Source: an uncultured Planctomycetota bacterium (GTDB lineage: Bacteria; Planctomycetota; Planctomycetia; Isosphaerales; Isosphaeraceae). From it: DNA of 64,000 nucleotides. Made by a program: the position numbers and the translations under genes. Positions 1 to 64,000 of the stretch are shown here, one piece after another (position 1 is the stretch's first letter; each line of letters opens with the position of its first letter). The stretch covers positions 288,001 to 352,000 of the forward strand of contig CAWJTV010000041.1 in NCBI GenBank assembly GCA_963845755.1, written 5' to 3'. A model generated the notes under the pieces. It worked only from the letters and a program-made list of their open reading frames with translations. It made no database searches and was not told the origin of the DNA.

Positions 1-741
1 GCCGGCGCCGCCGCGAAGCTCAGTGGCGTGTCGGTGGTGTCGATGAGCTGGACCAGCGGCGTGTCGGCCGCCGATGCCGGGCTCGACAGCAACTTCATGA
101 CCCCGGCGGGAGCACCGGGCGTGACCTTCGTGGCGGCGACCGGCGACGTCGGCTCGGCCGTGACCTATCCCGCCTCGTCGCCGGACGTCCTGGCGGTCGG
201 CGGCACGACCCTGTCTCTCGGTTCGTCCGGGTCCGGCGCCTCGGAGATCGCCTTCAACGGGGCCGGTTCGGGCATCAGTCTCTATGAATCAGAACCGTTG
301 TACCAGGTTCAGATCGGGATCGATGGTGGCGGACGGTCCACGCCCGATGTCGCGTTCGACGCCAACCCCGCGACGGGCGTGGCGGTCTATGATGCCTCAC
401 CCGGCGCCGCGGGCATTCAGGGTGACCCCTGGAGCGAGATGGGTGGTACGAGCCTGGGGGCGCCTGTCTGGGCGGCCTTCATCGCGATTGCCGATGGGAT
501 GCGGGTCCGATCGGGCGGCACGGCGCTCAACGGCGCCAGCCAGACGTTGCCGGCCCTCTATCAGGCCCCCGGAACTGCCTTCCGCAAGACCGGAGCGTCC
601 GAGTACAACGCAGGGACCGGACTGGGCTCGCCGGTTGCCGGTGTGTTGATCCCGTACCTGGCCGGCTTTGGCAATCAGGGTGGATCGGGCGGCGGAGGGG
701 CGTCGAGCTTGGCGCAGAGGGTCCACCAGCGGTACGGCTAA
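1..741 (+). CDS. S53 (sedolisin/kumamolisin-like) peptidase domain protein, 5'-truncated by the window; a low-complexity tail probably continues through frame breaks to about 1092
   Basis: Motifs SMSW, FVAATGD, YPASSPDVLAVGGT, RSTPDVAFDANPATG and the catalytic Ser motif GGTSLGAPVWAA. Confidence 0.8.
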   Translation, partial: AGAAAKLSGVSVVSMSWTSGVSAADAGLDSNFMTPAGAPGVTFVAATGDVGSAVTYPASSPDVLAVGGTTLSLGSSGSGASEIAFNGAGSGISLYESEPLYQVQIGIDGGGRSTPDVAFDANPATGVAVYDASPGAAGIQGDPWSEMGGTSLGAPVWAAFIAIADGMRVRSGGTALNGASQTLPALYQAPGTAFRKTGASEYNAGTGLGSPVAGVLIPYLAGFGNQGGSGGGGASSLAQRVHQRYG

Positions 742-1462
742 CCTCCCGGCCGTCACCGCGACGCCGGCCAACCTCATCGGCTCGGTGGCTCCGCTGCCGG
801 ACCTGACAGAAGCCAGCGGCAACTCCGACAGTTCGCATTCCGCGGAACCCCGCGAACCAAACGCGGCCGGGCGCACCCGGTCGTCAAGAGACGCCGCGCC
901 ATCCGCGTCGCATCCCGGACTTCCATGACCCCGGTCACGATGTCCAGGCCGGCGGCGTCTGGTCCCGAATCGCGGGCGAACGCCGTTGACCATGTGCTGG
1001 AACAGGACGAGGGCCTCTTGACCACCCGGGATGCTTCTTCCGAGGAAGACTGGTCCTCCGTGGCCATGGCGGGCCATCGTCGGAAGAAATAGCTGACCGG
1101 CTTCTTGACAACGGCGGTACTGAGATTCCGAACTCCTTCACCGGCCGCACGAGGCGGCCGGTGAAGGAGTTCGGAAGCGGACAAACGCGCTCTTTCTCTC
1201 GCTTCGTCTCGACCGCGGTCGCCTCGTGCGGCCAAGGTGTTGCTGGCGGATTCCCAAGAGGGACTGGCTCCGAGCCTTCGAAGTGCCAGTCCCCCTTGGG
1301 AAACAGCTTGTTACGGAAGACATGGCTGTCTCGCCTAGCGGTCACTCCGAAGAGGCCGCCGATACGGACAACGATTGCGAGAGCGTGCCGGCATGCGTAC
1401 GCTGGGAATGTCCGCCGCCGGCATCCCTGGCGTGCGTGTCCGTCTTGAGCTGGTCGAGGGAG

Positions 1463-4400
1463 ATGACCGCGATGAGCGAAGGCACGATCCCGGTCCGAAG
1501 TGCGAACCCTTCGCTACCGCCTCCGATCCTCCGGGCGTTGGCACGGCTGGGCCTGCGGCTCCGCACGGCATTCCTGATCAAGGGCCTGGGCACCACCGCG
1601 TTGATCCTGGTCCTGGGAGCCGTCCTGGGCATGGCGGCCGAGTTCGTCTGGGTCTTGCCGCAGGGTTCGCGGTGGGCGATCTGGGGGATCTGGCTGATCG
1701 TGACCGGGCTGGCCTTCATCCTGACCACGTTGCGACCCCTGGTACGGCGGTTCAGCGCGTTCGACCTGGCGGCGGTGGCGGAGCAGGGACAGCCAGAGCT
1801 GGGCGAGCGCCTGACCGCAGCGGTGGCGCTGCTGGACCGTGGCATCCGTCCTCATGGCTCGCCCACCTTGATCGCCGCCCTGGCCGAGGACGCGGTCGCG
1901 AGATCCCGGGCGGTCCAGCCGGGCCGCGCCGTCTCCTGGTCGCGGGCCGTCCGGAGGCTGACGTTGGGGCTGCTCGCCGTCGGCCTGATCGCGGTTCCCG
2001 CCCGCCTCCTGCCGGAATCGTACGGGAGGATCGCCCGGCGGTTCCTCATGCCCTGGGCCGACCTCGACCGTGTGGGCCGGTTCGTCGTGACCATCGCGCC
2101 GGGCGATCATGTCCTGGCCACCGGCACCGACCTGACCGTCTCGGCGCGCGTCCGCCCGTGGTTCGGCATCGACACCACGCCGGATGCGGCCTGGCTGGAA
2201 TGGACCGCCGAAGGGGATGCCAGCCCACAGCGAGTTGCCATGCCGGCGGCGACGGAATCGGATCCGACGGCTCCGTCCGACACCTCGGCTCGCCGGTTCG
2301 CTCTGACGCTGCCCAGGCTGGTGCGTTCGATGACGTACCGGGTGATTTGTGGCGGGTCGTCGAGCCCACGTTATCGGATCACGGCGCTCGAGCCGCCGGC
2401 AGTCGCGACGATCACGGCCCGGGTCGAGCCGCCGCCCTATACCCGGCGAGCCGCAGCGATCGCCCGCGATCCGGCCCGGATCGACGCTTTCGAGGGGAGC
2501 CGGGTCACGCTCGACGTCACGCCGACCCGGCCCGTCCGCTCCCTCGAGATCGATTGGCCGCAGCCGGCGGGCGCGTTGCCGGTGCGCATCGCGGCGACCC
2601 TGCCCGACAGCGGCCGCAACGGCTCGGCGACCCTCGTGGCCGAGGCGTCCGGGTCCTACTCCCTGGCCCTGCGCGACGAGCACGGGATCGCCAACGCTCC
2701 CGAGCCTCCGCGCCGGGTGGTCGTCCACCCGGACGCTCCGCCGACGGTCACGTTGCCGGGGATCGATCTGGAGCAAGTCGCCGCCCCGGACGACCGGCTC
2801 GCACTCGGCTTCGCGGTGCGCGATGACGTTGCAGTCGCCTCGGTCGAGCTCCACTACGCCATCCGTCGCGACGGCTCGGCCGATGCCGAAGGCGAAGGGG
2901 AGAAGGGCCAGGTCGCCGTCGAGGTGGCCGGCCTGGGCACGCCATCGGTCCGAGGCGTGGCCATGCTGGCGTTATCCCCGTTACGGCTCGTGCCCGGTCA
3001 CATCCTGGCATACCGGCTCCGGGTCGCCGATAATCGGCCCGGGCCCCGGGGACCGAACGTCACCTGGTCGCTCCTGCATAGGGTCGCGATCGTCGCCGAT
3101 GCCGAACCGTTCCGAAAGCGCCTGAGCCGCCTGCGGCGCGAGTCGGTCGGGGCGAAGGTTGAGGCCCTGCGCAAGGCCGCCGCCGCCAATCGTCAGGATG
3201 TGGAACGGCTGCGCGAAGCCGCGGAGGCAGCCCGGCGTGGCGAGAGCCCATGGGACAAGACAGCCCAGAAGGCCGTTGAACGGGGCGAGGCCGGCACGCG
3301 CGACCTGATCGATCGCCTGGAGCTCCTCGCCCGCGAGTTCGATCGCGATCCGCGACACCAGTCGCTGGCCCGGCCCCTCCGCCAGACCGCCGAGCTCGAG
3401 GCCGAGTCCGCCCGCGCCCTGCTCGAACGCCTGCGCCAGGATGAGGATCCGGACCATCGTCCCGCTGCGCTCGAGCAGGCGCGCGACCGGCTCGCCGCCG
3501 TGGGCGACCGCCTGGGAGAACTCCGTCGTAAGTTGAATGAACGCGACCCGGATGAAGCGCACCTGGACCGGCTCTATACGCTGGCCCAGCGTCAGCAGCA
3601 GATGGCCAATGAAGCCGGGAACCTCAGCGACCGCGCCCAGCTCGATCGGCTCCAGGCCGGGCAGAACACCGTGCGCAACCAGCTCGATGGCCTGATCCGT
3701 GAGACTCCCGATCTGCGCGGCGCGTTCCTGCAGGTCGAGAGCCGGGAGGCCGATCGGCTGGCCCGTGAGGCCCACGCCCTGGCCGACCGCCAGCGCGAAG
3801 AATCCCGACGAGCCGCCGAGCCATCCCGGCACGCGCCCGAGCTCCGGGCGCTGGCCCAGGCCCAGCGCGCCCTCGAGGACGATGCCCGGCGCCTGGCCCT
3901 GGAAGTCGATCGTCCGCTGGCCGAGAATGGCCGGTCCCGGCTCAACATCGACAAGATCCTCCAGCCCATCGAGCCGCTCGAGCATGGGGACATCGACCAG
4001 GCCCGCCAGCGGCTCGACGGTGCCGAGTACGAGCTACGGCGGCTCGCCCAGGACCTCGAGGACGTGCCGTCCGATCCCAGGGCGCTGGCCGGCCGTCTGG
4101 CACGGCGCCAGGAGGCCCTCAATCGCGAGATCGACGAGGCCCTCCGTTCACGCCGGGACCAGGACAAGCTGAGCGCCGAGGAGAAAGCGGCGCTCGTTGC
4201 CCGCAGAGAGTCCCTCGCCCGTCGCGAGGAGGCGATCGTCGGGCTGGCCCGGACGATCCAGCCCCCGCAGGGCCAGGAAGGACGGAATCGGTTCCCCCAC
4301 GAAGCCGCACGCGAGGCCGTGAACAAGACATCGCGCGCCGTCGAGGCGCTGAAGCACCTCGGTCCGCAAGCGATCGGTGAGGCCCGGAACGAGGCGCGTC

Positions 4401-6435
4401 AGCGCTGGGACGGTTGGCGAACGACCTGCCGGACGCCGGGCGCCGTCAGGAGCCGACCCGCCAGAAGTTCGTCGAGGCGCGGCGGTTGACGAACGAGCTA
4501 TTCGGCCAGATCGCCCAGCACCTCCGCGAGACCGAGCCCCGTGCGGACAAGCCGGCGACCATGGCCCAGGTGGCCGAAGAGCTGGCCCGACGCCTCGGCG
4601 ATGCTGCGGACCGCCAGAGCCGGGCGATCGCCGCGCTCCGGGAGATGGAGCCCTCGCCAGGCCTCGAGCCGCAACGTGCCCGCGCCGTCGGCCGTGCCTC
4701 GGAGCTGTCCCGCGCGTTGAAGGACCTGCGCGATCCCTCGAAGCGCGAAGCGGCGCGGGCGGCCCTCCCCCTGGCCACGATCCGCGCACGCGCCGCCATG
4801 GACCGCCTGGAGGAGAAGCTCAACGGCCGCGTTCCCGCCGACGACCTGGCGGCCGAGCTGGCAGGCGATCAGCTCGAGGTCCAGGCCGCGGTCGCCCGCT
4901 CTTCGGGAAACCCGGCCGCGGCCGCCGGTGAACGCGCCGGGGCGGCCGAGGATCAGCGCCGTCTGGCCAACGCGCTGCGGAACCTCAAGGCTCCTGACGC
5001 GGTGCTGGCGCAGGCGGAGGCCGTGCGGCTCGCCGAGCGCGCCGCCCACGCCCTGGCCGATCCCGACACGAAGGATGCTGCCGCGGCCGTCCCTGCGGCC
5101 GTCGAGGCCGCGACCCACCTGGCCGACCGTCTGGCGGACCGTCCGTCACCGCAGGCGGAGGCCGCCGCGCTGGCCCGCGCCGAGCGCGCCCTGAATGACC
5201 CCGAGGCCCTGACCGACCCGGCCCGGTCCCTGGGCCGCCAGCGCGCCGTCGCCGCCGAGCTGGCCCGCCTGCCTCTGGATCACAAGGACGAGGCCGCGGC
5301 GCGAGTCCAGCACGCCGCCGAGCTGGCGGAACGCGCCGTCCTGTTCGACGACGATCGTGCCGGCGGGGGTCGGCCGGCTCCCGCCGAGCTGGCCGATGCC
5401 CAGGCTCGTGCCGCCGGAGCCCTCGAGGCGCTCGCCGCCGGTCCCTCCCGGCCCGGCCCGGCCCAGCAGGCTGCCAGGGTCGGCCCGCCCATACCCGCCG
5501 ATCCCGAGTTGGCTCTGAACCCGGGGCAGGTCGCGACCGCGAAGGACCTCGTCCGTCGCCAGCGGCAGATCCGGGAACGCGTGCAGGCGGTCCTCGGCCG
5601 GCACGTCGAGCCGCAGCAGAAGGCCCGCCGCGAGGCCGTCGCCCTGGGAGGTGCGCTCCGCGACCTGAGCGATCGGATTCGACCGCTCGGAGAGCGAAGC
5701 ATGTATCCCGCCGTCGAAGCCGCTCGGCACCTCCGCAACTATGCCCCGGCGGCCATGGACCAGGCGACCGAACGCCTGGCGCAAGGACAGCCGCCTTACG
5801 CCCGCGACGCCCAGCGCCGGGCCTCCGACATGGTCGAGCGGGGCGCGCAAATCGCCGAGGACATGGCTGCGGCACTCCGCGCCGAACTCCAGGCGGCCCG
5901 AGACGCGGCGCGCATCGGGGCCCCGGTCCCGGGCGACACACCTCCCGATGGGAATCCGCCGCTGGGCGCGGCGCGCGCGGCGATCCTCCGGGCCGCCAGC
6001 CGGCTCGTCCAGGCCCGCCGACCTGACCAGGCGGTGCAGGCCGGACCGGCCGCTCGCGAGGCCATGCGCGAGGCCGCCCGCGATCTTATGGCCGCCGCGC
6101 AGGCCGAGGAGGCGCGCCTCGCCAGATCGTCGCTCCCGGCCGATGAGATGGCCGAAGCCGAGCCCAATGCCGAGCCATCGCCGACCGAGCCCAGCGGCTC
6201 TCCGCGCGATCCCCAGAGTCGACCCGGCCGCCAGGCCGATGTGGATCTGGCCGAGTTCAAGGAATCCATCCGGCGCAAGACCGGGCGGGCCTGGGGCGAG
6301 CTTCCCGGCCACCTCCGGACCGAGATCCTCCAGTCGTCGCATGGGCGTTATCGCGAGGATTACGCACGACTCATCCAGCTCTACTTCCGCGAGATCGCCG
6401 CGGGAGCCGCCAAGGAATCACCGGCAGAACCGTAG
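1463..6435 (+). CDS. Large membrane-anchored coiled-coil protein (DUF4175-like), frame break near 4405
   Basis: N-terminal TM helices, VEPPPYT Ig-like region, long Q/E/R/A coiled coil, C-terminal WGELPGHLRTEILQ...YARLIQLYFREIA; ORFs 1226..4489 and 4414..6435 join. Confidence 0.7.
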
Positions 6436-6489
6436 GTCAGGCTTTCCAGCCTGACAGAATCGGGCGTCAGGTTGGAAAGCCTGACCTAC
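6432..6489. repeat. GTAG-type REP-like palindrome doublet
   Basis: gtaggtcaggctttccagcctgac ... gtcaggttggaaagcctgacctac inverted arms; includes the upstream stop codon. Confidence 0.75.
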
Positions 6490-6502
6490 TGAGGACACGC
6501 TG

Positions 6503-7531
6503 TTGAAGACGTTCGTAACGCTGCTCCTGGCCGCGACCCTGATCCGTCCGCTGCCGATGCACGCGGCCGAGCCGGCGTCCCTGTCCGATGCCGCGATCTA
6601 CCGGGCGCTCGAGTATCTCCGATCGGCCCAGCGGCCCGACGGTGCGTGGGACTCGGGCAACTTCGGCCCGGCGACGTCGGTCACATCGCTCGCGGTGATG
6701 GCGTTCCTGGCCGCGGGTCACGTGCCCGGCGAGCCCGGCCCGTATCGCGAGTCGATTGAACGGGGAATCCGATACGTCCTGGACCACCAGCGTCCCAATG
6801 GCGTGATCGCCTCCCGCTCGAGCAACGGCCCGATGTACTGCCACGGCATCAGCACGCTCATGCTCGCCGAGGTCGTCGGCATGATCGACGATCCCGAGGT
6901 CGCCGGCCAGCTCCGGACCACGCTGGTCCGTGCGGTCAAGCTGATCCTGGCGGCGCAGGACCGCCCCAAGAATCGCAATCACGCGGGCGGCTGGCGCTAC
7001 CAGCCGACCAGCGACGACAGCGATATCAGCGTCAGTGGCTGGCAGCTCATGGCCCTCCGCGCCGCCCGGTCCGCCGGCTGCGAGGTGCCTTCCGAGAACA
7101 TCGATCGCGCCGTCGGCTACCTCAAGCGCTGTGCCGTGCGCGAGGGCGGCTTCGGCTACCAGCCCGGCGGCGGGCCGAATAATCCCCGCACGGGGACCGG
7201 CATCCTCGCCCTGGAGATCTGCGGCGAGCATTTCACCAAGGAGGCCGTCGCCGGCGCCGAGTACTTGCTCAAGCACCCGCCTCGGTGGTCCAGCACGTCC
7301 TTCTTCTACGAGGTGTATTACGCCGCGATCGCCATGTTCCAGATGGGTGACAAGTACTTCCTCTCCTATTATCCCAAGCTCGTCGCGATCCTGCTCGCCC
7401 ATCAGGGCAACGACGGGAGCTGGCTCTCCGACGACGGCCACGACCGCACCGGCGGCCGGAACTACTGCACGGCCATGGCGGTCCTCGCGTTGTCGGTGGA
7501 ATATCGCTATCTGCCGATTTACCAGAGATAA
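6503..7531 (+). CDS. Prenyltransferase/squalene-oxidase repeat protein
   Basis: Signal peptide; QRPDGAW, QRPNG, GGWRYQP, DSDISVSGWQLMAL, QGNDGSW repeats; ends YLPIYQR. Confidence 0.85.
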   Translation: MKTFVTLLLAATLIRPLPMHAAEPASLSDAAIYRALEYLRSAQRPDGAWDSGNFGPATSVTSLAVMAFLAAGHVPGEPGPYRESIERGIRYVLDHQRPNGVIASRSSNGPMYCHGISTLMLAEVVGMIDDPEVAGQLRTTLVRAVKLILAAQDRPKNRNHAGGWRYQPTSDDSDISVSGWQLMALRAARSAGCEVPSENIDRAVGYLKRCAVREGGFGYQPGGGPNNPRTGTGILALEICGEHFTKEAVAGAEYLLKHPPRWSSTSFFYEVYYAAIAMFQMGDKYFLSYYPKLVAILLAHQGNDGSWLSDDGHDRTGGRNYCTAMAVLALSVEYRYLPIYQR

Positions 7532-7579
7532 TCGATCTCCGGGCTCCTTCCTTTCCAACCCGCCCAGCCGAGCCAGGAG

Positions 7580-9653
7580 ATGACCATGACGCTGTTGCCC
7601 TCCGCAATTCCTGTGGACGATCACAAGACGGATGAGCCGGCACCGCGCCGGTTCAGGGCTCACCTTCGTGTGTCCCTCGCGGCGGCCATCGCCACCGCGA
7701 TCGTGGCGATGGCCATGCTGAGCGGACACGGGAGGTCCGCCCGAGGCGATGACAAGGGCTCATCGAAACCCGGGACTTCCGCGCCGGCGGCGGGGTCTTA
7801 CTGGGCGTTTATCTCGATGATCGACCGCGTACTGAAAAGCAACGACGACCGGCTGATCGAGCTCGTGAAGTCCGTCCTCGGGAACGGGGAGGCTCCCAAT
7901 CCGGGTTCGGATGAGCTCCCGGCCGTCGACCTTCAGGTCGAATCGGCCGAGGCCCGCTACAAGAGCGCCAAGCTCGATCGCGAGGCCGCCAAGCTCGCCC
8001 TGCGCGAATACGACAAAGGGACCTTCGTCCGGGAGCAAGCGATTGAAGAATCCGAGATCCAGTGTGCCCGGAACAAGTTGGAGGCGCGCGGAAAGCGGTC
8101 CCGGAAGCCAAGGAACGACTCGCCCACATCAGGGCGTTCTTGAAGAATGAGTCTGCCCTCGCGCTCAACGTCGAATACGAGTACATCGACCGCGTCGCTG
8201 CTGCCGAGTTGCTTGGAAGTAAGAGCGACGCTCGAGCTGGAACAGGCCGAAAGCAAGAAAAAGATACTGGAACAATACGTTAGGGGCAAGACCATCAAGG
8301 AGCTCATGAGCGAAGCTATTAAGGCCAGTTCCGAGGAGCTGGCCGGGCAAGCGACCTGGGAGCTGGAGAAAGGCAAACGCGCCGCGGTCGAACAGGATGA
8401 CAAAGCGACCTGAACTGACTGATGTCGAGAAGCACATCCTTTCGCTCGTCATGCAGGCGTTTTCGATCCAGGACGCGATCGAGGCGAAGCGGGGCCAGCT
8501 CGTCAAGGGAGGGAAAACCGACGAGTCACTCCAGGCGGCGCTCCGCGATCTGACCAACCAGTTCGAAGGGCTCGTGGACCAGGCGGCGATCGAACAGGGA
8601 TCGGCGCGGATCGCCAGGTTGAAACGGGAAATCCGCACAGGTGCCCGTTTTCCCGCCCCGCGAACCGGAGCGGTCGGGATTCTCGCCAGGATCCTGGACC
8701 GATCCGCGAAACCGACCCTGGGCGAGGAAACGCCGCGATCCCAGCCGGAAATCCCGACGCCCGAACTGACGTCCCACTCACCGGCCGCCACGCAGACCCA
8801 GCCGTCCTTGGACGAGATCTCGGAGCGCCTGATCGGCCTGGCCGGGCGCGTCCTGAAAGCTCCCGCGTCCGGCCAGGATCCTCGAGATCAGCTCATGACA
8901 CAGATGATCGGCGCTGCATCCGCCGAGACCGAGTACAAGAATGCCAAGTTAGTCCGTGAGGTCGCCGAGATCAAAGTCATCGAAAACACCGAAGGGGTTT
9001 TTCGTCAGGATCAGGCGACGGCGGACGGCGAGATCGTCCTCGCTCGCTCTGACATTCCTCGTGCTCAGGAACAGGCCCAGAACGCGAAAGACCGGCTCGC
9101 GCGCATCACGGCGCTCTCGGGAAACTCCCTTTCGGACCTCAGGCTCGTTCAATTCTACGCCGACCAGGTTGCTGCGGCCGAATTGAGGGAACGCAACGCC
9201 GAGGCGAGGGACACTCTCAAGCAGGCCGAAGCGAAGAAGATGATTCTGGCCAATTACACCCAGCCGAAACGGAAGAAGCAACTCGAGGCCGAAGTCGAGA
9301 AGTCCCGTGCCGAGGAGCTGGCCAAGCAGGCGGTGTGGGAGTCCGCGAAAACCCGGGAAGCTCGCCTGAGGAAGGCGATTCAACGACCGACGTCGGACAA
9401 CAACACCAAGCGGATCCTCGCCCTCATCGAGCGGGCGATCCCGATCGAGGAGCAACTCTATGGAAAAGCCATTCAGATCGCGAAGGGACAGCGAATCAAC
9501 GACCTGCTCAGCAAAGAAATCCATGATCTTACATATGAATTGATGGCCATTGTTGACGAAGGGGAAGCCCTGTGGTCGGCAGGCGAGCTTATCCGGTTGA
9601 AGCCGCGCGTCGAAGCGGCCATTCGTCCCGCCAACCCGGCGTCAGCGAAGTGA
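7580..9653 (+). CDS. Membrane-anchored coiled-coil protein with two HlyD-like alpha-hairpin modules (paralog A; frame breaks near 8090, 8215 and 8395)
   Basis: ORF pieces 7580..8143, 8062..8283, 8147..8413 and 8397..9653 align end to end with intact paralog 9845..11905; motifs AKLVREVAEI and EELAKQAVWE. Confidence 0.65.
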
Positions 9654-9844
9654 CGAAAGTGATCACGGGGCAGGCCCTCCTTTCGGCGCGGTGCGGTGGC
9701 TGGAGTGGGCGGCCCGCTGGGCCGACGCACCCAGGAGAGCCCCGATCTGCCGGTTGCGTTGCGACCGACTCGATTTATCAGCGATAATCAATCTCTGGGC
9801 TCCGGCTTCCTCTCAAACCCGCCAGGCCGAACAAGGAGATCACC

Positions 9845-11905
9845 ATGACGCTGTCACTCGCCTCGACTACCGTTGACGATTGGAACACCGAAGCGTCGGT
9901 TCCGCGCCGGTCCAGGGCTCGTCTTAGCGTGTCCCTCGCAGCGGCCATCGCCACCGCGATCGTGGCGCTCGGCCTGATGAGCGGACCGGGAAAGCCTGCC
10001 CGCGGCGATGACAAGGACCCATCGAAACCCGGGGCTTCCGTGCCGGACCCGCGGTCTTACCAGGCGTTCATCTCGGAGATCCAGCGAATTCTGACGAGGA
10101 ACGAAGATCGGCTGATCGAGATCGTGAACCCCATCCTCGATAACGCGGAGGCTTCCGATCGCATCCGGACTGAAATCGTCAGCCTCGAACTTCAGGTCCG
10201 ATCGGCCGAGGCCCGACTCCATAGTGCCAATCTCGACCGCGAGGTTGCCGAGCTCACCCTGGATGAATACCAGAAAGTGGCCTCTGCCCAGGAAAAGGTG
10301 GCTGTGGAAACCGAGCTCAAGCGCGCCACTGACAGGTTGGAGAGAGCTCGGAAAGCGGTCTCGGAAGCGATGGACCGACTCGCCCAGATCCGTGCGCTCA
10401 TGAAGAAGGAGTCCGCCTCCGATAAGGACATGGAGAACAACTACACCTTCCGCGTCACGACGGCCCAGTTCGAGGAGAGAAGGGCGGAGGCGGCGGTGGT
10501 GGAAGCCGAGGTCAAGAAGAATGGATTCCTCCATCCCCGATGGAAGCAGCGCCTTCGCGACCTTCGCGCCGAGATCGAGAAGGCACGTGCCGAGGAACTG
10601 GCCAAGCAAGCGAGCTGGGAACTGGCGAAAGGTCGACTCGATCAAGCGAAGAAGTCGCTCAAACGGGCGGGGCTGACTGAGGTCCAGAGGTATCTCCTCG
10701 CTCTGGTTCAACAAGCGTTTCCGATCCAGGACGCGATCGAAGCGAAGCGGGATCAGCTCGCCGGAGGCGGTAAACCCGACGAGTCGCTCCAGACGGCGCT
10801 TCGAGACCTGACCAACCAGCTCGAGTCGCTCGGGGAGCAGGTGGGGTTGGAACAGGCGGGGGCACGATTCGCCAACCTCAAACCCCAGGTCCATTGGGCT
10901 GCTCGCCCCTCGCCTTCACGAACCGGATTGTTCGGGTTTCTTCGGGCCGCCAACCCGAATAAGCCGTCGAAGCCCGCCCTCGACGATGAAAAGACTCGAT
11001 CCCAGCCAGGGGCTCCGGCGCCCGAGAAGGCGTCACACCAACGGCTTGGTGCCGAAGCCCAGCAGCCTTTGAACGCCGTCTACGATCGGCTGATCGGCCT
11101 CGCCGAGCGGGTCTTGAAGGATCCTACCCAGGGGCAGCTTCAGGATCAACTTGTCAATCAGCGGATCGAGACCGAATCTGCCAAGGCCAGCTATCAGACC
11201 TCCAAACTGACCCGCGAGGTCGCCGAAATCGCCATAACCGAATACACGGGCGGGATCTTTCCGTCGGATCTGGCGACGGTGGAAATGGAAATCATCCCCG
11301 CTCATTCGGACCTGCAACGGGGTCGGGATATCGTCGAGTTCGCGAAGGACCAACTCGCACGGAGCAAGGAACGCGCGGCCAAATCTGTCTTGGACCTCCA
11401 TCGCCAATACTTCTATGCCGACGCGGTTGCCGAGGCGGAGCAGGAGGACCGCAAGCGCGCTGACCTGCTCGAGCAGTTCGAAGCCAAGAAGAAGCTCCTG
11501 CTCGTATACACCAAGCCGAAACGGCTGAAGGAACTTCAGATCGAGGTCGAAAAGGCCTGCGCCACCGAACTGGCCAACCAGGCGAAATGGGAAATCGCGA
11601 AGGCCCGGGAAGCTCGCCTGGAGAAGATGATCCATCGGGAAGATCCGGCCGAGGACCACCGGCGAGTCCTCGCCCTCATCGAAAGGGCGATCCCAATCGA
11701 GGAGCAAATCCGCGCGAAGCTCCCAAAGCTCGCGAAAGCGGAGAAACCCGACGACCTACCCCACAAGGAAATCGAAGATCTGACGAATGAACTGAGGGCC
11801 ATTGTCGACCAGGGGGAAGCGGTGCAGTCGGCGGGCGAGTTCGCCGGGCTGAAACCACGGATCGAAGAAGCCATTCGCCGGACGAACTCGGCGGCAGCGA
11901 AGTAA
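9845..11905 (+). CDS. Membrane-anchored coiled-coil protein with two HlyD-like alpha-hairpin modules (paralog B)
   Basis: TM segment LAAAIATAIVALGL; module repeated (SANLDREVAE...EELAKQASWE and TSKLTREVAEIAITEY...YTKPKRLKEL...ELANQAKWE); RBS aggag. Confidence 0.7.
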   Translation: MTLSLASTTVDDWNTEASVPRRSRARLSVSLAAAIATAIVALGLMSGPGKPARGDDKDPSKPGASVPDPRSYQAFISEIQRILTRNEDRLIEIVNPILDNAEASDRIRTEIVSLELQVRSAEARLHSANLDREVAELTLDEYQKVASAQEKVAVETELKRATDRLERARKAVSEAMDRLAQIRALMKKESASDKDMENNYTFRVTTAQFEERRAEAAVVEAEVKKNGFLHPRWKQRLRDLRAEIEKARAEELAKQASWELAKGRLDQAKKSLKRAGLTEVQRYLLALVQQAFPIQDAIEAKRDQLAGGGKPDESLQTALRDLTNQLESLGEQVGLEQAGARFANLKPQVHWAARPSPSRTGLFGFLRAANPNKPSKPALDDEKTRSQPGAPAPEKASHQRLGAEAQQPLNAVYDRLIGLAERVLKDPTQGQLQDQLVNQRIETESAKASYQTSKLTREVAEIAITEYTGGIFPSDLATVEMEIIPAHSDLQRGRDIVEFAKDQLARSKERAAKSVLDLHRQYFYADAVAEAEQEDRKRADLLEQFEAKKKLLLVYTKPKRLKELQIEVEKACATELANQAKWEIAKAREARLEKMIHREDPAEDHRRVLALIERAIPIEEQIRAKLPKLAKAEKPDDLPHKEIEDLTNELRAIVDQGEAVQSAGEFAGLKPRIEEAIRRTNSAAAK

Positions 11906-11947
11906 CGAAAGCCAACGCGGGACAACGGGCGGTGGGAGATCTCGAGG

Positions 11948-12877
11948 ATGATCCGGATCAAGGACTTGCGCGTTGACTACGATAACGTCTGCGCCGTGCG
12001 CGACCTCACGATGGAGGTCGGGCCAGGCGAGGTCTGCGGCCTGATCGGTCCTAACGGCGCCGGCAAGACCACGACGATGCGCGCCATGCTCGGCCTGCTG
12101 GAGCCGACCTATGGCGAGATCGAGATCATGGGGGTCGACGTCCGCGAGCATCCCCGCGACGTCTGCCGGATCGTCGGCTTCATGCCCGACTTCCCGCCGG
12201 TCTACGAAGATTTGAAAGTCTGGGAGTTCCTCGACCTGTTCGCCGCCAGCTACGGGCTGAGCCGCTCCCAGCGCATCGACGCCGTGGCCGATCACCTCGA
12301 CATGGTCGGCCTGACCGAGAAGCGCGGGGCGATGGTCGTCGAGCTGTCGCGGGGAATGCGCCAGCGGCTGATGCTCGCCAAGACCATGATCCCCGATCCC
12401 CGCGTGCTTCTGCTCGACGAGCCGGCCAGCGGGATCGATCCCCAGGGCCGAATCGACCTCAAGAACATCCTCCGCCGCATGGCCGAGCAGAAGAAGACGG
12501 TCCTGATCTCCTCGCACATCCTCGCCGAGATGAACGAGTTCTGCACGTCGGTCACGATCATGGAACGGGGCCAGATCGTCGTGAGCGGGCGGATCGACGA
12601 GGTGAATCGGCGGATCCTGGGCGACTCGCTCCTCTCCGTCGAGGTGCTCTCCAACGTGGAACAATTCGAATGGATCGTCGGCGCCGACGATTGGGCCGGT
12701 CCGATCCAGCGCCGGGACGACCATACGTTTGAGTTTCGCTACCGGGGCGATGCCGAGGCCGCCAGCGAGCTGCTCGCACGGCTGGTGGGGCAGGGGGTCC
12801 GGATCTCCGGCTTCGCCCGCCGCCGGGATAACCTCGAAGATCTGTTCCTCAAGGTGGGGTCCAAGGAGCTTTCGTGA
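11948..12877 (+). CDS. ABC transporter ATP-binding protein (ABC-2/CcmA-like)
   Basis: Walker A GPNGAGKTT, signature LSRGMRQR, Walker B LLLDEP, SSH switch. Confidence 0.95.
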   Translation: MIRIKDLRVDYDNVCAVRDLTMEVGPGEVCGLIGPNGAGKTTTMRAMLGLLEPTYGEIEIMGVDVREHPRDVCRIVGFMPDFPPVYEDLKVWEFLDLFAASYGLSRSQRIDAVADHLDMVGLTEKRGAMVVELSRGMRQRLMLAKTMIPDPRVLLLDEPASGIDPQGRIDLKNILRRMAEQKKTVLISSHILAEMNEFCTSVTIMERGQIVVSGRIDEVNRRILGDSLLSVEVLSNVEQFEWIVGADDWAGPIQRRDDHTFEFRYRGDAEAASELLARLVGQGVRISGFARRRDNLEDLFLKVGSKELS

Positions 12878-14428
12878 TGAACTGGGACGGCCTGCGTGAG
12901 TGGCTCGACAACCCGATCCTCGTCAAGCACCTGCGGTCGCGACTCCGGCCGCAAGCCGTCCTCTCGGCGCTGGTGGTGGTCCTCGTCCTTTGCCTCTGCA
13001 TCGCCTACGCTGGCTACGAGCTCGACATGTTTATCTCCGGCGGAGCGGCCGGGTGGTTGCTGTGCCTCCAGGTCATCATCCTGATCATCATGGGAGCGTC
13101 GCAGGTCAACGCGTCGGTCAACGGCGCGGCGCGCCTCCGGCATCCTCGACTTCCATCGCGTCACGCCGATGACGCCCACCGAGCTGACGTTCGGCTTCTT
13201 CTTCGGCGCGCCGATCCGGGAGTATCTGCTCTTCGCCGCGACCCTCCCCTTCCTGCTCATCTGCATGGCCTTCGGCGTCCCCAGCCCCCGCGCGGCGATC
13301 CAACTGATGATCCTCCTGATCACGACCGGCTGGTGCTTCCAGGGGATCGCGCTCTTGAACGGCCTCATCTCGAGATCCAGGACCGCCACCGGCAACGTCA
13401 TCGGTATCGTAATCATATTGATGTTTTTGTTCGTAAATATGGCAATAGGCGGCCGATGGTTTTCGATCAACCTGGCCGAGGGCGATCAGCGATTGAGCTT
13501 CTACGGCGTCTCGCTCCCCTGGATGCCGGTGATCCTGATCTACCAGCTCCCGTTCCTGTTCTTCATCCTGCTGGCGTGCTGCCGGAAGATGCAATCGGCG
13601 CGGCTCCATCCGCTCTCGAAGCCCCAGGCGATCGTCGCCATGGTGACGTTCGCAGCCCTGGTGCTGGGAGGGATCTGGCGACAGGAAGACTACGAGTATC
13701 GGGAGATCGTCGCCCTGTACATGCTCGCGATCCCGGCGATCTTGCTGACCATGATGGTCACGCCCAATCAGGCCGAATACTACAAGGGCCTGTGGCGGGC
13801 CCAGAAGCTCGGCGCAACCGGCTCCCGTGGTGGGACGACCTGTCGGTGAACTGGGTCGCGCTGGCGCTCATCGCGGGCATCGTGCTGGCTGTCGGCACGA
13901 TCGCCGGGACGTTTCCGGGAGTCACTTCGCCGGCCTACGGGCGATCGTGGGGATCGTATCCCCTGGCGCTGGCGACGGCGGTCCTGGTCGTCAGCTATTT
14001 CGGCCTGGCATTGCAGTACTTCTTGCTCCGATTCGCGGGGCGGGGCACGACCTACTTCGGCCTCTTCCTGTTCCTGACCTGGGCCTTGCCGATGGTTGCC
14101 GGCACGATCCACGGGTGGGCCTCGGGACCAATGCGGACGAGTGAGGCGGGGTATCCTTTCTACGCCTTGAGCCCGATCGCAGGGATCGGGATGGTTGCGA
14201 CCATCGGCGATGAGGGCTTCGCCACGGCCATCCAGTCCTCCGCCATCACGCCGGCCCTGCTGTTCACCTTCGTCTTCCAATACCTCCTGCTCGGCGGCAG
14301 AGCGCGTGATCAAGGCGGTCTACCTCGCGGCGGCGAACCTCGAGCCGCCGCCCGTGGCAGCCACGCCGTTCGATCCGGTCCTACACGACAAGAGCCAGGA
14401 ACCCGCGCGTGAGGAACCGGTCGTCTGA
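12874..14428 (+). CDS. ABC transporter permease-like polytopic membrane protein (frame breaks near 13135, 13812 and 14298)
   Basis: DNPILVKHLRSRLR start and many TM helices spread over three frames; overlaps the ATPase stop. Confidence 0.7.
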
Positions 14429-14459
14429 GAACGGCGAATTGCGCCCGAGTCCGGTCGGA

Positions 14460-14883
14460 TCAACGCTTCGCCCTTGCCGGGAGCTTCCTTGCTGAACGGA
14501 GCGCAACCGCCGCGCAGCCGACCGCCAGCAAGATCACGCTCGAGGGCTCGGGTATGGAGGAAGTGGCGATGGTGATCGATCCCGCTTGAGTCGTCAAGGA
14601 GACGCCGGCGCCGGTAGAGTCCGAGAGCGATGGATCCGGGCCGATCCCCAGTGTGCCGCTCGTGCCGGCAACTGCGCCAGAGGCGACCGTGTACTGGACG
14701 TTCAACAGGCCGAAAACATCACCCACATTGATCGTCTGAGAACCGGAGGGATACAGAAAGTCAAAAACCTCAACGTCATTGCTCGACACATTAATATTAA
14801 ACGTAGATCCATTGAGGCTTGCCGAGTTTGCGCCGTAGAGGTAAGGCGTGACCTTTGCAATCGAAATTCCGGTGAACGACACG
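14460..14883 (-). pseudogene. PEP-CTERM surface protein, 5'-truncated by repeat elements
   Basis: C-terminal IPEPSSVILLAVGCAAVALRSARK; no signal peptide; the first about 19 codons of the ORF lie within the palindromic element 14884..14990. Confidence 0.7.
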
Positions 14884-14990
14884 CTAAATGACTTTGCACG
14901 ATCCGGGGAGGGCGAGCCTCCGTGCGAGCCGATATTCATCAGGGGCTCGGACGGAGCCTCGCCCTCCCGGAATCACGCAAGGCCATTTAG
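14884..14990. repeat. About 107-bp palindromic REP/MITE-like element
   Basis: Inner arms gggagggcgagcctccgtgcgagcc / ggctcggacggagcctcgccctccc; outer arms ctaaatgactttgcacgatccgg / ccggaatcacgcaaggccatttag. Confidence 0.75.
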
Positions 14991-15301
14991 AGCGCTTTAC
15001 GGTTGCATTGCGCACGTCTCCGGCGAGAGCGATCGAGCCCCACCCGAAGCCTTGGGGACGTCCTGCGGCGGCCTGAAGGGCCGCAGCAACCCAGCCTGGG
15101 GTGAAACCCCAGGACTCATGCGCCCTGCGCCCTTCTTGTGCACCCTGACGGGTGCCGGAGGGATCTCCTGCGGCCCTTCAGGCCGCCCGAGACGTGGGCG
15201 TGCCGTGGACCCCGGGTTTCACCCGGGGCTCGGCTCCCGCGGCCCTTCAGGCCGCCGGAGATCGGCTGTTCTTGTGCGCAACCCATCTGTTAAGCGCTCC
15301 A
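14988..15301. mobile_element. Non-autonomous MITE-like element with 28-bp imperfect terminal inverted repeats and a REP-like cargo (15068..15255)
   Basis: tagagcgctttacggttgcattgcgcac (14988..15015) vs reverse complement of 15274..15301 tggagcgcttaacagatgggttgcgcac, 22/28 identical; inside are gcggcctgaagggccgc, cctggggtgaaaccccagg and their inverted copies. Confidence 0.6.
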
Positions 15302-15326
15302 AGATGTGAACGGCTACCCGCCGATT

Positions 15327-18254
15327 TCACGCGCCGACCGTCACCCGGCGGTTGCGGTGCAGCGAGTGATCGACGGCCGTTGACATCCTGGTGAAATCCA
15401 GCTCTCCGCCGGCGAATCGGTTTAACACATTCGCGGCCGCCAGGGGATCGCGAATGACGTCTCCATGCCGAATTCGCAATAAAGACACATCTTCCCGATG
15501 ACTCAACAGGCCCACGGTCTGGGCGATCAGGCGGTCGTATTCGCGGCGGAGGCGGTCGCGACGTTCGGGGGTGTCCTCGATCGATTCGCCGCGCCGGGCG
15601 ATCATTTTCGCTTGCGAGGCGAGGATCTCGTTGCAGTCGCGTTCGATCAGGACGACCCGGTAGTTGCAGCCGGGCGGGAGATGGCAGACGAGCGGGACGA
15701 CGACTTTCAACGCCTTGCCGCGCGCCTCGGTCAGCCAGCCTTGGTCGCGGAACATCGCCTTCACGGCTTCGTGTTCGAAGTAGCCCCTGGGGTTGTCCTC
15801 GTCGGCCTCGCGGAGCGTATCGGTGAGGATCGGCATCCCACCGGCGTGAAGCATTTGCATCACCATCGATGTGCCCGAACGCGGCAGGCCGCTCACGATC
15901 AAGACGTCGTCGCCCAGCGGCGGGAGGGGGGCGTCGAGGTGCGTGGGGATGAGGACAGGCGCGGGCGCGGCAGTCTCGGCCAGCTTCCCAGCCGCCACCC
16001 GCCAACCGCCGCCCACCACCCGCGCGGAGGGTTTCTCCGGCCGGTGGCGATGCATCTCGCGATACCAATGGAAATGCTCGGCCGCAGTCTCGGGGTCGTT
16101 GAGCCGGAACTTGAGCATTCGGGCGAGCATCAGATGGGCTTGGGGGAAGTGCGGGTTCTGCGACAGCGCGGTTCGGAAGCAGTCGGCCGCTCGGGCGTAT
16201 TCGCGGAGGCCCACCAACGCGACGCCCTGGAGGAAGTGGGCCATCGGCGAGAAATAGAGCCGGCCCAACGCCTCGCCGGCGGCGTCCGCGGCGCGCTGGT
16301 ACTCGCGGCGACGCAGGGCCAGCCGGGCGATGCCGAGATGGGCCTGGGTGTTGTCGGGGTCGATCGCCAGGGCTCGGTTGTAGACCGTCTCCGACTCGGG
16401 CAGCCGACGCAGCCGGAGCAGCAGGTCGGCGGTCTGGAGCAGGATCGACGGGCCGATGGTTTGCGTCGTGCCGAGGCGCTCGAGGATCTCCAGCGCGGGG
16501 AGCACGTGCTGCTCGGCCGCGAGCGATTGAGCCTGGAGCAGATCGGTGATCGCCGGGTGATACCGCTTGAGCCTCTGCGTTTTCTCGAGCTCCTTGCGCT
16601 CGTCGGGCTGGAGCAGGAACTCGCGCGGCTTATCGGGCTGCGCGTACGGGTTGAGCTCGTACTGAATCTCCTCGTCGCATTCCCGCGGGTCGGGCGTCTC
16701 ACCGGCGGCGGCCTTTTTCTCCTCATAGCGATGTTTCACCAGGTCGCGAAATTCAGCCATCCGCTCGAGGGCGGCCCGGAACAGCTCACGACGGCGACCG
16801 GCCATGTCGTCCACGATCTCGCGCATCTCCGCGACGTGGCCGAGGGCCTGGCACGAGAGGAAGCGTTTCAAGGCATAGCGCTGGTTGTCGGGATTGCGGT
16901 GGCAGAGATCGCGGGCGATCTCGAGCGCTTCGGCGTGCCGGTTGCCGTCCTGGTACGCTTCCAGCAGATTGAGACGCAGCTCATCGACCGTGTGCGCAAT
17001 GTATTCTTCGATGTTTTCGCCTGGCTTCTCGACATATCCGAGTGCGACGAGCTGTTCCATCGCCTCGGCGGCGGCGACGGGGTCGAGCCGGGTGTGAGGC
17101 GGGTGGCGGCCGTCGTTGCCGGGCACGTCGTCCCAGGTGGGAATCGTGCGGACCTCCGGTGGATTCTCGAACGCCGCCGTGATGACGTCGCCGTCCATAT
17201 CTTCGCCGACCGGCAGGTCGTAGAGCGTCAATACGGTGGGGGTGAGGTCGAGCACGTTCACGCCAAAGAGGGGTTCATCCTGCTTGATGCCGGGGCCGGC
17301 GATGACGAAGATGCCGTACGGGCTATGTTCGAAGGCGGGGCCGGCCGGGAAATCCGGAATGGCGCGGGGGCGGAGGTGGTCGGGGTGGAACCCGTGGTCC
17401 GACATGAGGATCACGGTCGTGTCGTCGGGCACCTTGCTCAGGAGGGTACCCAGCATCTGGTCGTGGAATTGATAGGCGGTCGTAACAACCTGGGAGTACC
17501 GCTCGAAATCGTCCTCGCTAACCCACTCCTGTCGCGGAGGGTGATACCGCATGAAGCCGTGGCAGAAGTGGTCGATCGCGTCGTAATAGACCGCGAAGAA
17601 GTCCCAGGGCTGATTGTCGAGCAGCCAGGTGGCGGCGGAGTGGATGCTCACGCATTCGGCGATCGTCTGGCCCAGACTGGAGAACCGCCGGTCCTTGACT
17701 TGATCGACCTTTTCGAGATGGGGAACGAACGGGACCATCATCGGGCCGAGCAGCTCTTGAGGATGCATGCGACACTCGGCCAGCGCCTCTTGTAATTCGG
17801 GCGGGTGGACGGTATTGGGCAACATCGGCCAGCCCTGGTCGATCGGCCGATGGGCTTTATGGTAGTGGTCCGACACCATCACGCCGTTGATCGGCTCGGC
17901 GGGATGGCTGGGCCACCAGCCGATGACGATGCTGCGATAATCGTTCTGGTTGAGGATGTTCCAGACGGTCTTGGTCGTGCGCGAGAGATTGGTGATCGGC
18001 CGGACGCCGCGGCCGTCGGGCGTGGGTTCGGAGAAGCCGTGAATGCCGTGCTTGAACGGACGCTTGCCGGTGGCGATCGACGTCCAGAGCATGGGCGAAA
18101 GCGGCGGGTGCAACGTGGCGCAGCGGCCCATGGCCCCGCGTTCCACCAGGTTTTGCAGATGCGGCATCTGGCCGGCATCCATCAAGGGATGAATCGCTTT
18201 CCAATCGGCGGCGTCCCAGCCAATGAACAGGACTTTTTTCTTGCTGGTCTTCAC
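15327..18254 (-). CDS. Fusion of an alkaline-phosphatase-superfamily (phosphodiesterase-like) domain, TPR repeats and a C-terminal sulfotransferase domain
   Basis: IGWDAADW, TLHPPLSPMLWTSIATG, DHFCH and MSDHGF (AlkP); ALAIDPDN and ALSQNPHF (TPR); IVSGLPRSGTSMVMQML (PAPS loop) and NPRGYFE; GTG start at 18254 chosen because the upstream ORF extension runs through REP elements. Confidence 0.85.
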   Translation of the reverse strand: MKTSKKKVLFIGWDAADWKAIHPLMDAGQMPHLQNLVERGAMGRCATLHPPLSPMLWTSIATGKRPFKHGIHGFSEPTPDGRGVRPITNLSRTTKTVWNILNQNDYRSIVIGWWPSHPAEPINGVMVSDHYHKAHRPIDQGWPMLPNTVHPPELQEALAECRMHPQELLGPMMVPFVPHLEKVDQVKDRRFSSLGQTIAECVSIHSAATWLLDNQPWDFFAVYYDAIDHFCHGFMRYHPPRQEWVSEDDFERYSQVVTTAYQFHDQMLGTLLSKVPDDTTVILMSDHGFHPDHLRPRAIPDFPAGPAFEHSPYGIFVIAGPGIKQDEPLFGVNVLDLTPTVLTLYDLPVGEDMDGDVITAAFENPPEVRTIPTWDDVPGNDGRHPPHTRLDPVAAAEAMEQLVALGYVEKPGENIEEYIAHTVDELRLNLLEAYQDGNRHAEALEIARDLCHRNPDNQRYALKRFLSCQALGHVAEMREIVDDMAGRRRELFRAALERMAEFRDLVKHRYEEKKAAAGETPDPRECDEEIQYELNPYAQPDKPREFLLQPDERKELEKTQRLKRYHPAITDLLQAQSLAAEQHVLPALEILERLGTTQTIGPSILLQTADLLLRLRRLPESETVYNRALAIDPDNTQAHLGIARLALRRREYQRAADAAGEALGRLYFSPMAHFLQGVALVGLREYARAADCFRTALSQNPHFPQAHLMLARMLKFRLNDPETAAEHFHWYREMHRHRPEKPSARVVGGGWRVAAGKLAETAAPAPVLIPTHLDAPLPPLGDDVLIVSGLPRSGTSMVMQMLHAGGMPILTDTLREADEDNPRGYFEHEAVKAMFRDQGWLTEARGKALKVVVPLVCHLPPGCNYRVVLIERDCNEILASQAKMIARRGESIEDTPERRDRLRREYDRLIAQTVGLLSHREDVSLLRIRHGDVIRDPLAAANVLNRFAGGELDFTRMSTAVDHSLHRNRRVTVGA

Positions 18255-18323
18255 GGGGGCACCTGAATGGGGCGAGCAGCGCGGCCTTCGGCCGCGAGTG
18301 GCAAGTGATAAGTGATAAGGTGA

Positions 18324-18450
18324 ACCCAGGGTGCGCCTTCGGCGACCCTGGGCTTTGATGTGCAACCCCATTGGGGTACGGCCACGTCGGCTCCTTACGC
18401 CAACGGCGTTATACAGCAGAGCCCAGGGTCGCCGGAGGCGCACCCTGGGT
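18324..18450. repeat. REP-like inverted doublet
   Basis: acccagggtgcgccttcggcgaccctgggct ... agcccagggtcgccggaggcgcaccctgggt. Confidence 0.75.
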
Positions 18451-18508
18451 CTGGGGGCCCCAAAAGACCCCCTACCCCACCAGGGTTGCCCAACAGCGAG
18501 TCGTAGCT

Positions 18509-18657
18509 TGTCGGGTGGGTTGAGCCGCGATTTCAATCGTGGCGTTAGCCCACCGGCACAAGAAGCGTTGGAGCCCACCGGCACAGCAACCCGGCAGGTC
18601 CGCCGACAGCCTGGAGACGGTGGGCCAGCGCCGCGATGCGGCTCGACCCACCCTACA
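18509..18657. repeat. GTAG-type REP-like inverted doublet
   Basis: tgtcgggtgggttgagccgc ... gcggctcgacccaccctaca. Confidence 0.7.
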
Positions 18658-18672
18658 GGCTGGGACAGGTTC

Positions 18673-19383
18673 TTACTCGGCAACCTTCGCCCTGGTCCTG
18701 GCGCGGCGGAGCGCGGCCAGGCCGACCGAGCCGGTGGCCAGCAGGCCCAGGGCCAGCGAGCTGGGCTCGGGGATCGCGCCGCTGCTCGTTTGTCCGGCGT
18801 AGATCGAGCCGCCAGACACGTCGTTGTACGCCCAGCCGAGGACTGTGATCTCGTTCGGATAGCCGGTACTGCCCGTGTCGGACACCTGGACCTTAATCCA
18901 CCCGAGGTCGCCGTTGGGAGCCTTGAAACCGACGTATCCCGTCACGACTCCTGGACCGAACGAGCCGTGGACAGCGCCGTTGTTGTTGGTCTGTACCGTC
19001 GCGTTGATTTTCGAGGCCAACACGTGAATCGGATTGCCAAACGAGTATTTCTTGGCGGCATTCCCACTCGCATTCTGGGCGAATCCCAGGGCCTTGCTGG
19101 CCGTCACGTGGGTGAAGCCGACGTATCCTTTGGCTGCGCCGCCACCGGCAAACAGCGATTCCTTGAATCCCCCTATGGTGATGAGCTTCGACTTGAATGT
19201 GGTAACGCCCAACGGTCGAGAAAGGGACTCGCTGATGGGTCCGCTGTAGACGATCCCGGCATCGGCGTTGGTGCCGGCGGCCAGCGAGGCGCCCCCGACC
19301 GCGGCGAACGTCCGCCACTTGCCGAGGTGCGCCCTCCATGAGGCGCTCTTCCCGTCGAGGACAAGGCGGGTTTTCGGGTTCAT
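18673..19383 (-). CDS. PEP-CTERM sorting-domain surface protein
   Basis: Leader WRTFAAVGGASLAAGTNADA/GIVYSG; beta-rich G/T/S/K body with GYVGF, LGWIKV and GWAYND; C-terminal IPEPSSLALGLLATGSVGLAALRRAR; RBS aggag. Confidence 0.85.
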   Translation of the reverse strand: MNPKTRLVLDGKSASWRAHLGKWRTFAAVGGASLAAGTNADAGIVYSGPISESLSRPLGVTTFKSKLITIGGFKESLFAGGGAAKGYVGFTHVTASKALGFAQNASGNAAKKYSFGNPIHVLASKINATVQTNNNGAVHGSFGPGVVTGYVGFKAPNGDLGWIKVQVSDTGSTGYPNEITVLGWAYNDVSGGSIYAGQTSSGAIPEPSSLALGLLATGSVGLAALRRARTRAKVAE

Positions 19384-19743
19384 CGAATCGCGTTCTCCTT
19401 TTTTGGCTCACCACCGAGTGAACGGGTCAGGCAGGAGGGATTGCTCGTCGCCGAACGATTCCGAGGCAGCAGGCTACGATTCCAGCAGGCCCAGACAGTC
19501 GTGTCAAGTGTCTGCATTCTTGACTGCACGGGATAGCGGGATCACGTTTCCTAATCTCACCATTCGCGACCGCAGTTATTTACGTAGCTACATCATTCGG
19601 GGACACGTCCTCCGCGTGGCGGAAGCCGCCGCCCCGCGATGAACCCGGGCGGTCACGCCGGGCGTAGCGGCTTCACGCGGCGGCGTTCACTTACCCTCGA
19701 GGAGCTGGGAAATCCGAATTCGCGGCAGGTAAGGACGGTCCAC

Positions 19744-19975
19744 TCACTGCGCGGCGTCGGCTTTGGCGCGGCGGAGCGCGGCCAGGCCGACCAGGGCGAC
19801 CGGCCCGACGAACCCGAGCCCGCGCAGGTAGCCTGGCAGGCTGCAAACGACCTCGTGCCGGAACGAGTCGAGGTCGACCCGCCACAGCTTCCCCGCGCCC
19901 GAGTTGAGCACCCAGAGCCAGCCGTCGTGGAGGCGGGGCGAATGCGGCATACTCAGCCCGCGCAGGACGACCTCT
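19744..19975 (-). pseudogene. TIGR03032/DUF4915 family internal fragment fused to a PEP-CTERM-type tail
   Basis: EVVLRGLSMPHSPRLHDGWLWVLNSGAG...LPGYLRGLGF matches recalled TIGR03032 motifs; ends VGLAALRRAK, with 29 bp identical to the tail of 18673..19383. Confidence 0.75.
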
Positions 19976-20497
19976 CTAAGACCTGGTAGGAAAGACACCC
20001 ACGAGGGCGATGATGTAGTTCAGCACGAGGTACGGCTGCTGGTTCTCATGGGGTTGATTGCCGCCGGCGGGCGAGGTTGCCGCCGCGGACATCGCACCCG
20101 GCGGCGTCAACGTGCCGAAGGGTTGGTCGTTCGGCGGTTTGGCCCAGTCGGTCCCTGCGGGCGAATTGTTGTCGCCGCCCCGCCCGAAGGCGAGCGCGCC
20201 ATGAGTATGTGCGGCCAGCTGACTCGCAGTCAGCGTGACTGACGCCGTGCCGCCGGTCTGGCCCAGGACGTAAGGGCTCAAGCCCGCCCCCACGCCCGCG
20301 CCGATCGCCGCGGACCCCTGGAGGTTCGGGAGGCCGAAGGTTGTCGTCCCGTTCCCTCCGAACTGAGTGCCCAGCAGCGAGAACAGCGCCGTGTTCTGGG
20401 CGATCGGCAGGATCTGACCGTTACAGAACGCCCACCCCTGGGGGGCGAAGTTATACGGGACCGGAATCACCTGCCCTATGAACGGAGTTGCCGGCAT
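19976..20497 (-). CDS. Phage tail collar domain protein (microcystin-dependent protein-like), copy 3
   Basis: PFIGQVI...NFAPQGWAFCNGQILPIAQNTALFSLLGTQFGGNGTTTFGLPNLQG, HTH, PHENQQPYLVLNYIIAL; RBS aggag before ATG 20497. Confidence 0.9.
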   Translation of the reverse strand: MPATPFIGQVIPVPYNFAPQGWAFCNGQILPIAQNTALFSLLGTQFGGNGTTTFGLPNLQGSAAIGAGVGAGLSPYVLGQTGGTASVTLTASQLAAHTHGALAFGRGGDNNSPAGTDWAKPPNDQPFGTLTPPGAMSAAATSPAGGNQPHENQQPYLVLNYIIALVGVFPTRS

Positions 20498-20702
20498 CGG
20501 ATCATCTCCTGGTTTCTGAATCGTGGTTTCCAAAGGGGGGCTCGTTCCGAGTCCCCGAGGCGCTTGTCCTGGTCTTGAGAGAGCCACGTCACATGAAGTT
20601 ACTATCATGTCGTCACAGATCGACCCGGGTGCTGCCTCTCGATGGTCGGGTCGGCCATGGCTTCTGGAACGAATCCCGATCGGGGTGCGATTGCGGTGCG
20701 GA

Positions 20703-21224
20703 TCAGCTCCTCGATGGGAAGATCCCCTCCAGGGCGATGATGTAGTTGAGTGCCTGGTAAGGCATGATGTTGGGATGCGGTTGATTCCCACCCGCCGATC
20801 CGATGGCATTCGGGGCCATGGTGCCCGCGCCGAGCTCGGCTTTGTAGGGCTTGTCCTTGGAGGCCTGCGCCCAGATGCCGTTGACCGGCGTTTGGCTGTT
20901 GCTCCCTCCAGTGAAGCACAGCGCCTGGTGCGTATGACCGGGGAGCTGGTTGCTGTTGAGCGTCACGCTCTCGGAGCCGCCGATTTGTCCGATAGCGTAA
21001 TTGCTCAGGCCGGTCCCTTGACCCTGGTGGAGGGCGATGCGACTCTGCAAGTTCGGCAGGGCGAAGGTGCTTACCCCGTCGCCTCCATAGGTCGTGCCGA
21101 TCAAACTGAACAGCGCGGCATACTGGGAGATGGGCAGGAGTTGACCGTTGCACACTGCCCAGCCGACCGGCGCAAAGTTGAATGCAACCGTGGTGATCTG
21201 ACCGACAAAGGGGTCCACTGTCAT
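20703..21224 (-). CDS. Phage tail collar domain protein, copy 2
   Basis: DPFVGQI...FNFAPVGWAVCNGQ...TYGGDGVSTFALPNLQSR, HTH, PHPNIMPYQALNYIIALEGIFP. Confidence 0.9.
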   Translation of the reverse strand: MTVDPFVGQITTVAFNFAPVGWAVCNGQLLPISQYAALFSLIGTTYGGDGVSTFALPNLQSRIALHQGQGTGLSNYAIGQIGGSESVTLNSNQLPGHTHQALCFTGGSNSQTPVNGIWAQASKDKPYKAELGAGTMAPNAIGSAGGNQPHPNIMPYQALNYIIALEGIFPSRS

Positions 21225-21274
21225 GCTCCTTCCCATCGTGCTCGCGGGGGCATCCGCGGCGGGATGATCGTTCG

Positions 21275-21784
21275 TTAGTTGCGAGAAGGGAATATGCCTT
21301 GAAGCGCGATGATGAAATTGACGACCAGGTACGGCTGAAGGTTGGAATGAGGCTGGGAGCCTCCATTCGGCGTGATCAAGCCGGTGAGCATCGACCCGTT
21401 GGGATTGGACCCGGTCTGGTAGAGCGTCTCATTGAAGGTCGATCCGGCCCAGACCTGACTGGCCGGCTCTCCGGTGGTGCCGGCTTGCGTGGAGCACACC
21501 GGAGGGTGCGAATGGGCGGCGATCTGGTTGATATTCAGAGTCACATTCTCGAGGCCGGCCGCGCTGCCCAGAGGGTAGCTCGAGCTGCTATGGACGGCGA
21601 CCCGGCTCTGCAGGTTGGGCAGCGCGAAAGTACTTATTCCATCGCCGCCAAAGGTCGTCCCCAGCAGCGAAAAGAGGGCTGTATTTTGGTTGATCTGGAG
21701 GATCTGTCCGTTGCACAACGCCCATCCTCTTGGGGCAAAGTTGAATGCGACCGGGGTGATTTCCCCGAGGTAAGGTTCTGCCAT
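21275..21784 (-). CDS. Phage tail collar domain protein, copy 1
   Basis: MAEPYLGEI...FNFAPRGWALCNGQ...FGGDGISTFALPNLQSR, HSH, PHSNLQPYLVVNFIIALQGIFPSRN; RBS gaggtg. Confidence 0.9.
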   Translation of the reverse strand: MAEPYLGEITPVAFNFAPRGWALCNGQILQINQNTALFSLLGTTFGGDGISTFALPNLQSRVAVHSSSSYPLGSAAGLENVTLNINQIAAHSHPPVCSTQAGTTGEPASQVWAGSTFNETLYQTGSNPNGSMLTGLITPNGGSQPHSNLQPYLVVNFIIALQGIFPSRN

Positions 21785-21871
21785 GGTGATCACCTCGCGA
21801 TGTCCACTGACCTGGGAGAGAAGATGCCGCCGCACGACTCCGCAATCGGTCCGAGCCAGCCCGAACGGCGA

Positions 21872-22186
21872 TCAGTTGAAGATGGCCTGATAGTGCAAGC
21901 CCTGCGGGTCCCCTTCGGGCCCGAGGGGCACCAGGAAGATCCCCAGGGTGCCCCGCGTAGGGTGCTCGATCGGATAGATCTGCTGGGGGAGCGAGCGGTC
22001 GAGCGGGCCACGGAAGATCAGGGAAAACGCCTGCGACCGGATGCCGGATGAGGCCGGCGCATGGCTCTCGCCGATCGCCGTGGCGTCGATCAATTCCAGA
22101 TCGAGCACGTCTCCCGAGTCCAACGAGAACCGGAACGTGCTATTCACGTGGTCAACGAAGTCGGAAACGGTCAACTGATCCAGCAT
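21872..22186 (-). CDS. DUF6916-like small protein
   Basis: AFSLIFRGP...LPQQIYPIEHP...IFLVPLGP...YQAIFN, a pattern recalled for the family that accompanies tail-collar triplets. Confidence 0.7.
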   Translation of the reverse strand: MLDQLTVSDFVDHVNSTFRFSLDSGDVLDLELIDATAIGESHAPASSGIRSQAFSLIFRGPLDRSLPQQIYPIEHPTRGTLGIFLVPLGPEGDPQGLHYQAIFN

Positions 22187-22458
22187 GAATCACCCTGCGG
22201 CCTCGGGTCGTGGAGGAGTCTGCAGAGGTTCCGGTTCGTAACTGAGAAAAGCATTCGACCTGCTCCCTGCGCTATTGGGAACGGTCTTGCTCCTCGCCGT
22301 TCTGACTCGCATAGTTAATAGCACCTGGAACCGGCTGTCAAGGATCCACGCCAAATTGAGAAACTTCGTCTGAAAAGGTCGAACTGGATCAGCTTCGTGC
22401 CGGCCGTCAATCCGACGACATCAGCGGCATCATGGAGTTGCGATCGGAGGGTACTGCC

Positions 22459-22995
22459 ATGGTTCGCCAGCCTTTGACAGACCGCGTGCAAGGGCCGTTG
22501 GCCGGCTCGATCGTCCTCCGTCCCGCTCTGCCCGCGGACGAGTCATTCCTGTACCAGGTTTTTGCGAGCACCCGCGCGGAACAGATCGGGCTCGGCGACT
22601 GGGACGACGCCCAGAAGACAGTCCTTCTGAAGATGCAGTTCGGCGCCCAGAACGCCGCTTACCGTCAGGGCTTCCCGGAAGCGGGATATGAGGTGATCCT
22701 CGTCGGCGGTCAGCCGGTTGGTCGCCTCTTCATCCACCGTGGCCCCGAAGCGATCCGCGTGGTGGATGTCGGCTTGTTGTCGGAGCACCGAAACCAGGGG
22801 ATCGGCGGCGCGCTCCTGAAGGCGGTGCTGGATGAGGGCGCTGAGGCCGGCCAGCCGGTACGCCTCCACGTCGAAACGTTCAATCGGGCCGTCAGGTTGT
22901 ATGAGCGTCACGGCTTTGTGCCGATCGGTAGCGACGGCGTCCACATCGAGATGGAGTACGTTGCCGGCATTCCCGACCCAGGCCACGTTCTTTGA
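22459..22995 (+). CDS. GNAT family N-acetyltransferase
   Basis: RNQGIGGALL acetyl-CoA motif, NRAVRLYERHGF; N-terminal FASTRAEQ...MQFGAQ; RBS ggagg. Confidence 0.9.
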   Translation: MVRQPLTDRVQGPLAGSIVLRPALPADESFLYQVFASTRAEQIGLGDWDDAQKTVLLKMQFGAQNAAYRQGFPEAGYEVILVGGQPVGRLFIHRGPEAIRVVDVGLLSEHRNQGIGGALLKAVLDEGAEAGQPVRLHVETFNRAVRLYERHGFVPIGSDGVHIEMEYVAGIPDPGHVL

Positions 22996-23009
22996 GGAGA
23001 CCGACCACC

Positions 23010-24155
23010 ATGAATTCCGGTCATCGTCCGATCCGATTGGGGATCCTTGCGATCGTTTTTCTCTCCGCTCCGATGGGCCTATCTCCTTCCCGGGCGCTGG
23101 GCGGAGACGATCGCGCGAGCGAGGAGGTCCGGCATCGGCTCTATGTCGCCGAGCCGGGCATCCGCAATTACCTCGAGTACGGCGGCCATGGGCTGCTGGT
23201 CTTTGACATCGACCACGGCCATCGCTTCCTCAAGCGAATCTCGACGGCCGGCCTCGATGAGAAGAGGACTCCGATCAACGTCAAGGGAATCTGCGCCAGC
23301 GTGCAAACCCGGCGAATCTACATCAGCACCATCCGGCAGTTGATGTGCCTCGACCTGGTCTCGGAGAAGCTCCTCTGGGAGAAGACCTACGAGCAAGGAT
23401 GCGACCGGATGGCGATCACGCCGGACGGGTCGCTGATCTTCCTCCCGTCCTTCGAGGGTCCGATCTGGTATGTCGTCCGAGCGGCGGATGGGGAGGTCAT
23501 CGCGCGGATCACGCCGAGATCCGGCTCGCACAACACGATCGTCGGGCCGAACGGCAAGGAAGCCTATCTGGCCGGCTTGAATTCGCCGAACCTGACGGTC
23601 GTCGACACGCGCACGCACCAGATCGTCCGCTCGGTCGGTCCCTTCGCCGCGAGCATCCGGCCGTTCACGGTCAACGGTCCGCAGACCTACTGCTTCGTGA
23701 ATGTGAACAATCTGCTGGGCTTCGAAGTGGGCGACTTGAGGACCGGGGAAAAGCTGTATCGCGTCGAGGTGAGCGGGTTTGAAAAAGGACCGACCAAGCG
23801 TCACGGCTGTCCCAGCCATGGCATCGGCCTGACGCCCGATGACAAGGAGTTGTGGGTGACCGACGCGGCCAACAGCCGGATGCATATCTTCGACGCAACC
23901 GTCATGCCCCCGAAGCAGGTCGCCAACATCATGGTCCGCGACCAGCCGGGCTGGATCACATTCAGCATCGACGGCCGCTACGCGTATCCGTCAACCGGCG
24001 ACGTGATCGAGACCCGATCGCGCAAGATCGTCGCAGGGCTCAAGGATGAGGCCGGCCGCGACGTCCAGAGCGAGAAGATGGTCGAGATCGACTTCCGCGG
24101 GAACGAGCCTGTCCGGGCTGGCGACCAGTTCGGAATCGGGCAGGTGAGAAAATGA
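23010..24155 (+). CDS. Secreted YncE/YVTN-like beta-propeller protein
   Basis: Signal peptide; repeated MAITPDG, SHNTIVGPNG, SHGIGLTPDDKELWVTD and WITFSIDGRYAY blades. Confidence 0.75.
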   Translation: MNSGHRPIRLGILAIVFLSAPMGLSPSRALGGDDRASEEVRHRLYVAEPGIRNYLEYGGHGLLVFDIDHGHRFLKRISTAGLDEKRTPINVKGICASVQTRRIYISTIRQLMCLDLVSEKLLWEKTYEQGCDRMAITPDGSLIFLPSFEGPIWYVVRAADGEVIARITPRSGSHNTIVGPNGKEAYLAGLNSPNLTVVDTRTHQIVRSVGPFAASIRPFTVNGPQTYCFVNVNNLLGFEVGDLRTGEKLYRVEVSGFEKGPTKRHGCPSHGIGLTPDDKELWVTDAANSRMHIFDATVMPPKQVANIMVRDQPGWITFSIDGRYAYPSTGDVIETRSRKIVAGLKDEAGRDVQSEKMVEIDFRGNEPVRAGDQFGIGQVRK

Positions 24156-24225
24156 CTCTTTCGATCCATAAAAACCGAGGAGCCTGGCGCACTCCGGGGA
24201 ACCTGCCCTCACGCCGAACCGAGCC

Positions 24226-25224
24226 TCACCGTGCCGCCTGTCGCTTGAACAGGCGGGCCAAGGTTTCATCCAGGGCCTTGCCGCGGAGGTCGATGCGGAG
24301 GATGGTCCCCTCCGGATCGATCAGGTAGGTCGCGGGGATCGAGGTGACGCCGAGGGACTCGATGAGGTCGTTGGCGCCGCCCGCGTTGTGGACCTGCCGC
24401 CAGGGGATCTTGCGCACCTTGACGAAGTCAACGACGGCCGCCTTGGACTCGTCCAGGCTGATACCGATGATCTCGAAGCCGGCATCGTGGTACGACTGAT
24501 AGGCCGCCTGGAGCCGGGGCAACTCGGCGACGCAGGGGCCGCACCACGTCGCCCAGAAATCCAGGAGGACATACTTGCCCCGGTATGCCGCGAGGCGGAT
24601 CGCCTGACCCCGGATGTCCTCCGCCGTGAAGGCCGGCACGGGCTTGCCGATCTGATCCAGCCGCTTCAGGTCGGATTGCACCTTCTGGCGCAGGTTCGGA
24701 CTGTCTTCGAACCGCGCGAGTAGGGTCGTATAGACCTGCCGGGCGGCGGCGAATTGGCCCGCGGCGATCGCCGCGCTCGCGAGCGAGTCCGAGAAGCTCG
24801 AGGCGAACTCCTCCTGCTCGTTCGGGTCGAGACCCTGGATCAGCTCGCGGTGCCGGGCCAGGGCATCGTCATAGTGGCCGGCCTGGGCCTGGCCCATCGT
24901 GAGGATGATCTGCGCCAGCGCCTTGACGGGACCGTCCGGGTCAACTTTGAGGTATTGCCCGGCGAGCTCTTCGGTCTCGGCGAACCAGTCGTGCTCGATC
25001 GCCTTGTTGAAGAGCGCGGCGTACGCTTGCTCGCGATCGTCGGCCTTGGGGTTCTTGACGAGGTACTCGGCCAGCTCCCGAAGGAAGGCGCGGTCGTGTC
25101 GGGCCTGGATCTCGGCGACGCTCCGCGCAGGGGGCTCCGCGCCGGACGTCGCGGACACGGCCGCCAGAACCAGGATCGAGGCGATGAATGTGGTACTCGT
25201 TTTCACGATTTTGAACCTCTTCAC
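24226..25224 (-). CDS. TlpA-family thiol:disulfide oxidoreductase with helical N-terminal domain
   Basis: LLDFWATWCGPC, SIPATYLIDPEG; signal peptide. Confidence 0.9.
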   Translation of the reverse strand: MKRFKIVKTSTTFIASILVLAAVSATSGAEPPARSVAEIQARHDRAFLRELAEYLVKNPKADDREQAYAALFNKAIEHDWFAETEELAGQYLKVDPDGPVKALAQIILTMGQAQAGHYDDALARHRELIQGLDPNEQEEFASSFSDSLASAAIAAGQFAAARQVYTTLLARFEDSPNLRQKVQSDLKRLDQIGKPVPAFTAEDIRGQAIRLAAYRGKYVLLDFWATWCGPCVAELPRLQAAYQSYHDAGFEIIGISLDESKAAVVDFVKVRKIPWRQVHNAGGANDLIESLGVTSIPATYLIDPEGTILRIDLRGKALDETLARLFKRQAAR

Positions 25225-26728
25225 GCGAGGGTTGGTGTAGAACGGACCTCCCTTGTGGCGCCGGCATCTCGTCTTCGCGCCGGCCCCTCGGTTCGGGCCG
25301 GGTCTCCTGGACTGCGCCAGACCGTTCGTAATGGCTTACGGACCGCGGACCGCCGGCCAACGGACACCGAGCGAGCGATCAGCTCGCGCCAGAGGTTGCA
25401 GCAGAGGGTTTTCTCGTAGTTCGCGAGGAAGGCCGACCGGCCCCGCTCGCCCATCCGCCGCGCCAGGGTGGGGTCGGCCGCCAGACGAGTCAGCGAAGCG
25501 ACCAGTCCCTCGTCGTCCCCGGGCGCGATGGTCATGCCGCAGCCGACGTGCCGGATCGTATCGGCCGTCTCGCAATGCTCCGGCCCGACGAAGACGGCCG
25601 GCCGGCCCGCCGCCATCACGCCGTAGAGCTTCCCGGCGCGACGATCCCGGTCATCTGGGGCCGCATCGAGATCAGGTGGACATCGGCCATCGAGAGCGAG
25701 ACGTGCAACTGAGACCGCGGCACATATTCCAGAAAGCGCACGTTCGCCAGGCCCTCGCGTTCCTGGATGGCCTTCACCTCGCCCAATCGCGGCCCGTCCC
25801 CGACGAAAAAGAAGACGATGTCGTTCCGATCACGGAGCCGGCGCGCGGCCGCCAGGAATTCCTCGAACGAGTGGGCCAGTCCGAGGTTGCCAGAATACAT
25901 CGCGACGAACGCATCGCCCAGTCCCATCGACTTGCGGAGCCAGTTGGCCGCCCGCGGAATCGGGTAGATCTCGTCGCGACGGCTCCAGACCGGGATGGTC
26001 TGGATCCGGTCCGCCTCGACCCGTTTCAGGGCGATCCGGTCGGCCATGTACGGCCCGAGGACGACCACCCGGTCCGCCTGTCGGTAGACGAATCCGCTGA
26101 GCCAGTGAAAACCCCGGCTGACCGGATGGCGCGGGGACATCCGCCCCAACGCCAGGCTCGCATCCGGGTGCAGGTCCATGCTCCAGTAGACGTGCGGCGT
26201 CCCCTTGAGCCATTTCAGGAGCGTGCCGACGAGGCCGATGATCGGGGGCGTCGTGAGGGTGATTACGGCGTCGAAGCGGGGGAGGAGCATGGCCTTGATC
26301 ACGGCCCCCGCGTAGAAGCTCAGATAGTCGGTCATCCGGGCCCAGGTGCCGCGACGCCCGAGCGAGGTCGCGGGCATCCTATGGATCCGCACTCCTTCGT
26401 GGATTTCGGAGGAGGCCGGCTTCGGCTCGCCCGGCTGGTAGCGGCTCCGGGAGCACAGGACGTGGCACTCGTAACCGCGCTCCGCCATCGATTCGGCCAG
26501 GTCGGTCAGGTGCTGGGCCGTCGAGGCATGATCGGGCCAGTAATACTGGTTGATGAACAGGACCCGCTTGCCTGTACCTTCGAGAGAACTCCGGACGCCC
26601 GAGTGTGGAGCTGGCGGGATACGCCCCGCTCCGGGATCGATGCCGATCCGATGGCGGGCCGCTCGGTCCTGGGTCGTGGCTTCGGATATCGCGGGCAGGG
26701 TGCGTCGGAACCACCGTCGATGGCTCAC
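25221..26728 (-). CDS. Glycosyltransferase family 4 (WcaI-like), frame break near 25633
   Basis: FINQYYWPD, WSMDLHPD, YSGNLGLAH, VGDGP; (P)GKLYGVMAAGRP continues in ORF 25221..25619. Confidence 0.85.
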
Positions 26729-26766
26729 CGTTTCCCTCCGTGGAGTCGGCGCATAGGAATGGCTCT

Positions 26767-26831
26767 GTAGGGAGCTCTGCGAGCACCGATGCCGTTCGCC
26801 GCGCCCGACCGGTGCCCACAGAGCTTCCTAC
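26767..26831. repeat. GTAG-flanked intergenic hairpin
   Basis: gtagggagctctg ... cagagcttcctac. Confidence 0.55.
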
Positions 26832-26842
26832 TCGACCGGAGC

Positions 26843-27772
26843 TCAGACGTTGGCGAACGGATTCTGGAACTCGATCAGCTTGACCGCGCGGACGAGCTCG
26901 GCGACGCCGCGATCGAGGTCGATTGTGGTCTCGAAGCCGCGCTTGCGGATCTTTTCGTAGGAGACTTCATAGTTGCGCTGATCGGCGTCGGTGCCGACCT
27001 CGGCGAAATGGAGGTAGTAATCGACGTGCTCGAGGATCTTACGCGCCACGTCCTCCTTGGTGAAGTTCATGCTCTCGTGGCCGACGTTGTAGACGTCGTC
27101 CTTGATCTCATTCCAGCGTTCCAGCGCGAAGATGAACGAGCGGGCCATGTCGCGGACGTGGACGAAAGTCCGCTTGAACCCCCCCTCGTAGACGATCAGG
27201 TTGCGGTTACGCACGGCCTGGTAGGTGAAGTCGTTGGGCATGAGGTCGAGCCGCATGCGATTGCTGACGCCGAACGCCGTGGCGAACCGGTAGGCGACGC
27301 CGTTTCCGGCATCAAGGACCATCTGCTCGGCCGCGGCCTTGGTCTCGCCGTAGAGCGTGATCGGCGCGCGGGGAGTCTCCTCGTTGCAGACATAGTCGGG
27401 GATCGATCCGTAGATGCTGCCCGTCGAGGCGAAGAGGAACTTCTGGTCGGGCTTGCGATGCCGGAGCAGGTTGGCGGTCCCGTAGACGTTGACGGCCTGG
27501 GCGACCTGCGGCTCCTTCTTGCACGCCGGGTATCCCACGATGGCGGCCAGGTGGATCACCGCGTCGATCCCGTCCAGGGCCGTCTTGACCGTCGCGGGAT
27601 CGCACACGTCGCCCTTGACCAGCTCGAAGAAGCGATTCGAGCAGCAAGGGAGCAGGCCGTGGCCGCCGAACTTCAAGGTGTCCAGGACCCGGACCCGATG
27701 GCCCTGGTCCAGCAGCATCGGGACCATCGCCGAGCCGACGTAACCGGCTCCGCCGGTAACGAGTATTCGCAT
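26843..27772 (-). CDS. NAD-dependent epimerase/dehydratase (extended SDR)
   Basis: MRILVTGGAGYVGS, HLAAIVG, YGETK (YxxxK). Confidence 0.92.
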   Translation of the reverse strand: MRILVTGGAGYVGSAMVPMLLDQGHRVRVLDTLKFGGHGLLPCCSNRFFELVKGDVCDPATVKTALDGIDAVIHLAAIVGYPACKKEPQVAQAVNVYGTANLLRHRKPDQKFLFASTGSIYGSIPDYVCNEETPRAPITLYGETKAAAEQMVLDAGNGVAYRFATAFGVSNRMRLDLMPNDFTYQAVRNRNLIVYEGGFKRTFVHVRDMARSFIFALERWNEIKDDVYNVGHESMNFTKEDVARKILEHVDYYLHFAEVGTDADQRNYEVSYEKIRKRGFETTIDLDRGVAELVRAVKLIEFQNPFANV

Positions 27773-28119
27773 CGCAGGCTCCATCCTGGGTGTCTCGAAG
27801 CGCGCCTGGAACGTCGAGGGGGTGAGGGACTGAATCGTCCGGCAAGGCGAGACGGGCAAGTCTACACGCCAGGCCCTCGTCCTTGCGGGCTTTCCATCGT
27901 GTTGCTCAGGGCGACAGGCGATCGTCCGTGACTCCATGACGAGCGGCCTGCTCATCACCGGGAGTCGTCCTGTCCGGGCGACACTATCGCCGAGCCAGCA
28001 ACGCCTGTCAACGCCACTTTGCTGGGGTGGCTCGGTCGATTCCGATCCCATCCGTCCGGATGGACCATCCCCGGGAAAGCGATCGAGATCCCGCGCCGAG
28101 CGGCGACAGCTTGCCAGGT

Positions 28120-28265
28120 TTTCGACCGATTCCAGGTGTTCCAGGTCTGCGAGATCTTGCAACCGACCGGCTGCCCGCTCGTTCTGCGATATCCTTGGTG
28201 TAGCGAGGATGCCCGTGGAAGGGGACGGCGTATCCGTCCAGGATCAGTTAACGGACGTTATTCTT
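28120..28265 (-). pseudogene. Nucleotidyltransferase gene remnant (internal deletion and stop)
   Basis: Minus strand reads KNNVR*LILDGYAVPFHGHPRYTKDI, then in another frame ERAAGRLQDLADLEHLE; these resemble the N- and C-terminal motifs of DUF6036-like nucleotidyltransferases. Confidence 0.65.
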
Positions 28266-28452
28266 GATTAATAATTCGAAGAACTCTTTGAAAGCCGGGT
28301 TCCGTTCCATACTTCCAAAGGTGGTACTCCCTCCGGATGGATTCCAGCGCCGCCAGACGCTCCTGAGGCGTACGGGACTGCCAGAACGCCAAGTCGCTTC
28401 CCTGCTCCTCAGTCTTCACCCTTCGCACTTGGGTCCGATCGATACGCTCCAT
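28258..28452 (-). CDS. Small protein of the type found upstream of such nucleotidyltransferases (toxin-antitoxin-like pair)
   Basis: DLAFWQSRTPQERLAALESIRREY...FQRVLRII. Confidence 0.6.
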   Translation of the reverse strand: MERIDRTQVRRVKTEEQGSDLAFWQSRTPQERLAALESIRREYHLWKYGTEPGFQRVLRIINQE

Positions 28453-28687
28453 GGCCGGCGCCGTTCCGTCGACGTGATCGCCAATGTCGTGCTATTCATT
28501 ATAGCAGGGAACCGGCCGTCGGTCTTCACCGGCTTCCCGGTATAATCTCGAGATTCGGACGTTGAGCGGTTCACAGGAAACCGGTCGTTCCCCGTAGGGT
28601 GAACCCACGAACGCGGTTTGAAAGGTCCCGTCCGACCGGGCATGGCAAAGTCCGAAGTCCAGTTGATGCAAACGGAGGATGGTGAGA

Positions 28688-30527
<1,840 letters not shown>

Positions 30528-30608
30528 GCCGCCAGGGAATGAAACGAGATCCCGGATCCGAGCATCCGGGATCTCGTCGGTTCGGTGTGGCCTCGAGCTC
30601 GGGGACGT

Positions 30609-31252
30609 TCAATTCTGCTCGTACTTGATCTCGAAGGGGGTGCCGAGGATCTCCTTCCAGGACTTCTGTTGCTCGTCGTTCAGCTTGGCGACGACCTTCT
30701 CGAGCGTCTTCTTGCGCAGCTCGGTCATCTTCTTCATGCGCTCTTCCTGGTCGTCCTGGTTCTCCTGGAAGATCGTGCGCATCTCCTGCATCGACTCCGT
30801 GTTGATCGTTTCAATGTCTTTCTTTTGATCGTCCGTCAGGTTCAACTTCTTGGTGACCTCCGGATCCGTGAAGGCTTGCGCCCACGCACCTGGTGGGAGA
30901 TCTCCTTGAGCCGAGTGATCTGCTCGGGCTTGAGGAACTCGCCGGCCGCCTTGAGTGTCGCCGCGTTGACTTCGCGGTTGATCTCCGTGAACTTGGCACG
31001 CCGCTCTTCGGGCTCGAGGTCTTGAAGGCCCTGGAACTTCTCGCGCATCTCCTCACCGGTCTTCTCGGAGAGCTCCTTGGCCTTTTCGACCTGCTTGTCA
31101 TCGAGCTTCAGCTCCTTCTGGACGCTCTCATTGCCCAGCAGGAAGTGCAGGCTGCCGCCCATGCGGCCGAAGCCGCGGCCTTGTGCGGAGGCCGAGGTGG
31201 TCAGCAGGGCGACGAGGCCCAGACCGAGGAGGGACGTCAACATGGTTTTCAT
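30609..31252 (-). CDS. Exported helical protein, Spy/CpxP(LTXXQ)-like repeats, paralog 3 (frame break near 30880)
   Basis: Signal peptide, SVQKELKLDDKQVEK, LKPEQITRLKEI, LNLTDDQK, LNDEQQKSWKEILGTPF. Confidence 0.7.
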
Positions 31253-31475
31253 CGGGTCGAACTCCTGGAATTGATGGCGGAAACTCGGGACATAGGATCG
31301 TTGCGGAAGGGATCCATCAGACGGGAATCGGAAATCGGACGTCCCCCAACCCAGGCGAGCAAGATCCCGGAACCGCAGGTCCGGGATCTCGCCAAGGTCG
31401 TGGTTGGGATGGCACCGATCCCATCCGGCCATGCTAGCGACGGGACCGGCTGGGAGAAGCGACCGTCCGTCTCAG

Positions 31476-32120
31476 TTATTGAGGACGGGGCTCGTAGACG
31501 ATGGTGAACGGGGCGCCGATGAGTTCCTTCCAGGTCTTTTGCTGCTCGTCGTTCAGCTTCGACGTGGCCTGGGAGAGCGCCTCCTTGGTCACTTCCTGCA
31601 TCTTCTTCATCGCGGCTTCCGGGTCGCTCTGGCGGTCCTCCCGGCTGGGCATCTTCTCGCGCATATCCTGGGCGATCGTCTGGATGTCGCTCTTCTGGCT
31701 GTCGGTCAGGTTGAGCTTCTTGGCGACCTCCGGATCGCTGAAGGCCATGAGTCCCTGCTGCTGATAGGCGATCTGCTTGAGCCGGGCGATTTGCTCGGCC
31801 TTGAGGAACTCGCCGGCGGCCTTGAGCGCTGCGTCGTTCCTCTCCTTCGTGAGTTCCCGACGCTTGTTCTGTTGCTCTTCGCCCTCGAGTCCCTGGAGGG
31901 CCTCACGGATTTCTTGGCCTTTCTCACGGTCCTTGTCGGCCACCTCCTTGGCCTTCTCGATCTGCTGATCGTCGAGCTTCAGCTCCTTCTGAACGCTCGC
32001 ATTGCCCAGCAGCGTGCCCAGGCCGCCGCGGCCGAAGCCGCCGCGCCCCTGGGCCATCGCCGGGCCGGCGAACATGGCCAAGATTCCCAGACCGAGACAG
32101 GTTCGGAACATCGTCTTCAT
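31476..32120 (-). CDS. Exported helical protein, Spy/CpxP(LTXXQ)-like repeats, paralog 2
   Basis: Same motifs; RBS caggag. Confidence 0.75.
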   Translation of the reverse strand: MKTMFRTCLGLGILAMFAGPAMAQGRGGFGRGGLGTLLGNASVQKELKLDDQQIEKAKEVADKDREKGQEIREALQGLEGEEQQNKRRELTKERNDAALKAAGEFLKAEQIARLKQIAYQQQGLMAFSDPEVAKKLNLTDSQKSDIQTIAQDMREKMPSREDRQSDPEAAMKKMQEVTKEALSQATSKLNDEQQKTWKELIGAPFTIVYEPRPQ

Positions 32121-32248
32121 GGTGTCGAACTCCTGGGTAGAAATGGGATGTCGTCGCGTTTTCCATGACGGGTTGGCGTCCCGGCTTCCGATGGAAAAGA
32201 CCGGCGGAAGCCGGGACGCCAACGGGTCGATCCACTGTTGATGCGAAA

Positions 32249-32920
32249 CTAGTTGCTCGGCCGAGGATCGGGCCTGTACTCGAACGGGGCGCCGAGCAGC
32301 TCTTTCCACGTCTTCTGCTGCTCGTCGTTCAATTTGGCCTCGACCTTGGTGAGGTTTTCCTTACGCTGCGCGGCCGCCTTCTTCATGGCCTCTTGCCGCT
32401 CCTCCTTGGTCGCGTCCTTGTTGAAGGCGCCTCGCCCTCCGCCTCCCATGCTTTCTCGGACGATGGCCTGGATGTCGGTCTTCTGGGTGTCGGTCAGGTT
32501 GAGCTTATTGGCGACATCGGGGTCATTGAACGCCATGACGCCCTGCCGCTGGTAGGAGATCTGCTTGAGGCGCGCGAGTTGCTCGGGCTTGAGGAATTCG
32601 CTGACCCCCTTGAGGGCCGACGCGTTCAATTCGCGGCCGATCTCCATCATCTTGGTACGCCGTTCCGCTTTCTCGAGGTCTTGCAGACCCTGGAACTTCT
32701 CTTGCATCTCCTCACGGTTCTTCTGGGCGAACTCCTTGGCCTTTTCGATTTGCTGGTCATCGAGCTTCAGCTCTTTCTGCACGCTCGTATTGGCCGCCAG
32801 CATGGCCAGGTTGCCGCCGCCTCCGAAGCGGCCGAAGCCTTGTGGAGGTTGGGCCGCGGCCGGGCCGGCGAGCATCGCGACCAGCCCCAGGCCGAGCAGG
32901 CTACAATACCATGATTTCAT
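32249..32920 (-). CDS. Exported helical protein, Spy/CpxP(LTXXQ)-like repeats, paralog 1
   Basis: Same motifs; RBS gaggag. Confidence 0.75.
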   Translation of the reverse strand: MKSWYCSLLGLGLVAMLAGPAAAQPPQGFGRFGGGGNLAMLAANTSVQKELKLDDQQIEKAKEFAQKNREEMQEKFQGLQDLEKAERRTKMMEIGRELNASALKGVSEFLKPEQLARLKQISYQRQGVMAFNDPDVANKLNLTDTQKTDIQAIVRESMGGGGRGAFNKDATKEERQEAMKKAAAQRKENLTKVEAKLNDEQQKTWKELLGAPFEYRPDPRPSN

Positions 32921-33339
32921 CGGGTGAAACTCCTCTGATGGGGAATCGTGGATAAGGCCCGCCTAGGCTTTGCGACACGAATGCCGCCGAGCAGGCGGCC
33001 GTCCAGGGTGATCGCGCAGCGGAAGTACAGGCCGGGCTGTCTAACTGAGCGTCAACGGACCGTGTCTTGACCGAGTTTTGTGCGGAAATGCGATCGGATT
33101 TCCCTGCCCGGGGTCGGGCATCGATCCCTCCGTCTCCGACCGGGTCGAAACGCTCGATCCGGGCATCGCGCGGGAACACCGGCGCGGCCGATAATTGATG
33201 CGCCGCACATTGCAGGGATGGCCAGGTTTTCGATGTTTGCGGGTGGCCCGGCCACCGGCCGCCGCCATGTCGTTCCATCGGGCGGGGTGCGCCAGGCCGA
33301 GGGCGTCGGCTCGTCCGGGTCGCAGGCGAGCCGACCTCG

Positions 33340-33937
33340 TCAACTGGGCTTCTTCACGTCCTCTTCGATCAACTTGAGGAAGTCGTCGTCGCTGGGTGGT
33401 TTCTTGACGGGTTTCGGCGGCGCCTTGAAATGCTGAGGAACCGCGTCGTCGAACTCCGCCTCGTCGGCCGAGAGCCGCTCGATCACCGTGGGAGCTGCGC
33501 TTCGGCCGCTTGGGCTTGGCCGTCGTGTTATCCGTGTCCATGCCCGCGAGATCCATGAGCGAGTGGCGTGCACGCGCCTGCACGATTTCTTCATCCATCT
33601 CCTTGTGCGAGCCGAGGAACGCCTCGGGACCGGCCGGATCGTAGTCGATGGTGAAGAGGTGCCCGGCGACGCCGAGCTCCTCGTCAGGCATGACGCTCTG
33701 CTCGGCCGCGATCCGCGAACCGTTGACCGTGGTCCCATTCGTACTGCCCAGATCGCGCACGCTCCAGACGCCGTTGATCAGCCGCAGCACGCAATGCTTG
33801 CCCGAGATGTTCTCGTAATCCAGACGGATGTCGCAGGAAGGCCTGCGGCCCACCGTGAGCTCGTGCTTCATCAAGGGAATCGGGTCACCGCCGCCCACCG
33901 GATGCAAGACGCCCAGAACCTCGGATTGGGGTGGCAT
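33340..33937 (-). CDS. FHA domain protein (frame break near 33495)
   Basis: TVGRRPSCDI, ISGKHC, RDLGSTNGTTVNG; acidic tail in ORF 33340..33738. Confidence 0.85.
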
Positions 33938-34245
33938 GGTACCTCCCTGGAGTCCTTGTTGGGACCCATCGCGAGGCATTGCCAGACGACTCAAGATCAA
34001 ATCGCGGTGAATCTTACCAGATGCGCAATTCGACTCTCAAGGGGCCTCCCACCCTCCCGGACGACTTTCCGGCTACGGCGAGCGGGTACTGGAATCTGCC
34101 GGCTCGTTGAGATAGCCTCGCAGCAACCCGAAGTGACCCGCCGCCGGCCGGTGATCGGGTGGACAATGACAGTCAGATCATCATCACACGCATCGACTCA
34201 GAAGTCCGCGGCTACCGCCCGGACGCTTTTCGGAGGAGCTTCATC

Positions 34246-35130
34246 ATGTCATCCATGGGAAATCCGCGGATCGGGTCGCGGCGCCATTTCCTGGCCACGG
34301 GGTGTATGACGGTGGGGGCGCTGGCGCTAGGAACCTCGACCCGAACTCAGGGCTCCGATTCTCCAGAGGGGGAGGGGCCGTATCATCCATTCAAGATGGG
34401 CCTTCAGAGCTACTCCCTTCGGGGTTACCTGCACGACGGGAAGGCCGACGTGCACAAGGCCCTGGCCGTGACCAAGGACCTTGGCCTGCATTATTGGGAA
34501 TCCTACACCGCGCATGTGCCGTTGAACGCCGACGCGGGGAACCTGGCGGCGCGCAAGCGCGAGATCGAGGCGGCGGGGGTCGCGGTGATCGGATACGGCG
34601 TCGTCCCACTGACCAAGAACGGCGACGCGAACCGCAAGACCTTCGAATTCGCCAAAGCCCTGGGCTTGAAATACATCTCCGCCAGTCCCGAACCCGGTGC
34701 TTTCGACGGCATCGACCGCTTGATCGAGGAATACGACGTGGCCGTCGGCATCCACAACCACGGCCCGGGCGACCGCTATGCCAAGATCGAGACTATCGCC
34801 CAGGCGATCAAGGACCATCATCCCAAGATCGGCTGCTGCATCGATACGGGCCATTTCCTGCGATCGCGGGAAGACCCGGTGCATGCCGTTGAGGTCTTCG
34901 GCAAGCGGATCTATGGCGTTCACCTGAAGGACGTCAAAGATGCCAAGGAGTTCACGATCCTCGGCAAGGGCGACCTCCGGACCTTGGACCTCCTCAAGTC
35001 GCTGGCAGCCCTCAAGTACGATTACTGCCTGGCGATCGAGTACGAGGAGAACCCGGAGAATCCGGTCGACGATATCGCGGCGTGCCTGGCCGAGGTCCGC
35101 AAGGCTCTGGTCGAGGTCCGCAAGAGCTGA
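34246..35130 (+). CDS. Sugar phosphate isomerase/epimerase (xylose-isomerase-like TIM barrel), Tat-exported
   Basis: SRRHFL twin-Arg signal, GLQSYSLR, IHNHGP, DTGHF, HLKDV, IEYEE. Confidence 0.85.
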   Translation: MSSMGNPRIGSRRHFLATGCMTVGALALGTSTRTQGSDSPEGEGPYHPFKMGLQSYSLRGYLHDGKADVHKALAVTKDLGLHYWESYTAHVPLNADAGNLAARKREIEAAGVAVIGYGVVPLTKNGDANRKTFEFAKALGLKYISASPEPGAFDGIDRLIEEYDVAVGIHNHGPGDRYAKIETIAQAIKDHHPKIGCCIDTGHFLRSREDPVHAVEVFGKRIYGVHLKDVKDAKEFTILGKGDLRTLDLLKSLAALKYDYCLAIEYEENPENPVDDIAACLAEVRKALVEVRKS

Positions 35131-35388
35131 GGGAGTTCGAAGTGGGGTCTCGCGCGGGGCCGCCCTGGCCGCGACTCGCCGGTTCGCCATGAGATTGGGC
35201 TCGGCGCACCCGGTGAGCTTCGATACACTGACGCGACAGTACGTCTCGAGAGCGGCTCGCGAGCGCCTCTCGTCACGTGCGGTGTGGTCCGGATCGGCCG
35301 GAGCGTGCGATTTCGGTGCTCGCAGCGCACGCGATCGGGCCGGCGCCATGGTTCCGGCGAGCCGCGCGGTTCGAGGAGCGAGTCCGTC

Positions 35389-36262
35389 ATGACGCCGAGG
35401 GAAGCCGTGTCCACGTCGCCCAGCGCGGTTCGCGAGATCGAGGTCCGGGTTGCGGACGGGCTCATCCTGCGCGGCCGCTGGTGGCGTCGCCAGGCACCGC
35501 GGGCGGCGTTGATCGTCGCCCATGGCTTCAGCGAACATGGCGGGACCTATCGACATGTCGCCGACACGCTGTCGCGCGCCTTGGATGTCAACGTCGTGGT
35601 GGTCGATTTCCGCGGGCACGGTACCAGTCCCGGCCGCCGTGGAGTAGTCCGCCGCTACGAGGAATTGACGGACGACCTCACGAGTGTCGTCCAGTGGGCC
35701 GGGCGACAACGGCCCGACTTGCCGCGATTCCTCCTCGGCCATTCCAACGGCGGCCAGGTCGTCCTCCGGTTCGCGCTGGAAAAGCCGGCGCCCATCGATG
35801 GACTGATCCTCTCGAACCCGGCGCTGCGCGTGGCCCTACCGATCCCGCGGCACAAGCTCCGCCTTGGTAAATGGCTCCGGAAGTACGCCGCCCTGGGTCA
35901 CGCTGAAGGGCCAACTCCGCGCCGATCTCTTGACCCGGGATCCCGACTTCCAGCAGGCGCACCGCAAAGATCCACTCCGACACAACCGGATGAGCGCGCC
36001 GCTGTTCTTCGGCATGCTCGAAGGCGGCGAGATGTTGATCGCCCGCGCCGGCGAGATCCATGCGCCTACCCTGATGATCGTGGGCGGCCAGGACTCTGTG
36101 GTCAACCCGTCCGCGGCCCGCGAGTTGTTCGACCGGCTCGGCAGCGAGGACAAGACGCTGTTGCTCTATCCCAAGATGCTCCACGAACCATTCAACGAGA
36201 TCGGCCGGGAACAGGTCTTCGACGACGTCGTCCGCTGGCTCGAGCCGCGGCTCCGCCCGTGA
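35389..36262 (+). CDS. Alpha/beta hydrolase (lysophospholipase/monoacylglycerol lipase-like), frame break near 35890
   Basis: HGFSEH, DFRGHG, GHSNGG nucleophile elbow, GGQDSVV, LHEPFNE. Confidence 0.88.
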
Positions 36263-36710
36263 ATCCGCCCTTCCGAGCAACCCGCGAGATCGAGGCTCCA
36301 ATCCGTTGCCGGGTTGATGCTCCTCGCGGATCCTCCAGGCCTTTTCGCAGGCCTTTTCCCCGGAGCGAGTCCGGCGCTCGTCATCCATCCACACGTGCTC
36401 GACCTCGGGAATTCGGCTCACCACTTCGCCCGCGGCTCGCGGGATGTCCCCGGCCGCCGGTCCGGTTGCGGGGCGAACGCTCCAGCCACTCGGAAAACGC
36501 GGGTGGGAACCGGAGAAAAAGTTACCTGTGACATGCACACTGTCACTGCCCCATCTTAGGTTCGCTGATGGAGCAACCGGAATTCCGTCACGAGCCACCG
36601 AACGCGGGACCCGTGGTGCCTGCCCTCGGGGGCGGACCATCGGAACGGAGCAAGACATCAGCTCCGAGGTTTAGCCGGCCAGATCGGTCGGGTATCGGCC
36701 GCGGCCAGCG

Positions 36711-37091
36711 ATGATGAGGAGGATGATGACGATGAGACTACCGTCGGGTCAGATCGAGGAAACCGAGGAACGGGAGGATTCCCCGGCCCAGGACGGGGAA
36801 TGGGTCAATCGTCGGGCCACGGAGCAAGCCACCCGCGCCGCGAACGCCCGGCAGCTCAGCGGCCGGCGGCGGTTCGTCGACCCGACCACCTGTGAACGGG
36901 AATACTCGGAGGCGGAGATGGAATTCATGCTGGCGATGAATGAATACAAGCGACGGAGCGGCCGGATGTTCCCCACCTGGAGCGAGGTGCTCGAAGTCCT
37001 TCGTGCCCTGGGCTATGAGAAGGTTGAGAATCCGGATACCGGTCGCGCGGTCGTCGAGCAGCAGGCTCCCGCCGGCGTGGCCGTCCGCTGA
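36711..37091 (+). CDS. Conserved planctomycete hypothetical protein
   Basis: [15 protein letters not shown]...[32 protein letters not shown], recalled from planctomycete genomes. Confidence 0.7.
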
Positions 37092-37252
37092 TGCCCCGCG
37101 CCGGGCGATTCCCGAGTTCCGGCCGTTGACAGCCGGCTCCAAAGTCCCTATCGTGACCCTGTTGTACCACTTTCTCGTAATGCCGATAGGCGTTAAGCAA
37201 GCACCGCATCGGCGGGACGCGCAACGAACGGCCGATGGCCATACCCCTTGTA

Positions 37253-38762
37253 ATGCCGATAGGCGATTCGAAGATCCGAACCCGGTTCGCGCGCCAGCCC
37301 GACCGGCTTCTTGCATATCGGCGGGGTGCGGACCGCCCTGTTCAACTGGCTGCTGGCCCGCCACCACGGCGGCCAGTTCGTCCTGCGCATCGACGATACC
37401 GACCAGCAGCGGCACGTCGAGGATGCCGTCCGGCGAATCCTCGACGGGTTCCGCTGGATCGGGATTGACTGGGATGAGGGGCCCGAGGTCGGCGGAGGCT
37501 TCGGGCCGTATTACCAGTCCGAGCGGTCCGAGATCTACCGGCGAGCGGCCGAGAAACTCATCGCCTCCGGCCACGTCTACCGGGACTACAGCACCGATCA
37601 GCAGCGCGCCGCCGAAAAAGCCGCAGCCGACCGGGAGAAGCGTGCCTACCGGTTTCGACGCCAGCCGCTGACCGATCAAGAGTCCGCCCAGTTCGAGGCC
37701 GAAGGCCGGCCCTACGCGCTGCGGTTCCAGGTCCCGACCGGCCGGACGCTCGTCCTCCACGACCAGATCAAGGGGGATGTCGAGTTTGCCACCGACGAGA
37801 TCGGCGACTTCGTCATCGTCCGGCCGGACGGCACGCCCCTCTATAATTTCGCCAGCGCGGTCAACGACATCGAGATGCAGATCACTCACGTCGTCCGGGC
37901 CGAGGAGCACCTCTCCAACACGTTCCCCCAGCTCCTGGTCTTCGAGGCGCTCGGCGCGAATCTGCCGGCCTTCGCCCACATCCCCTACGTTGCGGAGCCG
38001 GGCTCGCGGGCCAAGATGTCGAAGCGGAAGCTCGCCGAGTATGAGAAGCAGGGGGTCCTGGTCTATCACCACCAGTACATCGAGAAGGGCTATCTCCCCG
38101 AGGCGTTGCTCAATTATCTCGCCCGGTTGGGCTGGAGCTACGACGGCACTCAGGAGATCTTTCACCGGGACGAATTGATCGAGAAGTTCACCCTGGACCG
38201 CGTCAACACCTCGCCCGCCAGCCACGATCAGGACAAACTCTTCTGGATCGAGGGCGAGTGGATGAAAACGCTCCCGGTCGAGAAGAAGGTGCAGGGGGCG
38301 ATCCCGTTCCTCGTTCGCGAGGGACTGATCCCCGACCCGCCTTCGGCGGAGGATCGCGCCCGCATCGAACGCGTCATCGAGGCCCTCGGCGACCGGCTCA
38401 AGGTGTTTTCCGATATCCTCAAGTTGGGCCGGTTCTTCTTCACGAAAGAGCTGACCCACGATCCCGACGCCGTGAAGAAGCGCCTCCGCAAGGAGGGCGT
38501 CCCGTCCATGCTGTCCGACCTCGACCAGGTGCTGGCTGCGGCGGAGCCCTTCGACCTGGCAACCCTGGAAAAAGCCGTGCACGACTATGGCGAGCGAACC
38601 GGCCGCAAGATGGGCGACGTGGTCAATCCCTTGCGCGTGGCCGTCACGGGGCAGGGGGTGGGACCGGGACTTTACGATTGCCTGGTGATTCTCGGCCGCG
38701 AGACCTGCCGGGCACGGATTCGACAGGCGCTGGAGATGCTCCAGCAAACTCCGACTTCTTGA
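37253..38762 (+). CDS. gltX: Glutamate--tRNA ligase (frame break near 37292)
   Basis: IRTRFA/PSPTGFLHIGG (HIGH-type), LRIDDTD, KMSKR. Confidence 0.93.
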
Positions 38763-38813
38763 TGGACACCCGGTCTGTCTGGGAACCACCGACGGGCCCT
38801 GAGGACGAGCCGC

Positions 38814-39783
38814 ATGCGTCTTTTCGTCACCGGATCGATTGCTTTCGACTACATCATGGTCTTCCCCGGCCGGTTCCGCGACCACATCCTGCCGGAGAAG
38901 ATGCACGTGTTGAGCGTGTCGTTCCTCGTGGACACGCTGACGCGGCTGCGGGGCGGGACCGGGGCCAATATCTCCTTCAATCTCGGGCTGCTGGGCGAGC
39001 GGCCGATCCTGGTCGGCAGCGTGGGCGAAGACTTCAGCGAGTATCGCGCCTGGCTGGAGGGCCACGGCGTGGATTGCTCGGCCATCCACGTGGTCACCGG
39101 CGATCATACGGCCTCGTGCTTCATCAACACCGACTTGCAGGACAACCAGATCACGGCGTTCTATCCCGGCGCCATGGCGAAGGCGGCGACGATTTCGATC
39201 GCCGCGACGGGCGTCGGGCGAAACGACCTGGTCCTGATCGCGCCCAACGATCCAGCCGCGATGAACCGTTATGCCACGGAGTGCATCAAGGCGGGCATTC
39301 CGTATCTTTACGACCCGTCTATGCAGCTCCCACGACTGGAGAAACCCGATCTCGAGGCAGGTTGCCGCGGCGCGAATCCTGGCCGGGAATGACTATGAGT
39401 TCGGGATGATGGCCGATAAGCTGGGAGTGGGCGAGAGCGAGCTGCGCCGGATGACCCCGATCACGGTCATGACGCGGGGCGAGGCCGGTGCCCTGATCAC
39501 GGTCGAGCAGGAGGAGTTCGAGATCCCGCCGGCGAAACCCAAGGCTGTCGTGGACCCGACCGGGGCCGGCGATGCCTTCCGCGCCGGCTTCGTCCTGGGC
39601 CTGAAGCGCCATTGGCCCTGGCCGTTGGTCGGCCGGGTGGCCGCATTGACGGCCGTCTACGCCATCGAGCACCGGGGACCGCAATCCCACTCGTACACGC
39701 TCGAGGAGTTCGTCAGTCGTTACCAGGAGAATTACGGACGGGCCCCCGAGCTCGACGCTCTCCTGGACGAAGAGTCTCGCTAA
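38814..39783 (+). CDS. PfkB-family carbohydrate/nucleoside kinase (frame break near 39372)
   Basis: TGSIAFD, GGTGANI, GNDYE, DPTGAGDAFRAG. Confidence 0.88.
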
Positions 39784-39860
39784 GGTTGGTGCAAGCTTCC
39801 ATCCGAAGGAAGACGCCGGGGCAGGGGGGTTGCACCAACTCGACGATCGGATGATTCCTC

Positions 39861-40316
39861 ATGTCCCGACGACGCTGGATCATCGTTCTCTCGGTGCTCG
39901 CCGTCCTCCTCGTCGGGGCCGAGGTCACGCTCCGGAATTGGCAGAGCCCCAAGGCCTGTATCCAGATCATCAACGACGGCGATGGGGCCATGGAGGATCT
40001 GGTCATCGACTACGCCAATACCAAGATCCCGGTGGGCCGGCTTGGTATGAAACAGTCGACCCATGTCTGGGTGACCGCGGGCCCCAAAGGCCCGCTCCGC
40101 CTGGACTTCCGGCAGAAGGGCAACGCGCTGAGGGGGTTCCAGGTCCCCGAATTCGATCCCCGACAAAACATCGAAGACTTCTTCAAGTTGGTCCTGGTGG
40201 TCAAGACCAACGAGATCCAGCGGTTCGTCGAGGATGATGAGTTCCGCAAGAAAACGGAAAGCCTGGGAGAACGCGTCAAACAATGGTTGAGCTCCGAGAT
40301 CGAACCCGCTCAATGA
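39861..40316 (+). CDS. Hypothetical membrane-anchored protein
   Basis: N-terminal hydrophobic helix; sits in operon position between the kinase and thpR. Confidence 0.6.
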   Translation: MSRRRWIIVLSVLAVLLVGAEVTLRNWQSPKACIQIINDGDGAMEDLVIDYANTKIPVGRLGMKQSTHVWVTAGPKGPLRLDFRQKGNALRGFQVPEFDPRQNIEDFFKLVLVVKTNEIQRFVEDDEFRKKTESLGERVKQWLSSEIEPAQ

Positions 40317-40358
40317 CGGGATAAGTTGATCAGGGAGCCGCCTCGCCGGACGACCGCC

Positions 40359-40988
40359 ATGCGTGAGACGACCCGGACCTTCATTGCGATCCCGATTCCC
40401 GAGCCGGTCGGGGCAAGGCTCGGGCGCAAGCAGGCCGAACTGGCCCTCGAAGCGCCCGGGTACCGATGGACGGCCGGTTCCCCGTTCCACCTCACGCTGG
40501 CGTTCCTCGGCGATGTCCGGAACCGCGACCTTGACGAACTATGCCGGTCCGTCGCCGCGGCCGCCGAGCCATTCAAGCGGTTCGAGCTTGTGTTAAAGGG
40601 CCTCGGCGCCTTCCCGAGCCCACAAAAGCCCCGTGTCGTCTGGGCAGGGGTCACCGCGGGTGATCTCAATCCACTCCTCGAATTACGCAAGGCGATCGTC
40701 CAGGCAACGACGCAAGTCGGCTATCGGCCCGATGATCTGAGGTTCCATCCCCACATCACGCTGGGTCGGATCAAGTCGGATCGCGGGCAGCAGGGTCGCG
40801 ATCTGACCGCGGTCGTCGATCGCGAACAGACCTGGTCGGCGGGCACCTTCACGGCCGTCGAGATCGTGACCTACGCCTCGACGCTCGACCCCAAAGGGCC
40901 CAGCTATGCACCACTGGGCCGCGCCGGCTGGCAGGCAAGAAAATCACGGAACGCGCTTGACCCGCACCGCCGTGGCATGCTACGATAG
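40359..40988 (+). CDS. thpR: RNA 2',3'-cyclic phosphodiesterase (true 3' end may be earlier)
   Basis: RTFIAIP, two HxT motifs (FHLTLAFLG and PHITLGR), [12 protein letters not shown]; lies upstream of recA. Confidence 0.9.
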
Positions 40989-41002
40989 TGTTCTAACGTA
41001 CA
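40957..41002 (+). promoter_or_regulatory. Putative sigma70 promoter of recA with adjacent palindromic operator
   Basis: TTGACC-18bp-TACGAT with extended TG; then TGTTC-TAAC-GTACA at 40989..41002. Confidence 0.5.
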
Positions 41003-41034
41003 TAAACCACCATTCAGCCGGAGGAGCGATCGCC

Positions 41035-42114
41035 GTGGCCAAGCGACAAGGGACGACCGAGGTAAAGTCGACGGTGTCGGCGGAGCAGAAGGCGCTCAAC
41101 AACGCGATCAGCCAGATCGAGAAGACGTTCGGTGCCGGGGCGATCATGAAGCTGGGCGAGGGGTCGCACATGGAGGTCGAGGGCGTCTCGACGGGGGCGC
41201 TCTCGCTAGACCTGGCGCTCGGGGGCAAGGGTTTGCCTCGGGGGCGAATCATCGAGCTATTCGGCCCGGAGTCGAGCGGCAAGACGACGATCGCGCTGCA
41301 CGCGGTGGCCCAGGCCCAGCGGGATGGCGGCGTGGCGGCGTTCATCGACGCCGAACACGCGCTGGACCCATCTTGGTGCAAGCGGCTGGGTGTGGACATC
41401 GAGGCGCTCCTGGTCAGCCAGCCCGGCAGCGCCGAGGAGGCGCTCCAGATCGCCGAGATGCTGGTCCTCTCGAACGCGGTGGACATCATCGTCATCGACT
41501 CGGTGGCGGCGCTGGTGCCCAGGGCCGAGATCGAGGGCGAGATTGGCGACAGTTTCGTCGGCATCCAGGCCCGGCTGATGAGCCAGGCGCTCCGCAAGCT
41601 GACGGGCGGGGTCTCGCGGTCGAAGTGCGTGCTGATCTTCATCAACCAGATCCGCGAGAAGATTGGCGTGATGTTCGGCAGCCCCGAAACTACGCCGGGC
41701 GGCCGGGCGCTGAAGTTCTACAGCTCGGCCCGCATCGACGTCCGCCGCATCGGGCCGGTCAAGGACGGCGAGGAAGTGGTCGGCTCGCGGATCAAGGCCA
41801 AGGTCGTGAAGAACAAGGTCGCGCCGCCGTTCCGCGTGTGTGAGTTCGACATGATGTACACTCATGGGATCTCCCGCGAGGCCGATTTGCTCGATCTGGC
41901 CATCGTCGACAAGCTGGTCGAGAAGTCCGGCTCGTGGTTCAACTACGGCGACCTCCGGCTCGGCCAGGGCCGCGAGAACGTCAAGCAGTACCTCCGCGAC
42001 AACACCGAGCTGGCCGACGAGATCGCGGCCAAGGTCATCGCCAACCGGACGGCCTCCGGAGCGACCTTCAGCGCCAACGGCGCGCCGGCGGCTGATGAGG
42101 GTGAGGAGGAATGA
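41035..42114 (+). CDS. recA: Recombinase RecA
   Basis: [59 protein letters not shown] ggaggag before GTG. Confidence 0.98.
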
Positions 42115-42160
42115 GAAACGGGGTCAACAACAGCTTCGAGTTGGGCAGCGAGAAGCTTCA

Positions 42161-42334
42161 ATGAATTCCAGGATACGGGGCGGTCTCATTGGCATGAGCG
42201 GCTTTTTCGCCGGGGGGTTGGCGGCTTCGATTGTCCCGTGGTCACCCCTTCCTAAAGCAGTGCTTGTGGGCATCGTCGCGCTACTCGTCTCTACGGCGGT
42301 CTGGGCTGCGTTTCGTCCAAGGACCGCCTTCTAA
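42161..42334 (+). CDS. Small two-helix membrane protein
   Basis: Two hydrophobic segments; weak evidence. Confidence 0.35.
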   Translation: MNSRIRGGLIGMSGFFAGGLAASIVPWSPLPKAVLVGIVALLVSTAVWAAFRPRTAF

Positions 42335-42380
42335 CCTCCTGTTGCGACTCGTCGCACCTTGGACCGAACGGGACTCGTTC

Positions 42381-42983
42381 TCAAACCTTCGGCGCTCCGA
42401 TCGGGCTGAACAACTCGGCGAAACTGACCTCAAATCCGGGCAGGACCGGATCGCCGGGCAAGATGCCGTCGGGACCGAAGGTATGAACCGTCCCCGACGA
42501 TTCGTAGACATCCACGATCCGGAGCCTCGGATAGACGACCCACACGCAGCGGACGCCGAGCCGGAAATACTCCACGACCTTCTCACGCTGATCCTCGGCG
42601 CGGTCGGTGGGGTTGGTTACCTCGACCGCCAGCTCGGGCACGACACTCCATGCGTTGGCGTCGGGGTCTTCCGGGGCGGCGGTTGCCAGCATCGAAGTGC
42701 TGACGAAACAGACGTCCGGACGACGGTTTCGCCCCTCATCCTCGGGCACTGGGACACCGATGAGCATTTCGATGAACGCCTCACCGAGACGATTTGACGC
42801 AGCAAATCCATTGAGTTGAGCGTACAATCGTCCCACCACGGTCACCGCACGAATACTCATCGGGGGCATCTCCACCCGCTGGCCGTGAATGAGCTCATAG
42901 AGGGCCTCGTCGGTCTCCATCGGCAGAGGCAAGGATTCGAGTGTTGCCTCCTGCTGGTCATCGGTGAGGATTGCGGTGCTCAT
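42381..42983 (-). CDS. Uma2 family (putative restriction endonuclease-like) protein
   Basis: YELIHG, RRPDVCFVS, VPELAVEV, EYFRLGVRCVWVVYP, DPVLPGF. Confidence 0.9.
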   Translation of the reverse strand: MSTAILTDDQQEATLESLPLPMETDEALYELIHGQRVEMPPMSIRAVTVVGRLYAQLNGFAASNRLGEAFIEMLIGVPVPEDEGRNRRPDVCFVSTSMLATAAPEDPDANAWSVVPELAVEVTNPTDRAEDQREKVVEYFRLGVRCVWVVYPRLRIVDVYESSGTVHTFGPDGILPGDPVLPGFEVSFAELFSPIGAPKV

Positions 42984-43027
42984 GAGATTCCTCCGGGATC
43001 ACGTGTGCTTTGTCCTGAATCAGTCTA

Positions 43028-44201
43028 TCAGACTGAGGCGGCTCCAGCCCCGCCGGATCCACCCCATTGCGCCAGCCGTTCCCGGTTCAGCCGGTGCAGC
43101 GCATCATGGGCCGTGCGGATCGCATCGAGGCTGGTCCCGACATACTTCTCCACGACCGCGGCGGCGATCTCGAAGGCGACGACGTTCTCGATGATGACGC
43201 TGGCGGCCGGCACGGCGCAGACGTCAGATCGTTCGTAAGCCGCGGGCTGAGGCGCCTTGGTCGCCATGTTGATCGACGGTCCGCGCGCCGCCAGGGTGCT
43301 GATCGGCTTCTTGGACGCGCGGACGACGATCGGCTCGCCGTTGGACGTGCCCCCTTCGATGCCACCCGCGTTATTGGTCGGGCGGCGGAAACCGAAGCGG
43401 CGGTCGTCGGCAGAATGGTCGGGATCGTACTGGTAGGGGTCCATGACCTTCGAGCCCGGCCGTCGGGCAGCCTCGACGCCCAGGCCGATCTCGACGGCCT
43501 TGATCGCCTGGACGCTCATGACCGCGGCGGCGAGTCGGGCATCGAGCTTGCGGTCGTATTGAGCATGACTGCCCAGGCCGATCGGGCAGCCGGTGACGAT
43601 TGCCTCGACGATCCCCCCTAGCGTGTCGCCGGCCTCGCGCGCCGCGTCGATCGCGGCGACGATCGCCGGGTCGGCCTCGGGGTTGAGCGTGTAGACCGGG
43701 CTGGCGTCGCGGACGGTCAGGTCGAACGACACAGGAGGCGCGGCGATCCCGCCCAGCTCGCGCACATAGCCGAAGACTGTGATCCCCAACTCGCGCAGCA
43801 GGAGCTTCGCCAGGCCGCCGACTGCGACGCGCAAGGCTGTCTCGCGGGCGCTGGCGCTCGAGCACCTGACGGATCCCCGTCTGATAGTTGATCGCGCCAG
43901 CCAGGTCGATGTGACCGCCCCGCGGCGCGGCCGGCTCGGCCAGCCGTTCGAGCTTGGCATCGTTGTTGATCAGGCGCAGCGTGATCGGAGCACCGGTGGT
44001 CACTCCGTGGAAAACACCCGAATCCACGATGATCCGATCCGTCTCCAGCTTCTGGCGCTTACCGCGCCCATAACCCCCCTGACGACGCTCCAGTTCGCGG
44101 TCGATCGGCGCCGTATCGAGCGCGACGCCCGACGGGAACCCCTCCACGATGGCGGTCAACGCCGGCCCGTGCGATTCGCCGGCAGTCAGATAGCGTAACA
44201 T
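43028..44201 (-). CDS. aroC: Chorismate synthase (frame break near 43856)
   Basis: LRYLTAGESHG, RRQGGYGRG, (RA)SARETA, NNAGGIEGG, ERSDVCAVPAA. Confidence 0.95.
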
Positions 44202-44215
44202 GATGGTTTCTTCAT

Positions 44216-45116
44216 TCAACGATAGGGGAACGCCTGGCCGGTCAGGCGCTCGTAGGCTTCGATGTATTTCTCACGCGTCCGGGCCACGACGTCCGCCGGC
44301 AGCTCGGGCGGCGGGCTGGCCTTGTCCCAGCCGGTGGTCTCGAGCCAGTCGCGGACGAACTGCTTGTCGAACGACGGCTGAGGGCCGCCGGGATGATACG
44401 CGTTCCAGGCCCAGTAGCGCGAGCTGTCCGGCGTGAGCACTTCATCCACCAGCAGGAGCTCGCCGGTCCGGTCGTCGAAGCCCCATTCGAACTTCGTGTC
44501 GGCCAGGATCAGCCCGCTCTCTAGTGCATCGTCCGCGGCGGACTGATAGACGTCCAGGCTCATCGATTGTAACGTCTCGGCGACCTCCGTGCCGATGGCG
44601 TCGGCCATCCGTTTCGAACGGGATGTTCTCATCGTGGCCGGTCTCGGCCTTGGTCGCGGGCGTGAAGATGGGGTCGATCCGGTCGCTCTCGACCAGTCCG
44701 GCCGGCAGATGAATCCCGCAGACCGTGCCCGATGTCCGATACTCCTTCCATCCACTGCCCGAGAGATACCCCCGCACCACGCACTCGAAGGGCACGACGC
44801 GGGCCTTCCGCACCAGGGTGGCGCGGCCCTGGAGCGCATCGCGCTCCTCGGCCGTCAGATCGAGCCCAAACTCGTCGATTTCGGTCGAGATCACGTGATC
44901 GGGTACCCGCAGTTGCTTGAACCAGTAGGCGCTCAAACCTGTCAGGACGCGCCCCTTATCGGGGATGCCGTTGGGCATGACCCAGTCGAACGCGCTGATA
45001 CGATCGGTGGCGACCAGCAGCAGCCGATCTCCCAGGTCGTAGACATCACGGACCTTGCCTCGCCTCCTGGGGATCGAGCCTGATCCGAGGTTGGTTTCCA
45101 GCAGTGCGATACCCAT
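44216..45116 (-). CDS. purC: SAICAR synthase (frame break near 44612)
   Basis: [61 protein letters not shown]. Confidence 0.95.
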
Positions 45117-45149
45117 TCGTTTCGTCCCCAAACGGATCTTTCTCCTCGA

Positions 45150-46234
45150 TCAGCCGATCCTGTGCGCCCGGGTCTCGTCGCCGAGCTGGCTGAGCCATTC
45201 GAGGTACGGCGTGCCGCCGGTGCCGCGGGGGTCGCGGACGTGGGCGGCGATGTAGCGACGGGCGAACTCGAGGTGTGTCTCGCGGAATGCGGCGAGGGCT
45301 TCGAGCGCCTCGTTGTACGGGGCCTTCTCGACCCGACCGCGGGGGTCCGGCAGCCGCTCGACCTGCTCGATCAGCTCGCGATGCGCACGCGGCATGAACC
45401 GCCGCATATCGGCCAGGTGGTCGGTGAGCATCGAGGGCTTGTGCGGGATCTTGAAGAACGCGACGGTGATCGGGATCACGCTGCTCTGGGCACCCGTCTC
45501 GCCGCGGAAGTTCAGCGGCGCCGAATCCACTCCTTCGTAGACAACGTTCTCGAAGAAGCGGATATAGGGCCGGAACGTCTTGTAGTACAACGCAGGGTCC
45601 ATCTTCTCGGGAATGCGGCGGAGCGTCTCGCATTGGGCCCAGAGCGCCCGGCGATGTCGGCCACGGCGGCGTTCAGGGCCGCCGGATCGTCCGACGCCAA
45701 CGCTCCCGCGGCCCGGTCGATCGCTGACAGCAGCGATGCGGCCAGCGCCTCGATCTCGACGTGGACCAGGATGAACCAGTGCTCGTCATAGAGATGAACG
45801 AAGTTCTGGATCGTGTCGATGTTCCCCAGCGCGACCGGCCCCGAGGCGTCGAACCGTCTCCAGTTGTAAAGGGCATAGCCGTCGTAGCTGAGGATCGGCG
45901 GGCGGTCGAGTCGCGTGCAGATCTCGCGGAGCGGAAGGGCGATGTTGCGCGGTAGGAGCGTCGCCGGCTCTTGACCCACCTGGTTGATATACGCCGACGC
46001 CAGGAACCCGAGCCGCACATAATACAACCGCAAGACCGGCAGTGGGATCTCCCTCGGTGGCAGGTCCGGGATGCGAATCCCGCGCGCCGAGGCGCGGAAC
46101 GACGCGTCCTGGAGTAGGCTGGGAAGGTCCCGGCCCAACCGATCCAGGATCGCCAGTTCCGAGCCCGGCGGGAACTCGACCAGGGGGTCTTCGTCGGGGA
46201 GGAAACCACGACGCGTGAAGGAAGGTTCGATCAT
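45150..46234 (-). CDS. Heme dioxygenase of the indoleamine 2,3-dioxygenase/PrnB family (frame break near 45642)
   Basis: RGFLPDEDPL, RPPILSY, EHWFILVHVEIE, RGETGAQSS, MPRAHR, FRETH, GTGGTPY. Confidence 0.85.
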
Positions 46235-46294
46235 TTTCGTAACGGGGGGAGAGGGAAAGCCGGTCTTTTCTTGCAACCCGCAACGGAAGGCCCA

Positions 46295-46909
46295 CTACTT
46301 CTTGTTCACGATGTCGAGGTAGGTATCGTTGAGGAAGATCCAGTTCGTAGGCGCGGCCGAGATCGGGCCGTTGATGCCGAACACGGCGATCTGGTAGACC
46401 TTGCCCGGCTGGGCGTCCTTGAGCTCGACGCGATTGGGCACGTTGAACCCGCCGACGATCGCCTCGCCCCCTTTGCCCACAGTTCGGGGCAGCTTGCCAT
46501 CGACCCAGACCTCGCCATAATCATCGACGGTCGTCCGGAAGAAGACGGCCTTGCCCGCTGCCTCGGGCGGGATCGTGATCTTGATCCGGTACCAGCAGAA
46601 GCAGACGCCGCCGGTCGAACGCCGATCCTTCAGGGTCTCCGGTGCGATCGACTCCCACTTGCTGTCGTCGTAATCGGGCCGGGACGCCTGGTCGCCCCGC
46701 GGATCGATGCCATAGGTCTTGTTCGGCTTGCCGTCGGGCGCGTTCCCTTCGACCTCGACGATCTTGACGTCGTGATACTTCCACTGTCCCTTGACCGCGG
46801 CCACGCCCTCCTTGGTGCTCAGGTCGATCTTCTTGGCCTGGGCCATTGCGGTTTGCGAACCGAAGGCCACAGCGGCGACCAGGGCCGCGACAGTCCATAT
46901 CGTCCGCAT
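46295..46909 (-). CDS. Secreted jelly-roll/galactose-binding-like domain protein
   Basis: Signal peptide, PDYDDSKWE, WYRIKITIP, VDDYGEVWVDG. Confidence 0.65.
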   Translation of the reverse strand: MRTIWTVAALVAAVAFGSQTAMAQAKKIDLSTKEGVAAVKGQWKYHDVKIVEVEGNAPDGKPNKTYGIDPRGDQASRPDYDDSKWESIAPETLKDRRSTGGVCFCWYRIKITIPPEAAGKAVFFRTTVDDYGEVWVDGKLPRTVGKGGEAIVGGFNVPNRVELKDAQPGKVYQIAVFGINGPISAAPTNWIFLNDTYLDIVNKK

Positions 46910-47087
46910 CAGGAAAGTCTCCCTTAATCAGTAAGCAGTAGATCGTAGACAGCAAAGACCGGTAAAGACGCCCGAGCGATGACCAGGTTCCGCGAATACA
47001 CCCGCACGCGGGAGAACTTCGGTGGTTCTTCGGTCTGCCTACTACCTACTACCTACCACCTGCTGTCTTTCTGGAATGTTCCGCCGA

Positions 47088-48305
47088 TCAGCGTGCCGCG
47101 CGGGCAGCACTGGGGGGTGCGGCGGGGGGGATCGAGAGTGCCGCCGAGGACGGATCCGGCTGATTCTTGAGCAGCTCGCTAAGCTGGAAGGCGTGATAAG
47201 GTTGCTCGGAGGCCGGCCTGGCGTCCCTGGAGGCGTTGGCGACCCAGAGGCGGGTTGTCGAGGTCTCGAACAGGACGCTGTGGAGGTTCGACTTCATGGC
47301 CACGGGGCGGTCCATCAGGTGTCGCGCCGACTCGGCATCGAACGTCCCGAGCCCCTCCTGCACGCGACGGACCAGCTCCTTGTAGCGATCGCCGGCCGAG
47401 AGCACGACCCCGTCCTTGATGGCGACGGGCAGCTTCGCATGCGTCTGGCCCATCGCCACGGTGCCGAAGGCCTCCCAGGATGCTTCCACGCCCACGGCCT
47501 TGCCCGACTTGCCGTCGGCGATCACGTAGTAGTATTCGCAGGTCCGCGGCTGGTCGCGGAAGGTGGCGATCGCCTGGTCGAGGGTGTCGGCCTCTTCCAG
47601 CACCATGCGGACCAGGAGCGCCATGGGAACACCGTCCCAGTGACCCATGCCCCTGCCCCCCATCTCGCCGATCGAGACCCGCTCGGCGTTCATCCCGGTG
47701 ACCGACCCGACAAATCCGGCATAGGTGACATTCACGAACGGGATCTTGCCCCGGGGCTCGGCGATGGTGAGGACGGCGTGCTCCTGGAGCCGCCAGTCAC
47801 AGCCATAATCGAGGATCCGGCCGTGGTATAGGGTCCCGTCCTTGGTCGCCGATCCGCTCAGGGCGAACCCGGAGCAGTGGAACAGCTCGGGGATGAAGTT
47901 GGCGACGACGATGTCCTGGACATCCATCCCCGCACCGTCGGCGATCCCGCGCATCTCCTCGAAGAACCGTTCGGGGACGTACTTCCGCTGCCGGGACGCA
48001 ATCCCCTTGATGACCTGCTTCGGATCCAGCAGCTTGATGCCTCCGAGCTCGACCTTCATCTCCTTGGCCTTGACGTCGAACAGGAAATGGACGAGCTCGC
48101 GGATGTCATCGCGGAGCAGGGCCCCTTGCTGGTAGCCCATCTGGTAGGGCTCGCCCTTGACGTGGAGGACCCGGTAGCCGTCCACCTCTTCCAGGAAGCC
48201 CGCTCCGCAACGAGCGATCGTCTTGGTTTCGCCCCGCGCGGCCAGTCCCGTCCCCAGCAGCACAACCAGGAGGCCAACCGCAATCCGTAAAGACATTCGT
48301 TTCAT
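47088..48305 (-). CDS. C45 family autoproteolytic acyltransferase/Ntn hydrolase
   Basis: GEPYQMGYQQG, EEMRGIADG, nucleophile H/CSGFA, HGRILDY, TGMN. Confidence 0.85.
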   Translation of the reverse strand: MKRMSLRIAVGLLVVLLGTGLAARGETKTIARCGAGFLEEVDGYRVLHVKGEPYQMGYQQGALLRDDIRELVHFLFDVKAKEMKVELGGIKLLDPKQVIKGIASRQRKYVPERFFEEMRGIADGAGMDVQDIVVANFIPELFHCSGFALSGSATKDGTLYHGRILDYGCDWRLQEHAVLTIAEPRGKIPFVNVTYAGFVGSVTGMNAERVSIGEMGGRGMGHWDGVPMALLVRMVLEEADTLDQAIATFRDQPRTCEYYYVIADGKSGKAVGVEASWEAFGTVAMGQTHAKLPVAIKDGVVLSAGDRYKELVRRVQEGLGTFDAESARHLMDRPVAMKSNLHSVLFETSTTRLWVANASRDARPASEQPYHAFQLSELLKNQPDPSSAALSIPPAAPPSAARAAR

Positions 48306-48588
48306 CGGCCGATGTCCTTCGCCAAACTCACTTCCGGAACGGAACGCACGGCGTGACGCGCTATGACTTTATACCAATTACCCGCGACTTCCAACAGACA
48401 TCGCGTATTTCCAGCCCTGAGAAATCCGCCCCTCGGGCGGTAGGCCGGCACGCGGAAGCCGCGTGGATGGCGACCGAGGGCCGGCAAAGGCCGTAAGGGG
48501 ACGGGCTCGAAGGCGGCTTCGAGTGCGACCGCTATCAGACCCTGAAGAACCCGGCTGAACCTGGAACACGCCCACCCGCCACCGGCGG

Positions 48589-49960
48589 CTAACTGCTGTC
48601 CAGTCGGATCTGGATCGGCCCGGCTCCGGCCGGCTCGAAGACCTCGTCCGGCCAGTGTCGAAACCGCAGGCTCTCCAACAATCGTTGCGCCATGTTCTTC
48701 AACGAGCCGAACAGCTCCACGGCCGTTCGCTTCCCCTGCTCTTGGGCCAGGTGCCGCAACAGGCTCCCCTTCTCCACCAGTTGCAACAGCAGATGGGCGA
48801 TCTGCAACAGGAAATAGTAGGCCGGCCAGCATCTGTGGCTGTAGGCATGTTCCAGGTTCAGGCCACTGTTCTTCTGGGTGTTAAATCCCTCGTTCTCCTC
48901 GCGCCAGCGTGCCCTCCCTCCGTTGGTCGCTACTTCCACCACAGTCTCGTGGCTCAAATCCAGAGAGGTCACCCACGACCATTCCGTCTGCTTTCCCTCC
49001 TTGCCCGTCTCGGTGCACTCCAGAGCGTTGATGGTCCAGTCCCGACCATCACTGTCCCTGTAGTGCAGGCCGTTGATCCAGCGATAGACCTGCCGGACCC
49101 CTTGCGGCGTCATCCGTTCCACGCGCGCTGGTCGGGACACAACCGCAGCAACCCCTGGAAATCCTCCCAGAGGGCGGGAAGTCGTCCAGGCTGAAACGTG
49201 TAAATGTAGTCGCATCGATAATCTTTGGCGACCTGGAATCCTTCTCCGCAGGCATACAGGCCGTCACCGCCGAGGCAAATCCGCAACTGCGGGAACTCGA
49301 TCCGCAACTTCTCCACCAGGCGTCGCAAGGCCTTCAACTCGCAATCCTGCTTGATCCGTTCCGCGCTGGCACCCGCTGGGGCACTGGCGACGTCGTGGTT
49401 GTCGATGAACTCACTGGCGATCGAGATGACCGTGCCGGCCGGCCCCAGCACCTTGGCCTCCAGCACCTGGTGCATATATAGCGTCGTCTCACCGTGCCGC
49501 TGGGTCAGGCAATCGTCGCAATGCCGGGAGTGAAACACCAGATAGCCCGAGCCGTCAATCAAGACGACGAACCGCCCCTGCAGCCGCGCCGCGTCCAGAG
49601 CCTTCATGCGGATCAACCGCTGGACCATCCGCTGCCGCAACCCGGCGATGGGGTCGGGGCCGATTTTCCCCAGGAAGTACTCCAAGGTCTGGTTCACCGG
49701 CCGGCTTCTTGCCGTACCCGCCAGACGATTGAGATTGGGCAGGACCTCCGGGCCGTCGGTGTTCAACTGGTAGTCCAGTTGGCGCCGGCTGCTCAACTTG
49801 CACAGGAACAAACTCAGCCCCCACCACAGCAGGAACCGCTTGTGGTAGATCACCAAGGGGGCAAACCGCGGGTCATCGATCGCATCGATCCAGGTGTTGA
49901 GATCGGGGAAGAAGTGACCCAGGGTTCGCACCAGGATAGGTCCGATGTTCAGCGTCGTCC
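48589..49960 (-). CDS. DDE transposase (DDE_Tnp_1-like), frame break near 49120; start uncertain
   Basis: IDDPR, VLIDGSG, KQDCELKA, GDGLYA, GRARWREENEGFNTQK. Confidence 0.85.
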
Positions 49961-50305
49961 CCGCCGCCGCTTTCGGTGCGAGACGTGGCCCTGGATCAAG
50001 GCCAGGGTCAACTGGCTGATTTCGTGGATCAGGCCTTTGAGACGTTGGTGTTCTTGCACCCATTCTTGGACCTCCGTGAGCAGGTCCTGGGGCACATACA
50101 CCGTGCGAGTCTTACCCCCCTCCGAGAAGGTGAGGTGGTGGGCGGAGTGCAACGGGCCACCGTGGTGGCAGGCGCAGGAGGGCTGGCCGCAACGTTTCTG
50201 CACCTGGGCCAGGCTGGCCGCCAGGAGCGGCCCAGCCGGAGCCAGTTGCTTGAGGCGGCGGTCGAGCATCCGACGGACCAGCGTGGGGTGGCTCGGCACA
50301 TGCAT
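49949..50305 (-). CDS. DUF6788-like Cys/His protein upstream of the transposase
   Basis: KRCGQPSCACHHGGPLH...GKTRTVYVP. Confidence 0.75.
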   Translation of the reverse strand: MHVPSHPTLVRRMLDRRLKQLAPAGPLLAASLAQVQKRCGQPSCACHHGGPLHSAHHLTFSEGGKTRTVYVPQDLLTEVQEWVQEHQRLKGLIHEISQLTLALIQGHVSHRKRRRGRR

Positions 50306-50893
50306 CGATGGGCCCCTGGAACTTCCGGTAAGTGGACCTTATACCGGGAAAGGCCCGAAAAGTCATGAGGTGCGAAGAAAAAAATTGAGGGCCTAGGATG
50401 GTCGGGCGACTTCAACAGAGGTTCTACTCGGGACTTACGCTGCCGTCAAGGTGCGACAAATTCCCCAATTCCTCAGAGTGGCGTATTTCGGGGACGTCTT
50501 CGCCAAGCGCCGCTCTGCCCTCGGACGGGAACAGGCGTCGGGCTCGGATCGTGGCACAATGTGGCACTCGTAGTTAACATTTTGGCGGGTCGCCATCTCC
50601 GATCTCTCGGACCATGAGGGAGTTAGCGACGCGTCCACAAACGGGTTGGGCCGGTCCCGGCGCGTCCGGTGTTCGAAAGGCGGAGCGATCGAGTTATTCA
50701 TCTTCATCTTTCCCTGAGAAGCCGCTGGAGGCTCTCCGGAGCGTTGCGCACGATCCCCATAATATCAGGATGCCTCAACTTGGAAAAAACGTTAATGCAC
50801 CTAGCGTCGATTATCGGACGCTGGCTTCCCGAACTATTGACTGGGTCAGTAGATGCGAAAATCAAAAAAATTTTTTCCGCGGGGGATTAGGGT

Positions 50894-51125
50894 CAATACC
50901 GTTGAATTCGTGATAAACCGAAGGCAGAAAAGGGCCTGGTTCTCGTTCCCACGCTCCCGCGTGGGAATGCCGTCCTCGACGCTCCGCGTCGGCTGCGTCA
51001 CGCCGCAGTGGAGACACCGCGGGGACGCGGAGCGTCCCAGAAGGGTGTTCCCACGCGGGAGCGTGGGAACAAGTCGTTCGCAAGTCCTGTCCTTACTTCT
51101 GGTTAGCGCTAATTCAACGGTATTG
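50894..51125. mobile_element. 232-bp MITE with perfect 15-bp terminal inverted repeats, a 10-bp target-site duplication and a REP-like cargo (50942..51073)
   Basis: caataccgttgaatt (50894..50908) / aattcaacggtattg (51111..51125); ggattagggt on both flanks (50884..50893 and 51126..51135); inside ctcgttcccacgctcccgcgtgggaa ... ttcccacgcgggagcgtgggaacaag. Confidence 0.85.
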
Positions 51126-51310
51126 GGATTAGGGTCGTGATCGGACACGATCCAGATCGATGGACGTTCTGTATCGGATTGACGCCACGGCCGGTCGCAC
51201 CGGGGAAGAGCGTGGGGGTTCGAGCGGATTTCATAAACCCTGAAATCCGCAGTTGTTGTGCGTACCCAAGCGTACCCAGGCTCGCCGGAGGAAAGGCTCC
51301 CCGTACAGGG

Positions 51311-52878
51311 TTACTCCCACTCGATCGTGCCCGGCGGCTTGCTCGTGATGTCGTAAACGACGCGGTTGACGCCCTTGACGGAATTGGTGATCCGGGTGGA
51401 GACGCGGGCGAGCAGGTCGTGGGGGAGGCGGGACCAGTCGGCGGTCATGAAGTCTTCGGTCTCGACGGCGCGGATGGCGATGACGTTTTCATAAGTCCGC
51501 GCGTCGCCCATGACGCCGACGGCCTGCACCGGCAGCAGCACGGCGAACGCCTGGGCGACCCGCCGCTCGAGGCCCGCGCCCTTCAACTCGTCGAGGAAGA
51601 TGGCATCGGCCTGCCGGAGGACGTCCAGGCGCGGGGCAGTCACCTCGCCCAGGCAGCGGACGGCCAACCCCGGGCCGGGGAACGGATGGCGCCAGACCAG
51701 GGAATCGGGGAGCCCCAGCTCGATCCCTAGCCGGCGGACCTCGTCCTTGAAGAGGTCGCGCAAGGGCTCGATCAGCTCAAAGCCGAGTTCCGCGGGGAGT
51801 CCGCCGACGTTGTGGTGGATCTTGATCGTGGCCGTGGGACCGTCGGGCTCGCCGCCGCTCTCGATGACGTCGGCATAGAGCGTGCCCTGGGCCAGGAACC
51901 GCGCCGGGGATCGATCGGGCTGCGTCGCGGAAGACGTCGATGAACGTGTGGCCGATCCGCCGGCGCTTCTCCTGCGGGTCGGTCACGCCTTCGAGAGCTT
52001 TCAGGAACGGTTCGGCCGCGTCGATTACCCGCAGCTCGGCGTTTGAGTGTGCGCCGAAGGCTTCGGCGACGGCGGAGCGTTCTCCGCTCCGCAAGAGGCC
52101 CGTGTTGACGAACACACAGACGATCCGAGGGCCCAGGGCCCTGGCCAGGAGTGCTGCGCAGACCGCCGAATCGACGCCACCGGACAGGCCGCAGACCACC
52201 CGCTCGGACGGCCCGACCCGGCGCGTCAGCTCGGTCAAGGCACGCTCGATGAACGCGCCCAGCGTCCAGGATCGGGGGTTGCCGCAAATCCGGTCGAGGA
52301 AGTTGCCCAGGATCAGCGAGCCATAAGGCGTGTGCGAGACCTCGGCGTGGAACTGGAGACCGTAGATCGGCCGATCGCGGTGACGGATCGCGGCGATCGG
52401 GCAGGAGGGGGTCGCGGCGAGGCCGAGGAAGTCGCCGCCCGCGTCCTGAATCTGGTCGCCGTGGCTCATCCAGACGATCGTCTCATGCGGGACGTCGTGG
52501 AACAGGGGCTCCTTCAAGTCGAGCACCCGGCACTCGGTGCGACCGAATTCGCCTCGGGCCGGATTGGCCTGGACCTGGCTCCCCATCGCCTCGCAGATCA
52601 GTTGCATGCCATAGCAGATGCCCAAAATGGGGATGTCTAGCTCGAAGATCGCCGGGTCGCAATGGGGCGCGCCCGGCTCGTACACGCTGGCCGGTCCTCC
52701 GGAGAGGATCACCGCCAGCGGGTTGAGCCGCACGGACGCGTTCCGCCGCGATGTCGTGGCGGACGATCCGCGCGAACGCGTGTCGCTCGCGGACCCGCCG
52801 CGCGATGAGCTGGACGTACTGCGCACCGAAGTCGAGGACGAGTACCGGTCGCGAGGCAATATCGGAATCCCGATCCAT
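51311..52878 (-). CDS. guaA: GMP synthase (frame breaks near 52735 and 51900)
   Basis: [70 protein letters not shown]. Confidence 0.96.
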
Positions 52879-53362
52879 GGATCTGTCGCCTTATCGACGA
52901 GAAACGAGGCGATTGATTTCGCCTCCGGATTCCTCCGTCAAGCCAGGAGACGAGTTTACCAGATGCGGCCGGTCCCGCCAATTCGCGGAATGGCATGGGT
53001 TCGAGTCGATCGCCGATGGGCCTCGCCCGCGATTGTCGGTCCTCTCGTAGCAGGTGGACATAAAACGTCGCGAAGAGCCCGTTCCGAACGCCCCGGAGTG
53101 ACGCCCGGGCGTAGCTGAGGGCGACGGCTCTCGACCGCTTGACGCTGCGTCCGGTTCGAAGCTGGGCCCTCAGGCGTGCGCCGGCGATGCCCACCAACGC
53201 CGCTGGCACCGCATCCTCGGTCCGGTCCGCCCTCGTCTGCGAAGCGCGGCCGCACCGATCGGCTGCTCCTCCCTCGTCCCCCGAAATTCTTCTCGCCCGA
53301 TTGAGACTCCTCGCGGGCGGATTACGCTATGTAGGGAAACACTCTCTCTTGGAGGTCCTCAC

Positions 53363-56300
53363 ATGGCGATCGATCCCGAGCGAGTCAAAGCCCTGTTCCT
53401 CGCGGCCATCGAGCGGGGCGACCCCAGCGAACGCCGGGCGTTCCTCGACGGCGAGGTCGGCGACGACGCCGAGCTGCGCGACCGGCTCAATGCCCTGCTC
53501 GCCGCCTATGACCAACCACCCGGCGCCCTCGATCGGCCCCTCGCCGCCGATCCCGAGGCCACCGATGGGCCCGACGCCCCCCGACCCGTCTCCTCGCCGG
53601 CTCCGGCAGCGACTCCGGACGACAGCCTCACTGTGAGTTGTCCGAACGACGAAGGCCCGAACCTCATCGATGCGATCATCGCCGATCGCTACAAGATCCG
53701 CCAGGAGATCGGTGAGGGCGGCATGGGCACGGTCTACTTCGCCGAGCAGCTCCGACCGGTCCGCCGCCAGGTGGCTCTGAAGCTGATCAAGCGGGGGATG
53801 GACTCGCGGAATGTCCTGGCCCGCTTCGAGTCGGAGCGGCAGGCCCTGGCCCTGATGGAGCACCCCAATATCGCCCGCGTCCTCGACGCCGGCACGACCG
53901 CCGACGGCCGCCCGTTCTTCGTCATGGAGCTGGTCAAGGGGGTCCCCATCACCGAGTATTGCGACGCCCACCGCCTCGACCTCAACGCCCGGCTCGCCCT
54001 GTTCCGCCAGGTCTGCTCGGCGGTGCAGCACGCCCACCAGAAGGGGATCATCCATCGCGACCTCAAGCCCTCCAACATCCTGGTCGAGTCCCACGACGAT
54101 AAGCCGGTGCCCAAGGTGATCGACTTCGGACTGGCCAAGGCCACCAGCGGGATGCGACTCACCGAGCAGAGCCTGTTCACGGCCTTCGGCAGCGTCGCCG
54201 GCACGCCGCTGTACATGGCGCCGGAGCAGGCCCGCTTCAACGCGCGTAGACATCGACACCCGGGCGGATATCTACGCCCTGGGCGTGATCCTGTATGAAC
54301 TGCTGACCGGCACGACGCCGATCGCCCGCGAGTCGATCCGCCAGGCGGCGCTGGACGAGATGCTGCGGTTGATCCGCGAGGTCGAGCCGCCGACGCCATC
54401 GAGCCGGATCAGCACGTCGGACGCGCTGCCGACCCTGGCCGCCAACCGGCACGTGGAGCCGGCGCGGCTGTCGCGGCTGGTCCGGGGCGACCTGGACTGG
54501 ATCGTGATGAAGGCCCTGGCCAAGGAGCGGGAGCGGCGGTACGCCTCGGCCGTCGGCCTGGCCGATGACCTCGAGCGGTTCCTCAGCCACGAGCCGGTCT
54601 CGGCCGGCCCGCCGACGGCGGCCTACCGGCTGAGGAAGTTCGTCCGTCGCAACCGAGTCCAGGTGATGGCGGCGGGCCTGGTGCTGCTGGCGCTGGTGCT
54701 CGGCGTGGTCGGAACGACCCTGGGCCTGATCGAGGCCCGGCGGCAGGAGCGGATTGCCGACGAGCAGCGTGGTCGTGCAGAGAAGCGGCTGGTGCAAATG
54801 ACCAAGATGAACGACATCCTCGGCTGGATCTTCCAGGACCTCGACCCGGAGAACGCCGCGAAGGCCGGCAAGCCGCTGTCGGCGGTCCTGGGCGAGCGGC
54901 TGGATCGGGCGACGGCCGAGATCGAGGGGGAGGCCACCGGCGACCCGGTGACAGTGGCCCATATGCAGATGACCCTGGGCTCGTCCCAACTCGGCCTGGG
55001 CTACCCGGATCGGGCGATCGTGCTGCTCACCAAGGCCCGCGCCACCTTCGCCGCCGCGCTCGGCCCCGACCACCCCCAGACGCTCATCTGCATGAACAAC
55101 CTCGCCACCAGCTCTGCTGCTGCCGGCCAGAACGACCGGGCGCTGAATCTCTTCGAGGAGATCCTGGCGGTAAGGAAGGCGAAGGTCGGGCCCGACCACC
55201 CCGACACGCTAATCAGCATGAACAATCTCGCCGAGAGCTATTGGCAAGCCGGCCAGAACGATCGAGCGCTGAAGCTCCTCGAGGAGACACTGGCACTGAT
55301 GAGGGCTAAGCTCGGGCCCGACCACCCCCACACGCTCAGCAGTATGAATAACCTTGCCCAGAGCTATGCCCGCGGCGGCCAGAACGACCGGGCGCTGAAG
55401 CTCCACGAGGAGACCCTGGCGCTGATGAGGGCTAAGCTCGGGCCCGACCACCCCGACACGCTAATCAGCATGAACAACCTCGCCGTCAGCTATGCCGAGG
55501 CCGGCCAGAACGACCGGGCGCTGAAGCTCCTCGAGGAGGTCCTGGCGCTACGGAAAGCGAAAGTCGGGCTCGACCACCCCGACACGCTCATCAGCATGAA
55601 CAATCTCGCCGGCAGCTATGCCCGCGCCGGCCAGAACGACCGAGCGCTGAAGCTCCACGAGGAGACTCTGGCGCTGATGAGGGCGAAGCTCGGGCCCGAC
55701 CACCCCCACACACTCCAGAGCATGAACAACCTCGCCGACAGCTATGTCCGCGCCGGCCAGACCGACCGGGCGCTGAAACTCAGCCAGGAGACGCTGGCGT
55801 TGAAAAAGGCGAAGCTCGGGCCCGACCACCCCGACACGCTCCTGGCTATGATCGGCCTCACCAACAGCTATGCCGCCGTCGGCCAGACCGACCGGGCGCT
55901 GAAGCTCAGCCAGGAGACCGTGGCACTGAGCAAGACTAAGCTCGGGCCCGACCATCCCCAGACGCTCTGGAGCATGGGCAACCTCGCCGAGAGCTATGCC
56001 CGCGCCGGCCAGACCGACCGGGCACTGAAGCTCGGCCAGGAGACCGTGTCGCTGAGCAAGACGAAGCTCGGCCCCGACCACCCCCAGACGCTCTGGAGCA
56101 TGAGCCACCTCGCCGAGAGCTATGCCCGCGCCGGCCAGACCGACCGAGCGCTGAAGCTCTTCGAGGAGACCGCGGCGCTGAGTAAGGTGAAGCTCGGGCC
56201 CGACCACCCTGCTACGGTCACATCCCTCGAACGCCAGGCCAAATGCCTGGCGAATTCCGGTCAGATCGACCGCGCCGTTGCGATCCTTGACGAGGTCATC

Positions 56301-56966
56301 GCGTCGCGTCGCAAGGCCCAGGGCGAGGGCCATCCCGACACGCTTCGATCCCGGATGAACCGCGCCGACCTTGACCTGGCTCGCGGCCTGCTCGACGCTG
56401 CCGCGGCGGCCGATCGGTCGATCCTGGACGAGTGCCGCACTCGGCTTGGCGCCGACGACCGGGTCACGATCGCCGCCGGGCTCGCCCTGGCCCGGGTGCG
56501 GGCGGCGCGGGGCGACAGCGACTCGGCGGCACCGCTGTATCGAGCCGCCCTCGAATCCGCCCGCAAGAACCCGACCGACCGCGATACGCTCGCCGCGGCC
56601 CTGATGGAGTCGAGCCGGTCGCAGCTCGCCGCCGGGGACTGGACCTCGGCCGAGGCGCGGCTCCGCGAGGCACTGGCGATCCGCGAAGTCGAAAGGCCCC
56701 AGCACTGGGTGACTGCCGAGGCGCGCTCGCTCCTGGGCGGGGCCGTTATGGGCGAGAAGAAGACCACCGAGGCCGCGCCGCTGCTCCGCTCGGGCTATGA
56801 GGGGATGGCCCGGTCCGCCCCCGCAATCCCGCTGGTCAACCGGCCCCGGCTGGCCGAGGCGCTCGACCGCCTGATCGCGGCAGGGGACGCGGCGGGCACG
56901 AAGGCCGAACTCGCGGCATGGAAGGCCGAGCTGGCGAAGCTCGGTGCCGGGGGACCAAAGCCATGA
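53363..56966 (+). CDS. Membrane Ser/Thr protein kinase with C-terminal 42-aa TPR repeats (frame break near 54245)
   Basis: IGEGGMGTVY, VALKLIK, HRDLKPSN, IDFGLAK, GTPLYMAPEQ; TM segment; LGPDHPDTL repeats. Confidence 0.93.
55059..56220 (+). repeat. 126-bp coding tandem repeats (nine full units plus the start of a tenth)
   Basis: ctcgggcccgaccacccc-type anchors every 126 bp from 55059 to 56193. Confidence 0.9.
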
Positions 56967-57493
56967 GCGGGCCCGGCGGCGCCGGGGACCCCGTTCCGCC
57001 CGACGGCTTCTTCCCGGCGGTCTATGACGAGCTGAAGCGGCTGGCCGCTGCCCGGCTGGCCGGAGAGCGTGCCGGGCATTCGCTCGACGCCACGGCGCTG
57101 GTGCACGAGGCGTACCTGAGACTGGGTGCGGAGTCGTTCGCCGACCGGAGCGCCTTCTTCCGCGCCGCGGCCGTCGCCATGCAGCGGATCCTGGTCGACC
57201 ACGCCCGCCGTCGCAAGGCCGCGCGGCGCGGCGGCGGGGCGCGGACGATCGCCCTCGACGGCGATGCCCCCGCCCTGGGCGCCGACCCCGACCTGGTGCT
57301 CGACGTCAACGCGGCGCTGGAGCGGCTGGCGCGGGAGGACCCGACATCGGCCGAGGTCGCCCGCCATCGCCTCTTCGCCGGGTTGTCGATCGAGGAGGCC
57401 GCCGAGGCGCTGGGCCTCTCTCGCGCCACGGCCTTCCGCGAGTGGGCGTATGCCCGATCCTGGCTGGCCACCGCGCTGGACTCGGCCCGATGA
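56963..57493 (+). CDS. ECF-type sigma factor (planctomycete TIGR02999-like)
   Basis: VYDELKRLAA, LDATALVHEAYLRL, AMQRILVDHARRRKAARRGGG, FAGLSIEEAAEALGLS, WAYARSWL; ATGA overlap with the kinase stop. Confidence 0.9.
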   Translation: MSGPGGAGDPVPPDGFFPAVYDELKRLAAARLAGERAGHSLDATALVHEAYLRLGAESFADRSAFFRAAAVAMQRILVDHARRRKAARRGGGARTIALDGDAPALGADPDLVLDVNAALERLAREDPTSAEVARHRLFAGLSIEEAAEALGLSRATAFREWAYARSWLATALDSAR

Positions 57494-57576
57494 CCGGGGC
57501 CTCGTCGCCACCCGCAATCGCCGCGATACTGCGCGTCCTGAGACTCACGATCGCGGACTGGTCAGTCTGACCACCC

Positions 57577-58197
57577 TCACTCCCACGGCTCGACCTCGAC
57601 GATATCGCCGCTCTCGACGTCGTGGAACGTCGGCTCGAGCGTGTCGAGATCGATCATGGCGAAGGTCTGCGACGAATCGACCACCGGCATCGAGACGACC
57701 GAGCCGGGGTTGAGGACCAATCCTTGCCGACAGCGGTACCACATCGGGCGATGGGTATGGCCGACGATCAGCAGGTCGCAGTTGAGCAGGGAGAGATACT
57801 CGCGCAGGACTCCCGGCGGATGACTGCTCCGGTTGACGAACTCCATGTCGGAGCGCGGTGACCCATGTACGATACATCCGACGATTCGTTCATGCGAGAC
57901 GAGGATGTCGAAAGGCAACGCGCGCAAATAGTCGAGCGATTCGATGCTCGGCGTGCCGCCGCCGAACTCGTCCCGGACGCCCCAGCCGCGCTCGAGGGCC
58001 CAGCGGTCGTGATTGCCGCGGACGGCGGAGACGTCGTGCTCCTGGAGGAAGGCCACGACCCGGTCGGGGAATGGGCCGTAGCCGACGAGGTCCCCGGCGC
58101 AGACGATCCGGTCGGCGCCCATGACGGTGAGGTGGGCCCAGGCCAGCTCCAGCGCGATCGGATCACCGTGGAGGTCGGAGATCATACCGAGCTTCAT
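57577..58197 (-). CDS. Metallophosphoesterase (YfcE-like)
   Basis: SDLHG, GDLVGYG, RGNHD, HGSP, GHTH, NPGSV. Confidence 0.9.
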   Translation of the reverse strand: MKLGMISDLHGDPIALELAWAHLTVMGADRIVCAGDLVGYGPFPDRVVAFLQEHDVSAVRGNHDRWALERGWGVRDEFGGGTPSIESLDYLRALPFDILVSHERIVGCIVHGSPRSDMEFVNRSSHPPGVLREYLSLLNCDLLIVGHTHRPMWYRCRQGLVLNPGSVVSMPVVDSSQTFAMIDLDTLEPTFHDVESGDIVEVEPWE

Positions 58198-58209
58198 CGC
58201 CGTGGCTCG

Positions 58210-59058
58210 TCATGAGGCTTCGGGGGTGGCGGCGGACGGTGGGGCCGGGCGGGCGAGTGCGGCCAGTTCGGCCGATCGACGCGTGGCCGCCTCGACGGCG
58301 TCGATCAAGGCACCCCGGACGCCGCCCCGTTCCAGGGCATGGAGCCCAGCGATCGTCGTGCCGCCCGGCGAGGCCACCTGGTCCTTGAGCACGCCGGGAT
58401 GCAGGCCCGTGTCCCGGACCATCATGGCGGCGCCCAGGACGGTCTGGGCTGCCAGGAGCGTGGCCACCTCGCGCGGCAGGCCGGCGCGGACGCCGCCGTC
58501 GCTAAGCGCCTCGATGATCAGGTACACGAACGCCGGCCCGCTCCCCGAGAGGCCGGTCACCGCGTCGAGCAGGGATTCCGGAACGCGGACCGCTCGCCCG
58601 ACCGAGTCGAGACAGCCCTTGACGATGGACTCGTCCTCACGGACGGTCCGCGGGCCCATCGCATAGGCCGAGGCCCCCTCGCCGAGTAGGGCCGGCGTGT
58701 TGGGCATCACCCGGACCAGCCGGCCGGTCGCCGCGAGCCCCTCATCGATCGACGCGATCGTGATCCCCGCCGCGATCGAGATCACCAGATGGTCCGATGT
58801 CACCGCGGGACGGAGCTCTTGCAGCACCTGCCGCATGCTCTGCGGCTTCACGGCCAGGACCAGGACATCACTCCGCTCGACCACCGCAAGGTTTGAATCG
58901 AACGCGGTGATGCCGGTCTCGGTTTGTAAAGAGGACCGAGCTTCCGGCAGCGGGTCGCTGGCGGAGATGGACTCCGTCGCCGCGATTCCGGCGCGGAGCA
59001 TTCCCTTGACCAGGGCGGTCGCCATCTTCCCCGAGCCGATGAATCCCCAGCGCGGCAT
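58210..59058 (-). CDS. proC: Pyrroline-5-carboxylate reductase
   Basis: GFIGSGKMA, LAVKPQ, RVMPNTP, TGLSGSGPA, VASPGGTT. Confidence 0.96.
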   Translation of the reverse strand: MPRWGFIGSGKMATALVKGMLRAGIAATESISASDPLPEARSSLQTETGITAFDSNLAVVERSDVLVLAVKPQSMRQVLQELRPAVTSDHLVISIAAGITIASIDEGLAATGRLVRVMPNTPALLGEGASAYAMGPRTVREDESIVKGCLDSVGRAVRVPESLLDAVTGLSGSGPAFVYLIIEALSDGGVRAGLPREVATLLAAQTVLGAAMMVRDTGLHPGVLKDQVASPGGTTIAGLHALERGGVRGALIDAVEAATRRSAELAALARPAPPSAATPEAS

Positions 59059-59085
59059 GCTATTGCGACTCCAGCAAGACGTGGG

Positions 59086-59436
59086 TCAGGCTTTCTCACC
59101 AGGGAGGATCTCAAGGTCAAATTGGATTGCCTGACTTTGAGGAGGTAGATTGCAAAGCAGGCGCAGCGAAGGGATGCGAATCGGCTTCTGCGGCTCGTCC
59201 GTCACCAGGGTCACCAGGATGGGGACGTAGCCGAACCGCGCATAGGCACGCTCGGCCACTTCGATCTGATCCGAGCCCGACTCGATCACCCGCCCCTCAT
59301 GGATCGCCACAAACTGATCGCGGTGCGTTTTCAAGAGCTCGGGCAGGAGTCGCCCGAACGCGCGTTGCTCGCTCCGAAACTTGTCCTCGGAAGGAGTGGG
59401 CAAGACGGGAGCAGGAAACGTTTCCACCGAATTCAT
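59086..59436 (-). CDS. DUF5678-like small protein
   Basis: EQRAFGRLLPELLKTHRDQFVAIHEGRVIESG; separate ATG inside the long ORF, which is fused only by the upstream frame break. Confidence 0.65.
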   Translation of the reverse strand: MNSVETFPAPVLPTPSEDKFRSEQRAFGRLLPELLKTHRDQFVAIHEGRVIESGSDQIEVAERAYARFGYVPILVTLVTDEPQKPIRIPSLRLLCNLPPQSQAIQFDLEILPGEKA

Positions 59437-59519
59437 GGCCGTGTCCCTTCGGGTTGTTTGGAGTCCGCTCAACCCATCATACCGGCGCAACCGAGTGTCG
59501 ACGACCCCGGTCTCACGGC

Positions 59520-60858
59520 CTATCGATTGAACGGATACTCGTTGATCCAGTGGAAACCCCGGTTCATCAGGAGGAAGTCCGGCTGCGGCACCCGCCGAAG
59601 CCGGGCGCGGATCTTCTGGCCGTCCATCGTCCCCTGCACGGCGAGGACGTCGGCCGTCGGCTCCTCGTACGTCAGCGTTGTCTTCCAGGCGGGATCCTCG
59701 CGCTTCGTCAGGGTGAACGACTTCTGATCCGTATCGATCTTGAGACCATAGCGCGGGCGCGCGTCGTTCATCAGTTGGATGGCGACCGTTCTGGGATGAT
59801 CGAAGACCACGCGACGCCATCGTGGGCCGTCGGTAACCAGCGGCGGGTGCGATTGCCCGTCCACCACGAATTGTTCCACGTCCCAGATGCCGAAATAAGG
59901 CGGCTTGGGGGCAAGGTCGCCGAACGCTTTGCGACCGTGATCGGCACTCTGGAGCGTATTCGAGACGAGTAAAAGGACCCACAACGTTCGAAACACGATC
60001 GTACGCGCGATTGAGCCATGTTCGTTTCCAGAGCGGACGGATCTCGGCAGGCTCGACCGGTCGATTGAAGACGAACAGCCTCGCGAGCCGGGACAGGTCG
60101 GGCACCATCAGGAACAACGCCATGACCAGCAAGTGGGATGAAAACTGCTTCACCGGCACGTCGTAGCAGAAGTTGAGCATGGTCACGTGGCTCAGGACGC
60201 CGAAGCCGATCAAGGAACCGAGCAAGGTGGTGTGACGCATGGTCAAGAGAATGCCGCCGACGAATTCGCCGAGGCCGGTGAACATGTTGTAGCCTTCGGA
60301 GTACCCCATGAACGTCCAGAGGAGGCCCATCGGCGAGGCCTCCCCGAAGGGCTGGATGAGACGGCCGAGCGGCGGGTCGGGGAACTGGGCCTTGATGATC
60401 TTGACCGATCCATAGTTGACCATATTCATCGCGAGATAGAATCGGACCAGGACCCGCAGCCAGTCGTGCAGCCGATCGCCACGATGGCGTCTCCGGTCGA
60501 AGAGCGACCAGATCGCGGCGATCCCGATCGCCATCACCAGCTCGCAAAAGACTTGCACGTAGTTGTAGGTTGTATCCCCGCTGCCATTGGGGCGAATCGT
60601 GATCACCGTCTGAAACACATGTCTGCCGACCCAAGGTACGAATGCATCCCAGAAGCGATTGGCGGGCAGTGCCTCCACGGGGAACGGGAAGATGTAGAGG
60701 ACAAAGTACGCGCAGACGAATCGGAAGAGGACCTGTTGGGCAGGTCCCCACGGAGTGCCTGGTTCGCTCGGATCCGTACCCTGGCCCTTCATCGACGATA
60801 CGAGGACGCCTGTCTCGGAGTCCCAGGGAGGCTCAAGGATAGTTGATTGCATTGACAA
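59520..60858 (-). CDS. DoxX-like polytopic membrane protein (frame break near 60000)
   Basis: NGSGDTTYNY, YGSVKIIKAQFP, SPMGLLWTFMGYS, LNFCYDVPVK, C-terminal LMNRGFHWINEYPFNR. Confidence 0.75.
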
Positions 60859-60886
60859 GCGCTCGGTTCACTCCAATGTCGTGACG

Positions 60887-62011
60887 TCAATCGTCAGTCC
60901 TTTCCTCCGAACCCGCCGTGTTTTGCTCGAACCGCGACAGCTTTCGACGGAATTCCGGCCGGTCGAGCACCTCGGGGTTGACGATGTTCTCGGGAACGTC
61001 GCCCCCCGCGGCGCGTAGCATCCCGTCGGCCATGGCCTGGCCGGTCGCCTTCCAGACGTCGGAGGTTGACGCGGACCAGTGCGGGGTCAGGATCACATTG
61101 TCCAGCGCGAGCAAGGGATCGTCGAGGGGCAGGGGTTCGACTTCGAAGACATCTAACCCGGCGCCGGCGAGGCGGCGGTCGCGCAGTGCCGCGGCCAGCG
61201 CCGGCTGATCGACTAGCTCGCCCCGGCCGACATTGATGAAGTACGCCGTCGGCTTCATCAGGGCCAACTGCGATGCGCCAATCAAGCCGCGGGTCGCGTC
61301 GGTCAGGCGGCAATGCAGGCTGAGGAGGTCCGACGTGCGAAGAACCTCGTCCAGAGTCGTGAGGCGGACGCCCAGCGATTGGGCCTCGGTCGGATCGGCA
61401 TGGGGTGAGTAGGCAAGGAGGCGCATGTCAAACGGTCCGACCAGCCGCGCCAGCTCCCGGCCGCTGTGGCCCAGGCCGATGATGCCGAGGGTCCGGCCCT
61501 GGATCTCTCCGCCCAACACAGCGGCCTGGCGGTCCCAGCGGCCTGATCGCACGACGCGCTCCTGGTCCGGCAAACGCTTGGCCAGCGCGAGCATGAAGAG
61601 CAGGGCGGATGACGCCGTGGAATGGTTCAGCGCCATCGGGGCATTGAAGACCGCGACGCCCTGCTCGGTGCAAACGGCCAGGTCGATCTTGTCGTAGCCC
61701 GCCCCCGAACGGCCGATGACCACGAGGTTCTCCGCACCGTCTGCAAACGTGCTCCGCTTCACCCGGGGACGCAGCACGACCAGCCCATCGACGTCCCGGA
61801 TGTGGTCCGGCGCGATCTCGAGCGAATAGAGCCGCGACCAGTACGCCGAGTCTCCCGGCTTCGGGGCCAGGTCCGTCAGGAAGTGATGCCGGACGTGAGC
61901 GCACACCTTCAGTCGGCCCAGGCTGATGTCGCCATACGCCACGGCGCCCGACTCGTCCAGGAAGTCGCCTGTCAGCGCGATGCGGAAGACTTGCAAGGGA
62001 TCGATCCTCAT
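60887..62011 (-). CDS. D-isomer-specific 2-hydroxyacid dehydrogenase
   Basis: GAGYDKID, GIIGLGHSG, INVGRGELVD, GLDVFEVEP, LTPHWS. Confidence 0.92.
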   Translation of the reverse strand: MRIDPLQVFRIALTGDFLDESGAVAYGDISLGRLKVCAHVRHHFLTDLAPKPGDSAYWSRLYSLEIAPDHIRDVDGLVVLRPRVKRSTFADGAENLVVIGRSGAGYDKIDLAVCTEQGVAVFNAPMALNHSTASSALLFMLALAKRLPDQERVVRSGRWDRQAAVLGGEIQGRTLGIIGLGHSGRELARLVGPFDMRLLAYSPHADPTEAQSLGVRLTTLDEVLRTSDLLSLHCRLTDATRGLIGASQLALMKPTAYFINVGRGELVDQPALAAALRDRRLAGAGLDVFEVEPLPLDDPLLALDNVILTPHWSASTSDVWKATGQAMADGMLRAAGGDVPENIVNPEVLDRPEFRRKLSRFEQNTAGSEERTDD

Positions 62012-62247
62012 TCGAGATTCCGGATTCGAGATTCGAGATTCCGGATTCGAGATTCGAGATTCCGGATTCGAGATTCCGGATTCGAGATTCGAGATTCCGG
62101 ATTCGAGATTCGAGATTCGAGATTCGAGATTCCGGATTCGAGATTCGGGATTCCGGATTCGAGATTCGAGATTCCGGATTCGAGATTCGGGATTCCGGAT
62201 TCGAGATTCGGGATTCCGGATTCGAGATTCGGGATTCCGGATTCCAG
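62010..62247. repeat. Tandem array of 34 heptamers (attcgag / attccgg / attcggg)
   Basis: Read directly; loose 21-bp higher-order period. Confidence 0.97.
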
Positions 62248-62283
62248 ACGCCCGATCTCGGTATGTCTTGAACTGACCACTGA

Positions 62284-63444
62284 CTACTGACTACTGCGTT
62301 GGGTGAACTTCGTCTGCCAATCGCCGTCCCAGAGGCTGGGGAAGGCGTTGGCGACGTACGGATGGGCGTCGATCGCCGATTCGTCGAGATCCAGGCCGAG
62401 TCCAGGTGTATCGGCGAGGACGAACTCGCCGTGATGGATTGGGTTCCAGCCGCCGACCAGGTCGTTGCGCCAGGGGACGTCGAACTCGGCGAACGCCTCC
62501 TGGATCAGGAAGTTCGGCGTGGAGACGTCGAAGTGGAGGCAGGCGGCCAGGGCGACCGGCCCGATCGAACAATGGGGCGCCACGAGGATATCCTGGGGAG
62601 CCGCCATCGCCGCGATCTTCTTGCCCGCGAGGATGCCTCCACAATGGGCAAGGTCCATCTGGACGATATCGACGGCGCGTAAGGCCGTCAGCCGGTAGAA
62701 ATCCGCCTGGGTATAGAGCCGCTCGCCGGCGGCGATCGGACAGCCGGCCGAGCGCCTGATCTCGGCCAGTAGGTCGAGGCACTCCGGCGCGACTGGTTCC
62801 TCGCACCAGGCGGGCTGGAACCGCTCGAGCCGCCGGATCATCGCGGTCGCGGTCCCCGCGCCGAGCCGGCCGTGGAATTCGATCATCAGGCCGACGTCGG
62901 GCCCCACGGCGTCCCGAACCGCCGCGACCACGCCCACGACGGCGTCGATCTCGTCGGGCCCCAAGACCTTCCAGGCCGTACCGAACGGGTCGAATTTCAG
63001 GGCGCGATAGCCCTTCGCCACGGCCGCGCGCGCCCGCTCGGCATAGTCGGCGGGCGTGCACGCGCCACCGTACCACCCGTTGGCATAGGCCGGGATCCGC
63101 GCGTGGCAACGCCCGCCCAGCAGGCGATAGACTGGCTGATTGGTCGCCTTGCCGATGATGTCCCAGAGCGCGATCTCCACCCCGCTGATCGCCGTCAACA
63201 CCGTCGAGCCGCCCTGATACTGGTCGCGGATCATCCCGCCGATCACCGCTTCCACGTCGAACGGGTCGCGGCCCAGTACCCGGCCCTCGACCCACTCGTG
63301 GGCGATGGTCTGGACGGTCCGTTCCTGCCACTCGAGCGTCGCCTCGCCGATGCCCGTCAGGCCCGTATCGGTACGCAGGCGGAGGAACAGGTAGTTCCGC
63401 AGGCCGGCGTTGGCCAGGAAGGTTTCAAAGCCGACGATCTTCAT
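62284..63444 (-). CDS. Mandelate racemase/enolase superfamily enzyme (galactonate dehydratase-like)
   Basis: GIGEATLE, ISGVEIALWDIIGK, ALKFDPFG, IEFHGR, EEPV, AAGERLY, PGLGLDLDE. Confidence 0.9.
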   Translation of the reverse strand: MKIVGFETFLANAGLRNYLFLRLRTDTGLTGIGEATLEWQERTVQTIAHEWVEGRVLGRDPFDVEAVIGGMIRDQYQGGSTVLTAISGVEIALWDIIGKATNQPVYRLLGGRCHARIPAYANGWYGGACTPADYAERARAAVAKGYRALKFDPFGTAWKVLGPDEIDAVVGVVAAVRDAVGPDVGLMIEFHGRLGAGTATAMIRRLERFQPAWCEEPVAPECLDLLAEIRRSAGCPIAAGERLYTQADFYRLTALRAVDIVQMDLAHCGGILAGKKIAAMAAPQDILVAPHCSIGPVALAACLHFDVSTPNFLIQEAFAEFDVPWRNDLVGGWNPIHHGEFVLADTPGLGLDLDESAIDAHPYVANAFPSLWDGDWQTKFTQRSSQ

Positions 63445-63592
63445 CGTGAGTCCCGGGGTCAGGGAGTCGGTCCGATTCACGACTTGCAGGATGACGGCTC
63501 GGAGCGTAGTTTTCAAGCCGACCAAAGCCGGGGGACGAGTCCTTTCTCATCTGGCCGAAGGAACCGCGGCATCCGCCCGCGAGGGAGGGAGC

Positions 63593-64000
63593 ATGGAATA
63601 CCGCGTTGAAGTCAAGCCGGTCGAGTCACAGATGACCGCCGTGGTCCGGTTTCGAGCCCGTCAGGACGAACTCGCGCAGCTCGTCCCCGCAGCGTGCGGC
63701 GAGGTCTGGGAGTTCGCCCGTTCATCGCATCTCTCCCGACCTGGACGGCACCTGGCGCTGTACCTGGATGGCGAGATCCACCTCGAGGTCGGCGTTGAAG
63801 TCTTTGAACCTTTCGAGGGCAACGAGCGCGTGTCCTGCTCGAAGACTCCGGCGGGGCTGGTCGCCACGACGGTGCACATGGGCCCGTACGACCGCCTCCA
63901 CGAGGCTCATGAGGCGATTCACCGGTGGTGCGCAGAGAACGGACAGACGCTGGCCGGGCCGAGCTGGGAAGTCTATGGCCACTGGAATGATGATCCCGCG
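63593..64000 (+). CDS. GyrI-like small-molecule-binding domain protein, 3'-truncated by the window
   Basis: My translation: MEYRVEVKPVESQMTAVVR...VATTVHMGPYDRLHEAHEAIHRWC...GPSWEVYGHW; RBS ggaggga. Confidence 0.8.
   Translation, partial: MEYRVEVKPVESQMTAVVRFRARQDELAQLVPAACGEVWEFARSSHLSRPGRHLALYLDGEIHLEVGVEVFEPFEGNERVSCSKTPAGLVATTVHMGPYDRLHEAHEAIHRWCAENGQTLAGPSWEVYGHWNDDPA

Follow-up and report, generated by a model that had tools for sequence, protein, structure and literature searches.

A planctomycete locus that probably combines two separate gene sets, a collar-domain triplet and a PEP-CTERM protein with its neighbouring enzyme

Gene content of the locus

The window analysed here, a 64,000-nucleotide stretch from the genome of a soil-type planctomycete, contains a locus in which every element listed by an earlier sequence-only reading (minus-strand genes, relics and a divergent GNAT) is present. 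At one end lies a GNAT acetyltransferase of a collar-associated subfamily (22432..22995, plus strand, likely start 22459; PF00583, E 5e-11). The other genes are on the minus strand, beginning with a signal-less form of DUF6916 (21872..22186; PF21880, E 1e-26) and three collar subunits: subunit 1, of 169 aa, with an HxH motif and without a signal peptide (21275..21784), and subunits 2 (20703..21224) and 3 (19976..20497), of 173 aa each. All three match PF07484 at E ~1e-26, with 90-95 bits against a cut-off of 24, and subunits 2 and 3 are 52-53% identical to subunit 1. They are the only collar matches in this 14.3-Mb genome, where DUF6916 is also single-copy.

Beyond the collars come two relics, both on the minus strand, namely an internal fragment of a TIGR03032/DUF4915 gene (19784..19973; residues 213-281 of a 369-aa orthologue) and the tail of a lost paralogue of the next PEP-CTERM gene (19744..19792; 29 bp identical to 18699-18727). 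The PEP-CTERM gene itself (18673..19383, minus strand; PF07589; 32 homologues) encodes 236 aa, and an intergenic palindrome that is presumably REP-like (18324..18450; 58-nt arms, 84% complementary) separates it from a 975-aa enzyme (15327..18254, minus strand), which lacks a signal peptide and joins a Phosphodiest/Sulfatase domain (AP-superfamily, NPP-like) to TPRs and a Sulfotransfer_3 domain. A cluster of intergenic palindromes (14884..15260) marks the junction with the last element, a 5'-truncated cohesin-fold PEP-CTERM gene (14460..14885 in an ORF of 14460-14939, minus strand) that is 56-61% identical to an intact orthologue. The overall gene order is common to a congener (G001), which has no palindromes at that junction. 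For this genome four DNA runs (shares 0.05-0.08) and no RNA run are listed; none of the read pieces shown spans the TIGR03032 junctions, which therefore depend on this assembly.

The intact genes fall into two sets. Module A (three collars, DUF6916 and GNAT) recurs in many phyla, usually beside a giant surface protein, and module B (the PEP-CTERM protein and the AlkP-TPR-sulfotransferase) recurs without collars.

A lost giant gene

At three loci (L122, L123 and L124) both flanks match those of the window, which makes them the orthologous site. Their genes run from the collars through TIGR03032 and a giant Ig-repeat protein to a PEP-CTERM gene with a cohesin fold. In the family's other split-triplet genomes whose contigs are long enough, 12 in all, the cassette adjoins a large Ig-type protein; 7 of them have a Pfam dockerin, and a cohesin-PEP gene follows in 9. 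Judged by gene order, module B has replaced the giant gene in the window locus, leaving TIGR03032 and cohesin relics behind.

The TIGR03032 relic matches only profile positions 189-260 of 316, scores below the curated cut-off (89.7 against 251.5 bits) and ends in frame with the PEP-CTERM tail that is identical to the end of the 18673 gene. TIGR03032 was also considered as a collar partner and rejected, being present in 2 of 79 collar loci, both of this family; the window genome carries five further copies, none with a collar.

The start of the 14460 ORF falls inside a palindrome with 47-bp arms (14884-14990) and true homology begins at about residue 19, so that the signal peptide and first strands have been lost. 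For the model of its intact orthologue, the top Foldseek matches are cohesins (E 1e-8, TMt 0.72-0.76); sequence matches to scaffoldins are weak (best E 0.017), and there is no Pfam cohesin match at E 0.01. The cohesin-fold gene adjoins genes for dockerin-ended proteins in relatives, and, on the predicted fold, the relic probably once anchored the dockerin-ended giant protein that is missing here, pointing to a cohesin-dockerin-exosortase anchor. ScaE and OlpA are single-cohesin anchoring scaffoldins. Like the cohesin-PEP gene, they (2zf9, 3ul4) combine one cohesin-fold domain with a sorting tail and adjoin the gene for a dockerin-ended protein. They use sortase or SLH, whereas the cohesin-PEP protein has PEP-CTERM/exosortase sorting, a diderm host, a non-cellulolytic cargo and a predicted dockerin binding, and the window copy is truncated.

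The collar triplet as a probable surface-displayed unit

Three or more collar genes occur in 67 of the 79 collar loci, and each subunit keeps its position: by nearest-neighbour identity, the closest relative occupies the same position for 141 of 171 subunits. The HxH motif is present in 180 of 184 subunits, and the collar core stays about 50% identical across phyla. In fibre tips this motif has a metal role. The tips of T4 gp37 and gp12 and of a cyanophage long tail fibre (8kec, 1ocy, 1pdi) share with module A the collar domain, HxH and a returning C-terminal strand, but they are the homotrimeric ends of long viral fibres, whereas module A consists of stand-alone 170-aa paralogues without phage context.

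Natural fusions suggest how the triplet is used. The 120 best longer homologues, a list that shows existence rather than frequency because its ranking by score favours repeats, include 117 with three collar repeats in one chain; rule-based assignment gives 88 with a signal-like N-end, 65 with a PEP-CTERM-type tail and 71 that are circularly permuted. The triplet thus occurs as one secreted unit, and it can be sited at the far end of a stalk: L126 is a single gene in which a planctomycete LEDR leader is followed by a permuted collar triple, a stalk and a dockerin, with a cohesin gene next to it. From these single-chain secreted forms we infer that the separate collars probably form one heterotrimer displayed on the surface. 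A close parallel concerns virophage DSLV2, for which the accessible part of PMC12724248 describes three consecutive PF07484 proteins that purify together in a 1:1:1 heterotrimer and attach to Synechococcus cells. Judged by that source and not by direct comparison of sequences, the two systems are alike in having three consecutive PF07484 genes, similar sizes and position-specific clades, and differ in that DSLV2 is viral with its trimer predicted on the capsid, whereas module A is cellular and accompanied by DUF6916, GNAT and a giant surface protein (PMC12724248).

The giant protein is a regular neighbour. In 42 of the 67 triplet loci an ORF of at least 900 aa lies within 1.5 kb; for random sites in the window genome the figure is 64 of 751. 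The anchors of these giant partners fit the host envelope (SLH, CWB2, T9SS, RTX or dockerin). The partners share no common domain at 50% mutual coverage that could mark a docking site. An alternative, which we consider unlikely, is that the trimer does not sit on a giant protein and is instead free in the periplasm or medium, its collar/HxH core binding a metal or small ligand under co-regulation with surface genes. The 71 permuted fusions, which lack the head segment (approximately residues 101-135), suggest that it may be the collar core, rather than the variable tip, that carries the conserved function, and together with the conservation of that core they fit a free trimer; so do 27 colinear triple-collar fusions with a signal peptide and without an anchor, and a collar-domain protein, not necessarily of the triplet subfamily, in the Ruegeria pomeroyi exoproteome as given in the available part of PMC4949626. 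Against this stand the collar triples that are fused into stalks and onto PEP-CTERM tails, and the disappearance of DUF6916 wherever the triple is fused.

MrpB of Microcystis is a non-phage bacterial collar-domain protein linked to surface or host interactions. RhiB of the Rhizobium rhiABC genes is likewise a non-phage collar-domain protein linked to surface/host interaction but, in what the accessible text describes, its operon is under quorum sensing and has one collar gene, and neither a triplet, DUF6916, GNAT and a giant protein nor a mechanism is mentioned (PMC13133039). The natural fusions and the 14460 relic support the earlier proposal of a domesticated, non-phage fibre-tip module with a link to surface display, PEP-CTERM display included.

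DUF6916 and GNAT

DUF6916 is found in 19 of 22 genomes with split triplets (the other 3 have no copy at all) and in none of the 5 with fused triplets, a class that consists of these incomplete genomes only. The 120 longer collar proteins include none in which a collar is fused to DUF6916 or to GNAT. A Tat-type paralogue of DUF6916, recognised by eye, accompanies 24 of 67 triplet loci; it was not seen in the other 43, the window locus and L122 included, so a Tat route cannot be general. The association with split but not fused triplets, often with a Tat-signal paralogue, makes a role as a helper for export or attachment about an even prospect, and this would be a first job for a domain of unknown function. 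Piggy-backing of the collars on Tat is possible, though somewhat improbable. The predicted structure of DUF6916 is a split beta-barrel (pLDDT 85) with no Foldseek match at E 0.001 and no sequence relative in the PDB. It aligns to YcgR-N/PilZN barrels (VIA) with Z 8.2 and rmsd 2.6 over 88 residues, a level common among unrelated barrels, and this match is not read as a sign of c-di-GMP binding or of any other function.

Of 67 triplet loci, 56 have a GNAT gene no more than 3 kb away; only 1 of 80 enzyme loci contains one. It had been proposed that GNAT acetylates the PEP-CTERM protein; since GNAT travels with collars and not with that protein, it was discarded as its modifier and the proposal is left without support.

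The enzyme and its probable PEP-CTERM partner

The 18673 protein has the features of a PEP-CTERM exosortase substrate, namely an N-terminal signal region (recognised by eye), a PEP motif, a TM helix and a basic tail; alignment shows that its long leader is conserved and that its GW and AY motifs do not vary. The window genome contains three exosortase genes. In 12 orthologues of the enzyme, D14, S53, D228, D286, H287 and H310 are invariant and H232 nearly so; we take S53, D14, D228, D286, H287 and H310 to be the nucleophile and two-metal ligand set of an NPP-like member of the AP superfamily. The sulfotransferase domain, of the PAPS type, matches PF13469 at 27.8 bits (cut-off 27) and carries SGLPRSGTS at 788, the 5'-phosphosulfate-binding loop. 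A metagenome scan was run with the enzyme alignment.

The enzyme gene is repeatedly paired with a PEP-CTERM gene of the 18673 type, which supports the genetic coupling put forward earlier. As far as gene pairing goes, the 18673 protein is likely a substrate or partner of the enzyme, and there is a somewhat better than even chance that the enzyme modifies it. The protein resembles those of PEP-CTERM/exosortase sorting in carrying a sorting tail, as described in the available text of PMC1569441. Module B also resembles protein sulfation by RaxST/RaxX, where, in the accessible part of PMC4892823, a cytoplasmic sulfotransferase is encoded beside its secreted substrate; module B differs in having an enzyme that fuses three domains (AP, TPR and sulfotransferase) and, as candidate partner, a folded surface protein of an unnamed family.

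Two modules, not one system

The distribution of the two modules argues strongly that the locus is a chimera of separate gene sets joined by rearrangement, a conclusion that we regard as highly probable. Neither the AlkP domain nor the 18673 family occurs in any of the 79 collar loci, and collars are absent from all 80 enzyme loci and from all 16 enzyme loci of the family, counts that ignore kinship, several loci sharing one family or genus. Of the 121 genomes of the family, only the window genome (G000) and G001 have the modules side by side, and three others (G257, G263 and G264) have both modules far apart. Among genomes examined, the apparent chimera is thus known only from the window genome and one congener. 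The sequence-only reading had treated the whole combination as one system, but with such separate distributions that interpretation is not supported; the modules do not co-occur repeatedly beyond this pair, an outcome which that reading had itself named as refuting it. Its narrower suggestion of a coupling between collars and PEP-CTERM proteins fares better in part: triple-collar proteins with PEP-CTERM tails and the 14460 relic favour it.

A single system might still be real within this genus, with the 236-aa PEP-CTERM protein as a new collar carrier modified by the enzyme and GNAT, but we consider this improbable. Two species have the same gene order, and the module A genes are intact while TIGR03032 has decayed differently in the window species and G001. 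L019, L127 and L129 have single collars directly beside small PEP-CTERM genes, and other sulfotransferases lie near collars in L048, L069, L121 and L131. However, the arrangement is limited to 2 of the 121 family genomes and no other locus examined, its junctions are deletion scars, the modules lie far apart in the three genomes named above, and the second collar of G001 is frameshifted, though such assemblies carry indel errors. Against G001, the intact window collars, DUF6916 and GNAT have dN/dS values of 0.27-0.42, with no sign of decay, but the broken cohesin relic scores 0.28-0.33, so that dN/dS cannot date loss of function.

An origin of the collars as remnants of a prophage, tailocin or contractile injection system is very unlikely: PF07484 and PHROG tail matches and a resemblance to the long tail fibre 8kec (E 6e-7) point that way, but PHROGs matched no other structural gene, capsid genes included, in 37 of ~60 window ORFs (as had been claimed from the sequence), the flanks are housekeeping genes syntenic with relatives, triplets of this type occur in 3 and DUF6916 in none of the 80 best viral loci, and the clustered neighbours of the 79 cellular loci include no recurrent phage family. 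For one terminase family, Terminase_6N, there are matches on other contigs and none on the window contig.

As originally delimited, the eight-gene set reflects a rearrangement confined to one genus and would serve poorly as an experimental model; L117, L119 and L123, with an intact cassette, or L126, the one-gene version, are better test cases. Among the matches listed by a literature search outside subscription journals and supplements, none dealt with the cassette, DUF6916 or the combination of collars and PEP-CTERM; both gene sets are apparently widespread and undescribed in the literature.

A possible mechanism

The best explanation as a whole, and one we consider reasonably likely, is a collar trimer on a giant stalk (module A) and an enzyme/PEP-CTERM pair that occupies the giant protein's slot (module B). 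Before export, in the cytoplasm, three signal-less collars would fold to give a miniature fibre tip made of collar, short HxH neck and variable head, the head being a metal-bound heterotrimer. The trimer would be exported with DUF6916 as adaptor, and with the Tat-signal paralogue as carrier where present, and be mounted at the distal end of the giant Ig-repeat protein. Within the family, this giant protein would be held on the cell by docking of its C-terminal dockerin on the cohesin-PEP-CTERM protein, itself anchored by exosortase, and the collar head would probably bind a surface glycan such as LPS. During assembly, GNAT would probably acylate the stalk, DUF6916 or one of the collar subunits, which is the weakest step of the model. 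For module B, the TPRs of the cytoplasmic enzyme would grip the long leader of the substrate, and the enzyme would sulfate or phospho-modify the PEP-CTERM protein before Sec export.

The full generalisation, in which a dedicated Tat/DUF6916 pathway of many phyla ships a folded, phage-type heterotrimeric receptor-binding head of three signal-less proteins onto the tip of any giant surface protein that suits the host envelope, with an exosortase-anchored cohesin in planctomycetes and a sulfating module swapped in in this genus, is rather doubtful. The architecture proposed for the cassette, if right, would account for many 'microcystin-dependent' and 'tail fiber' annotations in phage-free genomes and for planctomycete dockerins without a partner; it would also reveal a modular adhesin head derived from a phage component. 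The window collars themselves, having lost stalk and anchor in a genome without a Tat-type DUF6916, have probably been left without a role or act in trans on a different stalk.

Two modules, adjacent in two genomes

All genes named in the sequence-only reading were found in the window sequence, with families as stated. They fall into module A (three collar genes of PF07484, DUF6916 and a GNAT gene, usually beside a giant surface protein) and module B (the 236-aa PEP-CTERM protein of the gene at 18673, with a 975-aa AlkP-TPR-sulfotransferase enzyme). The window's genome, G000, has exactly three collar matches, one DUF6916 copy and a single full-domain member of the 18673 family. That reading had also seen no capsid, terminase, sheath or tube gene, and when 37 window ORFs were compared with PHROGs collar was indeed the sole structural match; no Terminase_6N lies on the window's contig, the matches in G000 being on other contigs.

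The proposal that these genes constitute a single system was not supported by comparison. Across 121 Isosphaeraceae genomes, collars are present in 23, the enzyme domain in 15 and both in five, and the two are adjacent in G000 and its sole compared congener, G001, only; the flagged combination is a local chimera. Module B is separate from module A. Neither the enzyme AP domain nor the 18673 family occurs in the best 79 of 577 collar loci, no collar occurs in 16 family enzyme loci or in seven from other planctomycete families, and the best 80 of 470 metagenome enzyme loci contain no collar, DUF6916 or TIGR03032 gene. An 18673-type protein accompanies the enzyme in 45 of those 80 (38 of the 56 with upstream room) and in 14 of the 16 family loci; of the remaining two, the upstream PEP-CTERM gene is an unrelated one in the first, and the second shows none.

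The enzyme lacks a signal peptide; an AP-type ligand set and a PAPS loop are both preserved in it. Some orthologues are ~800 aa long, and in some the sulfotransferase portion is encoded by a gene of its own. Its partner has a long conserved leader and diverges fast between G000 and G001 (dN/dS 1.1 versus 0.10 for the enzyme, though paralogues may be being compared). We infer that the enzyme modifies its 18673-type PEP-CTERM partner.

Distribution of the collar cassette

Module A is widespread. A collar scan of GTDB genomes, of which the best 79 of 577 confirmed stretches were kept, spans Planctomycetota, Acidobacteriota, Actinomycetota, Bacillota, Proteobacteria, Bacteroidota, Chloroflexota and others, the closest loci being titled Planctomycetota, Singulisphaera and Isosphaeraceae. 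At least three collar genes are present in 67 of the 79. Among these triplet loci, which include kin and so are not independent, and whose genes were called by a custom script, a GNAT lies within 3 kb in 56, DUF6916 in 49 and both in 47; an ORF of at least 900 aa lies within 1.5 kb in 42 (37 of the 50 with full flanks), versus 64 of 751 random sites in G000. Domains read from a subset (100 mid-size neighbours and 60 pieces of large ones) identify the large neighbours as Ig, cadherin, invasin or FG-GAP repeat proteins with C-terminal SLH, CWB2, T9SS, RTX or dockerin domains; many have no Pfam match at the C-end. In IMG/VR, only three of the best 80 collar loci match over the full length at 45% or more within a triplet, and none of the 80 carries DUF6916.

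Other enzymes also lie beside collar cassettes: a sulfotransferase with an Asp/Asn hydroxylase (L048, L056, L069, L121, L131), SAM methyltransferases, one fused to GNAT (L024, L045, L049, L080, L085, L093), PhoX (L041, L083, L096) and a phosphoribosyltransferase (L028, L061, L078, L091). Six collar genes stand in tandem in L153 and L052 (one IMG/VR contig and one cellular locus). Single-collar loci L031, L032, L050 and L077 adjoin collagen-repeat secreted proteins; such loci might combine a homotrimeric head with a trimeric collagen stalk, unlike the heterotrimer beside single-chain Ig stalks. At single-collar loci of the family (L019, L127, L129, L131), the very next gene encodes a secreted protein with NHL repeats, which in L127 and L129 also has a PEP-CTERM tail recognised by Pfam.

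No description of module A, module B or DUF6916 was found in the literature searched. The reports that come closest concern DSLV2 (PMC12724248), RhiB (PMC13133039) and a collar protein in a Ruegeria exoproteome (PMC4949626). The parts are of known kinds; their assembly is undescribed as far as the literature was searched. The flagged combination is local, but the underlying cassette is widespread, has no printed explanation as far as searched, and is now open to concrete tests.

The collar triplet and DUF6916

Judged from its sequences, the collar triplet appears to form one unit. Subunit position is kept across phyla, the nearest neighbour being at the same position for 141 of 171 subunits, and HxH is present in 180 of 184. 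A search for longer homologues gave 2133 matches among 8000 scored candidates; the best 120 have three collar repeats per chain in 117 cases, six in one and two in two. A simple rule-based reading assigns a signal-like N-end to 88 of them, a PEP-CTERM-type tail to 65 and a circular permutation with the head segment removed to 71, while the precomputed PEP-CTERM Pfam is on 16; these counts are not frequencies because the ranking favours repeats. At the family locus L126, a single gene encodes a planctomycete LEDR leader, then a permuted triple collar, a stalk with an MBG domain and a dockerin, and is followed by the cohesin-fold gene; protein P0120 has a similar architecture. These fused builds place the collar unit extracellularly, on a stalk. 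The DSLV2 virophage heterotrimer is the experimental analogue of the triplet (PMC12724248).

Among the 121 family genomes DUF6916 is present in 19, every one of which belongs to the 23 with collars; of 401 phylum genomes 13 have it, and 12 of these also have collars. With both samples pooled, it occurs in 19 of 22 genomes with three separate collar genes versus none of five with the repeats in one reading frame (G260, G270, G464, G483, G511), a count that leaves aside genomes with one or two separate collar genes. DUF6916 may thus be a helper needed when subunits lack a signal peptide or covalent link. Its predicted model (pLDDT 85) has a split-barrel fold whose closest match is to YcgR-N/PilZN domains (Z 8.2), a predicted likeness that gives no function and is less informative than the distribution. 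By eye, a twin-arginine signal was read on the second or only DUF6916 copy at 24 of 67 triplet loci, and such a copy occurs in at least six of 18 family collar loci; a folded collar trimer may be Tat-exported in some lineages, but absence of this copy from most loci, the window included, counts against a general Tat route.

Loss of the giant protein from the window

Three loci, L122 (whose sequence is that of L021), L123 and L124, have both flanks in common with the window and share the order GNAT, DUF6916, three collars, intact TIGR03032, giant protein, PEP-CTERM gene, which probably represents the earlier layout of the site. Fifteen family genomes carry the split triplet: G000, G001, one with a 3-kb contig and 12 others. 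All 12 have a large Ig-type neighbour, seven a Pfam dockerin, and nine a following homologue of the window's gene at 14460. An intact homologue, as modelled (pLDDT 71 overall), matches cellulosomal cohesins (E 1e-8, TMt 0.72-0.76); Pfam detects no cohesin in it. G000 itself has a second pair of this kind, an intact one, at G000:C26:196761-200985: a 1155-aa protein ending in a dockerin and, after it, a gene homologous to the cohesin-fold PEP-CTERM gene.

The window lacks the giant gene, for which tblastn gave no match at E 1e-5 in G000 (88% complete). The window's TIGR03032 relic comprises residues 213-281; through 29 identical bp it is fused to what remains of a lost PEP-CTERM paralogue, its tail. 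A palindrome cluster marks the place where the cohesin-fold gene is cut short at its 5' end. Gene order in G001 is as in the window, but another fragment of TIGR03032 survives there and the cohesin-fold gene is broken at a slightly different point. Five long TIGR03032 copies lie elsewhere in G000 (C43, C27 with two, C33 and C5; L109-L113); three of them sit next to large secreted repeat proteins, a hint that TIGR03032 serves such proteins and not collars.

The module A genes that remain in the window (collars, DUF6916, GNAT) are intact and show dN/dS of 0.27-0.42 against G001 and 0.23-0.30 against L122, values that do not prove present function because broken relics give similar ones. Since stalk, anchor and Tat carrier are missing, the window copy of module A is likely orphaned, or acting in trans with one of ten dockerin-bearing G000 proteins. 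A less likely alternative, supported by adjacency of the modules in two species, is that the 236-aa PEP-CTERM protein was recruited as a new carrier of the collars.

Other observations in the window

Two paralogous, apparently coiled-coil proteins without a Pfam match, one of 686 aa and one in pieces, are encoded at 7586-11905 (plus strand); the matching site holds one copy in G001 and none in L021. Three ORFs at 48589-50305 (minus strand) give the impression of an IS, with a transposase in two pieces and a small Cys-rich gene, and have no PHROG match. The ABC permease (12874-14412) and glmS (28679-30527) are frameshifted in the window and intact in G001 and L021; these are probably assembly indel errors, and single frameshifts in the genomes compared should not count as pseudogenes.
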